From: Candidatus Nomurabacteria bacterium
GTDB taxonomy: Bacteria > Patescibacteriota > Patescibacteriia > UBA1558 > GWA2-36-10
Length of the DNA stretch: 64,000 nucleotides
Direction of reading: 5' to 3'
NCBI GenBank assembly: GCA_020632415.1
Contig: JACKFO010000002.1
Coordinates: forward strand, 776,413 to 840,412
Part shown: positions 1-64,000 of the stretch, in pieces
How positions within the stretch are numbered: the first letter of the stretch is position 1
How the letters are laid out: each line of letters starts with the position of its first letter
Program-made: the position numbers and the translations under genes
Notes under the pieces: generated by a model
Database searches by the model: none
What the model saw: only the letters and a program-made list of their open reading frames with translations
Told to the model about the DNA's origin: nothing

Positions 1-958
1 GAGTAGTGGTTTTACCGCTTCCAGTTGGTCCAGTGGTGATGATCATGCCATTTGGTTTTTGGATTTCACTTGTTAGGTCATTAAAAGATTTTCCTCTTAG
101 GCCTAGTTTTTCAAATTCTAAACCGGCGCGAGATGATCTGAGTAAACGCAAAACAATACTTTCGCCATAGATTGAGGGAATGGTGGAAACCCTGACATCT
201 ACTTTGTCATCAGTCAGAGTAATGGTAAATCTACCATCTTGTGGTTTTTGGTCAATATTTAATTTTAGTCCAGCAAGGAGTTTAATGCGAGAAGCCATTT
301 TTTGCCAAGAATCTTGCGCTAGCGTTGCCACTTCTTGTAAGACGCCGTCAATACGGAAACGGACTTTGACATTTTTCTCTTCGGTCTCTAAGTGAATGTC
401 TGAAGCATCAAATTTTAGACTAGCAGCAACAATAAGAGTTATTGTTTCGCTAAGGTTTGTGTCTTGTAAATATTTTTTTAAAGATTCTAAACCATCAATT
501 TTTTGGTCAAATTTTTTTAGATCTTCTTCAGCAATACTAAATCCTTCAAACTGTTCAATGTTAGGGATTTTATCATAAAGTTTAATTGCCTTCTCAAAAC
601 TAGCTGGGGAAATAAGGTAGGTTTTTACTCGACTATGATATTTTTCAGCCAGCTCTTTTACTAGGTTGGCAATTTGTGGATTTTCAGGGTCGACAGAAGC
701 AAGTCGCATTTCCTCTCCAGTGTATAAGAAACAAATCATTTGTAAGGCCTCAGCGTTTTCATGGCTGATAATTTTTAAAGCTTCTTGAGAAATTGGAAAG
801 CCATCAAGATTAATATAAGACCAACCACCTAAAGCAGCTTTTTGTTTAATTTCTTCTTCTTTGCTTTTTTGAGTTAAGCTAGATAATTTTTGGTCTAGTT
901 TAGCCTTTGTTTCTTCATCACCGATATCAATGTTTATACGGCTTGCATCATTGTCCAT
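1..958 (-). CDS. Type IV pilus / type II secretion ATPase (PilB/GspE family), N-terminal part; gene runs off the window edge
   Basis: The reverse strand translates from the ATG (complement of 956-958) through an N-terminal GspII_E_N-like domain to a Walker A motif GPTGSGKTTT at the window edge. The plus-strand ORFs listed here are antisense artefacts. Confidence 0.75.
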   Translation of the reverse strand, partial: MDNDASRINIDIGDEETKAKLDQKLSSLTQKSKEEEIKQKAALGGWSYINLDGFPISQEALKIISHENAEALQMICFLYTGEEMRLASVDPENPQIANLVKELAEKYHSRVKTYLISPASFEKAIKLYDKIPNIEQFEGFSIAEEDLKKFDQKIDGLESLKKYLQDTNLSETITLIVAASLKFDASDIHLETEEKNVKVRFRIDGVLQEVATLAQDSWQKMASRIKLLAGLKLNIDQKPQDGRFTITLTDDKVDVRVSTIPSIYGESIVLRLLRSSRAGLEFEKLGLRGKSFNDLTSEIQKPNGMIITTGPTGSGKTTT

Positions 959-1016
959 ATTTTTTAAATGTTAATTTAGTATTTTTATTATACTTTCCGC
1001 GCTCTTTTAAGTCAAT

Positions 1017-1058
1017 CAAAAAACTCGCTTTTTAGAACAGATAATCAGCGAGTTTTTT
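1017..1058 (-). terminator. Intrinsic terminator hairpin (actcgct...agcgagt) flanked by A and T runs
   Basis: 8-bp stem with T-run downstream of the minus-strand membrane-protein gene; flanking A/T runs on both sides suggest bidirectional capacity. Confidence 0.45.
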
Positions 1059-1065
1059 AACTTTT

Positions 1066-2046
1066 TTATTTTGTTAAAGCTGGTAGATGTTTGGCGGCTA
1101 AACGGTGAATTTTACTGTGTCTTTTTTTTCGGTCTGTTAAGTGTAAAAATAGTTCAGTCCAAACGATGGTATAATAGGCTCCAAAAAGAGAAACTGCAGA
1201 GATGAAAATAGCAATTGCTAAGAAAGTGCCAATAAAGATCAGGAGCCAGAAAGCCAAGATACTAACTTGAGCAACTAAGTAACCGATGATTAAAAATGGC
1301 GTAGCAATAAAGGTTAAAATACTGATCAAGGCAATAGTATAAACAACAGTTGTTACCAAAAGCAATAAGGCGTTTTCTAAACTGACGATCCAATTGACCT
1401 TAAATAAAGTCCAAGCATTAAAGAAAGCTTGAGTTATGTTTTGTTTTTTAATAATGACATAAGAGGCGCCATAGCGAGTGACAAAAGAAATGATTACGGC
1501 AATTGGTAGGATAATAAAGAAGACAACTACGGAAATGATAAAGTTCATCATACTCGCACTTTGAGTCAAAGAGAGAAGATAAATTATCGGAGAGATCACT
1601 CCAACCACGAAAACAAAACTAATTAATTTGTTTAGGACATTAAGGCCAAATAAAGACCAGAAATTTTCTACACCAACCTGGAGGTGATTGATTAGTAGAT
1701 ATTTTGAATTAGTTTTTTTGTGGCTTTGATTGGCAGCGTCAATTAGGGCTCCCTGAGAAGAGATGGCCATCACTAAAATTACAGCTAACAGCAAGAAAGA
1801 TCCGATTAATAACAACAAGGTTGGCATTTTGTCCCAGGTGATTTGACTGGTAGCGAAAGTTTGAAAAATATTAATCCAGTCGGTCAAAGTAGAGGAGACA
1901 ATGTCTTGTCCTTGTAAATTAGAAAGGGCTTTAAAATCTCCGGTTAGTCCCAAAGCAGAGACAAATAAACCGAAAAATAATAAGTACCAATTGTTTCTGA
2001 TTACTTGCCAGGAATGCAAGTAAACTTTACGGTAAAATGCTTCCAT
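1066..2046 (-). CDS. Polytopic integral membrane protein, function unknown (possibly DUF975-like)
   Basis: 326-aa ORF with multiple hydrophobic helices; no catalytic motif recognised. Confidence 0.5.
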   Translation of the reverse strand: MEAFYRKVYLHSWQVIRNNWYLLFFGLFVSALGLTGDFKALSNLQGQDIVSSTLTDWINIFQTFATSQITWDKMPTLLLLIGSFLLLAVILVMAISSQGALIDAANQSHKKTNSKYLLINHLQVGVENFWSLFGLNVLNKLISFVFVVGVISPIIYLLSLTQSASMMNFIISVVVFFIILPIAVIISFVTRYGASYVIIKKQNITQAFFNAWTLFKVNWIVSLENALLLLVTTVVYTIALISILTFIATPFLIIGYLVAQVSILAFWLLIFIGTFLAIAIFISAVSLFGAYYTIVWTELFLHLTDRKKRHSKIHRLAAKHLPALTK

Positions 2047-2117
2047 ATTTTTATTTTATTATTTATTTTTCTTTTGTTACTATCTTTTTAAATTATAACA
2101 TATTTTTAGAAAATCAA

Positions 2118-2150
2118 CAAAATAAAATCCTCCCCAGTTAAGGGGAGGAT
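2118..2150 (-). terminator. Intrinsic terminator after ftsH (atcctcccc/ggggaggat stem plus T-run on minus strand)
   Basis: Perfect 9-bp GC-rich inverted repeat followed by a T tract on the coding strand of ftsH. Confidence 0.6.
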
Positions 2151-2171
2151 AGAAGAGCTTAGATTATTTTT

Positions 2172-3977
2172 TTAAGCAACTAATTTTTCAAATTCTTCTT
2201 TTTCAATTGTCTCTTTTTCAACTAAGGTTTTAACAATCATTTCCATTTGTTCGCGGTGTTCAGTAATTACTTTTTCAGCGGTTTGAGAAGCCTTTTGAAT
2301 GTATTCAGAAATTTCTTGATCGATTTCTTCGGCGGTTTTTTCACTATAATCACGACGCTCGTGTATTTCTTTTCCTAAAAAGACCATTTCTTCTTTTTTG
2401 CCAAAAGTTCTAAAGCCTAATTTTTTATTCATGCCAAATTGAGTGATTAGACTTCTGGCAATAGCCGTGGCTCTTTCTAAGTCGTTACTAGCTCCAGTGG
2501 TTACTTCCTTGAAAAATATTTGTTCAGCCATTCGTCCGCCGAGTAGTACGGCCATGTCATCGATAAAATCAGAATAGCTAGTCATTTTTTTATCCTCACT
2601 TGGTAAATTGATTGTGTAGCCAGCAGCTCTTCCTCTAGAGATGATGGAGATTTTATGAACCGGATCAGCGTGTTCTAAGTAGTGAGCGACTATTGCATGA
2701 CCAGCTTCGTGGTATGCAGTAACTTTTTTTTCTTTTTCAGATAAAACATGACTTTTTCTTTCTGGTCCAAGCATCACTTTTTCGATGGAATCTAAAACAG
2801 TATTTTGGCTGATGACTTTTTCATTTTTTCGGGCAGTAGTAATCGCTGCTTCATTTAAAACATTAGCTAGATCAGCTCCAGAAAATCCTGGTGTTCTTTG
2901 GGCGACCATCTTTAAGTTGGAATCTTTGCCAAGTGGTTTGCCTTTAGCATGGATCGTTAATATTTCTTCACGATCTTTGATATCTGGCATGTCAATCACC
3001 ACTTGTCGATCAAAACGACCTGGACGAAGTAAGGCTGGGTCCAAAACATCAGGACGATTAGTAGCAGCTAGGACAATAATATTAGTTTGGTTATCAAAAC
3101 CATCCATCTCGGTTAAGATTTGGTTTAAGGTTTGCTCTCTTTCGTCATGTGAGCCACCAAGTCCAGAGCCACGTTGGCGACCAACAGCGTCAATCTCATC
3201 AATAAAGATAATACAAGGGGCGGCTTTTTTAGCTTTTTTAAATAAATCACGAACACGACTTGCGCCGACTCCGACAAACATCTCTACAAACTCAGAACCA
3301 GAGATGTGGAAGAAGGGAACTTTTGCCTCCCCAGCAACTGCTCGGGAGAGCAAGGTTTTTCCGGTTCCTGGGCTACCCAGTAACAAAACTCCTTTAGGAA
3401 TTTTTGCACCGAGGGCAATAAATTTTTGAGGACTCTTTAAGAATTCAACTATTTCTTCTAAGCCTTCTTTAGCTTCTTTAGCGCCGGCAACATCTTTGAA
3501 AGTTACTTTTACTTTTTGATCAGCAAGTTTTGCGCCACTTTGTCCAAAAGTCATTGCTCGGTTGTTGACGCCCTGCACTTGACGCATCATGAACCAAATG
3601 ATTCCCAAAATAAATAAACCAGGAATTATAAATGGTAAAATAGTTGAAAACATGATTCCAGAATTTGGTTCTTCTCCAACTTTGATGTCGATCTGACTAA
3701 TTTTTTCAGCAGGAACACTATAGCTATTTAAAAGCGTGATTAGTGATTCACCGTTTTCTTTTTTACTTAAATATTCTTTGCCATCTTGCAGGGTGATGTT
3801 TAATTCATCGCCATTGATTTGGATGGTCTTTACTTGTTGGTTTTCAATTTCTTGAACCAATTGACCTAAATTCATTTCTTCTGGTTGATCAAATTGGTTG
3901 CTATAAAAACTAAAAATTGCAGCAATTATCGCAAAGACTAGAAAGAATATTGCGAAATTTTTAAAAATATTTTTCAT
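2172..3977 (-). CDS. ftsH: ATP-dependent zinc metalloprotease FtsH
   Basis: N-terminal TM helices, AAA+ Walker A GSPGTGKT, second region of homology, zinc-binding HEAGHA motif. Confidence 0.95.
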
Positions 3978-4036
3978 AATTTATATTACTTTTACTTTAC
4001 TTATCATAGAATAAAATTAACAAAAAGTCTATTTGA

Positions 4037-4066
4037 AAAACTAAGCCCCGGTTGAGCGGGGCTTAG
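4037..4066 (-). terminator. Intrinsic terminator after rpsA (aagccccg...cggggctt)
   Basis: GC-rich hairpin followed by a T-run on the minus strand immediately after the rpsA stop. Confidence 0.55.
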
Positions 4067-4072
4067 AGTAAT

Positions 4073-5305
4073 TTAGATTTTTTCAGGTTCTTCTTTTGTC
4101 TCGGTTTTTTCTACGATTTCTTCTTTAGCAACTTCTGCTTCTTTTTTTTCAGGCTCTTCTTTTACCTCTTTAGACTCTTTGGTCTCAGCCTCTTCTTTCT
4201 TTTTTGGTTTTTCTTGAGCAGCTTTTAAGGATAAGCCTAAGCGATGTTCTTTTGGTTCGATTGAAAGAATGACAAATTCATAATCTTCACCAACTTTAAC
4301 TAAGTCTTCAGGTTTATTTACTTTTTTATCGCTCAATTCAGAAATATGAACTAAACCATGAATGTCTTTATCTAGTTCAACGAAAACACCAAATGGATTA
4401 ACTTTCAAAACTTTGGCTTTGATTTTCTGACCAACTTTATATTTTTCAGCAACAATGGCCCAAGGATCTTTTTGTAATTTCTTTAAGGATAAAGAAATTT
4501 TTGTATCATCGATTTCAATGATCTCAGCTTCTACTGGATCACCGACTTTGATAATGTCGCGAGGATCATCGATTCTTTGCCAAGCAAGTTCTGAAATGTG
4601 AACTAAGCCTTCAATGTTATCGTCAAATTCGACAAAGGCACCAAAATCAACAACGCCGGTAATTACACCCTTAACTCGATCACCGACTTGATATTTAGAA
4701 ACTCTTACTCTTTGTTTTTCGTCCCAAGCTGCTTTTTCAGAAACAATAAGTTTTTCTTCTTTTTCATTGACATCAATAATCTTAGTTCGTAAGTCTTGTC
4801 CGATAAAAGATTTTAAGTGAGTTAAAATTTTTGATTTGTCACCACCTTCGATGCGAGGATAGTGTTCGGTAGTAAGTTGAGAGACCGGTAAAAATCCCAT
4901 CACATTACCAATCTTGATCATTAAGCCGCCTTTATTAGCGTCCATTACTCGGCTAGCTACCACTTCTCCTTCTTTGGTTAATTTTTCTAAACGGTTCCAA
5001 GCTTTTTTATGTCCAGCTTCACGGAAAGATAGTTCCATGTAACCATTTTCATTTTCTAAATCAACAACAGTAGCGGTTGCTGTGTCGCCAATTTTTAAAG
5101 ATGAAGAATCGTCAGATTCATCATAAATTTCTCGGCCACGGATGACGCCAGTGGTCAAACCATCTAGATCTAAATAAACTTCGTTTTTGGAAAGACTGAT
5201 TACTTTACCGTCTACTAAGTCACCTACTTTAGGAATGTTTACGGCTCCTTTATCTTTTAAAAGATCGTTCATTACATTGTTAGGATTTGTTGTTTCTTCG
5301 CTCAT
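4073..5305 (-). CDS. rpsA: 30S ribosomal protein S1 (short, four S1-domain form) with a Lys/Glu-rich C-terminal tail
   Basis: Repeated S1 OB-fold motifs (GxV..i..fGaFV.l....GLvHiSe); C-terminal KEE-rich low-complexity tail. Confidence 0.9.
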   Translation of the reverse strand: MSEETTNPNNVMNDLLKDKGAVNIPKVGDLVDGKVISLSKNEVYLDLDGLTTGVIRGREIYDESDDSSSLKIGDTATATVVDLENENGYMELSFREAGHKKAWNRLEKLTKEGEVVASRVMDANKGGLMIKIGNVMGFLPVSQLTTEHYPRIEGGDKSKILTHLKSFIGQDLRTKIIDVNEKEEKLIVSEKAAWDEKQRVRVSKYQVGDRVKGVITGVVDFGAFVEFDDNIEGLVHISELAWQRIDDPRDIIKVGDPVEAEIIEIDDTKISLSLKKLQKDPWAIVAEKYKVGQKIKAKVLKVNPFGVFVELDKDIHGLVHISELSDKKVNKPEDLVKVGEDYEFVILSIEPKEHRLGLSLKAAQEKPKKKEEAETKESKEVKEEPEKKEAEVAKEEIVEKTETKEEPEKI

Positions 5306-5578
5306 ATTAATTTTTAATCTTAGCCGACCCTCTTTTTTTATCGAAGATCAGCCTTATTCATTGTTCTTTAGAAACAGGACAATAAACAAGTCTAATAAAA
5401 TAATAACCGCCTTAGATTAACATATTTTAGAAAATAAATCAAGGCCTTTAGTTTTTGCTTATTAAAGGCTTTTTGGGGGCTTTGGACAGGCCTTTTTCTA
5501 AGCCTTTTTTGTCTTTACTAGGGGGGACTTTTATGCTAAAATTAAGGCAAATTAAGAGACTTATTTTTTAGAAAAATT

Positions 5579-6184
5579 ATGCAGATTACATGGCAAGGAT
5601 TTAATTATTTTCGGATTCAAAGTCCACAAGTAACCATTTTATTGAACCCTTATTCTTTGGAAAAAGGCGCTACTTTTAGCAAAGTAAAATCAGACCTTGC
5701 TTTGTTTAGCAATCCCAAAGAATTTATGGCCAATAAGATTAGCGAACAGTCTTTTGTGATTGATGCTCCAGGAGAGTATGAAGTAAAAGAGGTTTTTGTT
5801 TATGGCCGACAAGTAAATGGCTCTGTAATTTATCTTTTGACCTTTGAAGATGTAAAAATTGCTTTCTTAGGAGAGTTTGGACACGAGGCTTTGACTGATA
5901 AAGATTTGGAGTTAGTTGAGGGAGCAGATGTTTTGATCTTGCCTGTTGGCGGAGGAGATCTGACCAATGCTAAAGAGGCTGTTAAGATTATCAATCAAGT
6001 TGAACCAAGAATTGTTATTCCAAGTTGTTTTCAACCAGGCATGGGAAAAATCAAAGCTGATGATATCAATGCTTTTATCAAAGAATTTGGCATCAAAGGA
6101 AGTGAAGAAGAAAAAGTAAAAATTAGCAAAAAAGATTTGCCACAAGAAGACATGCAATTAGTTATTTTAAAAGCACAAAAATGA
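5579..6184 (+). CDS. Metal-dependent hydrolase-like protein (MBL-fold / UPF0173-like), degenerate motifs
   Basis: 201-aa ORF with overall resemblance to small MBL-fold hydrolases (GEFGHE, VLILPVGGG); the canonical HxHxDH motif is not evident. Confidence 0.35.
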   Translation: MQITWQGFNYFRIQSPQVTILLNPYSLEKGATFSKVKSDLALFSNPKEFMANKISEQSFVIDAPGEYEVKEVFVYGRQVNGSVIYLLTFEDVKIAFLGEFGHEALTDKDLELVEGADVLILPVGGGDLTNAKEAVKIINQVEPRIVIPSCFQPGMGKIKADDINAFIKEFGIKGSEEEKVKISKKDLPQEDMQLVILKAQK

Positions 6185-6489
6185 TTTTTTATCACGAAAA
6201 CAAAAATAAACTTTTTAGTTTAGTAGCCCTAACTTTGTTGGCTAGCGGTTTTATTTTTTGGCAATGGCTAAAGTTCTTGCCAAATTTAAAAATTCCAGCA
6301 GTTGAAGAAAATGAAGTCGTCTTAGAATTAGGCGATAAGGCAGGCAATTTATTGGCTAATGCAAAAAATTCAATTGATCAAGGTTTAGTTGAGTTAAAAA
6401 ATTTGCCAAGTGAAATTGAAAAAGAAAAAAATCAAGAAGAGCTACTTAAGGTCACTCGTCAATATTTAGATAGTCAAAACCAACAGTAA
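6181..6489 (+). CDS. Small membrane-anchored coiled-coil protein, hypothetical
   Basis: 102-aa ORF with an N-terminal TM helix and a charged helical C-terminus; overlaps the upstream stop by 4 nt (translational coupling). Confidence 0.4.
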   Translation: MIFYHENKNKLFSLVALTLLASGFIFWQWLKFLPNLKIPAVEENEVVLELGDKAGNLLANAKNSIDQGLVELKNLPSEIEKEKNQEELLKVTRQYLDSQNQQ

Positions 6490-6504
6490 TTATAAAAATC
6501 AAAT

Positions 6505-8982
6505 ATGCCTAAGAAAGAACAATTAGACCAAGAAAAAGATAACAACCGTGGTAACGTAGAGGATTTGTCCATTGTCAGAGAAATGGAAACCTCTTATTTG
6601 GATTATGCGATGAGCGTCATTGTTGCGCGTGCTTTACCAGATGTTCGAGATGGTTTGAAGCCGGTTCATCGTCGTATTTTGTATGCGATGTGGACCATCG
6701 GCCTAAGACATAGTGCCAAGTTTAGAAAATCTGCTACCGTGGTCGGTGAGGTTTTGGGTAAGTATCATCCGCACGGTGATTCTGCCGTCTATGATTCCAT
6801 GGTTCGTATGGCTCAGGATTTTGCGATGCGTTATCCTTTGGTCAACGGTCAAGGTAACTTCGGTTCGATGGACGGCGATAATGCTGCGGCGATGCGTTAC
6901 ACAGAAGCTAAACTTCAAGCGCTAGCTGAAGAGATGTTATTTGACATTGAAAAACAAACCGTAGATTTTATCCCAAATTATGATGGTTCACATAAAGAGC
7001 CAAAAGTCTTACCGGCCAAACTACCAAATTTGTTATTAAACGGCACCACTGGAATTGCCGTTGGTATGGCCACCAATATTCCTCCTCATAATTTGGGAGA
7101 ATTAATTGATGCTGTTACTTTGTTGATCGACAAGCCAGATTCAACAGTTGATGATTTGTTGGAGTACGTCAAAGGACCAGATCTTCCAACTGGTGGCGTG
7201 ATTTATAATCAGGAAGATATAAAAACAGCTTATGCGACTGGTCGCGGTGGAATTGTCATGCGTGGTGAGGCAGAAGTTTTGGAAAACAAAACTGATCAAT
7301 ATCAGATTATCATTTCCTCTATTCCTTTTCAGGTTAACAAGGCTACTTTGTTAGAAAAAATTGCTCAATTAGTCAAAGATAAAAAACTTGAAGGCATCAA
7401 AGATCTCCGTGATGAGTCAGATAAAGATGGTGTTAGAATTGTTGTTGATTTAAAGAAAGACGCTTTCCCTAAGAAGATTTTGAATAATCTTTATAAACAC
7501 ACTCAGCTTCAAGAGACTTTTCACGTCAACATGCTAGCTTTGATCGATGGTTTACAGCCACGTGTTTTGACCTTAAAAGATATCTTGGAAGAATACATCA
7601 AACATCGTCAGGAAATCATTACTCGACGTACTCAATTTGATTTAGATAAAGCTAAAGAAAGAGCGCATATTTTGGAAGGCTTAAAAATTGCCTTGGATAA
7701 AATCGACGCTGTGATCAAAACTATTCGTGCTTCCAAAGACAAAGAAATTGCCAAAGATAATTTGATGAAAAAATTCAAGTTGTCTGAGCGACAAGCCGTG
7801 GCAATTTTGGAAATGCGTTTACAAAGTTTGGCTAACTTAGAAAGATTGAAGATTGAAGATGAATTAAAAGAAAAGCTTAAATTAATCAAAGAATTAGAGG
7901 CCATTCTTAAGAGTAAAGTAAAAGTTTTGAGTATCATCAAAGAAGAGATTGCTGAATTGAAGAAAAAATTTGCTGACCCAAGAAGAACCAAGGTTGTTAA
8001 ATCAGCGATTGATAAAATGACTACCGAGGATTTGATTCCTAACGAAACAGCAATCATTACCATGACTCATGATGGCTATATCAAACGTATTGATCCAGAA
8101 AATTTTAAACAACAAAGTCGCGGTGGAAAAGGAGTGGTCGGTTTGACAACTAAAGAACAAGACGAAGTAAAGTTTTTCTTTAGTACCAACACTCATGCTG
8201 ATTTGATGTTTTTTACTACTCGTGGCCGAGTTTTCCAGCTCAAGGCTTATGAGGTTCCTTCACAAAGCAGAACTGCCAAGGGACAAAATATTGTAAACTT
8301 TTTACAATTATCTCAAGAAGAAAAAATCTCGTCTATTTTACAGAGCGATGATTTTGCAGCTTTCAAATTTTTTGTGATGGCCACTAGCAATGGTTTGGTG
8401 AAGAGAGTTGATGTTAAGCAATTTTCCAATGTTCGTCGTTCAGGCTTAATTGCTATTACCTTAAAAGACAATGATTCTCTACGTTGGGTCAGACCTTCAA
8501 GCGGTAAAGACGATGTGATGTTGATCACTAAGTCTGGTCAGTCAATTCGTTTTAAAGAATCGGCAGTCAGAGCTATGGGTCGCACAGCTTCTGGTGTTCA
8601 TGGAATCAGAATCAAAAAAGATGATGAATTGATCGGCGTTGACTTGATCCCAGATGGTAAGATCGGCAAAGATGAGCAATTATTAGTCGTGATGGCCAAT
8701 GGTTTTGGTAAGCGTACGGCTTTGAAAGAATACAAGGTTCAAGGACGTGGTGGCTCAGGAATTAAGACTGCTCAAGTGACAGCAAAAACTGGCGAAGTAA
8801 CTTCCGCTGGAATTGTCAGTAACAATATGGAAAATGAAGACATGATCATTATTTCCAAAAAAGGCCAGGTGATTCGCTTACCTTTGAAGACGGTTAATGT
8901 TTTGGGTCGAGCAACACAGGGAGTTAGACTGATGCGTTTCAAGGATCCAGAAGATCGAGTTTCCTCTGTTACTTTTATTTAA
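6505..8982 (+). CDS. gyrA: DNA gyrase subunit A
   Basis: Conserved [29 protein letters not shown]-terminal active-site region (catalytic Tyr context); C-terminal beta-pinwheel repeats. Confidence 0.95.
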
Positions 8983-9000
8983 ATTTTTTTAGGAAAATAA

Positions 9001-9056
9001 ACCCCCGTTTTGTACTTTGGCAGCAGTAAGTTGTTGCCATGAAGCGGGGGTTTTTG
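9001..9056 (+). terminator. Intrinsic terminator after gyrA (acccccg...cgggggt plus T-run)
   Basis: GC-rich inverted repeat followed by TTTTT 20 nt after the gyrA stop. Confidence 0.55.
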
Positions 9057-9070
9057 CTTAATTATTTTCC

Positions 9071-9099
9071 TTGTCAATAATTTTTAAGCATGCTAATCT
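9071..9099 (+). promoter_or_regulatory. Sigma70-type promoter for ruvB (TTGTCA-17-TAATCT)
   Basis: -35 TTGTCA at 9071-9076, 17-nt spacer, -10 TAATCT at 9094-9099. The ORF-track 'start' at 9071 is actually TTG inside the -35 hexamer. Confidence 0.5.
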
Positions 9100-9124
9100 T
9101 TTAGAGCAAAAAGGTATTAAAATT

Positions 9125-10141
9125 ATGTCAGAAGAGCGCATTATTTCTTCAAATGAACAAAAGCAAGATAAGACTTGGGATTTGACTTTAAGACCGCAAA
9201 GTTTAGCCGATTATATTGGACAAGAACAGATCAAAGCAAACTTGGACATTGTCTTGACTGCTGCTAAAAATCGAGGTGAGACACTCGATCATGTTTTGTT
9301 ATTTGGCCCTCCAGGTTTGGGGAAAACAACTCTAGCTCATATCATTGCCAAGGAAATGAACGCGGGGATCAAAGTGACTACTGGACCAGCAATCACTAAA
9401 GCTGGTGATTTAGCAGCTTTGGTCACCAACCTACAAGAAGGCGATGTTTTGTTTATTGATGAAATTCATCGTTTGCCAAAAATAATTGAAGAAATTTTAT
9501 ATCCAGCGATGGAAGATTTTGCTTTGGATATTATTTTAGGCAAAGGGCCTTCAGCGCAAGTTTTGCGTTTGGATTTACCACGCTTCACAATTATTGGTGC
9601 AACTACACGTTATAATTTATTATCCGCTCCTTTGCGCGATCGTTTCGGAGTAACTTTTCGTTTGGATTTTTATAATCCAGAAGAATTAAATTCGATTGTC
9701 AAAAGATCAGCAGATATTTTAGCAACCAAAATTAGAGAAGAGGCGGTGACGGAAATTGCTGGACGTAGTCGAGGCACTCCAAGAATTGCTAATCGTATTT
9801 TGAAACGCGTTCGAGACTATGCGCAGGTAAAAAGTAATGGCGATGTTTCTTTGGAGCTGACTCACGATGCTTTTGATTTGATGGCGATTGATAAATATGG
9901 CTTGGATCAATTGGATCGTCAGTTCTTAAGAGTTTTGATTGAGAATTTTTCAGGTGGTCCAGTTGGCTTGAATACCATTGCTGCCGCTTTGCAAGAAGAA
10001 GCAGGAACAATCGAAGAAATTGTTGAACCATATTTGATGAAGTTGGGGCTTTTGGCTCGAACCTCAAAAGGACGAGTTGCTACAGATCGAGCTTATCAAT
10101 ATTTAGGCTTGGAATTACCTAAGGATAGTAAATTATTTTAG
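9125..10141 (+). CDS. ruvB: Holliday junction branch migration ATPase RuvB
   Basis: Walker [12 protein letters not shown], Walker B DEIH, sensor and arginine-finger regions, C-terminal winged helix; start placed at the ATG at 9125 downstream of the promoter. Confidence 0.92.
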
Positions 10142-10142
10142 G

Positions 10143-10718
10143 ATGAAAAAAAGATTGTTGTTGCACTCTTGTTGTGCACCGTGCTCAATTTATATTCTTC
10201 AGCAGTTAATGTCTTCATGGGACTTGACTGTTTATTTTTATGACCCAAATATTCATCCACGTGCTGAGTATAATCAACGTCGTGATGAAATGAAAAATTA
10301 CACAGCAAAGCTTGGGCTTGATTTTATTGAAGGACCTTATGATTCTCTGGCTTGGCTTGAAAAAACTAAGGGTTTGGAAGATGAGCCAGAAAGAGGTAAA
10401 CGTTGTGATCAATGTTTTGACTTACGTTTAGGTGAAACAGCGCGTTTTGCTAAGCTAGAAAAGTACGATGCCTTTGCCACTGTTTTGACGATTAGCCCTC
10501 ATAAAGATGCTCAAAAAATTAGCTTGATTGGTCAAAAGTTAGCTCAAAGTTTTGGTCTTGAGTTTTTAGATCGCGATTGGAAGAAAAAAGATGGTTTTAA
10601 AATTTCTTGCGCCTTAAGCAAAGAACAAGGATTTTATCGACAAGATTATTGCGGTTGTTTGTATTCTAAGAGAGATAGTCTCTTGAGGAAAGTTAAAAGA
10701 GAAAAAAATGAAAATTGA
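10143..10718 (+). CDS. queH: Epoxyqueuosine reductase QueH (DUF208 family)
   Basis: Hallmark N-terminal LHSCCAPCS cysteine motif plus downstream Cys pairs (CDQC, CGC). Confidence 0.8.
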   Translation: MKKRLLLHSCCAPCSIYILQQLMSSWDLTVYFYDPNIHPRAEYNQRRDEMKNYTAKLGLDFIEGPYDSLAWLEKTKGLEDEPERGKRCDQCFDLRLGETARFAKLEKYDAFATVLTISPHKDAQKISLIGQKLAQSFGLEFLDRDWKKKDGFKISCALSKEQGFYRQDYCGCLYSKRDSLLRKVKREKNEN

Positions 10719-11733
10719 TTTATTTGATTACAATTTACCAAAAGAGCTCATTGCTCAAACACCAATTGATCCTCGAGATCACTGTCGGTTACTTGTGCTA
10801 GATAAAAAAACTGGGAATTTTTTAGATCGATATTTTTATGAGCTGCCAAAATTTTTGGATCAAAATAGCGTCTTGGTTTTAAATGAAACCAAAGTTTTTC
10901 CAGCTCGTCTGAAGGCCAAGAAAAAAACTGGTGGAGAGGTGGAAATTTTTTTGACAAAAAAAATAAACTCAAAGAGTTGGGAGTGCTTAGTGGGTGGTCG
11001 AGGAATAAAAGTGGAGGATCAGTTATTTTTAGCAGAAGATTTAGTTGGTAAAATTATTGAGGATCTTGATGGTAAAACCAAAATTATTCAATTTAATCAA
11101 GCAGATGATAAATTTTTACAGACTGTTGAGAAAATTGGACAGACTCCTTTGCCGCCTTACATCAAGACTGCGGATAGTAAAAAAATTAGAGATGATTATC
11201 AAACAGTTTTTGCCAAAGACAAAGGCTCTGTTGCCGCTCCAACTGCTGGTCTGCACTTTACCAAAGAATTATTAGAAAAAATAAAAGCGCAAGGAGTAGA
11301 AATTTTGACTGTGACTTTGCATGTCGGTTTAGGAACTTTTGCTCCAGTTGAAGTCGAGGAAATTGAAGAGCATCAGATTCATAGCGAATGGGCGAGCATC
11401 AAAAAAGATGTTTCTGATCGATTAAATGATTTAAAAAAATCAGGGAAGAATATTATTGCTGTCGGAACAACCGCTGCTCGTACTCTAGAAGCTTTTTCTA
11501 CTGCCAAAGGAAATTTGGCATCAGGAGAAAAATGGGTGAAGATTTATATTTATCCAGGGTATAAGTATCGTTTTGTTGATGGTCTAATTACAAACTTTCA
11601 TTTACCAAAAAGTTCTTTGTTATTTATGGTCTCAGCTCTGGCGGGGAGAGAAAATATCATGGCGGCTTATCAGCATGCGCTTAAAAATGATTATCGATTT
11701 TTTTCTTTTGGGGATGCAATGTTTATTAAATAA
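10708..11733 (+). CDS. queA: S-adenosylmethionine:tRNA ribosyltransferase-isomerase QueA
   Basis: Conserved motifs (FDYNLP..LIAQ, PLPPYI, GTTAARTLE, NFHLPKSSLLFMVSA); overlaps the queH stop by 11 nt. Confidence 0.9.
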   Translation: MKIDLFDYNLPKELIAQTPIDPRDHCRLLVLDKKTGNFLDRYFYELPKFLDQNSVLVLNETKVFPARLKAKKKTGGEVEIFLTKKINSKSWECLVGGRGIKVEDQLFLAEDLVGKIIEDLDGKTKIIQFNQADDKFLQTVEKIGQTPLPPYIKTADSKKIRDDYQTVFAKDKGSVAAPTAGLHFTKELLEKIKAQGVEILTVTLHVGLGTFAPVEVEEIEEHQIHSEWASIKKDVSDRLNDLKKSGKNIIAVGTTAARTLEAFSTAKGNLASGEKWVKIYIYPGYKYRFVDGLITNFHLPKSSLLFMVSALAGRENIMAAYQHALKNDYRFFSFGDAMFIK

Positions 11734-11975
11734 AAAAATACAGGACCCTTACCTATATTAAAGCCCTTTAAAATAAGCAAAAGTCCTGTGAACTTCCATG
11801 TTTTGATTCTAAATTGTCTACTCTTTCTTGATTGATTACTTTTGCTCAACTTTATTTTTTATAATTTCTTTGGCTCCTTGTTAGGGCCTTATTTTAGTTG
11901 TTTCAAAAAGTATATGTAAGAAAGTATGCGAAAGAACGATCTTGTTTTTATTATAGCATATTTTTGAAAAACTAA

Positions 11976-12003
11976 AAAATCTCCTGAATTCAAGAGATTT
12001 TTT
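11976..12003. terminator. Bidirectional intrinsic terminator between convergent queA and ychF
   Basis: Hairpin aaatctcctg-aatt-caagagattt with an A-run on one side and a T-run on the other. Confidence 0.5.
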
Positions 12004-12008
12004 AGTTT

Positions 12009-13070
12009 TTAATTGAAGTAAAAGTGAACTGTATCGCCGTCTTGCATTAAATACTCTTTGCCTTCCATTCGCATTAGTCCTTTTTCTTTGGCCTGATGCC
12101 AACCGCCAGCATTTAAGAGTTCTTCCCAATTGACTACTTCCGCTCGAATAAAGCCTTTTTCAAAGTCAGTGTGAATCACTCCGGCTGCTTGCGGCGCTTT
12201 TGAACCATTAGTCACGGTCCAGGCCTTTGTTTCTTCTGGGCCAGTTGTAATAAAAGTAATCAGCTCTAATAGTTGATAACTTTTGTTGATCAAATTATTT
12301 AGTCCGCTATTTTTTATTCCAAGTTCTGCCAAAAAAGTTTGTGCTTCCTCATTGTTTAGTTCTGCTAACTCAGATTCTAGTTTTGCGCAGATGCTCAAAG
12401 CATTTTCTGGTAATTTTAAATCTTTATCCAAGTCATTTTCCGCAATGTTATACAAATAAATGATCGGCTTGATGCTCAGTAAATTTAATTGTTTTAATTG
12501 TTTACGCTCTTCTTCGCTCCAATCAAAAGTTGATAGTAATTTTTCTTCTTCTAGAATTTTTTTTGCTTTTTCGGAAACAGCTTTTTCTTGGTCAAGTTCT
12601 TTTGGATAAGAACCTTTCATTTTGCTAGTTACTTTTTCTAGATGTTTTGTTGTAGTTTCTAGATCGGCTAAAATTAATTCTAAGTTGATTACTTGTTTGT
12701 CATCTTCAGGGTCGATTTTTCCATTAACATGAATAACATCTTTATTTTCAAAATGTCTGACTACTTGGACAATAGCATCTACCTCTCGAATGTGAGATAA
12801 AAATTTGTTTCCTAAACCTTCGCCGGTAGAAGCGCCTCTGACTAGACCGGCGATATCGACAAACTCAATAGTTGTCGGGACTATTTTAGCGGAGCTAGAA
12901 AGTTGCGCTAATTTTTCTAAGCGTTGATCTGGAACAGCTACTACTCCAACATTTGGATCGATTGTACAAAAAGGATAGTTGGCCGCTTCGACTTTATTTT
13001 TTGTTAGGGCTTGGAATAGCGTAGATTTACCAACATTTGGCAAACCGACAATTCCTAAAGAAAATGACAT
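12009..13070 (-). CDS. ychF: Ribosome-binding ATPase YchF (Obg-family GTPase)
   Basis: G1 motif GIVGLPNVGKSTLF, G-domain plus C-terminal TGS domain (HTDFEKGFIRAEV). Confidence 0.92.
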   Translation of the reverse strand: MSFSLGIVGLPNVGKSTLFQALTKNKVEAANYPFCTIDPNVGVVAVPDQRLEKLAQLSSSAKIVPTTIEFVDIAGLVRGASTGEGLGNKFLSHIREVDAIVQVVRHFENKDVIHVNGKIDPEDDKQVINLELILADLETTTKHLEKVTSKMKGSYPKELDQEKAVSEKAKKILEEEKLLSTFDWSEEERKQLKQLNLLSIKPIIYLYNIAENDLDKDLKLPENALSICAKLESELAELNNEEAQTFLAELGIKNSGLNNLINKSYQLLELITFITTGPEETKAWTVTNGSKAPQAAGVIHTDFEKGFIRAEVVNWEELLNAGGWHQAKEKGLMRMEGKEYLMQDGDTVHFYFN

Positions 13071-13101
13071 AAGTTTATTCTTTACAGGAGCAATTAAAGC
13101 A

Positions 13102-13136
13102 CAAAAAAACCGCTCTTGTCAACGAAGACAAGAGCG
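13102..13136 (-). terminator. Strong intrinsic terminator (minus strand) upstream of ychF, part of GC-rich islet A
   Basis: Perfect 10-bp stem cgctcttgtc/gacaagagcg, 6-nt loop, followed by TTTTTTT on the minus strand. Confidence 0.6.
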
Positions 13137-13217
13137 TGAGCGGTGAGTGAGTCTGTAGAGCAGGAAGTATCCCAACAGAGCGCTTGCTACTCTCAATTCC
13201 CACAGAGTTTGTGACAT
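13119..13217 (-). CDS. Candidate 32-aa hydrophobic peptide with basic tail (MSQTLWELRVASALLGYFLLYRLTHRSRSCLR); speculative type-I-toxin-like
   Basis: Small ORF in a locally GC-rich patch. GAGGT SD-like sequence 6 nt upstream of the ATG; stop codon sits in the loop of the terminator. Not in the ORF track because it is shorter than 60 aa. Confidence 0.2.
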   Translation of the reverse strand: MSQTLWELRVASALLGYFLLYRLTHRSRSCLR

Positions 13218-13229
13218 GATGGACCTCAC

Positions 13230-13478
13230 TTAGTTTGCTAGTTTTTGGAGGTTTTTTCTGATTTTCCTCCATTGTTTTGGAAAAATGAATTTCAGAAGAA
13301 AAAACGAGTAAAGAGTGAGCAGTACAAGCGTAAGAGGTATCAGTATGGTGTATTTTACAAACAAGATCATTAGATCATCATCAGGCCAGAAGAGGAGAAT
13401 GTTTAGTAAGATGATTGTTAGTAGTAATTTTTTCTTAGGAATGATTCGCCAGTACCAAAACCATATGAGGTTTTTCAT
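13230..13478 (-). CDS. Small hydrophobic membrane protein, hypothetical
   Basis: 82-aa AT-rich ORF with two predicted TM helices; no other support. Confidence 0.3.
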   Translation of the reverse strand: MKNLIWFWYWRIIPKKKLLLTIILLNILLFWPDDDLMILFVKYTILIPLTLVLLTLYSFFLLKFIFPKQWRKIRKNLQKLAN

Positions 13479-13572
13479 TTTTTGTTCCTCCTGCTTGTGA
13501 ACAATTTACCATTAAAGTATAGCTTTAATTTTTTAATTAGCCAAGATCAAAACTTTGGGTTATAATGTTTTT

Positions 13573-15624
13573 ATGTCAAAAATAGATTTTCAAAAAGAAT
13601 TGAATTCTGAACAATATAGAGCAGTCACTGCTCCTGATGGACCACATTTAATTTTGGCTGGTGCAGGGTCTGGTAAGACTCGTACTTTAGTTTATCGAGT
13701 GGCCTATTTAATCGAGCAGGGCGTAAAACCAGAGAAGATTTTGCTTTTAACTTTTACCAACAAAGCAGCTAATGAAATGATGTCTCGGGTAGCGGAACTT
13801 TTGCATTGGCAGGACAAAAATAAATTACCAATTTGGGGCGGAACTTTTCATAGTATTGCTAATCGTCTTTTAAGATTTTATGGCGCTAAGATTGGAATTC
13901 AAAATAATTTTAATATTTTAGACGAAGATGACGCCAAATCGCTTTTAAAAAATATTATCTCTGAGTTTTTTGGTCATTTAGCTGCCAATCGTCGACCTAA
14001 TGCTAGTCTAGCTAAAGAGCTAATTAGCTTTTCAATTAATTCACGGATTAGCTTAGCCGAAGCTTTGGAAATCAAATTTTCTGAGTGGCAAAATTTTTTG
14101 GAGTTATTTGAAAAAGTAGCAGCAGAGTATCAAAAAAGAAAAAAATTATCCAATGTTTTGGATTTTGATGATCTTTTGCTCTATTGGAAAATCTTAACTG
14201 AAGATTCTGAAATGCAAAAAATATTTGACCAGAAATGGCAGTATGTTTTGGTTGATGAATATCAGGATACAAATACTTTGCAGGCGGAAATTATATTTAA
14301 TTTAAGTAAAAACCATCAAAATATTTTGGTGGTCGGCGATGATGCGCAGAGCATCTATTCTTTTCGAGCAGCAAATATTCAAAATATTTTGGATTTTCCA
14401 AAGGTTTTTCCTCGGGCTACAGTTTATAAACTAGAGACCAACTATCGTTCGACCCCAGAGATCTTAGCTTTGGCCAATGAAATCATCGCCTTAAATACTA
14501 ACCAGTTTGCTAAAAATTTACAGGCAATTTTGACAAGTTATGTGAAACCAGAGTTAATTGCTTTGGAAAATAATTTACGAGAAGCAAAGTGGATTGCTGA
14601 TCGGATCGAGGCTTTGATTGCCGAAGGAGTTCCAGCAATAGAGATCGTTGTCTTATTTAGAGCTTCTCATCATTCACAAAGTTTAGAAATGGAATTAAAT
14701 CGTCGAGGGATTGCTTATCAAATGCGTGGCGGTTTAAGATTTTTTGATCGAGCACACATCAAAGATATTTTGGCTTGGCTAAAAGTTTTGACCAACACTA
14801 AAGATGAAGTGGCTTGGGCGAGAATTTTAAATTTATATCCTGGGATTGGCCCTGCTACTGCTCAAAAAATATACGCTCAGGTTTCTGGTTTAGAAAGTTT
14901 AGAAAATATTGATCAAGTAGCTTTTAATCTAGGAAGTAAAGCTCAAACTTCTTGGCAACAAATTTCTCAGGTCATGACTAGTCTCTTCCGTCAGCAAAAA
15001 GCTAATCCAGCAGAGCTGATTAGAATGCTGATCAAAGAGTATCAAGAATATTTGACAGCTCAATATCCAGATTATCGTCAACGAAGTGAAGATTTGGAGC
15101 AGTTAGCTATTTTTTCTTCGTCCTATCAGGACCTGAATGCTTTTTTGAGTGAGATAACTTTACAAGAAAAATTTAATGCCGACGATGGACATGACCAAGA
15201 GGCAATAATTTTAAGTACAATTCATCAAGCTAAGGGTCTGGAATGGCAAGCAGTTTTTTTGATGAATTTAACCAACAAATCTTTACCGCATCCTTTAGCT
15301 GTTTCTGAAACAGAGCAAGAAGAAGAAAGAAGATTGTTTTATGTGGCAGTCACTCGGGCTAAAAAACATTTGTATTTAACTTACCCAATGTCACAATTTT
15401 CTTATGATGGATACAAGAGTTTAACAGCTTCGCCATTTGTTTCCCAGTTGGCCACTACTTTTTTAAATTATAATCATTTGGCAAGATCTACAATGACTAC
15501 TGAAAGTGATGATACGGAATATTCTTTTGAAGACACAGCAGGGGATTTTTGGGAAGAAGACACAAAACATCCGCGTCAGAAAATAAAACCAGGAGATTTT
15601 TTACCAGATATTGAAGATTGGTAG
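13573..15624 (+). CDS. UvrD/PcrA-family ATP-dependent DNA helicase
   Basis: Motif I AGAGSGKT, DEYQDTN (motif II), helicase motifs III-VI, acidic C-terminal tail. The ATG at 13573 lies only about 7 nt after a TATAAT box (13561-13566), suggesting a leaderless transcript. Confidence 0.88.
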   Translation: MSKIDFQKELNSEQYRAVTAPDGPHLILAGAGSGKTRTLVYRVAYLIEQGVKPEKILLLTFTNKAANEMMSRVAELLHWQDKNKLPIWGGTFHSIANRLLRFYGAKIGIQNNFNILDEDDAKSLLKNIISEFFGHLAANRRPNASLAKELISFSINSRISLAEALEIKFSEWQNFLELFEKVAAEYQKRKKLSNVLDFDDLLLYWKILTEDSEMQKIFDQKWQYVLVDEYQDTNTLQAEIIFNLSKNHQNILVVGDDAQSIYSFRAANIQNILDFPKVFPRATVYKLETNYRSTPEILALANEIIALNTNQFAKNLQAILTSYVKPELIALENNLREAKWIADRIEALIAEGVPAIEIVVLFRASHHSQSLEMELNRRGIAYQMRGGLRFFDRAHIKDILAWLKVLTNTKDEVAWARILNLYPGIGPATAQKIYAQVSGLESLENIDQVAFNLGSKAQTSWQQISQVMTSLFRQQKANPAELIRMLIKEYQEYLTAQYPDYRQRSEDLEQLAIFSSSYQDLNAFLSEITLQEKFNADDGHDQEAIILSTIHQAKGLEWQAVFLMNLTNKSLPHPLAVSETEQEEERRLFYVAVTRAKKHLYLTYPMSQFSYDGYKSLTASPFVSQLATTFLNYNHLARSTMTTESDDTEYSFEDTAGDFWEEDTKHPRQKIKPGDFLPDIEDW

Positions 15625-15689
15625 AGAGAAGAAGAGTGAGAGATCGCTCTTTTTTTAATACTCAAAAAATGTTAAAATAAAGAAGTAAA

Positions 15690-18600
15690 ATGAAACATTT
15701 TAAGCTAATTGAAGATACTCTAAAAAATCGAATGATTGTCAGTATTCTGGCGATCTTTGTTTTGTCTTTGTTTAATGTTTGGTTTAGTTATCGTGGTCAA
15801 ATTGCCGTACATGCTGCTTTAGCTCATCAAATTTTTTATATTGATAATCAATTGTCAGGAGAATGTTTGAACTACGTGACGTCTACGAGAACTTGTGGCG
15901 CTTCTTCTGGTATCAGAGCTTGGTCTGATTTAAGTGACGGCTTGAAAGCTATAAAAGATTTGCAAAGCAACGGGACGATTGAACTCGGAGGGCATAATAT
16001 TTATATTCGATCTGGTAAATATTATGATCGAGTAGTTGATTGGCCTTATGGCGCCAATGATAATAAGCGCAATTTTATTAGTGGGTACAATAACGAAATT
16101 CCTGTAATTTCTGGAGCTAAAATATTGTCTAATTGGAGTAGCGAAGGCAATGACATTTACAGTACCACAGATTTAAGTGGAACCAATTATTATCTAGATG
16201 TCAGAGATATTTATCAAGATGATGTTCGACTTACAGAAGCAGAATATCCAAACAATGGAGCTTACTACACCATTGATGATCGTGGTGATGGCACTTACAT
16301 TGAAGATACGGAATTAATTGCTTTGTATAATCAAAATCCAGATTTAGTTTTGGATGCAACTGTTGAATTTTTAGGTCGTGATCTGTATGGTGAGCGTTTT
16401 AAGATTCAGTCTGTTGATTTAAATACAAATAGAGCTTATTTTTATCCCGACAATACTATCGGCTCCGCTCCTTATCCAAATGCAATTTATCATTTGGTTG
16501 GAAAATTAGATTTTCTTGACCAGGCCGGAGAATTTTATTATCAAGTAAGTGCTGATGGAAAAAATGGAGAAGTGGCCTATGTTAAGTTTGCTGCTGGCGA
16601 TAACCCAAATGGTCATTTAATGGAGGTCCCCGATCAAGAAATTTTTCATTTTGGTTATGGCTCTACTCGGCCAGCTTACTATTTGACGGTTTCAAATTTG
16701 GAATTAAAAAATGCTACGCAGGGAGTTTATTTTCAGGGAGAAAGAGATTATATTGCTACTTATGGCAATGATTTTGTTCACCATATCACACTAGATAATA
16801 TAAATAGTCATGATCACGCTCGTTTTGGTTTTATTTTAGGCGGCAATGTCCATCATGTTATTGTTAAAAACAGCAAAGCAGAAAACAATAATGCTGCTGG
16901 CTTCTATTTTCTTGGTTTTTATAAACCGGTTTGTGGTGATGGTAGACTTGATAACTGGACCATTGGTCCAGAATACCAAACTAATCCTGAGCAATGTGAC
17001 GATGGAAATTTGATAGATGGCGATGGTTGTTCATCGACCTGTGGTTTAACGCCTGGATATAATGCCTTGGCCGTGGAGCCCTGGAATGATTATTTTAAAA
17101 GCTATATCACGATTGATAATAATATTATTAGAAATAATAAATCAAACGGCATTTCATTTTCTTATTTAGCAGAAGGAATTATTAGCAATAATACTTTAGA
17201 GTACAATGGAGCGCATTCGGTTAATTCTGGCATTGGTACACAACGTGGATCAGATAATCAGATTTTTGGAAATTCTATTAGCTATCAGGGCGGTAATGGT
17301 ATTTTGATCGAAGGCGGTGTTGATGAAAAAGCTCAAAGATTTGATATTCATGATAATGTCATTCACTATAGTGCCTATAATGTTGATCCACATATTTCCG
17401 CTTATTTTGGAATTTGGTTAGATGAAGCTAATGAAAATAATGTCTATAATAATACTTTTTATGCGGAAAATGGTCGTGGATTTGCTTTGGGCGGAGGAGA
17501 TAATAACAAAATAGTTTATAATAAATTTTTGGATATTTTTGGCGGTGTCTCAGATGAAGAAAATCGTTATGCTTGGTCTGGCTATCTTTATGAAGGTGAA
17601 GGTGAGAGTTTGAAAAATAATATTATTGCTCACAATATTTTTACTGGTAAATTTAATGTTGGCATTTACATGAAGCCAGCAAGCGTAAATGGTTCTGGTA
17701 CCATTGTTAATAATCTGATGGCTAATAACATTTTTTATTCTAGTCGTTCAGATAAAGTGCAGATGAATGATTTGTCGCCAAATATTAATCATTCTATTAA
17801 TACTTACAACAATAATTTGTATTATGCGCCAAATTCAAGTAACGTAGTTTATAATTATCAAGATGTAGATTATTCAAGCTTAAGTTCTTTTCGATCGGCT
17901 TCTTCTCAAGAATCACTTTCTCTCCAAACCAATCCATTGTTTACTAATTTCTCTCAAGAAAACTTTACTCTCCAGTCTAACTCTCCAGCTATTGACCAAG
18001 GAATGTTAATCAGTGGAGTAAACACCAATAACTTCCAAGGTTTTGCTCCAGACATTGGACCTTTAGAATATGCCTCAGGGCCTACTTGTTCCAACTCCAT
18101 CCTAGAAAGTGGAGAAACCTGTGACGATGGAAACCTTAACAATGGCGATGGTTGTTCCTCAAGTTGCCAGATAGAACAAGAAACCCCACCGCCAGCTTCA
18201 TGTACAGACAATATCCAAAATGGTAATGAAACAGGAATAGACTGTGGAGGTTCATGCCCTGCTTGTGACAACGGAGGAGGAAACCCTCTACCACCTCCAC
18301 CAGAGAACCCACCAATAGTATGTGGTAACTCCATCACAGAAAGTGGAGAAACTTGTGACGATGGTAATACAAACAATGGCGATGGATGTTCCTACCTCTG
18401 TCAAATAGAAGAAGACAATCAAGCGACATCAACCACCAACTCAATTAATGTTTTAAAAGCTCAAGGCTTTCTAGCCAAAGCGCCTAACGACCCTAGGGTA
18501 TATTACATTAACCAAGAAAGTAAAAGATATTACATCCCTAACCTTACTACTTTCTACACTTGGTTTAACAACTTTAACTCTCTTCAAGTCATTGACCAAG

Positions 18601-19034
18601 TTACTTTAAATAATAGCTATCCATACGAAGGAAGACTTACTGTTAAACCAGGTAATCTAGTTAAATTCCAAGACTCTAACAAAGTCTATGCAATAGAACC
18701 AGAAAAAACCCTAAGATGGATTACAAGTGGCAATATCTTCTCTGACTTTGGTTATGACTTTAATAAAATCATCCATCTTCCTCAAGAAGACTTTAGTTAC
18801 TACACAATAGGAGAAAACATTACTACTTCAGATATTCACCCTAGTGGACAATTATTAAAGCATGGTTCTTACCCTCAAGTCTTCTATGTTCAAGACGGTA
18901 TAGAATACTGGATCAAAGACCAAAACACTTTCTTATCTCTAGGCTTTAAATGGCAAGATATTATTACCATCCCAGTCAGATACTGGTATACTAGAATCCT
19001 AGATAACTTAAGCTTTAAGTTGAAGGATTGGTAG
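15690..19034 (+). CDS. Giant secreted/surface protein: N-terminal TM/signal anchor, right-handed parallel beta-helix (PbH1) repeats, three Myxococcus-type cysteine-rich repeats (C..DDGN..GDGCS..C), Pro-rich linker, three copies of a C-terminal about 50-aa repeat module
   Basis: N-terminal hydrophobic segment; repeated NN.I..N...GI beta-helix turns; CDDGNLIDGDGCSSTC, CDDGNLNNGDGCSSSC and CDDGNTNNGDGCSYLC repeats; PLPPPPENPP linker; C-terminal VY..W/YI..F..G..W motif repeats. Confidence 0.8.
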   Translation: MKHFKLIEDTLKNRMIVSILAIFVLSLFNVWFSYRGQIAVHAALAHQIFYIDNQLSGECLNYVTSTRTCGASSGIRAWSDLSDGLKAIKDLQSNGTIELGGHNIYIRSGKYYDRVVDWPYGANDNKRNFISGYNNEIPVISGAKILSNWSSEGNDIYSTTDLSGTNYYLDVRDIYQDDVRLTEAEYPNNGAYYTIDDRGDGTYIEDTELIALYNQNPDLVLDATVEFLGRDLYGERFKIQSVDLNTNRAYFYPDNTIGSAPYPNAIYHLVGKLDFLDQAGEFYYQVSADGKNGEVAYVKFAAGDNPNGHLMEVPDQEIFHFGYGSTRPAYYLTVSNLELKNATQGVYFQGERDYIATYGNDFVHHITLDNINSHDHARFGFILGGNVHHVIVKNSKAENNNAAGFYFLGFYKPVCGDGRLDNWTIGPEYQTNPEQCDDGNLIDGDGCSSTCGLTPGYNALAVEPWNDYFKSYITIDNNIIRNNKSNGISFSYLAEGIISNNTLEYNGAHSVNSGIGTQRGSDNQIFGNSISYQGGNGILIEGGVDEKAQRFDIHDNVIHYSAYNVDPHISAYFGIWLDEANENNVYNNTFYAENGRGFALGGGDNNKIVYNKFLDIFGGVSDEENRYAWSGYLYEGEGESLKNNIIAHNIFTGKFNVGIYMKPASVNGSGTIVNNLMANNIFYSSRSDKVQMNDLSPNINHSINTYNNNLYYAPNSSNVVYNYQDVDYSSLSSFRSASSQESLSLQTNPLFTNFSQENFTLQSNSPAIDQGMLISGVNTNNFQGFAPDIGPLEYASGPTCSNSILESGETCDDGNLNNGDGCSSSCQIEQETPPPASCTDNIQNGNETGIDCGGSCPACDNGGGNPLPPPPENPPIVCGNSITESGETCDDGNTNNGDGCSYLCQIEEDNQATSTTNSINVLKAQGFLAKAPNDPRVYYINQESKRYYIPNLTTFYTWFNNFNSLQVIDQVTLNNSYPYEGRLTVKPGNLVKFQDSNKVYAIEPEKTLRWITSGNIFSDFGYDFNKIIHLPQEDFSYYTIGENITTSDIHPSGQLLKHGSYPQVFYVQDGIEYWIKDQNTFLSLGFKWQDIITIPVRYWYTRILDNLSFKLKDW

Positions 19035-19055
19035 AGGTGTGATAAAATATGAGCT

Positions 19056-19841
19056 ATGAAAAAAGATATTATAGTTTTAGATTTAGAAACTAAAAAAACA
19101 TTTGATGAAGTAGGCGGTCACCAAAATCAACACCTTTTGGGCGTTTCTTTGGTTGGGGTTTATTCTTATAATTTAGATAAATATCGTGGCTTCAAAGAAG
19201 AGGAATTCGCTGAACTTTTAGAGTTATTAAAAAATGCTGGACTAGTGATCGGTTTTAATAGTAAGTTTTTTGATTTTCCAGTTTTACAGCCTTATTATAA
19301 AGATTTTGATTTAAGCACGATTCCACATTTAGACATTATGGAAGAGGTTGTTCATGCTTTAGGACATCGTTTAAAATTAGAATCAGTTGCTCAAAGTACT
19401 TTGGGTTATGGAAAATCAGGTTCAGGACTTGATGCTATTGTTTATTATCGAAACAATGACTGGGAAAAATTGATTAAATATTGTTTAGATGATGTCAAAG
19501 TTACCAAAGAAATCTATGATTATGGTTTGAAACACGGAAATATTTGGTACCATAATTCTGGTTTAAAAACCTCGATTGTTGCTCGTTGGTTTGATCAAAA
19601 AGAAACGCCAATTCGTGAAATAGTAGAGAAAGCTTTTGCTGCTGGAGAACAATTAGAAATTGATTATATTGACGAAGGCGGTCAAGTGACCAAAAGAAAA
19701 ATTGACATTCAAGCAATTAAGGGAAACAAAGTAAAAGCTTTTTGTCATTTACGCGATGCTTTGAGAGTATTTGAAATTGATCGAATCAAAGATGCTAAAA
19801 TAGTCGGGCAAATGAAAAGTTTTCAAAGTAGTTTGTTATAG
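19056..19841 (+). CDS. DEDD-type 3'-5' exonuclease (RNase H-like fold) fused to a C-terminal WYL-like ligand-binding domain
   Basis: Exo I IVLDLET, Exo II GFNSKFFDFPVL, Exo III YCLDDVKVTKEIYDY; C-terminal segment EIDYIDEGGQVTKRKI...AFCHLRDALRVFEIDRIKDAKIV fits the WYL domain consensus (Y..g..t.R.i.P....a.C.lr...R.F.ldRI). Confidence 0.6.
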   Translation: MKKDIIVLDLETKKTFDEVGGHQNQHLLGVSLVGVYSYNLDKYRGFKEEEFAELLELLKNAGLVIGFNSKFFDFPVLQPYYKDFDLSTIPHLDIMEEVVHALGHRLKLESVAQSTLGYGKSGSGLDAIVYYRNNDWEKLIKYCLDDVKVTKEIYDYGLKHGNIWYHNSGLKTSIVARWFDQKETPIREIVEKAFAAGEQLEIDYIDEGGQVTKRKIDIQAIKGNKVKAFCHLRDALRVFEIDRIKDAKIVGQMKSFQSSLL

Positions 19842-19862
19842 TTAGAAAGTGAGTTTTAAAAA

Positions 19863-19893
19863 TAAAAAATCGTGTTAAGCACGATTTTTTTTA
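19863..19893. terminator. Bidirectional terminator between the exonuclease-WYL gene and convergent folD; the folD stop codon lies in the loop
   Basis: A-run, atcgtg-ttaag-cacgat hairpin, T-run. Confidence 0.5.
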
Positions 19894-20711
19894 TAAAGTT
19901 GTAAAGTGTTGTACAAAAGCATGGCTACAGTCATTGGACCGACACCACCGGGTACTGGTGTGATGTAGCTGACCTTCTCAAAGACTGCGCTATAGTCGAC
20001 ATCGCCGACAGTATATGCTCCGACTTGATTAGTACCGACATCGATCACAATAGCATCTTTTTTTACCATTTCAGGATGAATAGCAAAAGCTTGTCCAATG
20101 GCAGTGATTAAAATATCCGCTTCTTTGGTTTTATTTTTTAAATCAGGATCAGCAGGTTTGACGATCTTAGTTTTTATTTCTTTTTGATTTAATAGTTTTT
20201 GTAATGGCTGATAAAATATTTCACTTTTAGCAACAATTATTGCTTTTTTATTTTTTAAATCTTCTTCAGTACTGTCCAAAAGTTTGACGATGCCCAAAGG
20301 TAACCCAGGAATAAAATCACTTTTATTTTCTAATAGATTTTTAATATTCTGAGGATGAAAACCGTCAACGTCTTTGTTTGGATCGAGCGCCTGGATGATC
20401 AAGTCGGTATCTAAATGTTTTGGTAATGGTAGCTGAACTAGAATTGCGTCAACGTCTTTGTCTTTGTTTAAAAAATCAATCACTTTCAAAATTTCTTCTT
20501 GAGAAGTTTTTTCGGCTAGTAAATATTCATGAAACTCAATTCCAACTTTTTTGGCAGCTTCTTTTTTTAATGAGACATAAAGCTGAGATGCTGGATCATC
20601 GCCAATTAAGATTACTGCTAAGTTTGGTTGATATGAATTTTGAAAAATTTCTTTATGAATAGCGACTTTTATGTCTTCGGCTATTTTTTTTCCATCAATA
20701 ATTTTTGCCAT
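19875..20711 (-). CDS. folD: Bifunctional methylenetetrahydrofolate dehydrogenase / methenyltetrahydrofolate cyclohydrolase
   Basis: Conserved FolD motifs (SxxYV.xKxKxxxxxGI; VGxxxxS; PGGVGP.T near the C-terminus). Confidence 0.9.
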   Translation of the reverse strand: MAKIIDGKKIAEDIKVAIHKEIFQNSYQPNLAVILIGDDPASQLYVSLKKEAAKKVGIEFHEYLLAEKTSQEEILKVIDFLNKDKDVDAILVQLPLPKHLDTDLIIQALDPNKDVDGFHPQNIKNLLENKSDFIPGLPLGIVKLLDSTEEDLKNKKAIIVAKSEIFYQPLQKLLNQKEIKTKIVKPADPDLKNKTKEADILITAIGQAFAIHPEMVKKDAIVIDVGTNQVGAYTVGDVDYSAVFEKVSYITPVPGGVGPMTVAMLLYNTLQLYKKNRA

Positions 20712-20712
20712 A

Positions 20713-21975
20713 TTATAATTCAGGGTAAAGGGGGAAGTTTTTCATCAAGTTCAAAACTTTTTCTTTATTTTTTTCTTCTACTTTTTTGGATTTTAAAGTA
20801 TCAATAATTACTTCAGCGATAATTGTTATTTCAGCTTCTTTTAAACCACGAGTAGTTAAAGCTGCGGTACCAAGTCTGATTCCAGATGGGTCCATTGGCT
20901 TGCGCATATCAAAAGGAACCATATTTTTGTTGGTAAAAATATAATTCTGATCCAGCAAGGTTTCAGCCTCCTGACCAGACAAGTCTAGAGGAGTGACGTC
21001 GATTAATAATAAATGATTATCAGTGCCGCCAGAAATTATTTTAATATTAGCTTCTTTAAATTTATTTTCTAAAACCTTAGCATTAGCCAAAACTTGTTTT
21101 TGGTATGCGACAAATTCTACTTGCAAGGCCTCTTGGAAAGCTACTGCCTTTGCAGCAATAATATGTTCTAATGGGCCACCTTGTAGCCCTGGAAAAACAG
21201 CAGAGTCAATTTTTTGTGCTAGATTTTTCTTGCCACCGGAGTCTAGACGATCTTGTATTTTAGATAAGATCAAAGCACCGCGAGGACCGCGCAAAGTTTT
21301 GTGGGTTGTGGTTGTTACTACGTCAGCATGGGGAATTGGATCTGGGTGAAGTTTGGCCGCAACAAGGCCAGCAATATGGGCCATGTCGATCATTAAATAC
21401 GCTCCGACACCATCGGCAATCTCTTTGAATTTAGCAAAATCAATTTGACGAGAATAAGCAGATGCTCCAGCTAAGATAACTTTTGGTCTGTGTTTTTCTG
21501 CCTGTGCTTTGACTTCATTAAAGTCGATTAATTCAGTTTTTTTGCCTACGCCATAACTGACAAAGTTATATGATTTGCCAGAAAAGTTTACCGGATGTCC
21601 ATGGGTCAAGTGTCCACCGTGAGCCAGTGAAAAGCCTAAGATTGTGTCATGTAAATTACATAGAGCAAAATAAGCTTCAGCATTAGCAGTAGATCCTGAG
21701 TGTGGTTGGACATTAGCATGTTCAGCGCCAAAAAGTTTTTTAGCTCTTTCAATAGCTAGCATTTCTGCTTGGTCAATAAATTCATTACCACCATAATAGC
21801 GTTTGTTAGGATAACCTTCGGCATATTTATTGGTTAGCACCGAGCCAGCTGCTTCTAAAACGCTCAGAGAAACAAAATTTTCCGAAGCAATCATTTCGGC
21901 ACCAGTGCGTTGGCGATTGAGTTCATTTTTGATAATTTCCGCTATTTGCGGATCGGTATTTTGTAGATTTTTCAT
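20713..21975 (-). CDS. glyA: Serine hydroxymethyltransferase
   Basis: PLP-lysine context [12 protein letters not shown] and other SHMT hallmark regions (ENFVS..V, YGGNE.ID); 1-nt gap to folD. Confidence 0.95.
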
Positions 21976-21990
21976 GAGTTTATTATATCA

Positions 21991-23613
21991 TTATTTCAAA
22001 GTTTTAGTCACATAAGTGCCTTCTAGCTCATAGCCTAGTTTACGGTAATAATTTCTAACGCCAATTCCAGAAATAACAGCGACTTTATCTAAGCCTTGTT
22101 CTAAAGTAATGCGTTCAGCTTCGGCCATTAATCTTTTGCCTAAACCTAAATGTTGAGTGTTAGAAATGGCACCATTTTCATCATCAGTTTCGTCATTGGT
22201 TGCCGGAATCATTTTTCCATAGACATGAAGTTCACGAACTAAAGAGGCGTTTTTAAGTTCTGGAAAAATATTTTTTTCAGGCTGTTCGTTAATTCGTAAA
22301 CGCAAAAAAGCATAAACTTTAGTGTGTTCTTTATTTTCAAAACTCAAAAACCATTCCTTGCCTTCTGAGGCGTTGTATTGTCTTTTGACTAATTCAATTT
22401 GTTTGATATCAAATTCTTCACCTTTGACTTCACGACAACGTAGACAGCGACAAGATAAATTTTGTCTTTTTAATTCATTTTGCAAATATTGTCTGAGGTT
22501 AGTGATTTTGTTTCCAGCGATAATACTTTCTTCTGGAATATCTCGAATCAAACGATTGATTCTCATGTAAGGGGGAACGATTTTTTTGACAGCCAGTAAT
22601 AAATCTAATAATTCTTTTTCCGAATAAGGCTGATAGCGACCCTCTTCGTACCATTTATTTAGTTCAGCAAATTCATTGACTACGCAAGGATAAATTTTTA
22701 ATTGATCTGGTTGTAAGTCTGGAGAGTTAAAAACATATTCAAACATTTCATAATCTTTTTCTGGAGTGGAACCTGGTAAATCTGGCATATAGTGGTGATC
22801 AACCTTAAATCCAGCGTCTTTAAGCAGACGAGTGGCAATAATTGATTGTTCTATATTATGTCCACGTTTGATTAAGTCTAAAATTTGGTTATCCGTATGT
22901 TGGACTCCAAGCTGGACACGAGTGCAGCCTAAATTTCTTAATTTTTTAACTTCAGTTTCTGAAATAAAATCAGGACGAGTCTCCAAAGTGAGGCCAATGA
23001 TTTTGTACGTTGTGTCTTCATTTATTTTTTGTTCAGCAGCCAAGTTTTTCTTTTCACGTTTTTGCCCATCGCCATAGGTATTGGCAGCATAAAATAAGTC
23101 ACGAATGAAATCATGTTGGTAATGGTCAGGGTAAACAGACCAAGTGCCACCCAAAACTAAAATTTCAATTTTGTCTACTAAGTGGCCATTGTTTTCTAAG
23201 GCCTTGATTCGCATATTTACCTGTCGTTCAGCGTCAAATAAGTTCATCTTAGCTCGCATGGCCGCTGGCTCATTAGACAAATAGCTTTTAGGCATATCAG
23301 GTTCAGTTGGACAATAGACACATTTTCCCGGACAAACAAAAGGTTTGGTCAAAACAGTAATCACTGAAACACCAGATAAGGTACGAACAGCTCGTTTGGT
23401 TAAGAGTTGACTAAATTTTTGGTCTTCTTTGATCTTGCCCTCTTTTACCAATTGACGATAAGTAGAAATTAGGTTAGCTTTAGTGGTAGGCGCGAGCTTG
23501 TGTTGAGAAAAGACTTGTCTCAAAGCCTTAATAAATTCCAACTCACTAGCATATTTAGTATTTGCTAGTTCTAAAACAATATTTTCTAATAATTTTTTTT
23601 CAATATCCGCCAT
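21991..23613 (-). CDS. elp3: Elp3-family radical SAM / GNAT tRNA wobble-uridine modification enzyme (tRNA carboxymethyluridine synthase homolog)
   Basis: Radical-SAM cysteine motif FVCPGKCVYCP, extended Elp3 radical SAM domain, C-terminal GNAT acetyltransferase fold (GLGKRLMAEAERI...KLGYELEG). Confidence 0.85.
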   Translation of the reverse strand: MADIEKKLLENIVLELANTKYASELEFIKALRQVFSQHKLAPTTKANLISTYRQLVKEGKIKEDQKFSQLLTKRAVRTLSGVSVITVLTKPFVCPGKCVYCPTEPDMPKSYLSNEPAAMRAKMNLFDAERQVNMRIKALENNGHLVDKIEILVLGGTWSVYPDHYQHDFIRDLFYAANTYGDGQKREKKNLAAEQKINEDTTYKIIGLTLETRPDFISETEVKKLRNLGCTRVQLGVQHTDNQILDLIKRGHNIEQSIIATRLLKDAGFKVDHHYMPDLPGSTPEKDYEMFEYVFNSPDLQPDQLKIYPCVVNEFAELNKWYEEGRYQPYSEKELLDLLLAVKKIVPPYMRINRLIRDIPEESIIAGNKITNLRQYLQNELKRQNLSCRCLRCREVKGEEFDIKQIELVKRQYNASEGKEWFLSFENKEHTKVYAFLRLRINEQPEKNIFPELKNASLVRELHVYGKMIPATNDETDDENGAISNTQHLGLGKRLMAEAERITLEQGLDKVAVISGIGVRNYYRKLGYELEGTYVTKTLK

Positions 23614-24271
23614 GTCTGATGATTTAAAAACAATTTATAACCAAATTGCTGAAGAATTTTCTGCTTCCCGAGTTTTTCCCTGGGAAGAATTACAAGTTTT
23701 TATACCATACATTCAGGATAATTTCAAGATCTTGGATTTGGGTTGCGGTAATGGTCGTTTATTAAAATCTTTAGAAGAAAGTAGTAAAAATTTTGATTAT
23801 ACTGGTATTGATTTTAGCGAAGGTTTGATCAAGCAAGCTAAAAAGCAGTTTCCAAAATATCCATTTAGCGTTGTTGATATGCGAGAGCTAGATTTTCCCA
23901 AAGAAAGTTTTGACATGATTTTTTCTATCGCTGCTTTTCATCACTTAGATAAAAAGAAAGAAAGAGTAGAATTACTTAAAAAAATAAATAACTGGCTTAA
24001 ACCTGGCGGCTATTTATTTATGACCAATTGGGATTTAAGACAAAAGAAATATTTGAAAAACTTTTTTAGTCAATGGTGGAAAAAACGAGCTTGGAACGAT
24101 GTCTTTATTTCTTGGCAAAAATATTCTGACAATCAAAAAAAGCTTTGGCGTTATTACCATAGCTTTACGGAAAATGAATTAGAAAAATTATTATTAGACG
24201 CTGGATTTAAATTAGAACCAAAAGGTGTTTATAAAACTAAATGGAATATTAATTGTTTTGTCAAAAAGTAA
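23612..24271 (+). CDS. Trm9/ALKBH8-type class I SAM-dependent tRNA methyltransferase (putative cm5U to mcm5U methyl ester formation)
   Basis: IYNQIAEEFSASRVFPWEE..LDLGCGNGR..FDMIFSIAAFHHL..ERVELLKKINNWLKPGGYLFMTNWDLRQ closely matches my recollection of yeast Trm9 (VYNEIAPHFSQTRYKPWP, DVGCGNGK, SIAVVHHWSTRERR, ALIYCWALEQ). Confidence 0.6.
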   Translation: MSDDLKTIYNQIAEEFSASRVFPWEELQVFIPYIQDNFKILDLGCGNGRLLKSLEESSKNFDYTGIDFSEGLIKQAKKQFPKYPFSVVDMRELDFPKESFDMIFSIAAFHHLDKKKERVELLKKINNWLKPGGYLFMTNWDLRQKKYLKNFFSQWWKKRAWNDVFISWQKYSDNQKKLWRYYHSFTENELEKLLLDAGFKLEPKGVYKTKWNINCFVKK

Positions 24272-24285
24272 TTTGACAAATATTT

Positions 24286-25704
24286 TTAGTTAGCTTCTTC
24301 AATCATTGTTTCTTCAAAAGTTTTTTCTGTCAATTTATCTTCTTCGGTAATTTTTTTATTTTTCCACTTACCACGACGATACCACCAGATAGTAATAATA
24401 GTTGAGAGAATATTGGCGATTGGGAAAGCTAGCCACAAGCCAAACTCTGCTAAATCAGTGAATTTACTTAAAATCAAAGCCAATGGAAACTGCAAAACCC
24501 AAAAGGAAACAATAGACAAGATCATAGCTGACATAGTGTCTCCAGCGCCACGTAAGGTTCCGGTTAAAATTTGTTGAACAGCCATCAAGCCAAAAGTAAA
24601 GGCAATAATCTTAATAAATAAAGCGCTCAAATGAATAACTTCTAGCTCACCAGGGACAAAAATACCACTTAATGGTTTTGCTAGAAAGAACATAATTAAA
24701 CCGACTAGGCTTAAACTCCAAAAGCCAAACCAAGCGCTCTGCTTAGTGATTTTTTCTGCGCGAGACATTTGGTTGGCGCCAATATTTTGGCTAACCAAAG
24801 TAGAGGTAGCCATCGATAGACCAAGTGCGGGAATAATAATAAAGCTAAAAATGCGTCCCCCAATTCCGTAAGCCGCCAAAACAGTTGTACCAAAACTAGC
24901 AACCAAAAAAGTCATCACTGCCATGCCAAAAGCTCGCATTGATTGCTCTATCGAAGCTGGTAATCCAATTTTAAAGATTTTCAAAATAGTGTTTTTGCTT
25001 GGTTTTAAATTTTTTAATCTCAAATGAATATCATGTTTTCCGGCAAAGAGAATAAATAAGCCAATTATTGTGGCAATCGCTTGTGTGCCAATAGTGGCAA
25101 TTGCTGCGCCAGTAACACCGAAGCCGGGGATCGGTCCAAAGCCCAAAATAAACAAAGGGTCTAAAAATAAATTTAAGATCACAGTTGATAAAATAATGTA
25201 CATTGGTGTTTTGACATCACCAACTCCACGGAGTAAAGATTGAAAAACTGCCGTACCAAAAACAAAGACCATTCCTAAGAATGAAATTTGTAAATAAGAA
25301 ATTGCTTGAGGCATCACTTCGGGAGCGGCGCCCATGATTCTGACTAGGAGAGGAGAAATAAAATAACCAAGCAAACTTAAGACAATAGAAACCATGACTA
25401 CGATGCTCATAGTTTGTCCAGAAATAAAATCAATCATTTTTTGATTATTTTGCCCCTTGTATTGAGCAGCTAAAATTGTTCCGGCCATCGCTAAACCACC
25501 GCCAAAAGAAATTACCAAAAATAGCAATGGAAAACTTAGCGAAACTGCAGCAACTGCTTCGGCGCCAAGACGGCCGACCCAAAATGTATCGGTGATTTGG
25601 TAGGCAGTTTGTAAAATATTAGCAAAGATGATTGGAACAGCCAAAGCTAAAAGTGATTTAAAAATGTTTCCAGATAATAAGTTGTTTGTTTTTGTATTTT
25701 GCAT
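24286..25704 (-). CDS. MATE-family efflux transporter
   Basis: 472 aa, 12 TM helices, two repeated 6-TM halves typical of MatE. Confidence 0.8.
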   Translation of the reverse strand: MQNTKTNNLLSGNIFKSLLALAVPIIFANILQTAYQITDTFWVGRLGAEAVAAVSLSFPLLFLVISFGGGLAMAGTILAAQYKGQNNQKMIDFISGQTMSIVVMVSIVLSLLGYFISPLLVRIMGAAPEVMPQAISYLQISFLGMVFVFGTAVFQSLLRGVGDVKTPMYIILSTVILNLFLDPLFILGFGPIPGFGVTGAAIATIGTQAIATIIGLFILFAGKHDIHLRLKNLKPSKNTILKIFKIGLPASIEQSMRAFGMAVMTFLVASFGTTVLAAYGIGGRIFSFIIIPALGLSMATSTLVSQNIGANQMSRAEKITKQSAWFGFWSLSLVGLIMFFLAKPLSGIFVPGELEVIHLSALFIKIIAFTFGLMAVQQILTGTLRGAGDTMSAMILSIVSFWVLQFPLALILSKFTDLAEFGLWLAFPIANILSTIITIWWYRRGKWKNKKITEEDKLTEKTFEETMIEEAN

Positions 25705-25707
25705 AAT

Positions 25708-26241
25708 TTAATCCATGTGAGTAATTCGTTTGGCAGAATAAACTTTTTGTTTTCCGCTGATGACAATTCCTAGATTATAATATTTTTTGTCACTGTGTGT
25801 ATCGACGTCATGCCAACGTTTCATTAGCTCAGAGAATTCCAGATAAGTTTTGATCGTTACCGCTGGATCTTCAAAATAAATTTTTTTTTGATCATAACCA
25901 ATGGCAATGGCAAAATGTCCGCTAGACCAATGCTTTGACCAATTATGCACTTTTCTCTTTGGCCACGCTTGGAGCATTAAGATCACTGGTTGTTGACGAT
26001 CAATGTATTTTTTTAAGTCATCGATCGTCATTTTTTTAGCATGATATTTTAAGCCAAAATGTTGAGCTATTTTTTCTAGGCCAGCCAAAGGCGTGCCGTG
26101 GTGATCGTTGGTGTCAGCAATTTTGATTAAATCTATTTCATTAACGTCAATTCCATAATAAGCAAGCATAGCGTGCATGGTTTTGGCACCACAATCATAA
26201 TCAAAAGTTTGTCTAAATTCGGGAAATTCAATGATTTGCAT
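25708..26241 (-). CDS. Stand-alone papain-like cysteine peptidase, C39-like (Peptidase_C39_2 type)
   Basis: Catalytic Cys context FDYDCGAKTMHAMLAYYG and His context SSGHFAIAIGYD...FEDP match the C39 peptidase Cys/His motifs. Confidence 0.65.
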   Translation of the reverse strand: MQIIEFPEFRQTFDYDCGAKTMHAMLAYYGIDVNEIDLIKIADTNDHHGTPLAGLEKIAQHFGLKYHAKKMTIDDLKKYIDRQQPVILMLQAWPKRKVHNWSKHWSSGHFAIAIGYDQKKIYFEDPAVTIKTYLEFSELMKRWHDVDTHSDKKYYNLGIVISGKQKVYSAKRITHMD

Positions 26242-26244
26242 ATT

Positions 26245-26466
26245 TTAATTTATTATTTCTTCTTCCTCTTCTTCAGTAAGATCTTTAATTATTTGGCGAT
26301 GCTCTAAAATATCAGGATGCGGCGAGCCTTTTATTTTTTTTAGCAAATCTTTTTCTTCTTCATTGATTGCTCGAGGATATAAAATGAGTTCGTTTAACAA
26401 GACCAGTGCTTTTTCTTCGTATTCTGTGTGGTCAGAGTGTTTAAAAGGATTTTCTAAATGAAACAT
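26245..26466 (-). CDS. Small acidic protein (73 aa, C-terminal EEEEEE run), hypothetical; first gene of the C39-peptidase/MATE operon
   Basis: ORF lies 3 nt upstream of the peptidase gene; no recognisable domain. Confidence 0.35.
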   Translation of the reverse strand: MFHLENPFKHSDHTEYEEKALVLLNELILYPRAINEEEKDLLKKIKGSPHPDILEHRQIIKDLTEEEEEEIIN

Positions 26467-26593
26467 AGATTTTTTTAGTTTTTTAATACTAATAGTGTAT
26501 ATTTTCTACCTTGAAAAAGCAATGGTAAATTGCTATTTTTTTTATCTAAAATATGCTAAAATAAAGATAATAATTATTAATTTTTTGACGAAA

Positions 26594-27727
26594 ATGTGGA
26601 AAAAATTAGGCTTTTTTACTATTTTTAGCTTCTTATTACTTAGCCCTCTGGCTCTTTTTGCCATTGAAAAAAATGCCGGGGAAGTAGTTTTTGTTGCTAA
26701 AGATCAGACTATTAATCAAAATTATTATGCTGCCGGTAAAACGATCGAAATTTACGGTACAATTAATGGCGATTTATTTTTAGCAGGAAACAATGTTGTT
26801 ATTGATTCAGAAAATATCAATGGCGATATTTTTGTTGCCGCTGAAAGCATTAGCATTAAAAACAAAATTAACGGCAATGTCAGAGTAGTTGGTAAGCAGA
26901 TAGAGATTTCCGGCTTAGTAACTGGCAACGCTTTTATTGTTGGAGACAATTTATTATTGACTGAAACGGCAGAACTGGCCAAGCATCTGACTTTTTGGGG
27001 CTCGTCTGCTAGCTTGCACGGTCAAGTTGGTCAGCACTTAGAAGGTGGCATGGAACAATTATTATTGACAGGCTCTATTGGTCAAGGAGTTGATGTTTAT
27101 TTGTCACCAAGACAGGAAACTAATTTTCAGATTGCAGATACCGCTCAAATTAGCGGAGGCATCAACTATCAAGCTTTGACCGAAGCCAGCATCTCAGAAA
27201 ATGCTCAAGTGGATGGTCAAGTGAACTTTCAAAAATGGACTGAACCAGAACATGGCAAAACATTTTCTCAAGTCTTATGGTCTTTGATTATCAAATTTTT
27301 TGGTATGTTGATCGTCGGAATGATTTTGGTTTATTTTTGGCCAAAGTTTTTTACAGAAAATTTTTCTAGCCTCAAAGGAAAGCTTTGGCAGACACCTTTG
27401 TTTGGGCTCTTATTTTTATTTTTAACACCCTTACTTGCTTTTGCGTTAATGATTACCGTCATCGGCATTCCAATCGCTTTGATTATGCTTACTTTGTGGG
27501 CGATCGGCTTATATTTAGCAAAAATTTTAGGAGCTTGGTTGATTGCTAAGTTTATCAAAAATAAATGGCTTACTAAATACAATTGGTCACAATTAAGCAT
27601 CTTGGCTTTTGGTTTAGCAATCTATTTGATTTTAGGCAAAGTGCCAGTAGTTGGTTGGATTATTATTTTAGTCGCCTATTTAATGGCTTGGGGTTTATTT
27701 TGGCAAAAATTAAAGATTAAAAAATAG
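26594..27727 (+). CDS. Membrane protein with N-terminal signal/anchor, bactofilin-like (polymer-forming cytoskeletal) beta-helical repeat domain and four C-terminal TM helices
   Basis: MWKKLGFFTIFSFLLLSPLALFA anchor; repeated hydrophobic/G/N-rich windings (IYGTINGDLFLAGNNVVI, INGDIFVAAESISI, INGNVRVVGKQIEI, VTGNAFIVGDNLLL); hydrophobic C-terminal third. Start moved to the ATG at 26594. Confidence 0.55.
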   Translation: MWKKLGFFTIFSFLLLSPLALFAIEKNAGEVVFVAKDQTINQNYYAAGKTIEIYGTINGDLFLAGNNVVIDSENINGDIFVAAESISIKNKINGNVRVVGKQIEISGLVTGNAFIVGDNLLLTETAELAKHLTFWGSSASLHGQVGQHLEGGMEQLLLTGSIGQGVDVYLSPRQETNFQIADTAQISGGINYQALTEASISENAQVDGQVNFQKWTEPEHGKTFSQVLWSLIIKFFGMLIVGMILVYFWPKFFTENFSSLKGKLWQTPLFGLLFLFLTPLLAFALMITVIGIPIALIMLTLWAIGLYLAKILGAWLIAKFIKNKWLTKYNWSQLSILAFGLAIYLILGKVPVVGWIIILVAYLMAWGLFWQKLKIKK

Positions 27728-27735
27728 ATAAAAGC

Positions 27736-29082
27736 ATGAACGAAAAAATTTTTAAAGCCTATGACATTAGAGGCGTTTATGAAAAAGACTTTGATCAGGA
27801 AGATGTCAGAAAAATAAGTAAGGCTTATTTACAGACACTTGCTAATCTGACAGTTAAACCGGTCAGCCAACTAAAAATTGTGATTGCGCGGGATATTAGG
27901 AATTCTTCAGAAAAAATTCATCAGATTTTTATCGAAGAAGTTTTAAAATATGGCGTTCAGATTGATGATTTAGATTTAATTTCAATTGATGCTTTGTATT
28001 ATATTGTTGGTGCTGATCAATATGACGGAGGAATAATGGTCACCGCTTCTCATAATCCACCAGAATATGGTGGTCTAAAAATGTTGTCTGCTGGCTCAGA
28101 AATAATCCGAGGTACAGAATTAAAAGAAGTGGTTTCTAATTTGGAAGAGTTTAAACTTGCTCCAGGAAAATTAAATAAGCTAGATATTTGGTCGCGTTAT
28201 CTTGATCATGTTTTTTCTTTTGTTGATTTGGATAAAATAAAAAATTTAAAGCTAGTCGCCGATGCTGGTTCTGGTATGGCAGCAATTAATTTGCCAAAAA
28301 TATTAGATCGTTTGTCACAGATTGATTTTGTGGGATTGTTTATGGAGCCAGATGGAAATTTTCCTCATCGTAATCCAAATCCTTTAGCGCCAAATGCCAG
28401 TGATCAGCTAGCGGCAAAAGTTTTGGCTACACAGGCAGATCTTGGCGCTATCTTTGATGCTGATTCGGATCGCATTTTGTTAGTAGATGAAAAAGGAAAC
28501 TTAATCAAAGGAGACCAGATTTTATTGTTGCTTTCCAAAGCAGTGTTAGCAAAAAAACCTGGCTCGGCTATTGTTTATAATTTGATTTGTTCTCACGCAG
28601 TGCCAGAATTGATTACTGCCTGGGGCGGAGTTGCGGTACGCAGTGAGGTTGGTTTTGTAAATATCAAAAAACATGCTCGAGAAAATAATGCTGTAATGGG
28701 CGGTGAGGTTTCGGCTCACTTTAGTTTTAAAGATAATTATTTTTCGGATTCAGCTTTTATTGCCTTATTATTGATTTTGGAAATTTTATCTAGCACAGAT
28801 CAAAAATTATCAGAGTTAGTAAAAGAAAATACTCTTTATTTTAAAGGCGACGAAGTAAATCTAGAAGTTAAGGATGTTCAGGCAGAGTTACAAAAAATTA
28901 GAGAAAAATATCAAGGTCAAATCAAAGATGAAATTGATGGTATTACCGTGGAGTTTTCTGATCGTTGGTTTAATGTCCGAGCTTCTAATACCGAGCCTTT
29001 ACTGAGAGTGACTGTAGAAGGAAATACGGCAGAAATTTTGGCCGCTCAGACCAAAGAATTATTGGAATTAATTAATAATTAA
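27736..29082 (+). CDS. Phosphomannomutase/phosphoglucomutase (alpha-D-phosphohexomutase superfamily)
   Basis: Active-site phosphoserine loop TASHNPPEYGG, metal-binding DADSDR, sugar-binding GGEVSAH. Confidence 0.85.
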   Translation: MNEKIFKAYDIRGVYEKDFDQEDVRKISKAYLQTLANLTVKPVSQLKIVIARDIRNSSEKIHQIFIEEVLKYGVQIDDLDLISIDALYYIVGADQYDGGIMVTASHNPPEYGGLKMLSAGSEIIRGTELKEVVSNLEEFKLAPGKLNKLDIWSRYLDHVFSFVDLDKIKNLKLVADAGSGMAAINLPKILDRLSQIDFVGLFMEPDGNFPHRNPNPLAPNASDQLAAKVLATQADLGAIFDADSDRILLVDEKGNLIKGDQILLLLSKAVLAKKPGSAIVYNLICSHAVPELITAWGGVAVRSEVGFVNIKKHARENNAVMGGEVSAHFSFKDNYFSDSAFIALLLILEILSSTDQKLSELVKENTLYFKGDEVNLEVKDVQAELQKIREKYQGQIKDEIDGITVEFSDRWFNVRASNTEPLLRVTVEGNTAEILAAQTKELLELINN

Positions 29083-29091
29083 GATAAAATT

Positions 29092-29835
29092 ATGTGGTAT
29101 TTCATCGGGTTTATTTTATTTATCATAGTGATTTCTGTTCGGCAGGTTAATCAATTTGAGCGGGGCATTACTTTTTTACTTGGTAAGTATACCAAAACCA
29201 AACAACCTGGCTGGCGCTTGGTTTTTCCTATTATTCAACAAATGACCAAAGTGGATATCCGAGTGAAAGCAGTCGATGTTCCCGACCAAGACGCTATCAC
29301 CAAGGACAATGTTTCAGTAAACGTCAACGCAGTATTGTACTATAAGGTAGCGTTAGCAGAGAAAGCAATTTTAGAAGTAGAAAATTTTAATTATGCTGTT
29401 TCTCAATTAGCGCAGACTACGATGCGAGATGTAGTCGGAGAAACAACTCTAGACGAATTATTAGCTAATCGTGATGAAATTTCTTCTCGTATTCAACAAA
29501 TCGTTGATCATGCTACTGACCCTTGGGGCGTCAAAGTTGTTTCGGTTGATTTGAAACACATTGAATTGCCAAAAGATATGCAACGCACGATTGCCAAACA
29601 AGCTGAAGCAGAAAGAGAAAAGCGAGCGGTGATTATCAAAGCTGAGGGAGAAGTAATTGCCGCTGAAAACATGGCGAAAGCCGCTGACACTTTGGGTAAA
29701 TCTGCTGGCGCTTTGCATTTAAGAACCTTGCAGTCCATCAATGATCTTTCTTCAGATCAATCCAATACAGTAATTATTGGCTTGCCTTTAGAAATTTTAA
29801 GAGCTTTTGAGGGTTTTAATAAAAAGAAAGAATAG
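29092..29835 (+). CDS. SPFH/band-7 (stomatin/prohibitin-like) membrane protein
   Basis: N-terminal TM helix followed by an SPFH domain and a coiled-coil/Ala-rich C-terminal region. Confidence 0.8.
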   Translation: MWYFIGFILFIIVISVRQVNQFERGITFLLGKYTKTKQPGWRLVFPIIQQMTKVDIRVKAVDVPDQDAITKDNVSVNVNAVLYYKVALAEKAILEVENFNYAVSQLAQTTMRDVVGETTLDELLANRDEISSRIQQIVDHATDPWGVKVVSVDLKHIELPKDMQRTIAKQAEAEREKRAVIIKAEGEVIAAENMAKAADTLGKSAGALHLRTLQSINDLSSDQSNTVIIGLPLEILRAFEGFNKKKE

Positions 29836-29850
29836 TTTTTAAAATTATTT

Positions 29851-30672
29851 ATGATCGGCATTTTTGATTCTGGTTTTGGAGGCTTGTCAGTTTTGCGGGA
29901 GATTGAGCGGGAGTTGTCAGGCTTAAGTTATGTTTATTTGGGTGACAATGCTCGGGCACCTTACGGAGACAAAGATCAAGCGACAATTTATCAATACACC
30001 AAAGAAGCAATTGATTATTTATTTTCTAATTATCCTAATTTGAAGTTAATTATTTTAGCTTGCAATACCGCTTCAGCTGAAGCTCTCCGTAAATTACAAC
30101 AAGAATATCTACCAAAAGCTTACCCGAAACATAATCTTTTAGGAGTAATTCGACCAGTAGCCGAGGAGGCCGTGCTGATTTCTGAGAACAAAAAAATTGC
30201 CGTGATTGGCACACAAGCCACTGTTTCCTCGGGGACTTATGTAGAGGAGTTAAAATTACAAAATCCAAACAGCGTGATTTATCAGCAGGCTTGCCCATTG
30301 TTAGTTCCCTTGGTTGAGGAGTCTCAAGAAGAGAGTGAAGCAGCAAAGCTTATTTTGGAACAGTACTTAGAAATGATTAAAAAAGAGGATTTTGATACGA
30401 TCATCTTGGGTTGTACGCATTATTCTTTTTTAAAGAAAAAAATTGACAGTTTTTTCAAGGGGAAGAAAAAAATTGTCGATGGTGCTATAATAGTAGCAAG
30501 TAAATTAGCCAAATATCTGACTCGTCATCCAGAGTATTTAGAGCAAGATAATTTGGCTCAGCAAAAAATTTTTTTAACAACAGGCAATCAAAAAAAATTT
30601 GAGCAGGCGGCTGAAAAATTTTTAGGTCGCAAGATCAATTGCCAAAATATTAATTTATCATCACGTCTATGA
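29851..30672 (+). CDS. murI: Glutamate racemase
   Basis: IGIFDSGFGGLSV and LACNTASA catalytic-cysteine motifs, second Cys motif GCTHY. Confidence 0.9.
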   Translation: MIGIFDSGFGGLSVLREIERELSGLSYVYLGDNARAPYGDKDQATIYQYTKEAIDYLFSNYPNLKLIILACNTASAEALRKLQQEYLPKAYPKHNLLGVIRPVAEEAVLISENKKIAVIGTQATVSSGTYVEELKLQNPNSVIYQQACPLLVPLVEESQEESEAAKLILEQYLEMIKKEDFDTIILGCTHYSFLKKKIDSFFKGKKKIVDGAIIVASKLAKYLTRHPEYLEQDNLAQQKIFLTTGNQKKFEQAAEKFLGRKINCQNINLSSRL

Positions 30673-31721
30673 TTAAAGAAACAAAAAAACCAGAGCTAGC
30701 CTTTTTTGAAACAGAGGCTTGGGAAGTTGAATACTTAAAGAAAAAATTAAAAGGTTTTAAGTTGCGGTTTTTTGATGGAGTTGTTGATAAAAAAGATTTA
30801 AAAACCTTGAACAATGTAGGAGTCTTATCTCCCTTCATTTATTCTAAAATTAATAAAGACATTTTAGCTGCTTTACCAAATTTAAAAATGATCACAACTC
30901 GTTCTACTGGTTTTGATCATGTTGATTTAAAATTTGCTACTGCTCAAAAAATTAAAGTTTGTAATGTGCCTTTTTATGGAGAAAATACAGTTGCTGAGCA
31001 TGCCTTTGCTTTGATTTTGGCTTTGTCTCGTAATATTCATCTTTCTCATGAACGAACAATGCGCGGAGATTTTCGTCTTGATTGTTTACAAGGTTTTGAT
31101 CTTAAGGGCAAGACAATAGGTATTATTGGCGGTGGTCATATTGGACAGCATGTGGCTAGAATTGCTAATGGTTTTGAGATGAATGTTTTAGTTTCGGATC
31201 CGTATCGTGATCAAAAACTTGCCAAAAAGTTTAAATTTAAATATGAGACTTTAGAAAATTTATTAAAAAAATCAGATGTAATTACTCTCCATGCTCCTTA
31301 TAATAAACATACTCATCATTTGATTAATCGTAAGAATATTAAGTTAATTAAGCCAGGAGCAATTTTGGTTAATACTGCCCGCGGCGGCTTGATCGATACT
31401 ACGGCTTTGGTGGAAGCTTTACGCAAAGGTATTTTGACTGGAATCGGTTTGGATGTTTTGGAGGCAGAGAAATATGTTTTTAAAGAAGAAAGAGAGTTAG
31501 TTTGCCCACAGTTTACTGGCAATCCACGTCAAGACAAAGAATGGTTAAAGACTATTGTTGAACAACATGTTTTAATTAATTCTGAGCGGGTCATTGTCAC
31601 GCCACACAATGCCTTTAATAGTCGGGAAGCCTTGATTAGAATTTTAGACACAACAATTGAAAATATTCTAGACTGGTCAAAAAACAAAAAATTAAAAAAT
31701 CAGGTTTTGATAAAAAAATAA
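30669..31721 (+). CDS. D-isomer-specific 2-hydroxyacid dehydrogenase family protein (D-lactate/glycerate dehydrogenase-like)
   Basis: NAD-binding GIIGGGHIGQHVA, catalytic R/E/H positions (NTARGGLID..., TPHNAF); overlaps the murI stop by 4 nt. Confidence 0.8.
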   Translation: MIKETKKPELAFFETEAWEVEYLKKKLKGFKLRFFDGVVDKKDLKTLNNVGVLSPFIYSKINKDILAALPNLKMITTRSTGFDHVDLKFATAQKIKVCNVPFYGENTVAEHAFALILALSRNIHLSHERTMRGDFRLDCLQGFDLKGKTIGIIGGGHIGQHVARIANGFEMNVLVSDPYRDQKLAKKFKFKYETLENLLKKSDVITLHAPYNKHTHHLINRKNIKLIKPGAILVNTARGGLIDTTALVEALRKGILTGIGLDVLEAEKYVFKEERELVCPQFTGNPRQDKEWLKTIVEQHVLINSERVIVTPHNAFNSREALIRILDTTIENILDWSKNKKLKNQVLIKK

Positions 31722-31726
31722 TTCAA

Positions 31727-31762
31727 ATAAAAAATAAGCCCTCAGGTAGGGCTTATTTTTTA
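31727..31762. terminator. Bidirectional terminator between the convergent dehydrogenase gene and rnj
   Basis: ataagccct-caggt-agggcttat hairpin flanked by A and T runs. Confidence 0.55.
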
Positions 31763-31767
31763 TTTGT

Positions 31768-33690
31768 TTAGACTTCGATTACTACCGGTAAAATCATTGG
31801 TCGACGTTTTGTTTTTTGTAGGACAAATTGACCAACATCATTTCTTAATTTATCTTTTAAGAAATTTTCTTCAATACTAGTTTTGGTAGTATTACATTCA
31901 TTGACTACTTTTTTTACTTTAGCTCGAATTTCTTCGACCACTTCTTTGTTTTCTTTCATGTAGATAAAACCACGAGAAATAATATCAGGAGAGCTGACTA
32001 ATTTGCCGTTTTTACGAGAAATTGTTGCAATCACTACAACCATGCCATCTTCAGCCATCATTTGACGATCGCGTAAAACAACATTGGAAACATCGCCGAT
32101 ACCTAGACCATCAACAAAGACGTAGTCAGTATCTGCTTTTTGTTTAGCAACTTCTAAGCCATTACGATCAAATTCAATGATCATGCCATTTTCTGGCACA
32201 GCAATTTGTTTGTTTTTAAAGTTTAGACTCTGAGCAATTTTTGCTGATTCTTTTAGCATATAATGGTAGGCATAAACTGGAATAAAGTAATCCGGCTTGA
32301 TAGTTTTAAGCATGTGAACAATATCATTTCGATTACCATGACCAGAAACATGAATGTCCATTAATTCGCCGTGAACAACGTTGTCGCATTGACGATATAA
32401 ACCATCTTTTAACCTTTGGATTGTATTTTCATTACCAGGAATAATTGAAGAAGATAAAACTACAGTATCAGATTTTTTGAGTTTTACTTGACGATGGGCA
32501 CCAGAAATAATTCTTGATAAAACAGCATTACCTTCGCCTTGAGCTCCGGTGGCAATGATCAATAATTTATCATCAGGATAATTATGAATTTGATCAATCT
32601 TGATAATAGTTTCTTTTTTGGTTTTGATATAGCCAAGTTCTTTAGCTAATTCAATATTCATTTTCATGCTGTAGCCATCAAGGGCGATTTTTTTACCCAA
32701 AGCTTCAGCTTGAGCGATGATCCAGCCAATTCTCTCAATTTGAGAAGCAAAGGTTCCGATGATTAGACGGCCAGGTGCTTGGGAGATCAATTTGTTTAAA
32801 TTGTCTTTCATCACCTGATGATTGGCAGATGGCCTGACATCAATTGCGCCTAAACTTTCAAGCATTAAGACACTTGGTCTTTTGATTTTGCTCAAGTGAG
32901 CGTAGTCCAAGATTGGTTTACCAGTTTGGTCTCTTTCCAAAGTCCAGTCACCAGGATGAATTATGCTTCCTTGAGGAGTTTCGATGATTACGCCCACGGC
33001 ATCCATAATCGAATGTTCCATCTGAAAAAATTTGATTGTAAATTGTCCAAATTTAAATTGATCGCTGATGCTTTTGATCAAAAGAGCTTTTAGATTTTTG
33101 GAACTATTTTTTTTGTAATCTTCAACTTTGTGTTTGACCATCGCTAAAGTTAGAGGACGACCAACGATCGTTGGATTGCCAAGTTTTTCTAAAAGAATTG
33201 GGGCAGCGCCAATATGGTCCAAATGACCATGAGAAAAAATAACTGCTTTAATATTTTTTTCTTTACCTTTTAGGTAAGAAGTATTAGGAATAATATAGTC
33301 AATGCCATGCATGTCTTCTTCTGGGAATTGTAATCCCATATCAATAATGACAATGTCATTACCATATTCAAAAACAGTCATATTACGACCAACTTCTTCA
33401 CAGCCACCCAAAGGAATGATGCGTAGTTTATTTTTAGCAATTGTTCCACCAGGTCTTTTGATCCAAGGTTTAGAATTTGGTTTGTTATTTTGTTTTTTAT
33501 TGTTAGCGGGCGTTTGTGGCCTGCTATTTTGGCTAGTAACTTTAGTATTTTTGTTTGTACTTTCAGTAGTAGCTTTCTTTCTTTGATTTTGACGATAGTT
33601 TTTTGTAGGCCTTTGAGGCTTAGTGTTTGTGGTTTTTGAATTAGAACCACCAGACAACAGACTATCTGTCGTGTCTTGTACTCTTTTCAT
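31768..33690 (-). CDS. rnj: Ribonuclease J (MBL / beta-CASP) with a roughly 70-aa basic low-complexity N-terminal extension
   Basis: HGHLDHIGA zinc motif, beta-CASP and C-terminal domains; N-terminus rich in K/N/T/Q/R/P. Start placed at the ATG at 33690 to avoid overlapping the upstream gene. Confidence 0.85.
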   Translation of the reverse strand: MKRVQDTTDSLLSGGSNSKTTNTKPQRPTKNYRQNQRKKATTESTNKNTKVTSQNSRPQTPANNKKQNNKPNSKPWIKRPGGTIAKNKLRIIPLGGCEEVGRNMTVFEYGNDIVIIDMGLQFPEEDMHGIDYIIPNTSYLKGKEKNIKAVIFSHGHLDHIGAAPILLEKLGNPTIVGRPLTLAMVKHKVEDYKKNSSKNLKALLIKSISDQFKFGQFTIKFFQMEHSIMDAVGVIIETPQGSIIHPGDWTLERDQTGKPILDYAHLSKIKRPSVLMLESLGAIDVRPSANHQVMKDNLNKLISQAPGRLIIGTFASQIERIGWIIAQAEALGKKIALDGYSMKMNIELAKELGYIKTKKETIIKIDQIHNYPDDKLLIIATGAQGEGNAVLSRIISGAHRQVKLKKSDTVVLSSSIIPGNENTIQRLKDGLYRQCDNVVHGELMDIHVSGHGNRNDIVHMLKTIKPDYFIPVYAYHYMLKESAKIAQSLNFKNKQIAVPENGMIIEFDRNGLEVAKQKADTDYVFVDGLGIGDVSNVVLRDRQMMAEDGMVVVIATISRKNGKLVSSPDIISRGFIYMKENKEVVEEIRAKVKKVVNECNTTKTSIEENFLKDKLRNDVGQFVLQKTKRRPMILPVVIEV

Positions 33691-33721
33691 AACGTTTGTT
33701 AAGTTTTTTAGTTTGTTAATT

Positions 33722-35521
33722 TTAATTAAGTTTTCTCTTGGTTTTGATATACCAGGAGTTAATATTTGAGAACCTATCTGCTGGTAAATTAACAAAATTT
33801 AGATTATCCAAACCTTGTAGTTTTTTACCAACGGGATAAGTGTAAGTTGGATTATATAAAAAAATAGCAAAATGTAATTCTAGTAATTTATTTTGAAAAG
33901 CTTTAAATAATTTTTCTTTCTCCTCGTCATTTTGACTTTGACGAATGTCTTCTAAATATTTATCAATATCTTTGTTTGATAAAATGCTTAAGTTTAGTCC
34001 AGGATTTTTGGTTTGAGAAGAATGCCAAAATGGATATGGTCCAGAATTGATATTGATAATTTCTCCATAAACTAAGACTTCGTAATCTCTGGTTTCGATT
34101 ACATCGCTACGCATTTTATTTTTTGCAACAATCTGTAATTCGGTTTGAATTCCAATATTTTCCCAAAGTTCTTTGATGATGGAAACAGCTTTGACATTTT
34201 CTGGCTGATCAACGGTGGTTAATTTTAAGCTCAGAGTTTTGTCATCTTTTTGGCGAAATTGAGAACCTTCGGTTTTTTTCCAGCCTAGCTCATCTAAGAT
34301 TTTTTCAGCAGCACTAGGATTAAACTTAATGTCTTCTATTTCAGAATCATAGCCAAAAGACTCTGGTAAAATAGGGGAATGAATTACTTGGCCGTCATTA
34401 TTGATCGCTTCACTTAAAATTCTATTTTTATCAACGTCTAGAGCTAAAGCGGTTCGGAAGTCCAAGTTCTTTAATAAATCATTTTTTTCAGGGTTGAAAA
34501 AAACAGCGGTATATTGTGGTGAGTGCAGGCTTTTGAAAACAACGTCTTTGTTTTTTATTACATCTTTGTAGCTTTTTGGTAGATAGATCAAACCATCGAT
34601 GTTTTTGTTTTGCAAAGCAGCGGCAGCTACTTCAAAGTCAGGATAAAATTTTAAAGTTAGTTGGTCGATGTAAGCCTGTCCTAGGTGGTAAGCGTCATAA
34701 GACTCTAAAACATAGTTTTTAATATTTCCACTAGCTTCTTTGGTCAAAGATTTAAATTTGTAAGGTCCAGATCCAATTGGCTTTTTGTTTAATTCAGCAA
34801 GCTGAGCGCCAAAGTCTGGGATGCTGTACCAAAGATGAGCTGGCAAAATACCAACGGTCAAAATAGACAAGAAAGGAGCAAAGGGCTGATCCAAAACAAA
34901 TTGGACTGTTTTATCGTTGACGCGGTTAACACTGACGCCATTAAAACTGCTTCTTAGTGGACTTTTAAATTCGGGATTTTTTATTTTTTCAATGGTAAAG
35001 ATAATATCATCAGCAAGTAGTTCTGTACCATCGTGCCAGAAAAGATTGTCTCTTAGCTCAAAGGTATAAACTTTTTGTTCGGCATCAATAGTGTAGCTAG
35101 CTGCTAAATCAGGGACTACGTTGCCTTGCTCGTCAAATTTCATTAATCCAGAATAAATCAAACGAACCAAATCACGATCAACATCAGAAGTGGCAAGCAG
35201 AGGATTAATCAAGTTTGGTACGCCAATTAAACCTTCGCTGTAAGAGCCACCAAAGTCTGGTGCGGGACTAGAATTTTGCCAATAAAGATTGCTTCCCAAA
35301 AAAAAGATGGCTAAAATTAAAATCAGTGTAGTCAGGCCAAAATGAACCTTCTCTTTTTTATTAAGAATTTTTGAAAGTTGTTTAAATTGAGTCCAGCTAG
35401 GAACTTTTTTTTGATTGAGCTGAGAGATTAACTGGTGATTAATATCTCGTGGTTCTTTTTCAATCAAGAGAGGCTTAATTTTACTGAACAATTTTTTATT
35501 TAATTGCCAAAAAGCAGCCAA
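33722..35521 (-). CDS. ABC transporter substrate-binding protein, family 5 (oligopeptide/nickel type), N-terminally membrane-anchored
   Basis: 599 aa, N-terminal TM helix, overall SBP_bac_5 architecture. Confidence 0.7.
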   Translation of the reverse strand: MAAFWQLNKKLFSKIKPLLIEKEPRDINHQLISQLNQKKVPSWTQFKQLSKILNKKEKVHFGLTTLILILAIFFLGSNLYWQNSSPAPDFGGSYSEGLIGVPNLINPLLATSDVDRDLVRLIYSGLMKFDEQGNVVPDLAASYTIDAEQKVYTFELRDNLFWHDGTELLADDIIFTIEKIKNPEFKSPLRSSFNGVSVNRVNDKTVQFVLDQPFAPFLSILTVGILPAHLWYSIPDFGAQLAELNKKPIGSGPYKFKSLTKEASGNIKNYVLESYDAYHLGQAYIDQLTLKFYPDFEVAAAALQNKNIDGLIYLPKSYKDVIKNKDVVFKSLHSPQYTAVFFNPEKNDLLKNLDFRTALALDVDKNRILSEAINNDGQVIHSPILPESFGYDSEIEDIKFNPSAAEKILDELGWKKTEGSQFRQKDDKTLSLKLTTVDQPENVKAVSIIKELWENIGIQTELQIVAKNKMRSDVIETRDYEVLVYGEIININSGPYPFWHSSQTKNPGLNLSILSNKDIDKYLEDIRQSQNDEEKEKLFKAFQNKLLELHFAIFLYNPTYTYPVGKKLQGLDNLNFVNLPADRFSNINSWYIKTKRKLN

Positions 35522-35620
35522 GGATTTTTTGGCTATTTTTTGTATGTTAAATAACCAATCTTTTTTTAAATTAAAGGAGAGTTTGATATTTTTTATTTTA
35601 ATTGTTAAAGCGAAGCTTTT

Positions 35621-35839
35621 TTAGTAAAAAAGACTTACTAAAGCGGAGAGTAAAAATAGGACACTTAAAACAATAGTTGTGATGAAGATGATTTTTTCTG
35701 CTCCACGTTTTGTACGATAGACAGTAGATTCTCCACCAAAGGCAGCGCCTAAACCAGCGCCTTTTTGCTGTAGTAAAATCAAGATGATCAATAAAATAGC
35801 CACAACAATTTGCACGATATTTAGAATGTTTTGCATATT
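35621..35839 (-). CDS. secG: Preprotein translocase subunit SecG
   Basis: MQNILNIVQIVVAILLIILILLQQKGAGLGAAFGG matches the SecG signature (LLQ.kG.GlgaaFGG); start at the internal ATG. Confidence 0.75.
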   Translation of the reverse strand, partial: NMQNILNIVQIVVAILLIILILLQQKGAGLGAAFGGESTVYRTKRGAEKIIFITTIVLSVLFLLSALVSLFY

Positions 35840-35916
35840 CAGATTTTTAGTACTTTTCTTTAAGAACCTTTGTATATTAACAAAAAGAGCACAACTTGTC
35901 AACCCTGAGAGAAATT

Positions 35917-37512
35917 TTACTGATTTTTTGAGTTTTTTAAGTTTCTGCGATGTGCCTGGCGATAATGTTTGATCCCGAATTTATGAGCTTGATTTCGCAT
36001 ATTTTGGATGAATAAAGATAGCTTTGAATTTTGATCAATTTGTAAAGATTGTTTTTTTCCAGGAATAAAGATCTCTTCTTCCCTTTTGGCCAAAGAAATA
36101 ACTTTTTTTTGCCAAGATTTTTTTAAACTAGGATAAACAGTGTTCAGCTGACCCTTGCCACCATCTAGAATGATCAAATCAGGACTTGGCCACTCAGGGT
36201 GTTTTTGTCGGCGCTCGAGAACCTGTTTTAAAGAAGCGAAATCATCTGGTCCTACTATATTTTTGATTTTAAAAATACGATACTGATCGGCTGCAATTTT
36301 ACCATCAATAAAAACAATCATTGAACCATAAGAAAAGTTTCCTTGAATATTAGAAATATCGTAGACTTCAATTCTCTTCGGTAAATTTTTTAGTTTTAAA
36401 GTTTTTTGTAGTTGGATTAAAATTTCTAGTTTAGAATTATTTAGATTTTTTTGTAAATAATCCTCGGTATTTAATTTAAGTAGCTCTAATAATTTTTTAT
36501 TTTTGCCTTTTTGCGGAACAATATTTTGAATTTGAGAATTTATTAAAATATTTTTTATATCAACTTTAATTGGTGAGATTATTTCTTTTGGCAAATCAGA
36601 GCTTTGACTATAAAATTGTTGCAAGGTGCTTTCTAAGATTTCTTTGATTTTTAGATCAAGTTTGTTGTCAACAATGAAATTAAATTTATCACCTACAGTT
36701 CCGCGTCTGACTTGCAGTAAGCTGATAATTACTTGTTTTTGGAAAATACTAAAATTAATTAAGTCCTGATTAATGTTTTTGGTACTAACAATTTTTTGTT
36801 TTTCTTGTAAACGTTTTAAAGCAAGTATTTGGTTCTTTTTTTTGGCAGCTAGCTCAAATTGTTTTGCCGCGCTAGCCTGAGAAATTTCAGCCAATAGTTT
36901 TTTTTCTAAATCTTTAGTTTCGCCTTTGATGATTTTAACTGCTTCTTTGATTAATTTTTGATATTGATTTTCAGAAATAAATTTTTCACAAGGCCCATCG
37001 CAAAGTCCTAAGTGATACTGTAGACAAACTTTTCCTTTGGGGACAGTTTTCAAATCTCGAAGGCAAGTTCTTAGTGGTAAAATTCGATGTAATAAACGGA
37101 CGATATTTTTGGCGGCCAGAGTAGAAGTGTAAGGGCCGAAATGTTGACCTTTTAGCTTTTCGCGACCATGACTGACAACGATTCGAGGAAAAGCCTGTTC
37201 TGTGATCACAATATAGCCCCAGTTTTTATCATCTTTTAAAACGATGTTGTATTTTGGTTGATGTTTTTTGATTTGCCCAGCTTCAAGTAGCAAGCTTTCT
37301 AATTCGCTATCAACAATCGTGTACTGAATCTTTGTGATTTCAGAGAGCATATTTTGTTTAGCCTCTGTTAGATCATTTACACGTAACCAATACGAATTAA
37401 CTCTTTTTTTGAGATTTTTGGCTTTGCCAATATAAATAATCTTCCCTGTTTTATTGAGGAAAAAATAAATACCTGGTTTTTCTGGGATATTTTTGATATT
37501 GTCAGGAGTCAT
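35917..37512 (-). CDS. uvrC: Excinuclease ABC subunit C
   Basis: N-terminal GIY-YIG domain (PGIYFFLNKTGKIIYIGKAKNLKKRV), UvrBC-interaction region, C-terminal RNase H-like endonuclease and HhH region. Confidence 0.9.
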   Translation of the reverse strand: MTPDNIKNIPEKPGIYFFLNKTGKIIYIGKAKNLKKRVNSYWLRVNDLTEAKQNMLSEITKIQYTIVDSELESLLLEAGQIKKHQPKYNIVLKDDKNWGYIVITEQAFPRIVVSHGREKLKGQHFGPYTSTLAAKNIVRLLHRILPLRTCLRDLKTVPKGKVCLQYHLGLCDGPCEKFISENQYQKLIKEAVKIIKGETKDLEKKLLAEISQASAAKQFELAAKKKNQILALKRLQEKQKIVSTKNINQDLINFSIFQKQVIISLLQVRRGTVGDKFNFIVDNKLDLKIKEILESTLQQFYSQSSDLPKEIISPIKVDIKNILINSQIQNIVPQKGKNKKLLELLKLNTEDYLQKNLNNSKLEILIQLQKTLKLKNLPKRIEVYDISNIQGNFSYGSMIVFIDGKIAADQYRIFKIKNIVGPDDFASLKQVLERRQKHPEWPSPDLIILDGGKGQLNTVYPSLKKSWQKKVISLAKREEEIFIPGKKQSLQIDQNSKLSLFIQNMRNQAHKFGIKHYRQAHRRNLKNSKNQ

Positions 37513-37537
37513 ATAAGTATTATAACGGAAATATAGA

Positions 37538-37566
37538 TTGACATAAATAGGGCAGAGTTTTAGACT
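37538..37566 (+). promoter_or_regulatory. Consensus sigma70 promoter TTGACA-17-TAGACT driving GC-rich islet B
   Basis: -35 TTGACA at 37538-37543, exact 17-nt spacer, -10 TAGACT at 37561-37566. Confidence 0.5.
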
Positions 37567-37616
37567 TATAAAGGTTAACGGTTCTTCAAATCAGAATCAA
37601 ATCATGGAGGCCTCAG

Positions 37617-37745
37617 GTGAAGATACTTGATTGCTTAGTTTTGATTGGCGTAGGCATTTGCCTCGGCTGTCGTTGGCTTTGGTTTCAAGCTAGGTCATTG
37701 CTTACCGGTCAGCCTTTTGACATGGAAGATGTCTGGGGCGACTAG
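37617..37745 (+). CDS. Candidate 42-aa hydrophobic peptide (GTG start; VKILDCLVLIGVGICLGCRWLWFQARSLLTGQPFDMEDVWGD)
   Basis: GGAGG SD 7 nt upstream of the GTG; GC-rich codons; not in the ORF track (too short, non-ATG start). Confidence 0.25.
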   Translation: MKILDCLVLIGVGICLGCRWLWFQARSLLTGQPFDMEDVWGD

Positions 37746-37761
37746 AAAGGAGGAGTCTGTC

Positions 37762-37899
37762 ATGTACGTTAGAGAAACATGGTCGGAAAAGTTAGTTGAT
37801 CGTTTGTGCTTGATCGCAATTCAATTGTTTTGTTACGCTCTGGTTTACGTCATTATTAAGCCCGCATCTTTCATAAGTACGCATAAGAGAAATTATTGA
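37762..37899 (+). CDS. Small single-TM protein (45 aa, MYVRETWSEKLVDRLCLIAIQLFCYALVYVIIKPASFISTHKRNY)
   Basis: Perfect AAAGGAGG SD 7 nt upstream of the ATG; hydrophobic core; basic tail. Confidence 0.4.
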   Translation: MYVRETWSEKLVDRLCLIAIQLFCYALVYVIIKPASFISTHKRNY

Positions 37900-37914
37900 A
37901 ACAGGAGGTGGCAG

Positions 37915-38121
37915 ATGAAATTGGTAGTGCAAAACATTTGTCCGCACTGTCGTAGATTTGTCTCGGGTGAGTATTGCCCGGGGGAAGTTCACAATTGTCC
38001 ATATGGAGACTGTGGACAGCAATTTTACGTGGTCTTTTTCGAAGATAACATCGCTTTCGTGATGCAGTACCCAGAAGATTTTCAGCGGTACGCACAGGAA
38101 TTTTTACCAGGAGTATTCTGA
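37915..38121 (+). CDS. Small zinc-ribbon protein (CPHC...CPYGDC), 68 aa
   Basis: AGGAGG SD 6 nt upstream; four Cys in a CxxC-x13-CxxxxC arrangement; GC-rich codon usage unlike the host. Confidence 0.45.
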   Translation: MKLVVQNICPHCRRFVSGEYCPGEVHNCPYGDCGQQFYVVFFEDNIAFVMQYPEDFQRYAQEFLPGVF

Positions 38122-38147
38122 TGAAAAGGAGGAATGACATCTGAGAT

Positions 38148-38180
38148 CCGTTAGGCGCCCTAGGGCCTAACGGATTTTTT
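38148..38180 (+). terminator. GC-rich intrinsic terminator closing islet B (ccgttaggc...gcctaacgg plus T7)
   Basis: 9-bp perfect stem followed by ATTTTTTT. Confidence 0.6.
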
Positions 38181-38244
38181 TATTAATTAAAAAACTTAAC
38201 TCTTGGTCTAGAGTTAAGTTTTATGTTTGTGGGTTCATATTTGT

Positions 38245-41200
38245 TTACAGACTATTTAGTGCTGCCCTAGTTTGTGGGCCAACATAACCTAGGGGAGAGA
38301 TTTTGTTGGCTTTTTGAAAAGCTTTAACCGCAGTTGCAGTAACTGGACCATAATAACCAGTGATACTTGGGTAAGTAAAATATCCTAGAGACTTTAGCTT
38401 AGTTTGTAAAGCTCGGACTTCTTCGCTAATGCTACCCAGACTTAAGAAATTTTTAAAAGTATAATTATTTGTATTTTGCGTCTGTTTTATATCTTGACCA
38501 GTCACATAAGTTTCACTATCAGGAATAATCTCGACATCTTGCCACCGATACCCCAAAGCAACAAAAGCCTCGCCATCGACAATCCATTGTTTTTGATTAT
38601 TTTTTAGAAGATAAACTTTAGGGTTGTTAGCGTATTTGATTAGTCTTTCGCTAGAAGCGTGATCAGTATTGTCTAATAAACTAGTCATTGTTATTTCTGC
38701 GCGATTGACATAAAGGTCTTCAAATTTAAGATTAACATCTTCAATACCATCTTGGTCTAGGTCAATGTTTTTACTTTCTTCCAAGCGAAGAGTAATGATT
38801 TGTCGTTGTGAGTTTAATTCAATAGTAATCAAATTGTGCAATAAATCAAGATCTATGATTTTAAATTTATGTTCTTGAGAGATTGGTCGATTATGATTAC
38901 TGATTTGTATTGCGAAATCTGCTGAAGAGTCAATATAACCCATGACGTTAGTCCCTCCAGAATCAATGTTGCCAAGGTTGGTATTTTGCCCCATATTAAT
39001 ATTGAGACTATTTTTGCCAATGCCAGTTGGGCCAGGAGAGACAACGCCACCTCCACCTCCATTTACATTTGAAGTGCAATCTCCAGTAGCAATAGTGACT
39101 GAATTCGCCCAAGCAGTTTCTGCGCTGTCACCATTGCGAGCTTTCACCCTAAAAGTATAACTAGTGCTACATGTTAAGCCTGTAAATTCTTTAGCGGTAT
39201 CTGTAACCCAACCAGAATTTGTGCTAGAAGTAATATTTTCTACATAATATTCTGTGCCGCTTGGGTTACTATTAGCGTCCCAAGAAGGAGTAATTGAAGT
39301 ATTTGTCTGACTACCGCTAGTTAGGTTAGCTGGAACATTAGCCAAAGTATATACTGTATCAGAAGTAGCTGAAGCAGAGCTTTCTCCTCTGGTATTATGG
39401 TAAGCATTAACACTAATGCTATAAGCAGTGTTTGGCGTTAAGCCAGTTGCTTGATAAGATTCACTATCCGCGTCTAAATCATCGATATCTGTGCCTTCAG
39501 CACTTTCGTAATCAATACGATAAGAATCTTCAAAATTAGCATTATCAGTCCAAGCCCAAGTAATAGCAGTAGAGGAATCAACTGTTGGTGTGCCAATCGT
39601 TGGCGCACCTGGAGTAGTGTCGATGGAAGCAGCGGCTTCGGAACCACTGGAGTTGCCAGCGGTATTTTGAGCAATTACTTTGTATTGATATCTTTCATTA
39701 GCAGCTGGTGGATTAGCAGCGTTATTAGCAGCATTATCTACAAAACTCGTTGCATCAGCTACTGCTGTGCCGATTTGAGCGTAAGCACTCCAGCCGGATC
39801 CAGTATCATCACGTCTTTGAATAATAAAGCCATCTTCATCAGCAGAATTATCTGTCCAAGTGACAGTGATCTGGATATCTGAATTGTACGTAGCAGTTAC
39901 TGAGCTAGCGTCAGCTGGCGTGTTGTTGATATTTATTTGCGGGTAATTAGTGTAAGTATCCAAAACAGTGCCATCGGATTCTGTCATGCGAAAACAATAA
40001 TTTGTTTGGTTGCTAAAATTATGTCCTTGCAAAACCCAATCCCATTCGGCGTCTTCGCCAACGGCAATGATGTTTGGATTAGCAACAGAATTATTTTCTT
40101 CTTCATAAGTGCCACCAACATCAGAGCCAGATAAAACAAGAGAGCTAATAGTAGCGTTATCAGCTACCGAAGCATTGTCATATCCTCGCCAAGGAGCAGT
40201 AGTAGAGGCCATTGCTCCAATATCTTGCCAATTGCTGACAGCAGAACAATCGCCGCCAGTACCGAACTGTAGTTTAAAAGTTTTACTTGCAGCGTCTAAT
40301 TGAGAGCCGCCAACTTGGACAGACATTCTTAAGCGCACAATATCTTCATCGCTTAATGTATCAACAGTGGTGATATTTGTATTTTCAGCTGCATAGGCTG
40401 TTGTGGGAGTGATGGCGTCAATATTTTCATACCAACGAAAAGAATTTTGTGTTAGCGTAGTTGGCACAATCCAACTCACAGTTCCCACAATTGCTTTGGC
40501 ATAGTTAGAATGAGTAACGTCTTTGTAGCCAATTAAAAAGTTGTTAGCATCAAGTACAGTAACAGAAGGGTATTGAATGTTGCCAGTATCAAAAGCAACA
40601 GCAGAATCAAGTAAAGTAATTTCATTGCCACTAATTGTTGCTATATTAGCATTAGCGATATTACTACTATTAGTCCAGACTAAGATCGCATGACTATCAT
40701 CAATAGCATCAACAGTATTGAAAGTAGAACCAGCAGCAGAAACCACTGCCTTGGTGCCAAAAGTTAAAGTTGAAGCGCCATCATAAGAACCTACTATTGC
40801 ATTGGAGATGCTAGAATTATCACCATCATTATAGACGACAATAAACTTACTACTATCTAAAGCAGCGGCATCCATATAGCCATAAGCTCGGCCACTTTCA
40901 AAAGTAGTTTCAGAAGTTGCCCAACTGATTGTTGTGCCAGAAACAGAGCCGACAATAGCATTGCCATTGTTAGTATCTCCAGTGTCTCTAAAAGTTACGA
41001 CAAAGTGAGCGCTATCTAAAACAGCTAAACCAATAGCATAAGTACCGCCAGAGTTAAAAGTGGCTTCTGTGCCCCAAGTGATTGTAGATGCTCCAACTGT
41101 ACCTACTCTAACTTTACCAACATTACCATTAGTGTTGTCAGCGTAGGCATAAACAACATGAGTAGAATCCAAAGTTTTCATTTTAATATATCTTGGCAAA

Positions 41201-41670
41201 ACAGAATTCATATTTTGGTCACCGGCCCAAGTGGTAGGATTAGCAGAAGTATTACCAATGTCTGTTACGGTATTTGGACCAATGGTTGAATTAAAACCAG
41301 CAACAACTTTGTTAGTAGACAGATATTCAATCTGTGCTTCGTCATTAGTAGAGGCCACAGTACTTCTAGAATTAGCGGTAATTGTAGAGCCATCGATACT
41401 TAAGACTTTGCTATATTTTTCATACATCATGATAGCATGAGTAGTGTCTATGGTATCTGTATCAACGTAGGAGATGTTTAGGGTGTCTACTTGAAATTCG
41501 CTGCCAAAGTTGGGGAAAGACAAAGTGTCGACATCAGCAGCTTTGACCCGAGTGTTTAAACTAAAAAAAACAATCATCAAGATTGTAAAAAAAGCAAAAA
41601 ATTTTATTTTTTCAGGATTTTTGTTTAAAAACATTTTTATATCAATAAGGAGTATTTTTGTATTCTTCAT
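38245..41670 (-). CDS. Giant secreted surface protein: signal/anchor, long Thr/Ser/Asn-rich beta region, three fibronectin type III domains, Gly-rich linker, one copy of the C-terminal repeat module shared with the 15690-19034 protein, and a C-terminal peptidoglycan-binding (PGBD-like) domain
   Basis: N-terminal hydrophobic segment; FN3-like W/Y/T periodicity (TVTWTDNSADEDGFII, YRIDYES, TEYYVENI); GGGGG run; C-terminal LQTKLKSLGYFTYPSITGYYGPVTATAVKAFQKANKISPLGYVGPQTRAAL matches the PG_binding_1 consensus. Confidence 0.75.
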   Translation of the reverse strand: MKNTKILLIDIKMFLNKNPEKIKFFAFFTILMIVFFSLNTRVKAADVDTLSFPNFGSEFQVDTLNISYVDTDTIDTTHAIMMYEKYSKVLSIDGSTITANSRSTVASTNDEAQIEYLSTNKVVAGFNSTIGPNTVTDIGNTSANPTTWAGDQNMNSVLPRYIKMKTLDSTHVVYAYADNTNGNVGKVRVGTVGASTITWGTEATFNSGGTYAIGLAVLDSAHFVVTFRDTGDTNNGNAIVGSVSGTTISWATSETTFESGRAYGYMDAAALDSSKFIVVYNDGDNSSISNAIVGSYDGASTLTFGTKAVVSAAGSTFNTVDAIDDSHAILVWTNSSNIANANIATISGNEITLLDSAVAFDTGNIQYPSVTVLDANNFLIGYKDVTHSNYAKAIVGTVSWIVPTTLTQNSFRWYENIDAITPTTAYAAENTNITTVDTLSDEDIVRLRMSVQVGGSQLDAASKTFKLQFGTGGDCSAVSNWQDIGAMASTTAPWRGYDNASVADNATISSLVLSGSDVGGTYEEENNSVANPNIIAVGEDAEWDWVLQGHNFSNQTNYCFRMTESDGTVLDTYTNYPQININNTPADASSVTATYNSDIQITVTWTDNSADEDGFIIQRRDDTGSGWSAYAQIGTAVADATSFVDNAANNAANPPAANERYQYKVIAQNTAGNSSGSEAAASIDTTPGAPTIGTPTVDSSTAITWAWTDNANFEDSYRIDYESAEGTDIDDLDADSESYQATGLTPNTAYSISVNAYHNTRGESSASATSDTVYTLANVPANLTSGSQTNTSITPSWDANSNPSGTEYYVENITSSTNSGWVTDTAKEFTGLTCSTSYTFRVKARNGDSAETAWANSVTIATGDCTSNVNGGGGGVVSPGPTGIGKNSLNINMGQNTNLGNIDSGGTNVMGYIDSSADFAIQISNHNRPISQEHKFKIIDLDLLHNLITIELNSQRQIITLRLEESKNIDLDQDGIEDVNLKFEDLYVNRAEITMTSLLDNTDHASSERLIKYANNPKVYLLKNNQKQWIVDGEAFVALGYRWQDVEIIPDSETYVTGQDIKQTQNTNNYTFKNFLSLGSISEEVRALQTKLKSLGYFTYPSITGYYGPVTATAVKAFQKANKISPLGYVGPQTRAALNSL

Positions 41671-41820
41671 TCTCTAATTAGTTTTATTTGACTACATTAT
41701 TATAACATGATTTCTTTTTTTCTAGTAATAGATTATGTTTTTTAGTCGTTTGCTTTATTTTTTGAAAAGTAGTAAGTTATTTTTGTTTTCTAAAGCATAA
41801 AAAACATTGAGGAGGAAGCA

Positions 41821-42090
41821 ATGTTGAAAGCTTTGCTCTTTATCAAAAAACACTGGCTAATAACTTTATTAGCTGTCTGGAGCTTGGTCTCCAAAATCAT
41901 CTTTGGGCATTTTTTTTGGGTCTTGTTCCTTTCTTGGCCAACCTGGGTCAAGTGGAGTGTGTTGGTTTGGTTGTTTGGAATTTTTTTGCTTTGCCTATTT
42001 ATGCATGGTTGCAAAACCGTCACCAAAAATTCATCAATCTCCAATTTCAATCAGGAGGACTTAACTCATGTGGGAACTCATCAGTGCTAA
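41821..42090 (+). CDS. Small two-TM membrane protein (89 aa), hypothetical
   Basis: GAGGAGG SD 6 nt upstream of the ATG; Trp/Leu-rich hydrophobic sequence. Confidence 0.4.
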   Translation: MLKALLFIKKHWLITLLAVWSLVSKIIFGHFFWVLFLSWPTWVKWSVLVWLFGIFLLCLFMHGCKTVTKNSSISNFNQEDLTHVGTHQC

Positions 42091-42217
42091 CTGGCAGATT
42101 GCTTCTGGCAGTCTTCTGATCATCATCCTGTTCATCTGGTACTCTGTGTGGAGAACCTCTGCTCCTGACCGTGAGCGACGAAAAAAGCATTTTGCCAAGA
42201 AGGCAAAGCATGGCTAG
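42068..42217 (+). CDS. Candidate 49-aa type-I-toxin-like peptide (MWELISANWQIASGSLLIIILFIWYSVWRTSAPDRERRKKHFAKKAKHG)
   Basis: AGGAGG SD 7 nt upstream; one TM helix followed by a strongly basic tail; GC-rich codons; followed by a strong terminator; absent from the ORF track (shorter than 60 aa). Confidence 0.3.
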   Translation: MWELISANWQIASGSLLIIILFIWYSVWRTSAPDRERRKKHFAKKAKHG

Positions 42218-42241
42218 TCGTCGCTACTCGAGCCTGATCAG

Positions 42242-42284
42242 GCCCCGTCAACTCCTCAGTGTGGAGCGGACGGGGCTTTTAATT
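42242..42284 (+). terminator. GC-rich intrinsic terminator closing islet C (gccccgtc...gacggggc plus T-run)
   Basis: 8-bp outer stem with a nested inner stem (ctcc/ggag), followed by TTTTAATTTT. Confidence 0.55.
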
Positions 42285-42384
42285 TTCTTGCTGATTTTAA
42301 AATTAAGAGCAGAGCTCTTTAGTTATTGACGCTTAGTGTTTTTCGTGTTATCCTTTACAGGATTTATTTATTTTTTACAAAACA

Positions 42385-45246
42385 ATGTCAAAAAATATCG
42401 TCATCAAAGGAGCGCGCGTTCATAATCTCAAAAATATCGATGTCAAAATTCCTCGTGATAAATTAGTGGTAATCACTGGACTTTCTGGCTCAGGAAAATC
42501 ATCACTTGCTTTTGATACTATCTACGCTGAAGGTCAGCGTCGTTATGTAGAATCACTGTCGGCATATGCTCGACAGTTTTTAGGTTTGATGGATAAACCA
42601 GACGTTGATCAAATCGAGGGTTTGAGCCCGGCTATTTCCATTGATCAAAAAACTTCTTCTCGAAATCCTCGCTCGACAGTGGGAACAGTGACAGAAGTGT
42701 ATGATTACTTGCGTTTGTTATATGCCAGAATTGGCAAACCGCATTGTCATCTTTGTGGCCAAGAAGTAGTCAAACAATCTTTGCAACAAATTGCTGAAAA
42801 AGTTTGGGGCTTACCAGCGGAAACTGATTTTGTGATTTTATCCGCAGTGATTAGAGATAAAAAAGGGGAACACAAAAAAGTTCTCGAGCACATGCAGCGA
42901 GCTGGTTATCGTCGCTTGCGTTTGGACGGTGAGTTAATGACTTTTGAAGATGCGCAAATTGTTGTTTTAGATAAACAAAAAAAACACACAATTGAAGTCG
43001 TGATTGATCGTTTACGAAAAGATGGCTCCAAAGAAACTAAATCTCGTTTATTGCAATCATTAGAAACAGCTTTAGATTTAGGAAATGGTTTTATTACAAT
43101 CAATATCCCTAAGACAGAAGAAAATTTATTTTTCAGCGAACATTTTACTTGTCCGGTGCATAGTGAAGTCAGTTTTCCAGAAATTGAAGCACGTAATTTC
43201 TCTTTTAATAGTCCGCACGGAGCTTGTCCTGATTGTACTGGTTTGGGTAATAAATTAATCGTTGATCCAGAATTGGTTATTCCAAATAAAAAACTATCTT
43301 TATCCGAAGGAGCAATTCGTCCTTGGTCAAGAACCGCTGCTAATCAGACTTGGTATTTTAGAATTTTAGAAGCAGTAGCTAAAAAGAATAAATTTTCAGT
43401 TAATGATCCAGTAGAAAAATTAACTCAAAAACAACTGGACATTATTTTTTATGGCACCGGTGATGAGCGCTACCAAATGGAAATGTCGGGAGATAAATTT
43501 AGTGGCGATTATAATACAAGTTTTGAAGGGGTAATTCCAAATCTGCAACGTCGTTATCGAGAGACTGACTCGGATTATATTCGTAGTGAAATTGAGCGCT
43601 ACATGCGGATCACTCCTTGTGAGACTTGCCAGGGAAAAAGATTAAAAAAAGAAGTTTTAAGCATCACTGTCGGCGAGCAAAATATTTCCGAAGTTGCCGG
43701 TTTAAACATTGTTGAAAGTAAGAAATTTTTTGTTGATTTAGAAAAGAAGTTGTCCGAACGAGAGTTGACGATCGTCAAGCAAGTTTTAAAAGAAATCAAA
43801 GAACGTTTAACTTTTTTAAATAACGTTGGTTTAAGCTATTTGACTTTAGACAGGTCAGCTAATACTTTGTCTGGCGGCGAAGCACAACGTATTCGTTTGG
43901 CTACGCAGATTGGCTCTTCTTTAATGGGTGTTTTGTATATCTTAGATGAGCCTTCGATTGGTTTACACCAAAAAGACAATGCAAAATTAATCGAAACTTT
44001 ACAAAATTTAAGAGATTTAGGAAACACAGTAATTGTCGTTGAACATGATGAAGAAACTATTTTGGCCGCTGACCATGTGATAGACATCGGACCGGGAGCA
44101 GGAAAGCATGGCGGAGAAGTGATTGCTGAAGGTACGCCACAATCAATTAAGAAAAATAAAAAGTCTATTACCGGGAAATATCTTTCTGGTACCTTGTCTA
44201 TTTCTAGTCCAAAAAAATATCGTCCTGGTAATGGTAAGACTTTGTCGATTATTGGGGCCTCGGCTTTTAATCTCAAAGAGATTGACGTTCATTTTCCTTT
44301 GGGTAAATTTATCAGCATCACTGGAGTTTCTGGATCTGGTAAGTCTACCTTGATGACAGAAATTTTAGCCAAAGCCTTGAAGCAACATTTTTATCGAGCC
44401 AAAGACAATCCTGCGCAACATAAAATGATCAAAGGTTTAGAGTATATTGATAAAGTAATTGATATTGATCAGTCGCCAATTGGTCGTACGCCTCGTTCTA
44501 ATCCTGCAACCTACACCGGAGTTTTCACTTATATTCGTGATTTATTTGCCGAATTGCCAGAAGCAAAAATCCGTGGTTATCGAGCTGGTCGCTTTAGTTT
44601 CAATGTTAAAGGTGGACGTTGTGAAGCTTGCCAAGGCGATGGTACGGTTAAGATTGAGATGAATTTTTTGCCAAATGTTTATGTGGAGTGTGAAGAATGT
44701 CATGGTAAACGCTACAATAATGAGGCCTTAGAAATTCACTACAAAGGCAAGGACATTGCCGAGGTTTTGCAGATGACCGTCGAAGAAGCGATGCACTTTT
44801 TTGCTAATATCCCAAATATTTATAATAAATTGAAAACTTTGTATGACGTTGGCTTGGGCTATATTCAGCTTGGTCAATCAGCAACAACACTTTCTGGTGG
44901 AGAAGCACAACGTATCAAATTAGCAACTGAGCTTGCTCGCAGGGCTTCTGGTAAGACCTTGTATATTTTGGATGAGCCGACAACTGGTTTGCATTTTGAT
45001 GATGTCAAAAGATTATTAGAAGTTTTACATCGCCTAGTAGATAAAGGAAACACGGTTTTAGTCATTGAACATAATCTTGATGTGATCAAGAGTTCTGACT
45101 GGGTGATTGATCTCGGTCCAGAAGGTGGAGACAAGGGTGGAAATTTAGTTGCTGTGGGCACACCAAAAGATGTCGCAAAAATTAAAACTAGTTTCACTGG
45201 GCAATATTTAGCCAAGATGTTTGCTGATCATAAAACTAAAAAATAA
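42385..45246 (+). CDS. uvrA: Excinuclease ABC subunit A
   Basis: Two ABC ATPase modules ([21 protein letters not shown]), ABC signatures LSGGEAQRI twice, zinc-finger Cys clusters. Confidence 0.95.
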
Positions 45247-45250
45247 AAAA

Positions 45251-45278
45251 TTCCTCTCAAGATTTGAGAGGTTTTTTG
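45251..45278 (+). terminator. Intrinsic terminator after uvrA (cctctcaa-gat-ttgagagg plus T6)
   Basis: 8-bp stem, 3-nt loop, T-run. Confidence 0.55.
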
Positions 45279-45279
45279 T

Positions 45280-45308
45280 TTGACAGTTAATTTTTGCTGT
45301 ACTAGTAT
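45280..45308 (+). promoter_or_regulatory. Consensus sigma70 promoter TTGACA-17-TAGTAT for the islet D gene
   Basis: -35 TTGACA at 45280-45285, 17-nt spacer, -10 TAGTAT at 45303-45308; the ORF-track start at 45280 is TTG of the -35 box. Confidence 0.5.
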
Positions 45309-45357
45309 GCTAGAGGTATTTTGTAAATTCAAAAGTCAATTCAACAGGAGCGAACCA

Positions 45358-45966
45358 ATGTCCAGTCTACCCGTTCTTCATATTGGACATGTCAATTTGT
45401 TGAGTGCTTCATTGCTGGCGGTTTCAATTGAGGACTTCAACGAATTTGGGTGTCCCAATTGTGGCTACCACTATGCAGAAACCGGCAATTGGTGTGGACT
45501 TGGTGTTTTTGTTAACCGTTGTCCGGAATGTGACAAGGTGTTCATGGTTTCAGATGGCTCACTGCTAGGAGGAGCTAAGCTAGGCGAGCATCCGAGAAAG
45601 GGTGTGCCGAAGCACGGCAATCTAGATCGCCGTCCTTTAAATGGAGAATATCTGCACGTTTTTGAAATTCAAGACATTTGGCCTGCGCAGCTGACCTTTT
45701 TTTGTGAATTTTGCGAAGCTTGTATTTTTTGCGGAGGAACCCATCTTGTTGACCATCGCCTTTTTGGCTCGGTACATTGTCAGGCAGCGGCCAGAAGGAT
45801 TATGCTGATGTTCAAGACTGGCGTTACTTTGCTATTCAGGGATTCCAATCCTGATAAGGTGATGGTAGTTTTTTCATCTTGTGACAGGCATCGAGATAGA
45901 CTTCAGAAATTGCGAGAATCGATTGCTGACAATGGAAATGTAATCCTCGAAGAAATGACTAAATGA
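45358..45966 (+). CDS. Cysteine-rich protein (about 202 aa) with zinc-ribbon-like CPNCG...CPECD and CEFCEACIFCGG clusters; GC-rich foreign-looking gene
   Basis: AGGAG SD upstream of the ATG at 45358; 14 Cys; codon usage dominated by GC-ending codons unlike neighbouring genes; followed by a strong terminator. Confidence 0.5.
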   Translation: MSSLPVLHIGHVNLLSASLLAVSIEDFNEFGCPNCGYHYAETGNWCGLGVFVNRCPECDKVFMVSDGSLLGGAKLGEHPRKGVPKHGNLDRRPLNGEYLHVFEIQDIWPAQLTFFCEFCEACIFCGGTHLVDHRLFGSVHCQAAARRIMLMFKTGVTLLFRDSNPDKVMVVFSSCDRHRDRLQKLRESIADNGNVILEEMTK

Positions 45967-46002
45967 TCTTGGTGATAAGGCGCTTGTCTATTGCCGTTGA
46001 TT

Positions 46003-46050
46003 TGCCCCCTCCGATTCAGCGGACGGGGGCTTTCTTTTATCTGGTTTTTT
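46003..46050 (+). terminator. GC-rich terminator closing islet D (gccccctccg...cggacgggggc plus T-rich tract)
   Basis: Imperfect 10-bp GC stem followed by TTTCTTTT...TTTTTT. Confidence 0.5.
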
Positions 46051-46068
46051 GTTTAAGATATAGATATT

Positions 46069-47028
46069 ATGCGACAAGTGATCGAACAATCTATTTTAAA
46101 AACAATCGCTTTTTTTGATGTTTTTAATTATCCTTTGACTGCGGAAGAGATTTGGAAGTGGCTTTATCGCCCCGGCAGAGAAGTTTCACTTTCAGAGATT
46201 AAAGACATTTTAGAGGAGAGTCCTGTCTTGCAAGAAAAGCTTGTTCGCACAGAAGCTTTTTGGTCCTTAAAAGGGCGAGAGTATACTCATATTATTCGTA
46301 AGCATCATAATAATTTAGCTGAACGTAAATTTAATCGAGCAATTCGCTTGGTTAAGTTTTATAAATTTTTGCCATTTATTAAAATGATTGCTATTTGCAA
46401 TACTTTGGCTTATAGCAATACTAACGAGGAAAGTGATATTGATTTTTTTGTAGTTGCTCAAAAGGGTAAAATTTGGTTGGTCAGACTTCTGAGCATTTTA
46501 GTGATTCATATTCTTGGTTTACGTCCGACCAAAAAATCTAGTCGCGATGCTTTTTGTTTTAGTTTTTTTATTACCGATGATTTTTTGGATATTCAAAATA
46601 CGATGATGCAGCGAGATGACATTTATTTGCCTTATTGGATCATGCAAATGTTGCCAGTGTATAATCGACAAAATACTTATCAAAAATTTATTGATAGTAA
46701 TTCATGGGCCAAAAAACATTTGCCCAATGCCTATCCAAATCAATTTGCCAAAGAAGTGAAAGCTTCTTGGTTTTCTAAATTAGTTTCTCAAATTTTAGCT
46801 TTACTTTTTTCACCACCATTTTTTGGCCGAGCTTTTGAATTAGTTTATCGTCGGATTCAAGCTAGAATCATCGGAGAGAATTTGAAAGAAATGATCAATG
46901 TCGATACTAGAGTGATTGTTAATGAGCACATGTTAAAATTTCACTCCAATGATCGTCGAGAATTATATTATAAGAAATGGCGAGATCGAATGAGTGATTT
47001 AATAGAAAAAGAAAATGAAAATGTCTAA
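46069..47028 (+). CDS. Hypothetical protein (319 aa), possibly membrane-associated; translationally coupled to the downstream O-antigen-ligase-like gene
   Basis: ORF with hydrophobic central segment; no recognised catalytic motif; 14-nt overlap with the next gene. Confidence 0.45.
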   Translation: MRQVIEQSILKTIAFFDVFNYPLTAEEIWKWLYRPGREVSLSEIKDILEESPVLQEKLVRTEAFWSLKGREYTHIIRKHHNNLAERKFNRAIRLVKFYKFLPFIKMIAICNTLAYSNTNEESDIDFFVVAQKGKIWLVRLLSILVIHILGLRPTKKSSRDAFCFSFFITDDFLDIQNTMMQRDDIYLPYWIMQMLPVYNRQNTYQKFIDSNSWAKKHLPNAYPNQFAKEVKASWFSKLVSQILALLFSPPFFGRAFELVYRRIQARIIGENLKEMINVDTRVIVNEHMLKFHSNDRRELYYKKWRDRMSDLIEKENENV

Positions 47029-48295
47029 ATTTTATAAAATTTTATTTTTTTTGCTGATTCTTATTTTGCCATTTCAAACTCGTTGGATTTTTTTTGATCA
47101 TTTATTAAATCAACAAGTTTGGGAGTATGGTCGTTTAAGCTTGTATTTAAGCATGCTTTTTTTATTTTTGTTAAGTAGCTTTTATTTTAAAGATTTTGTT
47201 AGCAAATTTAAAAAGAATTTTTGGAAAAATAAGAAGCTAGTTAGTTTTCTTTTGTTACTAATTTATCTTTTGTTCATCAGTATTTTTTCTCCACTGCCAG
47301 ATGTCTCTTTTTATTTAATATCTTTTTTGCTTGGTGCTGCTTTATTTTGGCAAGTCTTGCAAAGAACAGAAAAAAAATTAATTTATACTAGTCTGATTTT
47401 TAGTGGAGTTGTCCAAAGCGTCTTGGCCATTTTACAAACTTTGCAGCAAACAGTTTTTGCTAATAAATTTTTAGGAATCGCCGAACATCTACCAGAAACT
47501 TTGGGTACTTCTGTTGTGGAATTTGGTTTAGATCGAATTTTGCGTGCTTACGGCTCTTTTCCGCATCCAAATATTTTAGGTGGATTTTTAGTGCTTAGTG
47601 TTTTGGCTGGAATTTGGTGGTGGATTTTTATTTATCATCAAGCCAAAGAAGTTTCTTGGCGCGGTCCAAAAATGAAATTTTTGTTGTTAAAATTATTACT
47701 AGTTTTGGTTTCTTTATTATTGATAATTTTTGCCTTACTTTTGACTTTTTCTCGTAGTGCGATTCTAGCCTTAGTTTTAGCTTTAGTTTTTATTTTAATT
47801 AAAGCTTGGCGACAAAAACAAAGACTCAAGTTTCAAGTAGCTGCCAAAGCAATTATTTTGTTTTTGATTTTAGTTTGGCAAGTTTCTATTTTATTTCCAG
47901 GAGTTTGGACGGCACGATTTTTAGGCACTGAACGCTTGGAGCAAAAATCAATCAACGAAAGAATTAGCAGCGTTTCACAAATCGATTGGCGCAATTATTC
48001 AGAGTTATTTTTTGGGCAAGGCCTGGGTTTGAACACTTATCGTTATTTAAATTCTGAACAAGCACCTTATGAAGTTCAGCCAATTCATAATTTTTTTCTT
48101 TTGGTTTTAGCAGAGATTGGCGTGCTTGGGTTTTTATTATTATTTAATTTAGCTTGGCAATTGTTAGATCGAAATTATTTAAATTTGTTTAATCCTTGGA
48201 TTTTAGCTTTGTTAGTTTTAGCTTTTTTTGATCATTATCTGTGGACGAGCTGGAGTGGCTGGCTAATGCTTAGTTTATTTTTAACTAAAAAATAA
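47015..48295 (+). CDS. O-antigen ligase / Wzy_C-family polytopic membrane protein
   Basis: About 10 TM helices with a large loop between late helices; general resemblance to WaaL/O-antigen polymerase family topology. Confidence 0.45.
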   Translation: MKMSKFYKILFFLLILILPFQTRWIFFDHLLNQQVWEYGRLSLYLSMLFLFLLSSFYFKDFVSKFKKNFWKNKKLVSFLLLLIYLLFISIFSPLPDVSFYLISFLLGAALFWQVLQRTEKKLIYTSLIFSGVVQSVLAILQTLQQTVFANKFLGIAEHLPETLGTSVVEFGLDRILRAYGSFPHPNILGGFLVLSVLAGIWWWIFIYHQAKEVSWRGPKMKFLLLKLLLVLVSLLLIIFALLLTFSRSAILALVLALVFILIKAWRQKQRLKFQVAAKAIILFLILVWQVSILFPGVWTARFLGTERLEQKSINERISSVSQIDWRNYSELFFGQGLGLNTYRYLNSEQAPYEVQPIHNFFLLVLAEIGVLGFLLLFNLAWQLLDRNYLNLFNPWILALLVLAFFDHYLWTSWSGWLMLSLFLTKK

Positions 48296-48317
48296 ATTTA
48301 TTATTAAAATAAAAATC

Positions 48318-48497
48318 ATGGGTAAAAAAATGGAATGTGGTTCAGGCGGAGCTATTTATGGCCTGGGTTTAATTGGCGCAGCAGTTTTTTATATTTCTCA
48401 AGCTGCTAGTTTTGGCGCCGGGATTCTGGGCTTTTTAAAAGCTTTAGTTTGGCCAGCTTTTTTGGTTTATGATTTACTGATGTTTTTGGCAAAATAA
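48318..48497 (+). CDS. Small membrane protein (59 aa, MGKKMECGSGGAIYGLGLIGAAVFYISQAASFGAGILGFLKALVWPAFLVYDLLMFLAK)
   Basis: Gly/Ala-rich two-helix hydrophobic ORF, not in the ORF track because shorter than 60 aa. Confidence 0.3.
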   Translation: MGKKMECGSGGAIYGLGLIGAAVFYISQAASFGAGILGFLKALVWPAFLVYDLLMFLAK

Positions 48498-48523
48498 AAG
48501 CCTTGTTGTTTAGAACAGAGGAT

Positions 48524-48552
48524 TTGACAAAAGATAATTAGCACTCTATAAT
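48524..48552 (+). promoter_or_regulatory. groESL sigma70 promoter TTGACA-17-TATAAT
   Basis: Perfect consensus hexamers with 17-nt spacing; the -10 box lies in the CIRCE spacer. Confidence 0.7.
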
Positions 48553-48564
48553 GTAGAGTGCTAA
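48538..48564 (+). promoter_or_regulatory. CIRCE operator (HrcA binding site) TTAGCACTC-N9-GAGTGCTAA
   Basis: Exact match to the CIRCE consensus inverted repeat, positioned over the promoter upstream of groES. Confidence 0.85.
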
Positions 48565-48651
48565 TTTAATTTCTCTGCTTTGAGCGATTAAGCAGGGAGG
48601 TCAGGAGGGATTTGCCCTCCTGGAAAAAATAATTATTAATTTAAGAAAAAT

Positions 48652-48927
48652 ATGCAATTAAAACCACTAGGAGACAGAGCGGTGATCAAAGCTTTGCCAA
48701 AAGAAGAAACTACCAAGTCAGGAATTATTTTACCGGATAGTTTAAATAAAGATAACAAACAAGAAGGTGAAATTGTAGCTATTGGCAATGGTGAGAAAAT
48801 CGCTAAGTTAAATTTAAAACCAGGTCAAAAAGTTGTTTTTTCTGAATACGGCGGCAGCGAAGTCAAAATTGACGAGCAAGAATATAAAATTTTGAGTCAC
48901 GATGAGCTCTTGGCTGTTGTTGAATAA
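48652..48927 (+). CDS. groES: Co-chaperonin GroES
   Basis: 91 aa, LKPLGDRAVIK start and mobile loop; immediately upstream of groEL. Confidence 0.95.
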   Translation: MQLKPLGDRAVIKALPKEETTKSGIILPDSLNKDNKQEGEIVAIGNGEKIAKLNLKPGQKVVFSEYGGSEVKIDEQEYKILSHDELLAVVE

Positions 48928-48931
48928 TTAA

Positions 48932-50584
<1,653 letters not shown>

Positions 50585-50673
50585 ACTAAAGAAAAAATAT
50601 TTTTTAAGCCTCCAGTTTATGCTGGGGGCTTATTTTGTTTATAGCGGCAAAAAATGCTATAATATAGACATAA

Positions 50674-51426
50674 ATGAGCATGTTTAAAGATTTTGAAAAA
50701 GAAGAAGAATTAGATTTCCAGAGTGGCGAAAACTATCCCTGGGAATACGAAGAAAGTCACGAGATTTGGGTGGCTGACTTAAATGTTGCCGAACAAAAAA
50801 AATCACTTCGACAAGCCCAGGATCACGAAGTGGTAAAGGAGTCTGAACTTGAGCAATTGGATTTAGCTCAGGATGAGTCAGAAGAATTAGAATTAGCAGA
50901 AGAGACTTCTGAGTCTTTCGATGAATCAGAGCTTCAAGATGAAGAAGGACTTGAGGTTACTGATGAAGATTTGGAAATTTCCGAAACAGAAGAAGATTTG
51001 ATTTTAGAGACAAGAGAGAATTTGGAAGTTAAAAATAAAAAAAGCACTGGGCAAAATGATTTTTCTTGGTTATTTTTTGGCTTATTGTTGTTAGCTATTT
51101 TATTTGGTGGAGAAATAGTTTTACTGGCTTTGAAAAATAGTTTTTATTGGACAGATAAAGTTCTTTTTTTACTAGTCTGGCTTTGGCGTTTTGTTTTACT
51201 GATTTCTTGGTTATTTTTTTCTTTGGTCAAGAAAAGTTTTTTTAAAGAAAAGATAGTTGCTGCTACTTTAAGCGCCTTTACTTTGGGAGTTTTCTTCTCA
51301 GCAATTTGGAAAATTGTTGTGATCAAATCAGTTTGGACTTGGCTTAATTTGTTGATTGAGCCAATTTGGATGTTTTTATTAGCGGCCTTAGTAATCATTT
51401 TATTTATTAAAATATTTAAAAAATAA
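50674..51426 (+). CDS. Membrane protein with a highly acidic (E/D-rich) N-terminal domain and four C-terminal TM helices, hypothetical
   Basis: Composition and hydropathy only. Confidence 0.4.
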   Translation: MSMFKDFEKEEELDFQSGENYPWEYEESHEIWVADLNVAEQKKSLRQAQDHEVVKESELEQLDLAQDESEELELAEETSESFDESELQDEEGLEVTDEDLEISETEEDLILETRENLEVKNKKSTGQNDFSWLFFGLLLLAILFGGEIVLLALKNSFYWTDKVLFLLVWLWRFVLLISWLFFSLVKKSFFKEKIVAATLSAFTLGVFFSAIWKIVVIKSVWTWLNLLIEPIWMFLLAALVIILFIKIFKK

Positions 51427-51436
51427 TTAAAAAAAT

Positions 51437-51754
51437 ATGGAAGAAAGAGTAAGAAATGAAAAAGACATTGAAAACAACAAAGTTATCGCAGCTTTGTCTT
51501 ATGTTTGGATTTTATGTCTAGTTCCTTTATTTTTAAAGCGCAAATCTGACTTTGCCCAATTTCATGCCAAGCAAGGTTTACTTTTGTTTGTCTTGGAGAT
51601 TGTGGGTTGGTTAGTTTTTTGGATTCCAATCATCGGTTGGGCTTTATTCATTATGGTGATTTTATTTTCTCTATTGGGAATCAGAAATGCTTTGGATGGT
51701 AAATATTGGGTCATGCCTTTTTTGGGAAAATACGTCAATAAGTTGAATTTATAA
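51437..51754 (+). CDS. Small membrane protein, DUF4870/Tic20-like family
   Basis: LSYVWILCLVPLFLKRKSDFAQFHAKQGLLLFVLEIV matches the conserved core of this family. Confidence 0.45.
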   Translation: MEERVRNEKDIENNKVIAALSYVWILCLVPLFLKRKSDFAQFHAKQGLLLFVLEIVGWLVFWIPIIGWALFIMVILFSLLGIRNALDGKYWVMPFLGKYVNKLNL

Positions 51755-51760
51755 AATATT

Positions 51761-53203
51761 GTGCTTAAAAAAACAAAGATTGTCGCTACTATCGGACCAA
51801 GTTCTGAGAGTGGTAAAATTTTACTTCAATTAATTAAGTCAGGGATGAATGTCGCCCGGCTTAATTTTTCTCATGGTGATCATCGATCACACGCTCTTTT
51901 GATTAAAAATATTCGTAGTGCCGCTTCAAAAGCTAAACAGGAAATAGCAATCATTCAGGATTTGCAGGGCCCAAGGATTAGAGTTGCTAAAATTACTGAC
52001 CAAGGTTTGGATTTGCAAAATAGAGAAAAGATTATTTTGGTTTCCTCAAATGTTTTACAAGCAGTTAATTTGCTTAGTTTACCACATCGAGTGATTCCGG
52101 TTGATTATGATCATTTTGCTGAGAGCCTTGGTTTACGGAGCAGTATTTTGATTTCCGACGGTTTGATTCAATTGGCAGTTGAAAAAATTGAAGATCATTT
52201 GGTTTACGCTAAAGTAATCAAAGGAGGTTTAGTTTTGTCTCACAAAGGTATTAATGTTCCTGGTCTAAAATTGAAAACCGCAGTAATCACTGAGAAAGAC
52301 AAAAAAGATTTAGCCTTTGGTTTAAAACAGGGAGTAGATTTTGTTGCTTTGTCTTTTGTTGGCTCTGCTCAAGATATTTTAGACTTAAAGAAACTTATCA
52401 ATAAATTAAAGCCAAAACAAAAACCGCAAGTGATCGCAAAAATTGAAAGAATGGAGGCTTTTAAAAATAAAAAAGAAATCATCAAGGCTGCTGATGCAAT
52501 CATGGTCGCGCGTGGAGATTTGGGAATCGAGGTGCCACAAGCAAAAGTTCCACTGATGCAAAAAGAATTAATTTTTGATTGTTTGGCTGAAAGTAAACCA
52601 GTGATTGTGGCGACACAAATGCTTGATTCGATGATTCAAAATCCTAAGCCAACTCGAGCTGAAGTTTCAGATGTTGCTAATGCAGTGATTGATGGCACAG
52701 ATGCAGTAATGCTTTCTGGAGAAACAGCTTTTGGCAAATATCCAGTAGAGACAGTCAAGGTGATGCAGGATATTATCGTTGCTACTGAAAAATCACCTTA
52801 TCAAAAAAATATTTCTAGTCATGCCGACAAACAAGACAGTGATATTCAAGCTGTTGCTGATTCGGTTTTTCATTTAGCTAGAAATGCCCATGCCAAATTA
52901 ATCGTAGCTTTTACTAGATCAGGATTTACGGCCAAAGTGATTGCTCGTTATCGATCAGAAAAAGCGATCGTCGCTATGGTCGTAGAAGAAAACATTGCTC
53001 GTCAACTTAATTTAGTCTGGGGAGTAGAAAGTTGTTTGATTAAAGATTGCTCCAATCTAACAGAGCTTATAGAAGTTTCAGAAAAAATTCTTTTGAAAAA
53101 TAAAAAAGTAAAAATTGGTGATAAAATTGTTTTTGTTTCTGGCCAGCTTTTAGGCCAAACGCACAATATAAATGTGATCCAATTACATACTATAAATAAA
53201 TAG
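51761..53203 (+). CDS. pyk: Pyruvate kinase (GTG start)
   Basis: KIVATIGP, NFSHG, MVARGDLG and related pyruvate kinase motifs. Confidence 0.92.
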   Translation: MLKKTKIVATIGPSSESGKILLQLIKSGMNVARLNFSHGDHRSHALLIKNIRSAASKAKQEIAIIQDLQGPRIRVAKITDQGLDLQNREKIILVSSNVLQAVNLLSLPHRVIPVDYDHFAESLGLRSSILISDGLIQLAVEKIEDHLVYAKVIKGGLVLSHKGINVPGLKLKTAVITEKDKKDLAFGLKQGVDFVALSFVGSAQDILDLKKLINKLKPKQKPQVIAKIERMEAFKNKKEIIKAADAIMVARGDLGIEVPQAKVPLMQKELIFDCLAESKPVIVATQMLDSMIQNPKPTRAEVSDVANAVIDGTDAVMLSGETAFGKYPVETVKVMQDIIVATEKSPYQKNISSHADKQDSDIQAVADSVFHLARNAHAKLIVAFTRSGFTAKVIARYRSEKAIVAMVVEENIARQLNLVWGVESCLIKDCSNLTELIEVSEKILLKNKKVKIGDKIVFVSGQLLGQTHNINVIQLHTINK

Positions 53204-53256
53204 CTTTAACATGACTTTTTTGTTATAATAAATAAAAATATTGATCTAAAATACTT

Positions 53257-55662
53257 ATGCAGAAAAATAAATTCATCTTGTGGTTTAAAGAAACAGGAAT
53301 TAAAGATATTCCAAAAGTAGGAGGCAAGAATGCTTCTTTGGGAGAAATGTACAGCAAATTAACTAAGCAAGGAGTTTCAGTGCCAAATGGTTTTGCAGTC
53401 ACCGCTTTTGCTTATGATTATTTTTTGGCTGCCGCCGGAGTCAAAGATGAAATCAAAGACATTTTAAAAGATCTGGATACTTCGAGTATTAAAAATTTAT
53501 CTGAGCGTGGTCATAAGGTTAGACAAATAATTTTGAATGCTAAATTTCCTCAAGACTTACAAAGCACAATTATTGAGGCTTATCACAAACTATCCAAAGA
53601 ATCAAAACAGGTAAACACTGACGTGGCTATTCGTTCTTCGGCAACTGCTGAAGATTTACCAGATGCTTCTTTTGCTGGTCAACAAGAATCGTATTTAAAT
53701 ATCAAAGGCGATAAAGAGGTTTTGGAAGCTTGTAAAAAATGTGTGGCTTCTTTATTTACTGATCGGGCAATTTCTTATCGAGTGGATAAAAAATTCGACC
53801 ACTTTAGCATTAAACTTTCGATTACTGTGCAAAAAATGGTCAGATCTGACAAAGCTGCTTCAGGGGTGATGTTTTCTATTGATACTGAATCTGGTTTCAA
53901 AGACGCGGTTTTGATCAATGCTGCTTATGGTTTAGGAGACTATATTGTTCAAGGCGTAGTTACTCCAGATGAATACTATGTTTTTAAACCAAATCTAAAA
54001 CCAGGTTTAAATCCAGTGATTAGCAAAGCTTTAGGTTTGAAAAGAAAGAAATTAATTTATAATACTTCAGGTAAGGGCGGATCGCCAATCAAGGGCATTC
54101 CAACTACCGAAGAAGAACGTGGTCAATATGTTTTGACGGACAAAGAAATTTTGCAGTTAGCTCGTTGGGCAGTGCAGATTGAAAAGCATTACAAAAAACC
54201 GATGGACATGGAGTGGGCCAAAGATGGTTTTACTGGCAAATTGTTTATTGTTCAAGCTCGTCCAGAAACTGTTCGCTCGCAAGCTGATGTCAATGTTTTA
54301 GAAGAATATGTTTTAAAAGGTAAAGGAAAATTAATTGCTCAAGGCGCTTCTGTTGGTTCAAAAATTGGCAAAGGTAAAGTTCATGTTATTGAAAACGTTG
54401 CTAATATCAGTCAGTTTCAAGCCGGCGAAGTATTAGTGACTGAAATGACTGATCCTGATTGGGAACCAATCATGAAAAAAGCAGCAGCGATCGTCACCAA
54501 TTCTGGTGGTCGAACTTGTCACGCAGCAATTATTTCTCGTGAACTTGGCATTCCTTGCGTGGTTGGCACCAAGGACGGAACTAAGACAATTAAAAATGGT
54601 GTCAATGCGACAGTTTCTTGTGCCGAAGGAGAGAAGGGTCATATTTATGAAGGGCTTTTGGATTTTATTATTCAAAAGACCGATTTGAAAAAAGTTCCTC
54701 AGCCAAAAACTAAGATCATGATGAATATTGGCAACCCAGAAATGGCTATGGCGCAAAGTTTTATTCCAAACGAAGGAGTTGGACTTGCTCGTGAAGAATT
54801 TGTTATTTCTAATTACATTAGGATTCATCCGCTTGCTTTGATTAATTTTGCAAAATTAAAAGATCAAAAAGTTAAAAAAGAAATCGCTTCTTTAACTACA
54901 GCGTATAAGAGTAAGCCACAATTTTTCGTGGATAAATTAGCTGAAGGTATTGCTCGAATCGCAGCTTCATTTTATCCAAAAGATGTGATTGTTAGACTTT
55001 CTGACTTTAAATCTAACGAGTATGCAAATTTGATCGGCGGAAAAGAATTTGAACCAACGGAATCAAATCCAATGATCGGTTGGCGTGGAGCAAGTAGATA
55101 CTATGATCCAAATTATTTGCCAGCTTTTAAACTGGAGTGCAAAGCCTTGATTAAAGTTCGAAAAGAAATGGGCTTAAATAATGTCAAAATTATGATTCCT
55201 TTTTGCCGTACCGTTGAAGAAGGAAAGAAGGTTTTGGCGATTATGGCTGAGCACGGCTTGCAACGCGGCAAGGATGGTCTGCAAGTTTATGTGATGTGCG
55301 AAATTCCTTCCAATGTAATTCTAGCTGATGAGTTTTCCAAAATTTTCGATGGCTTTTCTATTGGGTCTAATGATTTGACCCAGCTTACTTTGGGAGTTGA
55401 CCGTGATAGTGAATTGGTTTCCCATGTTTATGATGAAAAAAATCTAGCTGTCAAAACTTTGATTTCTCAAGTGATTGCCAAAGCTAAGAAAAACAAAAGA
55501 AAAATTGGTATTTGTGGACAAGCTCCTTCTGATTTTCCAGAGTTTGCTCAATTTCTAGTGGAACAGGGCATTGATTCGATTTCTTTAAACCCAGATACAG
55601 TGATTAAAACTATGATTGCGATTAATGAAACAGAAAAAAAGTTAAAACGCAAAAAGAGATAA
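53257..55662 (+). CDS. ppsA: Phosphoenolpyruvate synthase (pyruvate, water dikinase)
   Basis: N-terminal ATP-grasp, central phosphohistidine domain GGRTCHAAIISRELGIPCVVG, C-terminal PEP-utilising TIM barrel. Confidence 0.92.
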   Translation: MQKNKFILWFKETGIKDIPKVGGKNASLGEMYSKLTKQGVSVPNGFAVTAFAYDYFLAAAGVKDEIKDILKDLDTSSIKNLSERGHKVRQIILNAKFPQDLQSTIIEAYHKLSKESKQVNTDVAIRSSATAEDLPDASFAGQQESYLNIKGDKEVLEACKKCVASLFTDRAISYRVDKKFDHFSIKLSITVQKMVRSDKAASGVMFSIDTESGFKDAVLINAAYGLGDYIVQGVVTPDEYYVFKPNLKPGLNPVISKALGLKRKKLIYNTSGKGGSPIKGIPTTEEERGQYVLTDKEILQLARWAVQIEKHYKKPMDMEWAKDGFTGKLFIVQARPETVRSQADVNVLEEYVLKGKGKLIAQGASVGSKIGKGKVHVIENVANISQFQAGEVLVTEMTDPDWEPIMKKAAAIVTNSGGRTCHAAIISRELGIPCVVGTKDGTKTIKNGVNATVSCAEGEKGHIYEGLLDFIIQKTDLKKVPQPKTKIMMNIGNPEMAMAQSFIPNEGVGLAREEFVISNYIRIHPLALINFAKLKDQKVKKEIASLTTAYKSKPQFFVDKLAEGIARIAASFYPKDVIVRLSDFKSNEYANLIGGKEFEPTESNPMIGWRGASRYYDPNYLPAFKLECKALIKVRKEMGLNNVKIMIPFCRTVEEGKKVLAIMAEHGLQRGKDGLQVYVMCEIPSNVILADEFSKIFDGFSIGSNDLTQLTLGVDRDSELVSHVYDEKNLAVKTLISQVIAKAKKNKRKIGICGQAPSDFPEFAQFLVEQGIDSISLNPDTVIKTMIAINETEKKLKRKKR

Positions 55663-55684
55663 ATTAACTAAAGATTATTAATAA

Positions 55685-55710
55685 AAAGCCCAGTAAAGTT
55701 GGGCTTTTTA
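55685..55710 (+). terminator. Intrinsic terminator after ppsA (aagccca-gtaaag-tgggctt plus T-run)
   Basis: 7-bp stem and T5 run about 25 nt after the stop. Confidence 0.5.
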
Positions 55711-55830
55711 TGTTAAGTATTGACTATATTTAAATATAATGATTTAATAATATTTGTCTTCAAAAAGACCCAGCTTAATCGAGCTGTGGTCAGCACATTA
55801 CATTTCATTTATTGCGAAGGGAGAGCCTAC

Positions 55831-56103
55831 ATGACTCAGAAACCGCTCGAAGAGACACTGAAAGAAATCAGGAGAATCGTTTCCGGTGAAGTGGAAGCCA
55901 TTGGCAACAAGACGGTTGTTGTCAGGGTCCGCCTTACGGGAGGCTGGAGTCAGCGGCAGGGAGTTTCCGCCAAGATGAGGAGTGCTCGTCTCTACGGGGT
56001 GACTCTGGAGCAGGGGAATCTGGTCATCGCCGGTACCAAGAGCAATATCCTCGAGCGGGTTCGTTCCTGCAAGGAACAGATACTTCTCGAGCGGGCTTCT
56101 TGA
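55831..56103 (+). CDS. Hypothetical 90-aa protein encoded in GC-rich islet E (MTQKPLEETLKEIRRIVSGEVEAIGNKTVVVRVRLTGGW...)
   Basis: GGGAGAG SD-like sequence upstream of the ATG; GC-rich codon usage unlike host genes; followed by a strong terminator; no recognisable domain. Confidence 0.45.
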   Translation: MTQKPLEETLKEIRRIVSGEVEAIGNKTVVVRVRLTGGWSQRQGVSAKMRSARLYGVTLEQGNLVIAGTKSNILERVRSCKEQILLERAS

Positions 56104-56125
56104 ATCGAATGCCTTTGAACATTAC

Positions 56126-56166
56126 GACCCCCGTTGCGCTTGCGTGGCGGGGGCTTCTTTTTTATC
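56126..56166 (+). terminator. GC-rich intrinsic terminator closing islet E (cccccg...cggggg plus CTTCTTTTTTT)
   Basis: 6-bp G/C stem with a 14-nt loop, followed by a T tract. Confidence 0.5.
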
Positions 56167-56215
56167 ATTGACTTTTTAGCTATAAAAAATTATACTAGAC
56201 CAGTAAAATTATTTT

Positions 56216-56305
56216 GGAGAGTTCGCATAGTGGTCTAGTGCGCACGCTTGGAAAGCGTGTGAGGTGTAAAAGCCTCCAAGGGTTCGAATCCCTTACTCTC
56301 CGCCA
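56216..56305 (+). tRNA. tRNA-Ser (anticodon GGA), class II tRNA with long variable arm, CCA encoded
   Basis: Acceptor stem GGAGAGT/ACTCTCC; anticodon stem CACGC/GCGTG with loop TTGGAAA; extended variable arm; T-arm GGTTCGAATCC; 3' GCCA. Confidence 0.85.
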
Positions 56306-56357
56306 TCCGCCTTCGCCAAGGCTTCGGCGAGATGTCGGTAAGTATAGAAAAGCGATT

Positions 56358-56618
56358 ATGTATTACGTTTATATTTTAAAAGAAAAGTCCAAACATCATT
56401 TTTATATTGGGTTTACTAATAATTTAGTAAGACGTATAAAAGAGCATGAAAATGATGAAAGTTTATCAACTAGAGGAAGAGAGTGGAAAATATATTGCTA
56501 TTTCTGTTTTCAAAACAGAAAAACAGCTTCAGATTTTGAGAGTTATTTAAAGACGGGATCTGGTAGAGCATTTGCTAAAAAGCATTTTGAATTTAAAATC
56601 GACGAAGCTTTAGCGTAG
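56358..56618 (+). CDS. Small GIY-YIG nuclease family protein (about 86 aa)
   Basis: MYYVYILKEKSKHHFYIGFTNNLVRRIKEH matches the GIY-YIG motif (YVYIL...YIG..N...R...H); lies between the tRNA-Ser 3' end and a 17-nt direct repeat of that end. Confidence 0.7.
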   Translation: MYYVYILKEKSKHHFYIGFTNNLVRRIKEHENDESLSTRGREWKIYCYFCFQNRKTASDFESYLKTGSGRAFAKKHFEFKIDEALA

Positions 56619-56623
56619 TCGTT

Positions 56624-56640
56624 CCCTTACTCTCCGCCAC
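56624..56640 (+). repeat. 17-nt direct repeat of the tRNA-Ser 3' end (tcccttactctccgcca; first copy 56289-56305): putative att site of a 318-bp integrated mini-element
   Basis: Exact 17/17 identity read directly in the sequence. Confidence 0.7.
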
Positions 56641-56687
56641 AAATCACCATAAGAGTCAACTGCCTTTAAAGGTGGTTTTTTGTTATA

Positions 56688-58322
56688 ATGAAAGTTATGA
56701 AACAAAAACAAGCTCTAGATATTTTAAAGATGGGACATAATGTCTTTTTGACCGGTGCCGCTGGATCTGGTAAAACTCATGTTTTAAGTCAATATATCAA
56801 ATTGTTAAAACAAGCTGGCATTGGTGTAGCTGTCACAGCTTCCACTGGCATTGCTGCTACACATCTTAATGGTCTGACTATTCACTCTTGGTCAGGAATA
56901 GGAATACGAGATGCTTTGTCAAAAGCAGAGATTAAATCTTTACTTGAAAAAGCTTATTTAAAAAAACATTTTGCCAAAACTGATGTTTTGATTATTGACG
57001 AGGTATCAATGTTGCCGCCGAATTTACTTGATTTAGTCAATAAAGTCTGCAAGGCATTTAAAGAAAATGAAAAACCGTTTGGTGGAATGCAAGTTATTCT
57101 TTCCGGAGATTTATTTCAATTGCCACCTATCAATAGAGATAAAGCTACTACAAAATATTTTACAGATTCAAAAGCTTGGGAGGAGATGGAGGCTTATGTT
57201 TGTCATCTTTCAGAACAGTATCGGCATGATGACGATCAATTAAGTGATGTCTTAAATGCTATTCGTTCAAATACAGTTTCTGATAAAACATTAAAATCCT
57301 TACATCAAAGATTTGAAGCGCCGATAGATGAAAATATTGTCGCTACAAAATTATACACACATAATGTTGATGTGGATCGTATTAATAATCAAGAATTATT
57401 AAAAATTAAAAATCCAATAGAAATTTACAAGATGTCATCGCGTGGCAAAAAACCACTTGTAGAAACATTGGTAAAAAATTGTCTTGCTCCCGAAACGCTT
57501 AGTTTAAAAAAAGGTGCTACTGTCATGTTCGTCAAAAACAATTTTGAACTAGGTTATGTCAATGGAACATTAGGGAGTGTCATTGGCTTTGATGATCAAG
57601 AAAATTATCCCATAGTAGAGACTTACAGTGGTAAAATCATCAAAGCTTCTCCAGAACGTTGGATCATCGAAGAAGATGATAAGACTTTAGCCGAAATTGA
57701 CCAGATCCCATTGAGGCTTGCTTGGGCGATCACTGTCCATAAGAGTCAGGGGATGACTTTAGACGCTGCTGAAATTGATCTTTCTAAGTCATTTGTTTCA
57801 GGTATGGGTTACGTGGCGCTTTCTCGTGTACGCTCACTCTCTGGTTTACGGCTTCTTGGTTTAAATGAACTTGCTTTGATTAGCGATGAGCAGGTTATTG
57901 AAATTGATAGATTATTAAGAATCAAATCCCAAGAAGCGGTTAATTTTGTTGAAACTCTTAATGATGCTGATAAAAAAAAGCGTCAACAATTATTTATTAA
58001 GACTTCGGCCAAAGAACAGGTAGCTGAAGAAAGAATATCAAGTATTGATAAAACAAGGTTGTTGCTTGAACAAAAAAAATCAACCCAAGAGATGGCAGAG
58101 GAAAGAAATATTAGTACTGGGACTATCATTGGTCACATTGAGCAGCTGAAAGCGCGAGGTGATCAACTGGATATTGATTATTTAAAACCAAAAAAAGATC
58201 GTTTTATGATCATCGCCAAAGCTTTTCAGGATTCTGGAGATACGATGCTTTCGCCAGTAAAAGAAATGCTCGGACCTGGTTATTCATATGATGAGCTAAA
58301 ATTAACGCGCTTATTTTTATGA
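56688..58322 (+). CDS. Pif1/RecD-like SF1B DNA helicase with a C-terminal helix-turn-helix region
   Basis: Walker A GAAGSGKTHV, Walker B DEVSML, helicase motifs (QLPPI, TVHKSQGMT), C-terminal KSTQEMAEERNISTGTIIGHIEQL HTH-like segment. Confidence 0.8.
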   Translation: MKVMKQKQALDILKMGHNVFLTGAAGSGKTHVLSQYIKLLKQAGIGVAVTASTGIAATHLNGLTIHSWSGIGIRDALSKAEIKSLLEKAYLKKHFAKTDVLIIDEVSMLPPNLLDLVNKVCKAFKENEKPFGGMQVILSGDLFQLPPINRDKATTKYFTDSKAWEEMEAYVCHLSEQYRHDDDQLSDVLNAIRSNTVSDKTLKSLHQRFEAPIDENIVATKLYTHNVDVDRINNQELLKIKNPIEIYKMSSRGKKPLVETLVKNCLAPETLSLKKGATVMFVKNNFELGYVNGTLGSVIGFDDQENYPIVETYSGKIIKASPERWIIEEDDKTLAEIDQIPLRLAWAITVHKSQGMTLDAAEIDLSKSFVSGMGYVALSRVRSLSGLRLLGLNELALISDEQVIEIDRLLRIKSQEAVNFVETLNDADKKKRQQLFIKTSAKEQVAEERISSIDKTRLLLEQKKSTQEMAEERNISTGTIIGHIEQLKARGDQLDIDYLKPKKDRFMIIAKAFQDSGDTMLSPVKEMLGPGYSYDELKLTRLFL

Positions 58323-58334
58323 TATAATTTAGAT

Positions 58335-58520
58335 ATGAAAAATAAACAAGAAAATAAAAATGGTATAGCCCTTGGGCTTGTGTTTGGCATAACTTTTGGA
58401 ATTATTTTTGGACCAATGCTTTTTGGTGACAATGGCTCTAGTACGGGAATTGGCCTTGGGATCGCTTTGGGAATTTCCATTGGTTCCGCGTATGATTATA
58501 AGTATCATAAAGTTAAATAA
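58335..58520 (+). CDS. Small glycine-zipper membrane protein (61 aa)
   Basis: GxxxG-rich hydrophobic ORF. Confidence 0.35.
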   Translation: MKNKQENKNGIALGLVFGITFGIIFGPMLFGDNGSSTGIGLGIALGISIGSAYDYKYHKVK

Positions 58521-58548
58521 AATTAGCGTTTTTAAGCTAGCTTAATTT

Positions 58549-59193
58549 ATGAAAAAAGAAAACGAACCACTCAGTAGCCTTAGTCATTTTCTTGGTCTCG
58601 CCCTGTCTATTGCAGGTTTAGTTTTATTGATAGTTTTTGCGCACGTTTATGCCAAGGCTCAGCACGTAGTTGGGGTGAGTATTTTTGGGGCCAGTTTAAT
58701 TTTACTTTATTTATCTAGTGGAATTTATCATTGGATAGCAGTCAGTTCTAGGCACAAAAATATTTGGCGAAAAATTGATCACGCCATGATTTATGTCTTG
58801 ATTGCTGGTAGCTACACCCCGATATGTTTGGTGGTACCACAACGCGCTTGGGCTTGGTCAGCTTTTGGTGTGATTTGGGGCTTAGCTTTATTGGGAGTTT
58901 TGTTAAAAATAAAATGGAATACTTTTCCAAGGATTTTATCAACGATCATTTATTTATTAATGGGCTGGTCTTTACTGATTTTTTATCCAATTTTAGCTAG
59001 CGTACCAAAAATGGGATTACTCTGGTTATTTCTTGGTGGTGTGTTTTATAGTTTAGGAACGATATTTTATGGTTTAGATAAAATAGTTAAACGTAGTCGC
59101 TGGTGGGGGATGCATGAGATTTTTCATTTATTCGTTTTAGCTGGTAGCTTTGCGCATTGGTGGTTTGTTTTTAAGTATTTACTTTATGTTTAA
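58549..59193 (+). CDS. Hemolysin III / PAQR family membrane protein
   Basis: Seven TM helices with conserved His-containing motifs (YHW, HAMIYVLIAGSYTP, HEIFHLFVLAGSFAHWWFV). Confidence 0.75.
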   Translation: MKKENEPLSSLSHFLGLALSIAGLVLLIVFAHVYAKAQHVVGVSIFGASLILLYLSSGIYHWIAVSSRHKNIWRKIDHAMIYVLIAGSYTPICLVVPQRAWAWSAFGVIWGLALLGVLLKIKWNTFPRILSTIIYLLMGWSLLIFYPILASVPKMGLLWLFLGGVFYSLGTIFYGLDKIVKRSRWWGMHEIFHLFVLAGSFAHWWFVFKYLLYV

Positions 59194-59247
59194 AATTAAA
59201 ATTTAATGCTATACTAAGAATAGTTTTATTGTTAAATTCATTAAAAT

Positions 59248-60147
59248 ATGGGACAAATAATTAAGAAAAATACCTGGCTAATAGTTTTGGCTGGCATTAT
59301 TTTAGGATTTTTAATACCAAAAGTTGGTTTATTTTTACAGTCAAGCGTAGTTTATCTTTTGATGTTAATGATGCTTTTTTCAGTCTTAGACATGAGTTAC
59401 CGCAAAGTTTGGGAGCAGCTACATGATTATAAAAAAACTTTAGCAGCATTATCGATCGTGCATTTAGCAGGGCCTTTAGTAGTTTTATTGTTCAAGCCAT
59501 TTGTACCAGAAGAGATATTTTTGGGTTTAATTATTGCCACAGTTATCAATGCCGGGGTAAGCATTGTTTTTTTATCACAGCTTTATGGCGGACTTCCTTC
59601 TAAGGCCTTGGTGATTACAGCTATTTCTCATATTTTTAGCCCCGTCTTGGTGCCATTTTTGGTAGTACTTTTTGCTAGGACCAGTATCGAGATTGATCCG
59701 GTTAGTATTTCTTGGACAATTATTAAACTCGTGATTCTTCCGATTGTTTTGTCAATGTTAGTTAGACGTAGCCGTCTTTATCAGCCAATGAAAAAAAATG
59801 GTGCTTGGATAAATATTGTTTTATTGTTTTTAATCATTATGGGCATTATTGCGCCAATTAGAGAAATTATTTTAAATAATATTTCTCGAGCAATTTTTGT
59901 TGGTTTGATTGTTATGCTAGTTGTCATCATTGATTTTGCTTTAGGTTTTGCTCTGGGTAAAAACAAAGCGGAAAGAGTTACTTATGGTGTTTCTACTAGC
60001 TATAAAAATTATGTTTTAGCCAATGTCGTGACTTTGTCTTTATTTGGACCAGTCGTTGCTTTGCCAGCAGCAATGTATGCAGTAGCTAATAATGTTTTGT
60101 TAGTGCCTTTGCAATTTTTATGCTGCCGTGCTAAAAGTAAAAAATAA
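59248..60147 (+). CDS. Polytopic membrane transporter, possibly bile acid:sodium symporter / AEC-like family
   Basis: 299 aa, about 9-10 TM helices; family assignment is tentative. Confidence 0.35.
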   Translation: MGQIIKKNTWLIVLAGIILGFLIPKVGLFLQSSVVYLLMLMMLFSVLDMSYRKVWEQLHDYKKTLAALSIVHLAGPLVVLLFKPFVPEEIFLGLIIATVINAGVSIVFLSQLYGGLPSKALVITAISHIFSPVLVPFLVVLFARTSIEIDPVSISWTIIKLVILPIVLSMLVRRSRLYQPMKKNGAWINIVLLFLIIMGIIAPIREIILNNISRAIFVGLIVMLVVIIDFALGFALGKNKAERVTYGVSTSYKNYVLANVVTLSLFGPVVALPAAMYAVANNVLLVPLQFLCCRAKSKK

Positions 60148-60160
60148 TAAAGTAAAAATA

Positions 60161-60472
60161 ATGTGGAAATTTTTATTAGTTATCTTATTATTAATTTCTG
60201 GTTGTGGAATTTTGAGTGAGCCAAATCAGGTAGAGCAAGCTATTAATGATGTGGAGCCAATTATTCAAAATAAAGATTTTTGCGGGACATCTACTTTTGG
60301 TTTTTGTCAGCAAGAAGCTGATTGTATTGTCGCTGGTTGTTCTGGTCAAATCTGTGGTAGTCGTTTCGAAGAAAAAATGTCTAGCGATTGCCAATGGAAA
60401 GAATGCTATGATAAAACAGATTATGGTTTGGTCTGCGGATGCTTAAAACAAAAATGTCAGTGGTATAAATAA
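60161..60472 (+). CDS. Cysteine-rich secreted lipoprotein (12 Cys after the lipobox LISGC)
   Basis: Signal peptide MWKFLLVILLLISGCG with lipobox Cys; mature region contains 11 further Cys in pairs. Confidence 0.5.
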   Translation: MWKFLLVILLLISGCGILSEPNQVEQAINDVEPIIQNKDFCGTSTFGFCQQEADCIVAGCSGQICGSRFEEKMSSDCQWKECYDKTDYGLVCGCLKQKCQWYK

Positions 60473-60476
60473 AAAT

Positions 60477-61208
60477 ATGAGTAAAGCACAAATTGATTTT
60501 TTGGTAAGATTGAAAAGAAAAAAATATCGTGACCAACACGGGAAATTTATCATTGAAAATCCCAAGGTAATTTTTGAGCAATATGAAAATCCTTTGTTAG
60601 ATTCGGTTTACGTCACTGATAATTATTTTAGAGAAAATGAAGATGAATTAGTCTTCCCTCATTTAGAACGTCTTTCAGAAAAAGATTTTCAAAGAGTTTC
60701 TAGTCTAGTAAGTCCGCCGGGGATTTTGGCTATTTTTAACATGCCAAAGCTCAAAGATTTTAATTTTAAAGCCAAACAAGTTATCTTATTAGACGAAATT
60801 CAAGATCCAGGAAACATGGGAACGATTTTAAGAACTGCTGATTGGTTTGGTTTCAAGGATATTTTTTTAAGCAAAAATTGCGTTGAAGTTTATAATCCAA
60901 AAGTTATTTCTAGTACGATGGGTTCAATTTTTAATCTAAATATTTATTCAGAATTAGATCTTCAAGAACTAGCTGGAACTTTTCAACAAGAAAAATATTC
61001 CTTGGTAGTCTCTGATTTAGCTGGCTCAAAAGCAAATTTTAATTCTCAACAAAAAATTGCTTTAGTGATTGGTAACGAAAGCAAGGGAGTCAACCAAGAA
61101 TTAAAAGACCTAGCTGATCAAAAAATTAAAATTTTAAAATTTGGTCAAGCAGAATCTTTGAATGCTGCCGTGGCCGCTGGGATCTTGATGTACGAGTTAA
61201 AAAAATAA
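60477..61208 (+). CDS. TrmH/SpoU-family RNA 2'-O-methyltransferase
   Basis: SPOUT motifs LLDEIQDPGNMGTILRTADWFG, IGNESKGV, NAAVAAGILMYE. Confidence 0.8.
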   Translation: MSKAQIDFLVRLKRKKYRDQHGKFIIENPKVIFEQYENPLLDSVYVTDNYFRENEDELVFPHLERLSEKDFQRVSSLVSPPGILAIFNMPKLKDFNFKAKQVILLDEIQDPGNMGTILRTADWFGFKDIFLSKNCVEVYNPKVISSTMGSIFNLNIYSELDLQELAGTFQQEKYSLVVSDLAGSKANFNSQQKIALVIGNESKGVNQELKDLADQKIKILKFGQAESLNAAVAAGILMYELKK

Positions 61209-61212
61209 TTTT

Positions 61213-61401
61213 ATGAGTATAGAAAATCCAAATATTCATCAAGAACAAGAATTCGATGAAGTTTGTCAATTTTGCGGAAAGCCCACTGGAACCAAAACAA
61301 GCATTGAACATAGTCATGGCACTTGCCCTGAATGTTTGCCAAAGTATTTAAAAGAATTAGAGGATTTTAAAGAACAGCGTCGTTTAGAAAAAGAGGATTA
61401 A
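61213..61401 (+). CDS. Small zinc-ribbon protein (CQFCGK...CPEC), 62 aa
   Basis: Two CxxC pairs; immediately upstream of dnaG. Confidence 0.4.
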   Translation: MSIENPNIHQEQEFDEVCQFCGKPTGTKTSIEHSHGTCPECLPKYLKELEDFKEQRRLEKED

Positions 61402-61439
61402 TTTTGACTAAATTTACTAATTAAACTAAGATAGCTTTG

Positions 61440-63236
61440 ATGAACCCAATCGAAGAAATCAAAGCCAAACTAGATATTATTGATATTGTTTCTGGTTATA
61501 TTGCTTTAAATCCAGCTGGAGACAATTACCGTGCTCGTTGTCCTTTTCATAACGAAAAGACACCGAGTTTTATGGTTTCTAAGTCCAAACAAATTTGGCA
61601 TTGCTTTGGTTGCTCAAAAGGCGGAGATTTGATTTCTTTTGTTCAAGAATACGAAGGTTTGAGTTTTGGAGAAACTTTAAAATTATTGGCCCAGCGAGCA
61701 AATATTGTTTTGCCAGACAAGTATGCTGTCAAAGAGCAAAAAGACGTTTCTGCTTTAGCTGAGCTAAATAAATTAGCTGTAAATTTTTATCAAGAGAAGT
61801 TACATTCTGACGATCCTGTTGCTACTAAAGTTTTGGCTTATCTTAAAAATCGTGGGTTAAGTATTGAGACAATTAAAAATTGGAAGCTTGGTCTGTCTGG
61901 TGAAAATTGGGATGAGCTTTTAAATTTTCTTAAGGCTAAGAATTTTTCGGAAGATGATATTTTTAAAGCAGGTTTGAGCTTAAAGAAAAAATCTGGCTCA
62001 GGCTACGTTGATCGTTTTCGTAAGCGTTTGATGTTTCCGATTTGGGACAATATGGGTCAAGAAGTTGCTTTTACTTCTCGAACTTTATCTGGAATTGCTT
62101 ATGACGAAGCGGAGCTTGGAGGAAAATATGTAAATAGTCCCCAGACTGAGCTTTATGATAAAAGTAAAACGCTTTATGGTTGGCACAAAGCTAAAGAAGA
62201 AATTAGAAGACAAAAATATTTAATTGTCGTTGAAGGAAATATGGACGTCATTGCTACTCATCAAGCTGGGACGCAAAATGTTGTTGCTGTTTCAGGAACA
62301 GCTTTGACCGAAGACCATATTCGTTTGATCAAGCGTTATACTGACAATGTCATTTTAGCTTTTGATGGTGACGCCGCTGGTTCGGCTGCTTCCTTGAGAA
62401 GCATTGCTTTGGGCTGGCAACATGAATTAAATCAAAAAATATTATTATTAAAAGACGCTAAAGATCCAGCAGACTTGGTCAAAGAAAACCCGGTGCTATG
62501 GAAAACAGCAATTAAGAAATCAATTCCAGTGATGGATTATTATTTCCAGAGAGTTCTTTCGGCTGTCGATCTGACTCGTTCTGACCACAAAAAACTTGCA
62601 GTTAACAAACTTTTGCCAATTGTTAAGTTTTTAAAAAGTAATATTGAACAAACTCACTATTTACAGATTTTGTCCGATAAACTAAATTTGCCGATCGAGG
62701 TTTTACAAAAAGATTTACAAAAAACAGAATCATTTTTAGCCGGACAAGAGCAAAATAAACAGAGTTTAAAAACAGAACTTAGAGAACCCTCTAATCGCTT
62801 ATTAAATTTAAGCACCCAGCTTCTAAGTTTAGCTTTTTTTCAGGATCAATATTTGGAAAAAGTGATCTCAGAAATAGAGCCAGAGATGCTTGAGGCTACT
62901 TTACAAGGCCTTTACAAGCAAGTGATAATTTATTATACTAAGCAGCGATCTTTAAAATCTTTTTTAGATTTTGAATCTTTGACTGAGCTAGAGCGTAGTA
63001 TGTGGCGGAAGCTCGCTATGCAGGCCGAAAAAGACTATAATGAAACTACTAGCAAAGAGCTAAACCAACACTTTCAAGACATTCTTGATAACTTCAAAAA
63101 ACAGCATTTAGCCTTTCGTTTGCAACAATTGATTCAGGATTTGAGACAAGCTGAATTAGTTCAAGACACGGAAAAACAGGATCAATTGACTCATGAAATA
63201 AATTTGTTAAATAAAGAAGTTTATAAATTACAATAA
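61440..63236 (+). CDS. dnaG: DNA primase
   Basis: Zinc-binding [11 protein letters not shown]...CFGC, TOPRIM domain ([15 protein letters not shown]), C-terminal helicase-interaction region. Confidence 0.92.
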
Positions 63237-64000
63237 TGCCAAAAAAGAGCAAGCCAAAGTCTGGCAGCACAATTAAAGCCAAAGTGGCAAAAGTAAAAAA
63301 AACGGCTTCCACCGGAAGGCGTCAAAGCAAAGCTAAAAAGCTAAGTAAGGTTGTTGTTAAAAAAACAGCACCAAAGAAAAAGGCTGTTAAAAAAACAGCA
63401 CCAAAGAAAACAACGGCTAAAATAAAAAAAGTCGTTACTAAAAAAACAACGGGAACTAAAAACAAAGCCTTACGTTCTCGTCACAAAGCAATTGTTCGCG
63501 CTCCTAAAGCGGATTTTAACCAAGAAGCGGTCGACAATTTATTGCAAAAAGGAAGGTCTCGTGGCTTTATCACTGAAGGTGAATTGGTCAGAGCTTTTTG
63601 TGATCTAGAAGATTATGTCACTCGCTTTGAAGACTTTTTGGATATTTTAGATGAAGCAGCAGTGCAATTAGTCACTACTGAAGGAGGGATTTTAGATCAA
63701 AAATTAACCACTTCAGAATTATTGACTAAATCTGGTGTGCAAAATGATGAGAAGCGTGGTGACCTGACTGATATTGCTGCTGACAGCATCCAGATGTATT
63801 TGCGCGAAATTGGTAAAGTTTCGCTACTGACCAATGAAGAAGAAATCATGTATGCCAAGCGCAAAGAAAAAGGCGACTTGGAAGCAAAGAAAAGATTAGT
63901 AGAAGCTAACCTTCGTTTGGTTGTTTCAATCGCTAAAAAATTTACCGGCCGATCTTTGTCTTTATTAGATTTAATTCAAGAAGGAAACATTGGTTTGTTT
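63236..64000 (+). CDS. rpoD: RNA polymerase sigma factor RpoD (5' part; continues beyond window) with a Lys/Thr-rich N-terminal extension containing a tandem repeat
   Basis: The start codon overlaps the dnaG stop (TAATG); region 1.1/1.2-like [18 protein letters not shown] and region 2 start [16 protein letters not shown]; VVKKTAPKK repeated. Confidence 0.85.
63352..63420 (+). repeat. Tandem direct repeat (about 33 bp x 2) encoding (A)VKKTAPKK within the rpoD N-terminal extension
   Basis: gttgttaaaaaaacagcaccaaagaaaaaggct / gttaaaaaaacagcaccaaagaaaacaacggct read directly. Confidence 0.7.

Follow-up and report, generated by a model that had tools for sequence, protein, structure and literature searches.

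A strain-specific, probably horizontally acquired cassette for two putative small membrane proteins upstream of uvrA in a Patescibacteria genome

The locus lies upstream of uvrA in a 64,000-nucleotide stretch of DNA from a Candidatus Nomurabacteria bacterium (here called the window), where its neighbors are uvrC, an fn3/PG-binding surface protein, and uvrA. It consists of two overlapping open reading frames (ORFs) of 89 and 49 amino acids, termed p89 and p49, each preceded by the Shine-Dalgarno (SD) sequence AGGAGG, and of an intrinsic terminator, as follows.

41810..41815, plus strand: p89 SD AGGAGG, 5 nt before the p89 ATG
41821..42090, plus strand: p89, the first cassette gene, 89 aa, with two predicted transmembrane (TM) helices (approximately residues 12-38 and 44-62) followed by a polar C-terminal tail
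42053..42058, plus strand: p49 SD AGGAGG, located within the p89 3' end, with a 9-nt spacer to ATG 42068
42068..42217, plus strand: p49 ORF, 49 aa, MWELISANWQIASGSLLIIILFIWYSVWRTSAPDRERRKKHFAKKAKHG, with stop codon TAG at 42215-42217
42068..42217, plus strand: p49 layout from ORF translation, hydropathy, and AlphaFold2, namely, a short N terminus, one hydrophobic helix (approximately residues 9-28), and a +7 Lys/Arg tail
42175..42224, plus strand: nested hairpin over the p49 end and stop codon, outer stem GCGACGA (42175-42181)/TCGTCGC (42218-42224)
42175..42224, plus strand: inner stem of the same hairpin, TTTGCC (42191-42196)/GGCAAA (42202-42207)
42232..42243, no strand (self-match): perfect 12-nt palindrome GCCTGATCAGGC, between the p49 stop codon and the terminator
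42242..42286, plus strand: intrinsic terminator of the cassette, an 8-bp GC stem and a nested 4-bp stem, then TTTTAATTTT
42326..42354, plus strand: putative own promoter of uvrA (TTGACG, 17 nt, TGtTATCCT), located beyond the cassette terminator
42385..45246, plus strand: uvrA, a flanking core gene outside the cassette

The initial annotation had described an AGGAGG ahead of ATG 42068, a single hydrophobic helix with a basic tail in the peptide, a GC-rich ORF on an AT-rich background, a nested GC hairpin terminator after p49, and an overlap with an SD-driven two-TM ORF of 89 aa, and each of these held on reanalysis. The overlap measures 23 nt, p49 lies in the +1 frame relative to p89, and a stop in the p49 frame stands one codon ahead of ATG 42068. 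A programmed frameshift fusing p89 and p49 was rejected on account of this stop, the lack of a slippery motif, and the SD of p49 itself. GC content peaked at 57% over 42061-42281, against a window mean of 36%. Kyte-Doolittle hydropathy of p49 reached a 19-residue maximum of 1.79 at residues 5-23; the best insertion window was residues 9-27, and the position-independent insertion energy of the helix was marginal (+1.7 kcal/mol). Net charge was −1 for the N terminus and +7 for the C-terminal tail (residues 29-49), and AlphaFold2 predicted a single continuous helix over residues 3-47 (pLDDT 75). The combination of such a size with a TM helix is common to many nontoxic small proteins. In the terminator, the outer stem is formed by GCCCCGTC (42242-42249) and GACGGGGC (42269-42276) and the inner stem by CTCC (42252-42255) and GGAG (42263-42266), and the T-run follows the outer stem. 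No sigma-70-like promoter scoring at least 8/12 was found in a scan upstream of p89. Readings of the locus as a double-glycine leader or an integron attC site were dropped by eye, as consensus positions misfit and partner genes were absent.

Whether p49 is a translated gene was judged from its start signal, its composition, and its folding. The hexamer AGGAGG as such was found 16 times on both strands of the window, against 15.6 times in Markov simulations, and is thus at chance level. The arrangement of AGGAGG 4 to 10 nt before the ATG of an ORF of at least 45 codons was found 5 times in the window, against a simulated mean of 0.12 (100 runs, with a maximum of 1 site per run), an approximately 40-fold over-representation, and ORFs competing with p49 lacked it. 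None of the 39 long ORFs of the window carried an SD-like motif; since GroES is preceded by AGGAG, the motif is rare yet present before at least one core gene. In the proposed frame, p49 had a codon score of −0.10, in between the values of host genes (+0.38 ± 0.14) and of off-frame sequence (−0.84 ± 0.32); its scores in the other frames were −0.46 and −0.81. GC3 was 0.58 in p49 and 0.51 in p89 (GC by codon position, 0.32/0.33/0.51), in both cases above GC1 and GC2 of the same ORF, and 0.28 in host genes. Codon usage this far from that of the host would also fit a cassette that arrived recently and is carried along unexpressed.

These data were weighed against the possibility that p49 is not a gene and that the stretch is GC-rich and noncoding, either a 3' untranslated region or small RNA after p89 or decaying foreign DNA, with a 49-codon ORF held open only by the scarcity of stop codons in GC-rich sequence. 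Four other frames of the GC-rich stretch are also open, with ORFs of 39 to 54 codons, so that ORF length alone says little, and the codon score of an antisense ORF of 54 aa (−0.19) is similar to that of p49. Moreover, a gene caller applied to an independent, identical Logan contig called p89 and uvrA and missed p49, and searches described below gave no p49 homologue and, in one close relative, a GC-rich stretch at the same site with no comparable ORF. The 256-nt region also folded better than shuffled sequence on both strands (z scores of −2.7 and −3.0). However, the excess structure was restricted to the last 110 nt, that is, the 3' hairpin and terminator, whereas the ORF body (42060-42172) folded no better than shuffles (z score of +0.32), and a search of the region against Rfam gave no family at gathering score or at an E value of ≤10. 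The chance-open ORF likewise does not account for the over-represented start arrangement, in which a perfect SD stands at functional spacing before an ATG one codon after an in-frame stop, or for the orderly hydrophobic-then-basic product, whereas the product of the antisense ORF is not hydrophobic. The generic marks of a protein-coding gene (SD spacing, in-frame composition, and a plausible product) were thus present in p49, and those of a structured noncoding RNA were absent. We consider a noncoding p49 unlikely and, from these features, take p49 to be a genuine, translated, protein-coding gene of foreign origin and not an RNA element.

Counting the p49/p89 pair, the window contains at least five orphan cassettes that are self-contained, led by an SD, and mostly richer in GC. 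The others are as follows.

13230-13478: SD-led ORF of 82 aa
37600-38180: islet A, an SD-led ORF cassette (promoter-like site, GC hairpin terminator)
45282-46054: islet D, an SD-led ORF cassette (promoter-like site, GC hairpin terminator) with a 12-nt direct repeat on its flanks
55720-56165: islet E, an SD-led ORF cassette (promoter-like site, GC hairpin terminator)

All products of these cassettes that were tested were orphans, and some neighboring cassettes of the same design encode soluble proteins, Cys-rich and others. The 3' arm of the terminator behind p49 is similar to the terminators of islets D and E. An echo of the islet A peptide in the p49 N terminus, suggested by the initial annotation, was not recovered: tblastn of p49 within the window at an E value of ≤100 gave no similarity to anything, and p49 was single copy in the window in protein- and DNA-level comparisons.

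Homology searches beyond the window were similarly negative. An exact look-up of p49 in protein records found no entry, and a word-indexed search of approximately 5.8 billion proteins gave no match. A full phmmer search over 1.84 billion representatives returned a single match (P0002; E value of 1.8e-6), a 146-aa repeat protein of a phage tail module; it was rejected as a p49 homologue, its score being the sum over three copies of one repeat and its best single stretch having an E value of 55 at library size. p49 was not found in metagenome contigs, viral contigs, or plasmids, and no family matched it in Pfam (E value of ≤10), NCBIfam, or PHROGs (both at an E value of ≤1). Homology searches with p89, which included viral contigs and phage, matched p89 itself only. 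At the DNA level, the p49 islet was similar to nothing in the rest of the window, 80 related loci, or phage genomes.

No counterpart of p49 was present in 80 related uvrA loci, including those of genomes with UvrA 92% and 87% identical (L008 and L002, respectively). In both of these, the cassette was missing at the same site and islet D was also absent. At the cassette site, L008 has an unrelated SD-led two-TM ORF of 61 to 65 aa, which was rejected as a p89 homologue and, because its BLASTP E value was only 0.3, is at most a positional analogue of p89; L002 has the GC-rich stretch mentioned above. The islet intergenic region could not be aligned with L008 or L002 upstream of the uvrA start codon, and a search of GC-rich elements upstream of uvrA in relatives gave no Rfam family. 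The hexamers upstream of uvrA were in the same arrangement as in the window (TTGACT...TATCCT in L008 and TTGACA...TATCAT in L002). Relatives at greater distance have uvrC and uvrA immediately adjacent in divergent orientation. A target-site duplication around the cassette was unconvincing, consisting of a 10-nt T-rich match in a 28-nt stretch of 71% identity. Strain variation was nil, as all other occurrences were 100% identical contigs from two sequencing runs: a contig from one run (SRR14234111) was identical to the window across the islet, which makes sequencing error unlikely, and a contig from the second run was identical over 44689-55966 and ends short of the islet.

In position and composition the cassette resembles phage morons, which are self-contained promoter-ORF-terminator units of deviant composition between conserved genes. 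It has its own SD and terminator, a GC content of 49% against 36%, conserved genes on its sides, and no equivalent in close relatives; the 64-kb window contains several units of this kind, with a 12-nt direct repeat at islet D. Unlike morons, it lies in a bacterial chromosome with no visible prophage and no phage homologues, and no promoter was found for the p89/p49 unit. This likeness bears on a second alternative, in which p49 and p89 would be a protein toxin/immunity or holin-like pair of phage or mobile origin, p49 being membrane active, p89 its partner (immunity protein, antiholin, or modulator), and translational coupling keeping the two in a fixed ratio. Holins and small immunity proteins typically have 1 to 3 TM helices and charged C termini, and two overlapping genes for small membrane proteins, probably cotranscribed, would suit such a pair, as would the foreign composition and the moron-like unit of SD, ORFs, and terminator that relatives lack. 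Nevertheless, PHROGs and Pfam were negative, viral contigs and phage genomes gave no match, and no lysin, transporter, integrase, or other phage gene is nearby, so that we hold this alternative to be quite unlikely.

The initial annotation had proposed that p49 resembles a type I toxin. In such a system, p49 would be a membrane-damaging toxin curbed by a cis-antisense RNA from the minus strand. The likeliest version has an antisense RNA of approximately 105 nt that starts near 42287, ends in a T-run near 42181, and overlaps the toxin mRNA at its 3' end. In another version, modeled on hok/mok, the overlapping upstream ORF could exert the control. The resemblance in build stood: p49 has fewer than approximately 60 aa, a hydrophobic predicted TM helix, and a strongly basic tail, and its accessory locus is of a kind common for toxin-antitoxin modules. 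No support was obtained from family matches, antisense signals, or conservation. In Pfam, NCBIfam, and PHROGs, p49 matched no described toxin family, be it Hok/Gef, Fst, Ldr, TisB, Ibs, ShoB, TxpA/BsrG-like, or another. On the minus strand, the candidate signals were the following.

42294..42321, minus strand: weak promoter-like site (TAAAGA, 16 nt, TAAAAT; 8/12), the sole possible start of a 3'-overlapping antisense RNA, at a level not above chance
42207..42181, minus strand: terminator-like site, the inner hairpin plus ATGCTTTTTT, the only one on the minus strand there, with its 6-bp stem 4 nt from the T-run

Together, the candidate −10 element TAAAAT with its poor −35 element and the hairpin with its T-run would delimit an antisense RNA predicted to fold stably (z score of −3.3). 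However, both the 8/12 site and the 6-bp hairpin are at chance for AT-rich DNA. The scan of the region gave 6 promoter-like sites where 3.3 ± 1.9 were expected, and no minus-strand site downstream of p49 reached 9/12. The minus-strand T-run stems from Lys codons of the p49 tail and stands apart from a weak stem, and the z score of the putative antisense RNA merely mirrors the plus-strand terminator. In a thermodynamic fold of 41790-42290, the prediction for the full-length mRNA left both SDs mostly paired, with unpaired probabilities of 0.16 for the p49 SD, whose pairings were diffuse (p of approximately 0.3), and 0.23 for the p89 SD, for which a local hairpin with 41837-41844 was predicted, at pair probabilities reaching 0.93. 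In addition, an 11-nt stretch holding the p89 SD is complementary at 10 of 11 positions to the terminator loop, recalling the 5'-3' fold-back of hok-type mRNAs, but approximately 2 to 3 such complementary pairs are expected by chance in 800 nt.

In Bacillus subtilis TxpA/RatA, BsrG/SR4, and YonT/SR6, and also in the Fst and Ldr types, toxins carry a TM helix at the N terminus and a charged tail, and the antitoxin RNA overlaps the 3' end. p49 is like TxpA/BsrG-type toxins in its 49 aa, its helix followed by a Lys/Arg tail, the strong terminator directly after it, and its accessory, nonconserved site. It differs from them in matching no curated family, toxin or other, and in having no antisense promoter or terminator above chance; furthermore, unlike a stand-alone structured toxin mRNA of this type, p49 has its SD inside an upstream 89-aa ORF, and it is single copy and without relatives. 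In hok/mok/sok of plasmid R1, translation of the toxin gene hok is coupled to that of mok, an upstream ORF that covers nearly the whole of hok and serves no function of its own. p49 likewise starts inside an upstream ORF, with coupling probable and some 5'-3' complementarity involving an SD; unlike mok, p89 is a distinct two-TM protein that overlaps its neighbor by just 23 nt, and neither a Hok_Gef match nor Sok-like RNA signals at the 5' end were found.

Two of the three findings that the initial annotation had named as speaking against its proposal were thus made, as there were no conserved antisense signals and p49 was not conserved in homologous islets, being absent from L008, L002, and all libraries searched. 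Because sister cassettes encode soluble proteins, the shared design marks a class of acquired genes and not toxin-antitoxin loci. Many small proteins with a TM helix and a basic tail are nontoxic, AcrZ being one example, and a full-text literature search gave no paper tying type I toxins to the Candidate Phyla Radiation (CPR). A type I toxin-antitoxin system is, in our judgment, very unlikely here, and less probable still is the bolder form of this proposal, in which p49 would be the toxin of a family-less type I module in Patescibacteria, 3' overlapping or hok/mok style, that rides on a class of self-contained, GC-rich, SD-led cassettes spreading into intergenic sites of a genome in which the resident genes make hardly any use of SD sequences.

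A further parallel may be found in AcrZ, KdpF, CydX, and MgtS, nontoxic membrane proteins of 30 to 90 aa that modulate larger complexes. p49 shares with them a single helix with a charged tail and a short SD-led ORF of a kind often missed by annotation and often accompanied by a cotranscribed partner. Unlike these proteins, which are lineage conserved and encoded beside their target complexes, p49 and p89 are orphans of foreign composition, and their neighbors (uvrA and the surface protein) point to no partner.

Our best reading of the cassette is therefore an orphan accessory pair of small membrane proteins and not a demonstrable toxin-antitoxin locus. We judge it reasonably likely that approximately 41800-42290 is a strain-specific, probably horizontally acquired two-gene cassette for the small membrane proteins p89 and p49. 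The cassette would occupy variable space between uvrC and uvrA of this Patescibacteria genome. We infer that p89 and p49 form an operon, with a rightward transcript that would carry both genes and end at the 42242-42286 hairpin, and that uvrA would be transcribed separately from the promoter past the cassette terminator. As the p49 SD and ATG lie in the last 37 nt of p89, p49 is probably made, through translational coupling, by ribosomes that have just finished p89. p89 would be a two-TM inner-membrane protein and p49 a single-pass inner-membrane helix, with its short N terminus out and its +7 Lys/Arg tail predicted to be cytoplasmic from the positive-inside rule. Produced together, the two proteins would presumably also act together in the membrane.

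By itself, p49 is one more orphan, unannotated gene for a small membrane protein. If p49 were toxic and controlled by RNA, type I toxin-antitoxin systems would be extended to Patescibacteria. The wider value of the locus is that it gives a clean example of a pattern in this CPR genome, in which core genes without an SD stand against cassettes with a perfect SD; here, there are at least five of these short, mostly GC-richer, strain-specific cassettes, most of them with their own terminators. If the cassettes are expressed, the pattern suggests recent gene acquisition in bacteria that are usually considered streamlined and might mean that acquired genes have a separate, SD-dependent route of translation.

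Islet C, the cassette upstream of uvrA, combines two overlapping small open reading frames (ORFs), p89 and p49, with three elements 3' of p49, and its GC content peaks at 57% over 42061-42281, among the top values in the window, a piece of Patescibacteria (CPR) chromosome with a mean GC of 36%. The initial annotation had described an AGGAGG before the ATG at 42068, the 49-aa peptide, its overlap with p89 and a hairpin terminator, and all are present in the sequence.

41821-42090, plus strand: p89, 89 aa, with its own AGGAGG 5 nt ahead of its ATG
42053-42058, plus strand: Shine-Dalgarno (SD) sequence AGGAGG of p49, 9 nt ahead of the ATG at 42068
42068-42217, plus strand: p49, 49 aa, ORF read from the sequence
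42175-42224: nested hairpin spanning the p49 stop codon, first element 3' of p49
42232-42243: 12-nt palindrome, second element 3' of p49
42242-42286: strong terminator (8-bp GC stem, nested 4-bp stem and TTTTAATTTT), third element 3' of p49

The start of p49 lies 23 nt within the p89 ORF. The proposed build of p49, a single hydrophobic helix with a Lys/Arg tail, was borne out by one segment of transmembrane (TM) grade (Kyte-Doolittle 19-residue maximum, 1.79), a tail net charge of +7 and an AlphaFold2 model with one helix spanning residues 3-47 (pLDDT 75). Its suggested likeness to a peptide of islet A found no support on comparison within the window.

The length of the p49 ORF is by itself uninformative, because the GC-rich stretch holding it is open for 39 to 54 codons in four other frames, whereas its ribosome-binding design carries information. 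Not even a 4-nt SD core was present up to 20 nt from the start of any of the window's 39 long ORFs. The two strands of the window together contain 16 copies of AGGAGG, a number in line with Markov simulations (15.6; 100 runs). Of these 16 copies, 5 stand 4 to 10 nt ahead of an ATG whose ORF runs for 45 codons or more, compared with a simulated mean of 0.12 and a maximum of 1. The five sites, all intergenic, are at 37762, 37915, 41821 and 42068 and, on the minus strand, 13478. GroES (GTG at 48682) carries AGGAG, so the motif is present before at least one core gene. SD-led starts in the window are at 13478 (minus strand), 37617, 37762, 37915, 41821, 42068, 45358, 48682 and 55831; these exceptions are GroES and a few short intergenic ORFs, each preceded at canonical spacing by AGGAGG, by AGGAG or by a different SD-like core (GGAGG, GGAGA). 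In the window, only acquired or special genes seem to use an SD.

Among reading frames, the proposed one gave p49 its best codon score (-0.10 per codon), a value intermediate between +0.38 ± 0.14 for host genes cut into 50-codon pieces and -0.84 ± 0.32 for off-frame sequence. GC3 was the highest of the codon positions in p49 (0.58) and p89 (0.51), compared to a GC3 of 0.28 in host genes, and the two patterns together have the look expected for coding sequence from a GC-richer donor. The ORF body (42060-42172) showed no folding beyond that of shuffled sequences (z = +0.32); the terminal hairpins account for the excess structure seen over the full 256-nt region (z = -2.7 and -3.0). Rfam gave no match, either at the gathering score or with the threshold relaxed to E ≤ 10. 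On the strength of the SD design, codon score, GC3, an ORF body without excess structure and the lack of an Rfam match, p49 is probably a genuine gene of foreign origin that is translated, with a modest chance that it is not. Four readings were weighed as mutually alternative: a small-membrane-protein operon, a type I module, a protein-level pair and a spurious p49. The last, in which p49 is non-coding or spurious, is unlikely on the same evidence. A gene caller run on the contig of sequencing run SRR14234111 called p89 and uvrA and skipped p49.

We consider it reasonably probable that islet C is a small-membrane-protein operon without a toxin-antitoxin role. From its anatomy and statistics we infer a rightward transcript that would span p89 and p49 and end at 42286; a search for sigma-70-like promoters matching at 8/12 positions or better gave no site upstream of p89. 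Ribosomes would load at the strong p89 SD, and those ending p89 would cross the SD and ATG of p49, both of which lie in the final 37 nt of p89, so that p49 synthesis would be coupled to that of p89. In the predicted topologies, p89 would enter the membrane with two helices and p49 would be oriented N-out, its +7 tail facing the cytoplasm; the two proteins may act jointly in the membrane.

Of the proposal that p49 is a type I toxin, the gene and its build stood, and this build does fit such a toxin, but the features specific to a type I system do not fit p49, and Pfam, PHROGs and NCBIfam gave no toxin family match. Where a cis-antisense RNA had been expected, the minus strand showed only a promoter-like site matching at 8/12 positions (42321..42294) and a 6-bp hairpin separated by 4 nt from a T-run (42207..42181), both at chance level. 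This T-run is the complement of the p49 tail Lys codons, promoter-like sites in the whole region numbered 6 (3.3 ± 1.9 expected), and the good fold of a hypothetical antisense RNA (z = -3.3) mirrors the plus-strand terminator. Both SDs are mostly paired in the predicted fold of the full-length mRNA, and the p89 SD is complementary to the terminator loop at 10/11 positions, with 2 to 3 such pairs expected by chance in 800 nt. The peptide was not found conserved in homologous islets; thus, two of the three findings that the initial annotation had named as speaking against its reading, absence of conserved antisense signals and of conservation in homologous islets, were obtained. A full-text literature search for papers that connect type I toxins to the Candidate Phyla Radiation returned none. 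A type I toxin-antitoxin module is the least probable of the four readings, and a protein-level toxin/immunity or holin-like pair of p89 and p49 is also quite improbable; no Pfam, PHROGs or NCBIfam match was obtained for any cassette product tested.

By exact look-up, p49 is absent from the records as a called gene; a word-index search found no homologue among 5.8 billion proteins, and there were no relatives in metagenome, viral or plasmid collections. Exhaustive phmmer gave a single match (E = 1.8e-6), P0002, a 146-aa protein of ~28-aa repeats (ELxSGxLxxTVxYVTYSNWRxxxPDQA) encoded at L082 / L083 6001-6441. Its score is the sum over three copies of one repeat, the best single stretch having an E value of 55 at library size, and since significance arises only from this summation, the match was taken as chance. 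The P0002 gene belongs to a phage tail module, along with Peptidase_S74, VapE and Glyco_hydro_19 genes. Judged by these searches, p49 is an orphan, and p89 matched itself alone. In two sequencing runs the organism's contigs were 100% identical to the window across overlaps, and islet C is covered by the SRR14234111 contig only.

The UvrA of the window is closest to those of MAGs labelled Patescibacteria, Komeilibacteria and Kerfeldbacteria (identity up to 92%), and none of 80 related uvrA loci holds a counterpart of p49 or p89. At the islet C position, locus L008 (UvrA 92% identical) carries a two-TM ORF of 61-65 aa with an SD before it and a terminator after it; with a BLASTP E value of 0.3, this ORF is by sequence unrelated to p89. 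Locus L002 (UvrA 87% identical) has a GC-rich stretch at the site without a comparable ORF, and the intergenic DNA of the three genomes is unalignable among them. A promoter-like site, TTGAC.-17-TATC.T, is readable upstream of the uvrA start codon in all three, so uvrA appears to have a promoter of its own, downstream of the islet C terminator, and to be independent of the cassette. Between uvrC (35917-37512, minus strand) and uvrA (from 42385, plus strand) lie 4.9 kb that hold islet A, a 1141-aa fn3/PG_binding_1 surface protein and islet C. Because in more distant relatives (L005, L014 and L015) uvrC directly adjoins uvrA in divergent orientation, we judge these 4.9 kb to be variable, inserted material, and the gap to be an accessory-DNA hotspot in the lineage. 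In many related Patescibacteria, the DNA directly 5' of uvrA includes a stretch of 110-300 nt that is rich in GC, poor in ORFs and terminator-like at its end (L003 and L005, each 3630-3930; L050, 3680-3900; L002, 3680-3890; L006, 2090-2200; L007, 3665-3777). The start of the L003 element resembles that of L005 by eye, and L006 and L007 have a near-identical leader adjoining the uvrA start. These stretches matched no Rfam family and showed no blastn similarity among themselves; they could represent small RNAs or leaders yet to be classified.

The window contains at least five SD-led units with small ORFs, islet C among them; islets A, D and E each also have a GC hairpin terminator and a site resembling a promoter, and the terminator 3' arms of islets C, D and E resemble one another.

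About 37540-38180: islet A, adjoining uvrC; promoter-like TTGACA-17-TAGACT, GC hairpin terminator at 38146-38175
About 45270-46054: islet D; SD-led Cys-rich 202-aa ORF (45358-45966), promoter-like TTGACA-17-TAGTAT, GC terminator
55720-56165: islet E; promoter-like site, GGGAG SD, 90-aa ORF (55831-56103), terminator CCCCCGTTGCGCTTGCGTGGCGGGGG followed by a T-run
13230-13478, minus strand: 82-aa ORF led by AGGAGG; TM helices predicted, C-terminal tail basic

The three SD-led ORFs of islet A encode two peptides with a hydrophobic helix (42 and 45 aa) and a Cys-rich, zinc-ribbon-like one (68 aa). Islet D separates uvrA from the conserved gene that comes next and is missing in L008 and L002, where that gene directly follows uvrA; it is flanked by a 12-nt direct repeat, GGTTTTTTGTTT (45270-45281 and 46043-46054), which could be a target duplication or recombination footprint. 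Its 202-aa protein is an orphan, with no match in the 5.8-billion library. Islet E, just upstream of tRNA-Ser(GGA) (56216-56305), has the highest GC content in the window (up to 62%), a fold z of -2.15 and no Rfam or Pfam match. The 82-aa ORF lies in the gap of two divergent genes and, unlike the other islets, is AT-rich like the host. Since the SD-led cassette design is common to soluble and membrane products, it is a mark of an acquired accessory gene class (moron-like units) and not of toxin-antitoxin loci, and its genome-wide pattern is a more interesting lead than p49 itself.

Follow-up and report, generated by a model that had tools for sequence, protein, structure and literature searches.

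The 3′ ends of tRNA genes are classic landing pads of integrase-driven islands and phages, whose integration leaves a duplicated tRNA 3′ end as its well-known att signature. Hairpin repeats with a GTAG signature are known as REP elements, and among GIY-YIG nucleases Slx1 has an extra zinc-finger domain and a partner protein. In phage T4, SegB is a free-standing GIY-YIG homing endonuclease encoded in the tRNA gene cluster; its 27-bp site includes the conserved 11-bp TψC stem-loop motif of tRNA genes, and it promotes its own inheritance along with that of neighbouring tRNA DNA (PMC2330249). The mobile ORFs (mORFs) of fungal mitochondria replace the 3′ end of atp6, atp9, cox2 or nad3 in Allomyces and Glomus, leaving a gene core followed by an inserted 3′ end, an endonuclease ORF and the displaced native 3′ end, with the atp9 endonuclease being of the GIY-YIG type (PMC3630166). 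Our search of the literature, with subscription journals outside it, turned up no report of small GIY-YIG genes associated with tRNA 3′ ends, nor any link of UPF0213/YhbQ/COG2827/Slx1 proteins to tRNA genes or mobility.

We analysed a 64-kb stretch of DNA from a Candidatus Nomurabacteria bacterium (the window), whose sole tRNA gene is an uninterrupted tRNA-Ser(GGA) that proved intact with ARAGORN and Rfam. The last 17 nt of this gene, TCCCTTACTCTCCGCCA, are present exactly twice, as R1 within the tRNA and as R2 behind a small GIY-YIG gene (Table 1). An earlier note on this DNA had rightly recognised this exact repeat bracketing the nuclease gene, although it placed R2 one base too far downstream (56624–56640). 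None of 100 dinucleotide-preserving shuffles gave a 17-mer repeat match with 2 mismatches permitted. R1, which comprises the last T-loop base, the 3′ strands of the T stem and acceptor stem, the discriminator and CCA, is identical to R2 and is separated from it by a 317-nt gap (334 nt from start to start), with identity ending at both edges (..GAA/T.. versus ..CGT/T.. and ..CCA/TCCG versus ..CCA/CAAA). The GIY-YIG gene is the only real ORF between the repeats, as the note had also stated; we found no further ORF of ≥60 aa on either strand there, save a spurious TTG-started extension in the same frame through the tRNA. No integrase is present, as the sole ORF of the 334 bp encodes the nuclease and the insert's neighbours encode PEP synthase and a Pif1 helicase. 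With a probability of about 0.6, we read this locus as a minimal selfish DNA of the homing-endonuclease or mobile-ORF type that would colonise the 3′ ends of tRNA genes and carry a replacement tRNA 3′ end.

Table 1. Coordinates of features at the tRNA-Ser(GGA) locus, numbered from the first letter of the window
Feature	Position	Strand	Basis or remark
Sigma-70-like promoter	56168..56196	+	TTGACT, 17 nt, TATACT; 10/12 consensus matches; upstream of tRNA
Intact tRNA-Ser(GGA) gene, CCA encoded	56216..56305	+	ARAGORN; 56.6 bits against Rfam tRNA model RF00005; 90/90 vs L086 tRNA
Repeat copy R1	56289..56305	+	tRNA positions 60–76
Inserted segment, 334 bp	56306..56639 (equivalently 56289–56622)	+	Comparison with empty sites L086 and L087
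Left hairpin cgccTTCGCCAAGGCTTCggcg	56308..56329	-	Begins 2 nt past CCA; motif scan
Gene for an 86-aa GIY-YIG nuclease of the UPF0213/Slx1 type, a catalytic domain alone	56358..56618	+	Pfam
Right hairpin cgacGAAGCTTTAGCGTAgtcg	56600..56621	+	Covers last codons and stop (..IDEALA*); abuts R2
Repeat copy R2	56623..56639	+	Free-standing duplicate of the final 17 nt of the tRNA
Terminator-like hairpin and T run	56658..56685	+	Native flank, outside insert; kept in L092

Related genomes contained the corresponding unoccupied site. At L086, the identical tRNA is accompanied by neither the GIY-YIG gene nor the repeat, and the gene order is that of the window (PK, PEP synthase, small ORF, tRNA, Pif1); its Pif1 is 85% identical in amino acids and has its start codon 24 nt past the tRNA. 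A second empty site, L087, has a tRNA identical at 87 of 90 positions. In the window's organism an empty junction would read ..CTCTCCGCCA followed directly by CAAATCACC. These sites support the earlier note's reading as a mini integrated element and show an insertion polymorphism at tRNA-Ser. The inserted segment holds, in order, a spacer with the left hairpin, the GIY-YIG ORF, the right hairpin and the second repeat copy. Up to CCA, the occupied tRNA has the same sequence as the empty one and so offers no reason why an occupied site would escape cutting, a point against reading the insert as a homing-type element.

A close copy of the element was found in another assembly (GCA_021107775.1), at locus L001. 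There the stretch enclosed by the repeats shares 94.4% identity with its counterpart in the window (301/319 nt, non-coding spacer included), and it sits behind tRNA-Ser(UGA) rather than tRNA-Ser(GGA), the assembly's own tRNA-Ser(GGA) having no GIY-YIG gene. Homology between the two loci starts in the T arm and stops exactly at the end of R2 (56639), and the repeat tracks its target, both copies reading ..CCCTT.. in the window and ..CCCTC.. in L001. Pif1 of that assembly is only 80% identical to the window's in nucleotides, so that in this one pair of genomes the element is more alike than a host gene while lying at a non-orthologous tRNA, which points to recent mobility. Together with presence and absence at a conserved site (L086, L087), this is the pattern of a homing-endonuclease gene.

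From 56640 onwards the sequence matches, at 84% identity, the native flank that lies 5′ of Pif1 at L092, where it is preceded only by ..CCGCCA and then by unrelated DNA with a DUF4238 gene, which marks this tRNA end as a recombination hot spot. Searches for carriers found none among phages or plasmids, and only 2 weak matches among 2.9 million viral contigs; the missing phage or plasmid carrier counts against the homing-type reading.

We fetched 160 relatives by protein similarity, the locus search being made with an alignment of the 10 closest sequences. A same-strand tRNA lay ≤400 nt upstream at 103 of 134 testable loci (63 of 76 from genomes, 40 of 58 from metagenomes), compared with 4 of 442 control ORFs, proportions that describe this family only. 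These GIY-YIG ORFs lie beside many other tRNA genes, the upstream tRNAs comprising 29 anticodon species. Duplication of the tRNA 3′ end was detected in 18 loci from other assemblies, with lengths of 10–25 nt and sometimes of about 50–76 nt, and the 18 or more duplication loci span 10 tRNA species and several phyla. Because the arrangement of tRNA, repeat and nuclease gene recurs in 18 independent loci of other assemblies, it can be put down neither to chance nor to an error of assembly.

The repeats of these other loci derive from the 3′ ends of Lys-UUU, Ser-GCU, Ser-CGA, Asp, Gly, Asn, Ala-CGC and Ala-UGC tRNAs. The start of the second copy invariably falls within the T loop or T stem (positions 55–63), and at seven loci repeats of 16–17 nt start at tRNA position 60 or 61. 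In six loci the repeat extends into a further spacer copy, reaching about 50–76 nt with mismatches; in one of these, L093, the two copies differ by 3 mismatches over about 52 nt and the second breaks the T stem (TCCC to TACC). Five further loci have no full tRNA and carry about 17 nt of tRNA 3′ end directly 5′ of the spacer. The minimal content of hairpin, GIY-YIG ORF and hairpin recurs everywhere with no recombinase remnant. The family is large, comprising 26,796 representative clusters. In most of the distant relatives no duplication was detectable, which weighs against the homing-type reading, as do the 23 fetched Bradyrhizobium loci with the GIY-YIG gene behind tRNA-Ala(GGC), which could mean fixation or domestication rather than ongoing mobility.

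The left hairpin is an inverted copy of the right-hairpin motif, with 17 of 22 positions matching the reverse complement, and a motif scan of the window found two copies only, both within the element. Relatives have the motif directly after their tRNA, most of them with both hairpins upstream of the ORF, and a cgac...gtcg hairpin 5′ of the duplicated tRNA end was also present in six other loci, including L001 and L093. Taken singly, the hairpins show no unusual stability (z from -0.6 to -1.2), and hairpins are enriched 20-fold near GIY-YIG ORFs; their significance rests on conservation and on this enrichment, not on stability. The structured spacer begins right after CCA in dozens of loci spanning phyla and contains a long-range covarying pair at columns 82/159 (UA 6, AU 4, CG 3, GC 1). 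Hairpin mismatches comprised 7 G-T against 11 A-C, a weak test of selection on the RNA strand that gave no sign of bias. The spacer is 52 nt in the window and longer in distant relatives, and units occur as tandem arrays in four loci.

The ORF product matches the Pfam GIY-YIG domain (PF01541) over residues 1–69 (E=5.5e-13; 49.5 bits against a cut-off of 22.6). Residues Y3, Y5, Y16, G18, R26, H30 and E61 are invariant across 32 relatives and all occur in the window protein, whose catalytic core (Y5, Y16, G18, R26 and E61, plus H30) is intact. An AlphaFold2 model of the 86-aa protein (pLDDT 89.2) shows a three-stranded sheet with helices (E2-9, E15-20, H23-31, E43-51, H54-64, H67-76); the GIY-YIG domain occupies residues 1–76, and the C-terminal tail, encoded by the right hairpin, has a pLDDT of about 46. 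Foldseek returned UPF0213 BH0048, Slx1 and the UvrC N-terminal domain as top structural matches. The best PDB matches were 1zg2 (UPF0213 BH0048; E=4.8e-13) and Slx1 (E of about 4e-8). Neither Pfam nor the AlphaFold2 model revealed a DNA-binding module of the kind to which I-TevI and SegB owe their long recognition sites. That the protein is a bare 86-aa catalytic domain of the UPF0213/Slx1 structure-specific type is a point against a homing role. A defence system was considered and set aside, as PADLOC and PHROGs gave only marginal GIY-YIG domain matches and hence no sign of one. For annotation it is relevant that the sequence collection queried held no gene with exactly the window's product.

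On the + strand, the sigma-70-like sequence in Table 1 is, by consensus match, the sole good promoter candidate upstream of the tRNA and the ORF, and a similar TTGACT...TATACT region lies 5′ of the tRNA at the empty site L086. Because no other good + strand match was found upstream, this promoter probably drives both the tRNA and the GIY-YIG ORF. The terminator-like hairpin, which is conserved at L092 where both tRNA and GIY-YIG gene are absent, probably ends the joint transcript. In the minimum-free-energy fold of the whole transcript, the 5′ acceptor strand of the tRNA pairs with R2. We rejected membership in Rfam sX4 (RF02223), a model that is essentially tRNA-Ser and its trailer: the window scored 27.4 bits and L012 62.8 bits, both below the threshold of 70.

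Of the described systems, mORFs have the same architecture as the locus, which runs from a gene core (56216–56288) through the putative inserted 3′ end and the ORF to the putative native 3′ end, and in mORFs, as probably here, the host gene is functional and the element is co-transcribed with it (PMC3630166). Unlike the organelle protein-coding genes that mORFs target, the target here is a tRNA gene in bacterial chromosomes; mORF duplications are 50–280 nt and diverged, whereas the present ones are 10–25 nt and usually identical; mORF endonucleases are full-length, and the present unit is flanked by conserved hairpins. With SegB the element has in common a GIY-YIG gene among tRNA genes and, to judge from the start of the second repeat copy in the T loop or T stem, the tRNA region concerned. 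SegB, however, is a phage protein of the I-TevI type, in contrast to a chromosomal 86-aa domain of the UPF0213/Slx1 type, and its homing uses flanking phage homology and makes no tRNA 3′-end duplication. We know of no hairpin modules described for SegB.

As in tRNA-targeting integrative elements, the insert lies between directly repeated copies of the tRNA 3′ end, and an element-borne copy would regenerate the tRNA, but the present insert has only 334 bp and no integrase, and the sequence and length of the repeat vary with the tRNA within one protein family. REP elements with their RAYT transposases are likewise short imperfect palindromes with G(T/A)AG, in both orientations and in tandem arrays near a small nuclease gene. 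The present element differs in the absence of a Y1 (HUH) transposase, in having G(T/A)AG within the hairpin, where it belongs to a 3x3 internal loop, and in the tie of its repeats to tRNA 3′ ends, whereas REP elements are dispersed; the only two repeats of the window lie in the element. The UPF0213/YhbQ/COG2827 and Slx1 domains are closest in sequence and fold, with the RxxxH and catalytic Glu pattern in common.

We suggest that the unit consists of a copy of a tRNA 3′ segment, which reaches from the T loop or T stem as far as CCA, together with a hairpin spacer and a GIY-YIG gene of 80–86 aa, to which the window's subfamily adds a second, inverted hairpin overlapping the stop codon. On entry into a tRNA gene, the element-borne 3′ segment would complete the tRNA so that the gene stays functional, and the native 3′ segment would be pushed beyond the nuclease gene, yielding the direct repeat. 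By analogy with the 18 loci that carry a 3′-end duplication, R2 may be this displaced native end and double as a right homology arm. The element would have no promoter of its own and is probably co-transcribed from the tRNA promoter up to the native terminator. The putative nuclease would cut tRNA genes that lack the element, within the conserved T-arm DNA or close to it. Repair may then copy the element from an occupied gene, with the tRNA body providing homology on the left and the duplicated 3′ end a portable arm on the right. Such repair would let the element enter genomes whose downstream flanks are unrelated, and pass from one tRNA to another with a similar 3′ end. The variable length of the repeat and its run-on into the spacer fit homologous repair rather than a fixed staggered cut. 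The earlier note's suggestion of a selfish gene, similar to a homing endonuclease, that targets the tRNA 3′ region is favoured by the comparative evidence of 29 kinds of tRNA, the tRNA-specific repeat and the 94% identical copy at a different tRNA.

Other explanations share part of this evidence. One that we hold to be unlikely is of the Campbell type: a circle of about 334 bp, excised by recombination between R1 and R2, would re-integrate through one crossover within the common 3′ segment, performed by host recombination or by a recombinase in trans, with the GIY-YIG protein only stimulating the process or playing another role. Direct repeats that bracket the unit exactly, a precise empty site, loci with a tRNA 3′ fragment and spacer in place of a full tRNA and the tandem arrays all speak for such circles, but no recombinase lies inside or beside the element, repeats of 10–17 bp are short for RecA-dependent exchange, and a recombinase in trans would face at least 10 different core sequences. 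Equally improbable to us is a domesticated host gene, a cellular factor for example in repair or tRNA/RNA processing that is co-transcribed with tRNAs, with the hairpins and the duplicated 3′ end as RNA signals. The single promoter ahead of the tRNA and single terminator behind R2, the phylum-spanning structured spacer with its covarying pair, retention behind tRNA-Ala(GGC) in Bradyrhizobium, the size of the family and the predicted pairing of the tRNA with R2 are consistent with a cellular role. Close relatives nevertheless do without the gene at an identical tRNA, a 94% identical copy occupies a different tRNA in a more divergent genome, and the duplicated segment is missing from most members and decaying where present, as in L093. 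Moreover, the hairpins stand in opposite orientations, so that a single transcript could not contain the same RNA motif twice, and their mismatches, a weak test, show no sign of strand-specific selection.

Insertion in the manner of a transposon seems less probable again. Nicks staggered by about 17 nt, in the T loop and just past CCA, would let a hairpin-bounded unit be joined and fill-in duplicate 17 nt, which suits the imperfect inverted repeats at the unit ends, the target-derived repeat and the seven loci with repeats of 16–17 nt at nearly constant start positions. A repeat length that ranges from 10 to 25 nt does not suit it, nor does the run-on of repeat into spacer in six loci, which is impossible with a fixed stagger; a transposase or strand-transfer enzyme is absent, GIY-YIG nucleases are hydrolytic, and in most relatives the ORF falls outside the pair of inverted repeats. 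The earlier note's other proposal, a decayed integrative element, fared worst and is highly improbable. A tyrosine-integrase island or prophage deleted down to a passenger nuclease gene would leave attL and attR, matching the tRNA 3′-end duplication, and the junction at L092 shows that this tRNA end is prone to recombination. The 334-bp interval, however, holds no recombinase fragment, and the repeat is no fixed att core, since it differs from tRNA to tRNA and measures 10 to 25 nt or more (up to about 76 nt). The same minimal architecture at 18 or more loci in 10 tRNA species and several phyla speaks against it as well, because independent decay would not converge on one content repeatedly, and a 94% identical copy has identical boundaries at another tRNA.

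Further candidates were rejected. A group I intron is contradicted by the uninterrupted tRNA, by the lack of any Rfam intron family match to the window at E up to 1, and by a score of 19.5 bits against a cut-off of 56 for TIGR01453, the group I intron endonuclease model. The span of a retroviral primer-binding site is 17 nt; in tRNA-primed reverse transcription, though, the second copy should carry the mature ..CCA end, and where CCA is not encoded it has the gene sequence instead (..CCCCAC/TT at two Lys-UUU loci, ..CACCGT/T at a Ser-GCU locus). An HDV-like ‘theta’ self-cleaving ribozyme at the tRNA 3′ end, an idea drawn from the literature (PMC10879173), was also set aside, as the window and 10 loci gave no Rfam ribozyme match at E up to 1, a rejection that stops short of the longer spacers of distant relatives.

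More tentatively, and with less than even odds in our view, the family may form a class of smallest autonomous mobile elements, in which a bare Slx1-like GIY-YIG domain and the element's own hairpins recognise the T-arm DNA common to all tRNA genes, or its structure, with the replacement 3′ end as portable arm, making them phylum-spanning parasites of tRNA genes. If so, the class would be among the smallest autonomous mobile DNA elements known (about 330 bp and one protein of 80–86 aa), its tens of thousands of family members would be previously unrecognised tRNA-gene parasites, and it would account for many tRNA-adjacent hairpin repeats and for sX4-like tRNA trailers annotated as small RNAs. 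The family would show a second, integrase-free way to occupy tRNA 3′ ends, by means of a nuclease and a carried replacement 3′ end. Should the proposed mechanism hold, the element would represent a minimal homing system occurring in nature (about 330 bp and 86 aa), directed at a region that exists in every tRNA gene, and hairpin repeats beside tRNA genes, along with spurious ORFs and ‘small RNAs’ in tRNA trailers, would be parts of a mobile element. It would also give a functional context to the large and so far function-less group of stand-alone bacterial UPF0213/COG2827 GIY-YIG proteins.

The sole tRNA gene of the window, tRNA-Ser(GGA) (Rfam tRNA model, 56.6 bits), carries at its 3′ end an insertion of ~334 bp that closes with a second copy of the last 17 nt of the tRNA. 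The exact repeat described in the earlier note is real, although its second copy had been placed one base off; none of 100 dinucleotide-preserving shuffles matched it with up to two mismatches allowed. The repeat corresponds to tRNA positions 60–76, from the final base of the T loop through the 3′ strands of T stem and acceptor stem to the discriminator and CCA, and the two copies share no identity beyond the 17 nt on either side. Between them lies a single ORF, as had been noted, whose 86-aa product matches Pfam GIY-YIG at 49.5 bits (cut-off 22.6). The left hairpin and the reverse complement of the right one match at 17 of 22 positions, and the motif occurs nowhere else in the 64 kb; the right hairpin covers the final codons and stop codon of the ORF and adjoins the second repeat copy. 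A promoter scan by consensus matching revealed no promoter-like site in the spacer from tRNA to ORF, so the nuclease gene appears to be transcribed together with the tRNA as a single unit. In the minimum free energy fold of the whole predicted transcript (z = −3.4), the tRNA 5′ acceptor strand pairs with the second repeat copy (R2) and not with the one ending the tRNA (R1); on this model, the two could compete as precursor folds. The exact 86-aa product has no gene recorded in the public gene collection, where the neighbouring Pif1 of the same genome is recorded, and the source annotation may have missed the nuclease gene or called it differently; for this Pif1, NCBI has a 100% identical protein.

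Positions of features in the window and at compared loci (L numbers: individual loci from other genomes or metagenomes)
Feature	Locus	Position	Remarks
GC-rich island	window	55831-56163	between PEP synthase and tRNA promoter; 55% GC vs ~35% genome
90-aa ORF	window	55831-56103	within GC-rich island
GC-rich terminator-like hairpin	window	56128-56163	belongs to 90-aa ORF
Sigma-70-like promoter, TTGACT / 17 nt / TATACT	window	56168-56196	5′ of tRNA; consensus match only
sX4 match	window	56211-56357	27.4 bits
tRNA-Ser(GGA)	window	56216-56305	
Predicted transcript	window	56216-56690	
Repeat copy R1	window	56289-56305	TCCCTTACTCTCCGCCA
Left hairpin	window	56308-56329	cgccTTCGCCAAGGCTTCggcg; starts 2 nt past CCA
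GIY-YIG ORF	window	56358-56618	86 aa
Right hairpin	window	56600-56621	cgacGAAGCTTTAGCGTAgtcg; related motif, opposite orientation to left
Repeat copy R2	window	56623-56639	TCCCTTACTCTCCGCCA
Flank shared with L092	window	56634-56712	
Terminator-like hairpin + T run	window	56658-56685	3′ of R2; consensus match only
Flank shared with window	L092	1690-1790	
Hairpin-rich DNA	L091	3688-4000	313 nt, after tRNA-Ser(GGA)
Second GIY-YIG subtype	L001	3591-4048	behind tRNA-Arg(GCG)
Second GIY-YIG subtype	L005	4280-4833	behind tRNA-Arg(GCG)
Partial tRNA-Ala segment	L054	2780-2821	GGAGCC-CGGAGATCACCCG-CCTGGCTCCACCA
Tandem hairpin/spacer units	L053	2029-2200	two 82-nt units
Tandem hairpin/spacer units	L017	2704-3000	
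Tandem hairpin/spacer units	L011	265-350, 715-860	
Tandem hairpin/spacer units	L013	3258-3400	five 31-nt GACGAAGTTAAACGGAGTCGGTCTTTAGATC units ahead of duplicated tRNA end
Tandem hairpin/spacer units	L094	1351-1450	
sX4 match	L012	2809-2968	62.8 bits

Empty tRNA-Ser sites in relatives, which had been proposed as a check, were found at two loci. In L086, which has the gene order of the window (pyruvate kinase, PEP synthase, small ORF, tRNA, Pif1, HlyIII, SBF ... DnaG) and a Pif1 85% identical to the window's, tRNA-Ser(GGA) is identical at 90/90 positions and the Pif1 start codon lies 24 nt past it, with neither nuclease gene nor repeat between them; the tRNA of the second, L087, is identical at 87/90. 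Another relative, L092 (Pif1 86% identical), shares the downstream flank (63/75 identical, terminator and Pif1 start included) and has no tRNA or GIY-YIG gene there: 5′ of the native flank is only ..GGGCCGCCA (ending CCGCCA), then unrelated DNA with a DUF4238 gene. Since L092 keeps this flank after CCGCCA and unrelated DNA, the DNA past 56639 is native and the insert ends where the second repeat copy ends. L092 suggests a third allele, another insertion or rearrangement with its breakpoint within the same tRNA 3′ end. Upstream of the tRNA, the 90-aa ORF of the GC-rich island has no match in Pfam, PHROGs, or PADLOC, and the corresponding slot of L086 holds an unrelated 106-aa ORF (47% GC vs 34% elsewhere); cargo appears to vary at this slot just 5′ of the tRNA.

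The 317 nt between the repeats are 94.4% identical (301/319), non-coding spacer included, to a copy in GCA_021107775.1 (L001), with nine synonymous and six non-synonymous codon differences in the ORF. That copy adjoins tRNA-Ser(UGA), and the tRNA-Ser(GGA) of the same assembly (L091) has no nuclease gene; the Pif1 genes of the two genomes share 80% nucleotide identity. Homology between the two elements runs from the T arm to the exact end of the second copy. The 3′ segments of the two serine tRNAs differ at 1 of 17 positions: tRNA position 65 is T vs C between the genomes, both repeat copies being alike in each and agreeing with that tRNA's own T stem. The element supplies or restores the 3′ segment of the tRNA, and occupied tRNA genes are identical to unoccupied ones up to CCA. 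Together, the empty sites, boundaries, and near-identical copy establish that the element is inserted where the tRNA ends, is polymorphic, and has recently moved between two serine tRNAs, bearing out the mini integrated element of the earlier note. At L091, tRNA-Ser(GGA) lies upstream of Pif1 and is followed by hairpin-rich DNA with no ORF (hairpins such as gccacGCGGAGCGTggc, gcgcgcGCGGAGCGcgcgc, and cgccATTCGC...GCTATggcg), which may represent either the decayed remains of an element or a field of solo hairpin repeats.

The element has reached a wide range of tRNA species and phyla. The closest proteins (93–63% identity) are all from Patescibacteria, and each of their genes lies directly 3′ of a same-strand tRNA gene, whose own 3′ end recurs exactly next downstream of the nuclease gene (17 nt for Ser-UGA in L001 and L005, 14 nt for Lys-UUU in L002/L007, and 15 nt for Ser-GCU in L003/L004). 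Our wider sample of 80 genome and 80 metagenome loci, encoding relatives 40–67% identical, covered Patescibacteria, Peregrinibacteria, Babeliales, Chthoniobacterales, Elusimicrobiota, and others, as well as many Alphaproteobacteria, cultured Bradyrhizobium among them. Among loci with 400 nt or more of sequence 5′ of the gene, a same-strand tRNA ended no further than 400 nt from the start codon in 63/76 genome and 40/58 metagenome loci, compared with 4/442 for other ORFs of at least 150 aa in the same loci. The linked tRNAs comprise 29 anticodon species and 14 amino-acid identities, and the tRNA 3′ end is duplicated 3′ of the ORF at 18 independent loci with 10 tRNA species. Several loci (L054, L057, L028, L061, L034) lack a full tRNA, and their spacer is still immediately preceded by ~17 nt from a tRNA 3′ end, so the recurring unit has such a segment at its upstream edge. 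In L054, a Bradyrhizobium genome, the segment before the spacer and GIY-YIG gene looks like an acceptor-stem and T-arm minihelix, a tRNA with D and anticodon arms deleted, with no full tRNA-Ala. The gene lies behind tRNA-Ala(GGC) in 23 sampled Bradyrhizobium loci, where it could be kept by vertical inheritance or domestication. The family profile matched 26,796 representative clusters at E ≤ 0.001 and 6,579 at E ≤ 1e-10, with no match in phage and plasmid collections and only two weak matches in viral contigs.

The hairpin motif consists of an outer stem (often cgcc/ggcg), a 3x3 internal loop of G(T/A)A opposite G(A/T)A, an inner stem variable in length and sequence, and a loop. Across the 160 loci, its density was 1.39 per kb from −350 to ~+360 nt of ORF starts vs 0.07 per kb elsewhere, and 142/206 inner-stem positions were Watson–Crick, a pairing that the search did not demand. 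The copy directly 3′ of the tRNA is in minus orientation and the other in plus; in most relatives the latter lies just ahead of the ORF, and in the window's subfamily it lies at the ORF 3′ end. Because one transcript cannot form the same RNA motif from both orientations, this arrangement argues for a motif that acts in DNA; a mismatch-type test leaned toward neither DNA nor RNA, and the stability of single hairpins was not unusual. A long helix can also form between the two copies in alphaproteobacterial spacers, and one of its positions shows all four Watson–Crick pairs (UA 6, AU 4, CG 3, GC 1). The unlike outer stems of the window's subfamily (left cgcc/ggcg vs right cgac/gtcg) keep each local hairpin and weaken left–right pairing. 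Tandem arrays at five loci indicate that hairpin/spacer modules can multiply independently of the ORF. Rfam holds no family for the motif; the only hits, partial and below the gathering score of 70, were to sX4 (RF02223, 'Proteobacterial sRNA sX4'), a Xanthomonas transcript of tRNA-Ser plus trailer. In effect, sX4 is tRNA-Ser with the first part of the element's spacer module, and this sRNA family may be a tRNA precursor with the element's leader.

The encoded nuclease is apparently intact, with Y3, Y5, Y16, G18, T20, R26, H30, and E61 invariant in 32 relatives, and its AlphaFold2 model (pLDDT 89.2) is confident outside the tail that the right hairpin encodes. Among solved structures, the UPF0213 protein BH0048 (E=4.8e-13) and the Slx1 nuclease domain are closest and I-TevI is much more distant, which makes the protein a catalytic domain alone, of the structure-specific clade and lacking a DNA-binding module.

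We consider a homing-type selfish element that spreads by break and repair the most likely explanation, with a probability of roughly 0.6. The nuclease would break tRNA genes that lack the element, within or close to the T-arm DNA, and repair would copy the element from an occupied gene, using the tRNA body as left homology and the duplicated 3′ end as right homology arm; since this arm would move with the element, the flanks downstream would not have to be alike. The idea gains plausibility from two published systems: T4 SegB, a homing endonuclease of the GIY-YIG type with the 11-bp TψC stem-loop motif of tRNA genes in its recognition site (PMC2330249), and fungal mitochondrial mobile ORFs, in which, as in the element, the gene core is followed by an inserted 3′ end, the endonuclease ORF, and then the native 3′ end that was displaced (PMC3630166). 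On its left side, the second copy invariably begins within the T loop or T stem (positions 55–63), and its right edge varies (exact matches of 10, 12, 14, 15, 16, 17, 18, 20, 21, and 25 nt). At six loci (L093, L095, L100, L134, L136, L156), similarity passes the tRNA end into a second, diverged spacer copy of ~50–76 nt; in L093, the tRNA has TCCC and the second copy TACC, which would break the T stem, so that copy is not under tRNA selection. Varied lengths and extension into the spacer are what homologous repair into a tRNA already bearing a solo spacer would produce; neither a fixed staggered cut nor a fixed att core would give rise to them.

Transposition with a fixed target duplication is at odds with repeat lengths that vary, which contradict it, and seems to us quite improbable. 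We would give somewhat more credence, though still little, to a small excised circle integrating by crossover at the repeat, and as little to a domesticated host gene co-transcribed with the tRNA and using RNA-level signals, which accounts for the structured spacer but not for the empty sites, the decay of second copies, or the presence of a 94% identical copy behind a different tRNA. Least credible is a decayed integrase island, the decayed integrative element of the earlier note, which is contradicted by recurrence of the same minimal architecture.

Besides the window-type gene behind tRNA-Ser(UGA), the L001 and L005 genomes both have a second, shorter GIY-YIG subtype (78–80 aa) behind tRNA-Arg(GCG). 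This conserved subtype–tRNA pairing implies that each neighbouring tRNA can have its own nuclease lineage. In the full-text literature, with subscription journals mostly outside it, we came across no account of small GIY-YIG genes of the UPF0213 type being associated with tRNA 3′ ends, nor of the duplication of these ends or the hairpin spacer; a Caulobacter paper merely records three small COG2827 genes, role unknown. Homing-type mobile ORFs that replace the end of a gene are already known in principle; as far as could be checked, the novelty lies in the class of target, the clade of the nuclease, the hairpin modules, and the very small size.
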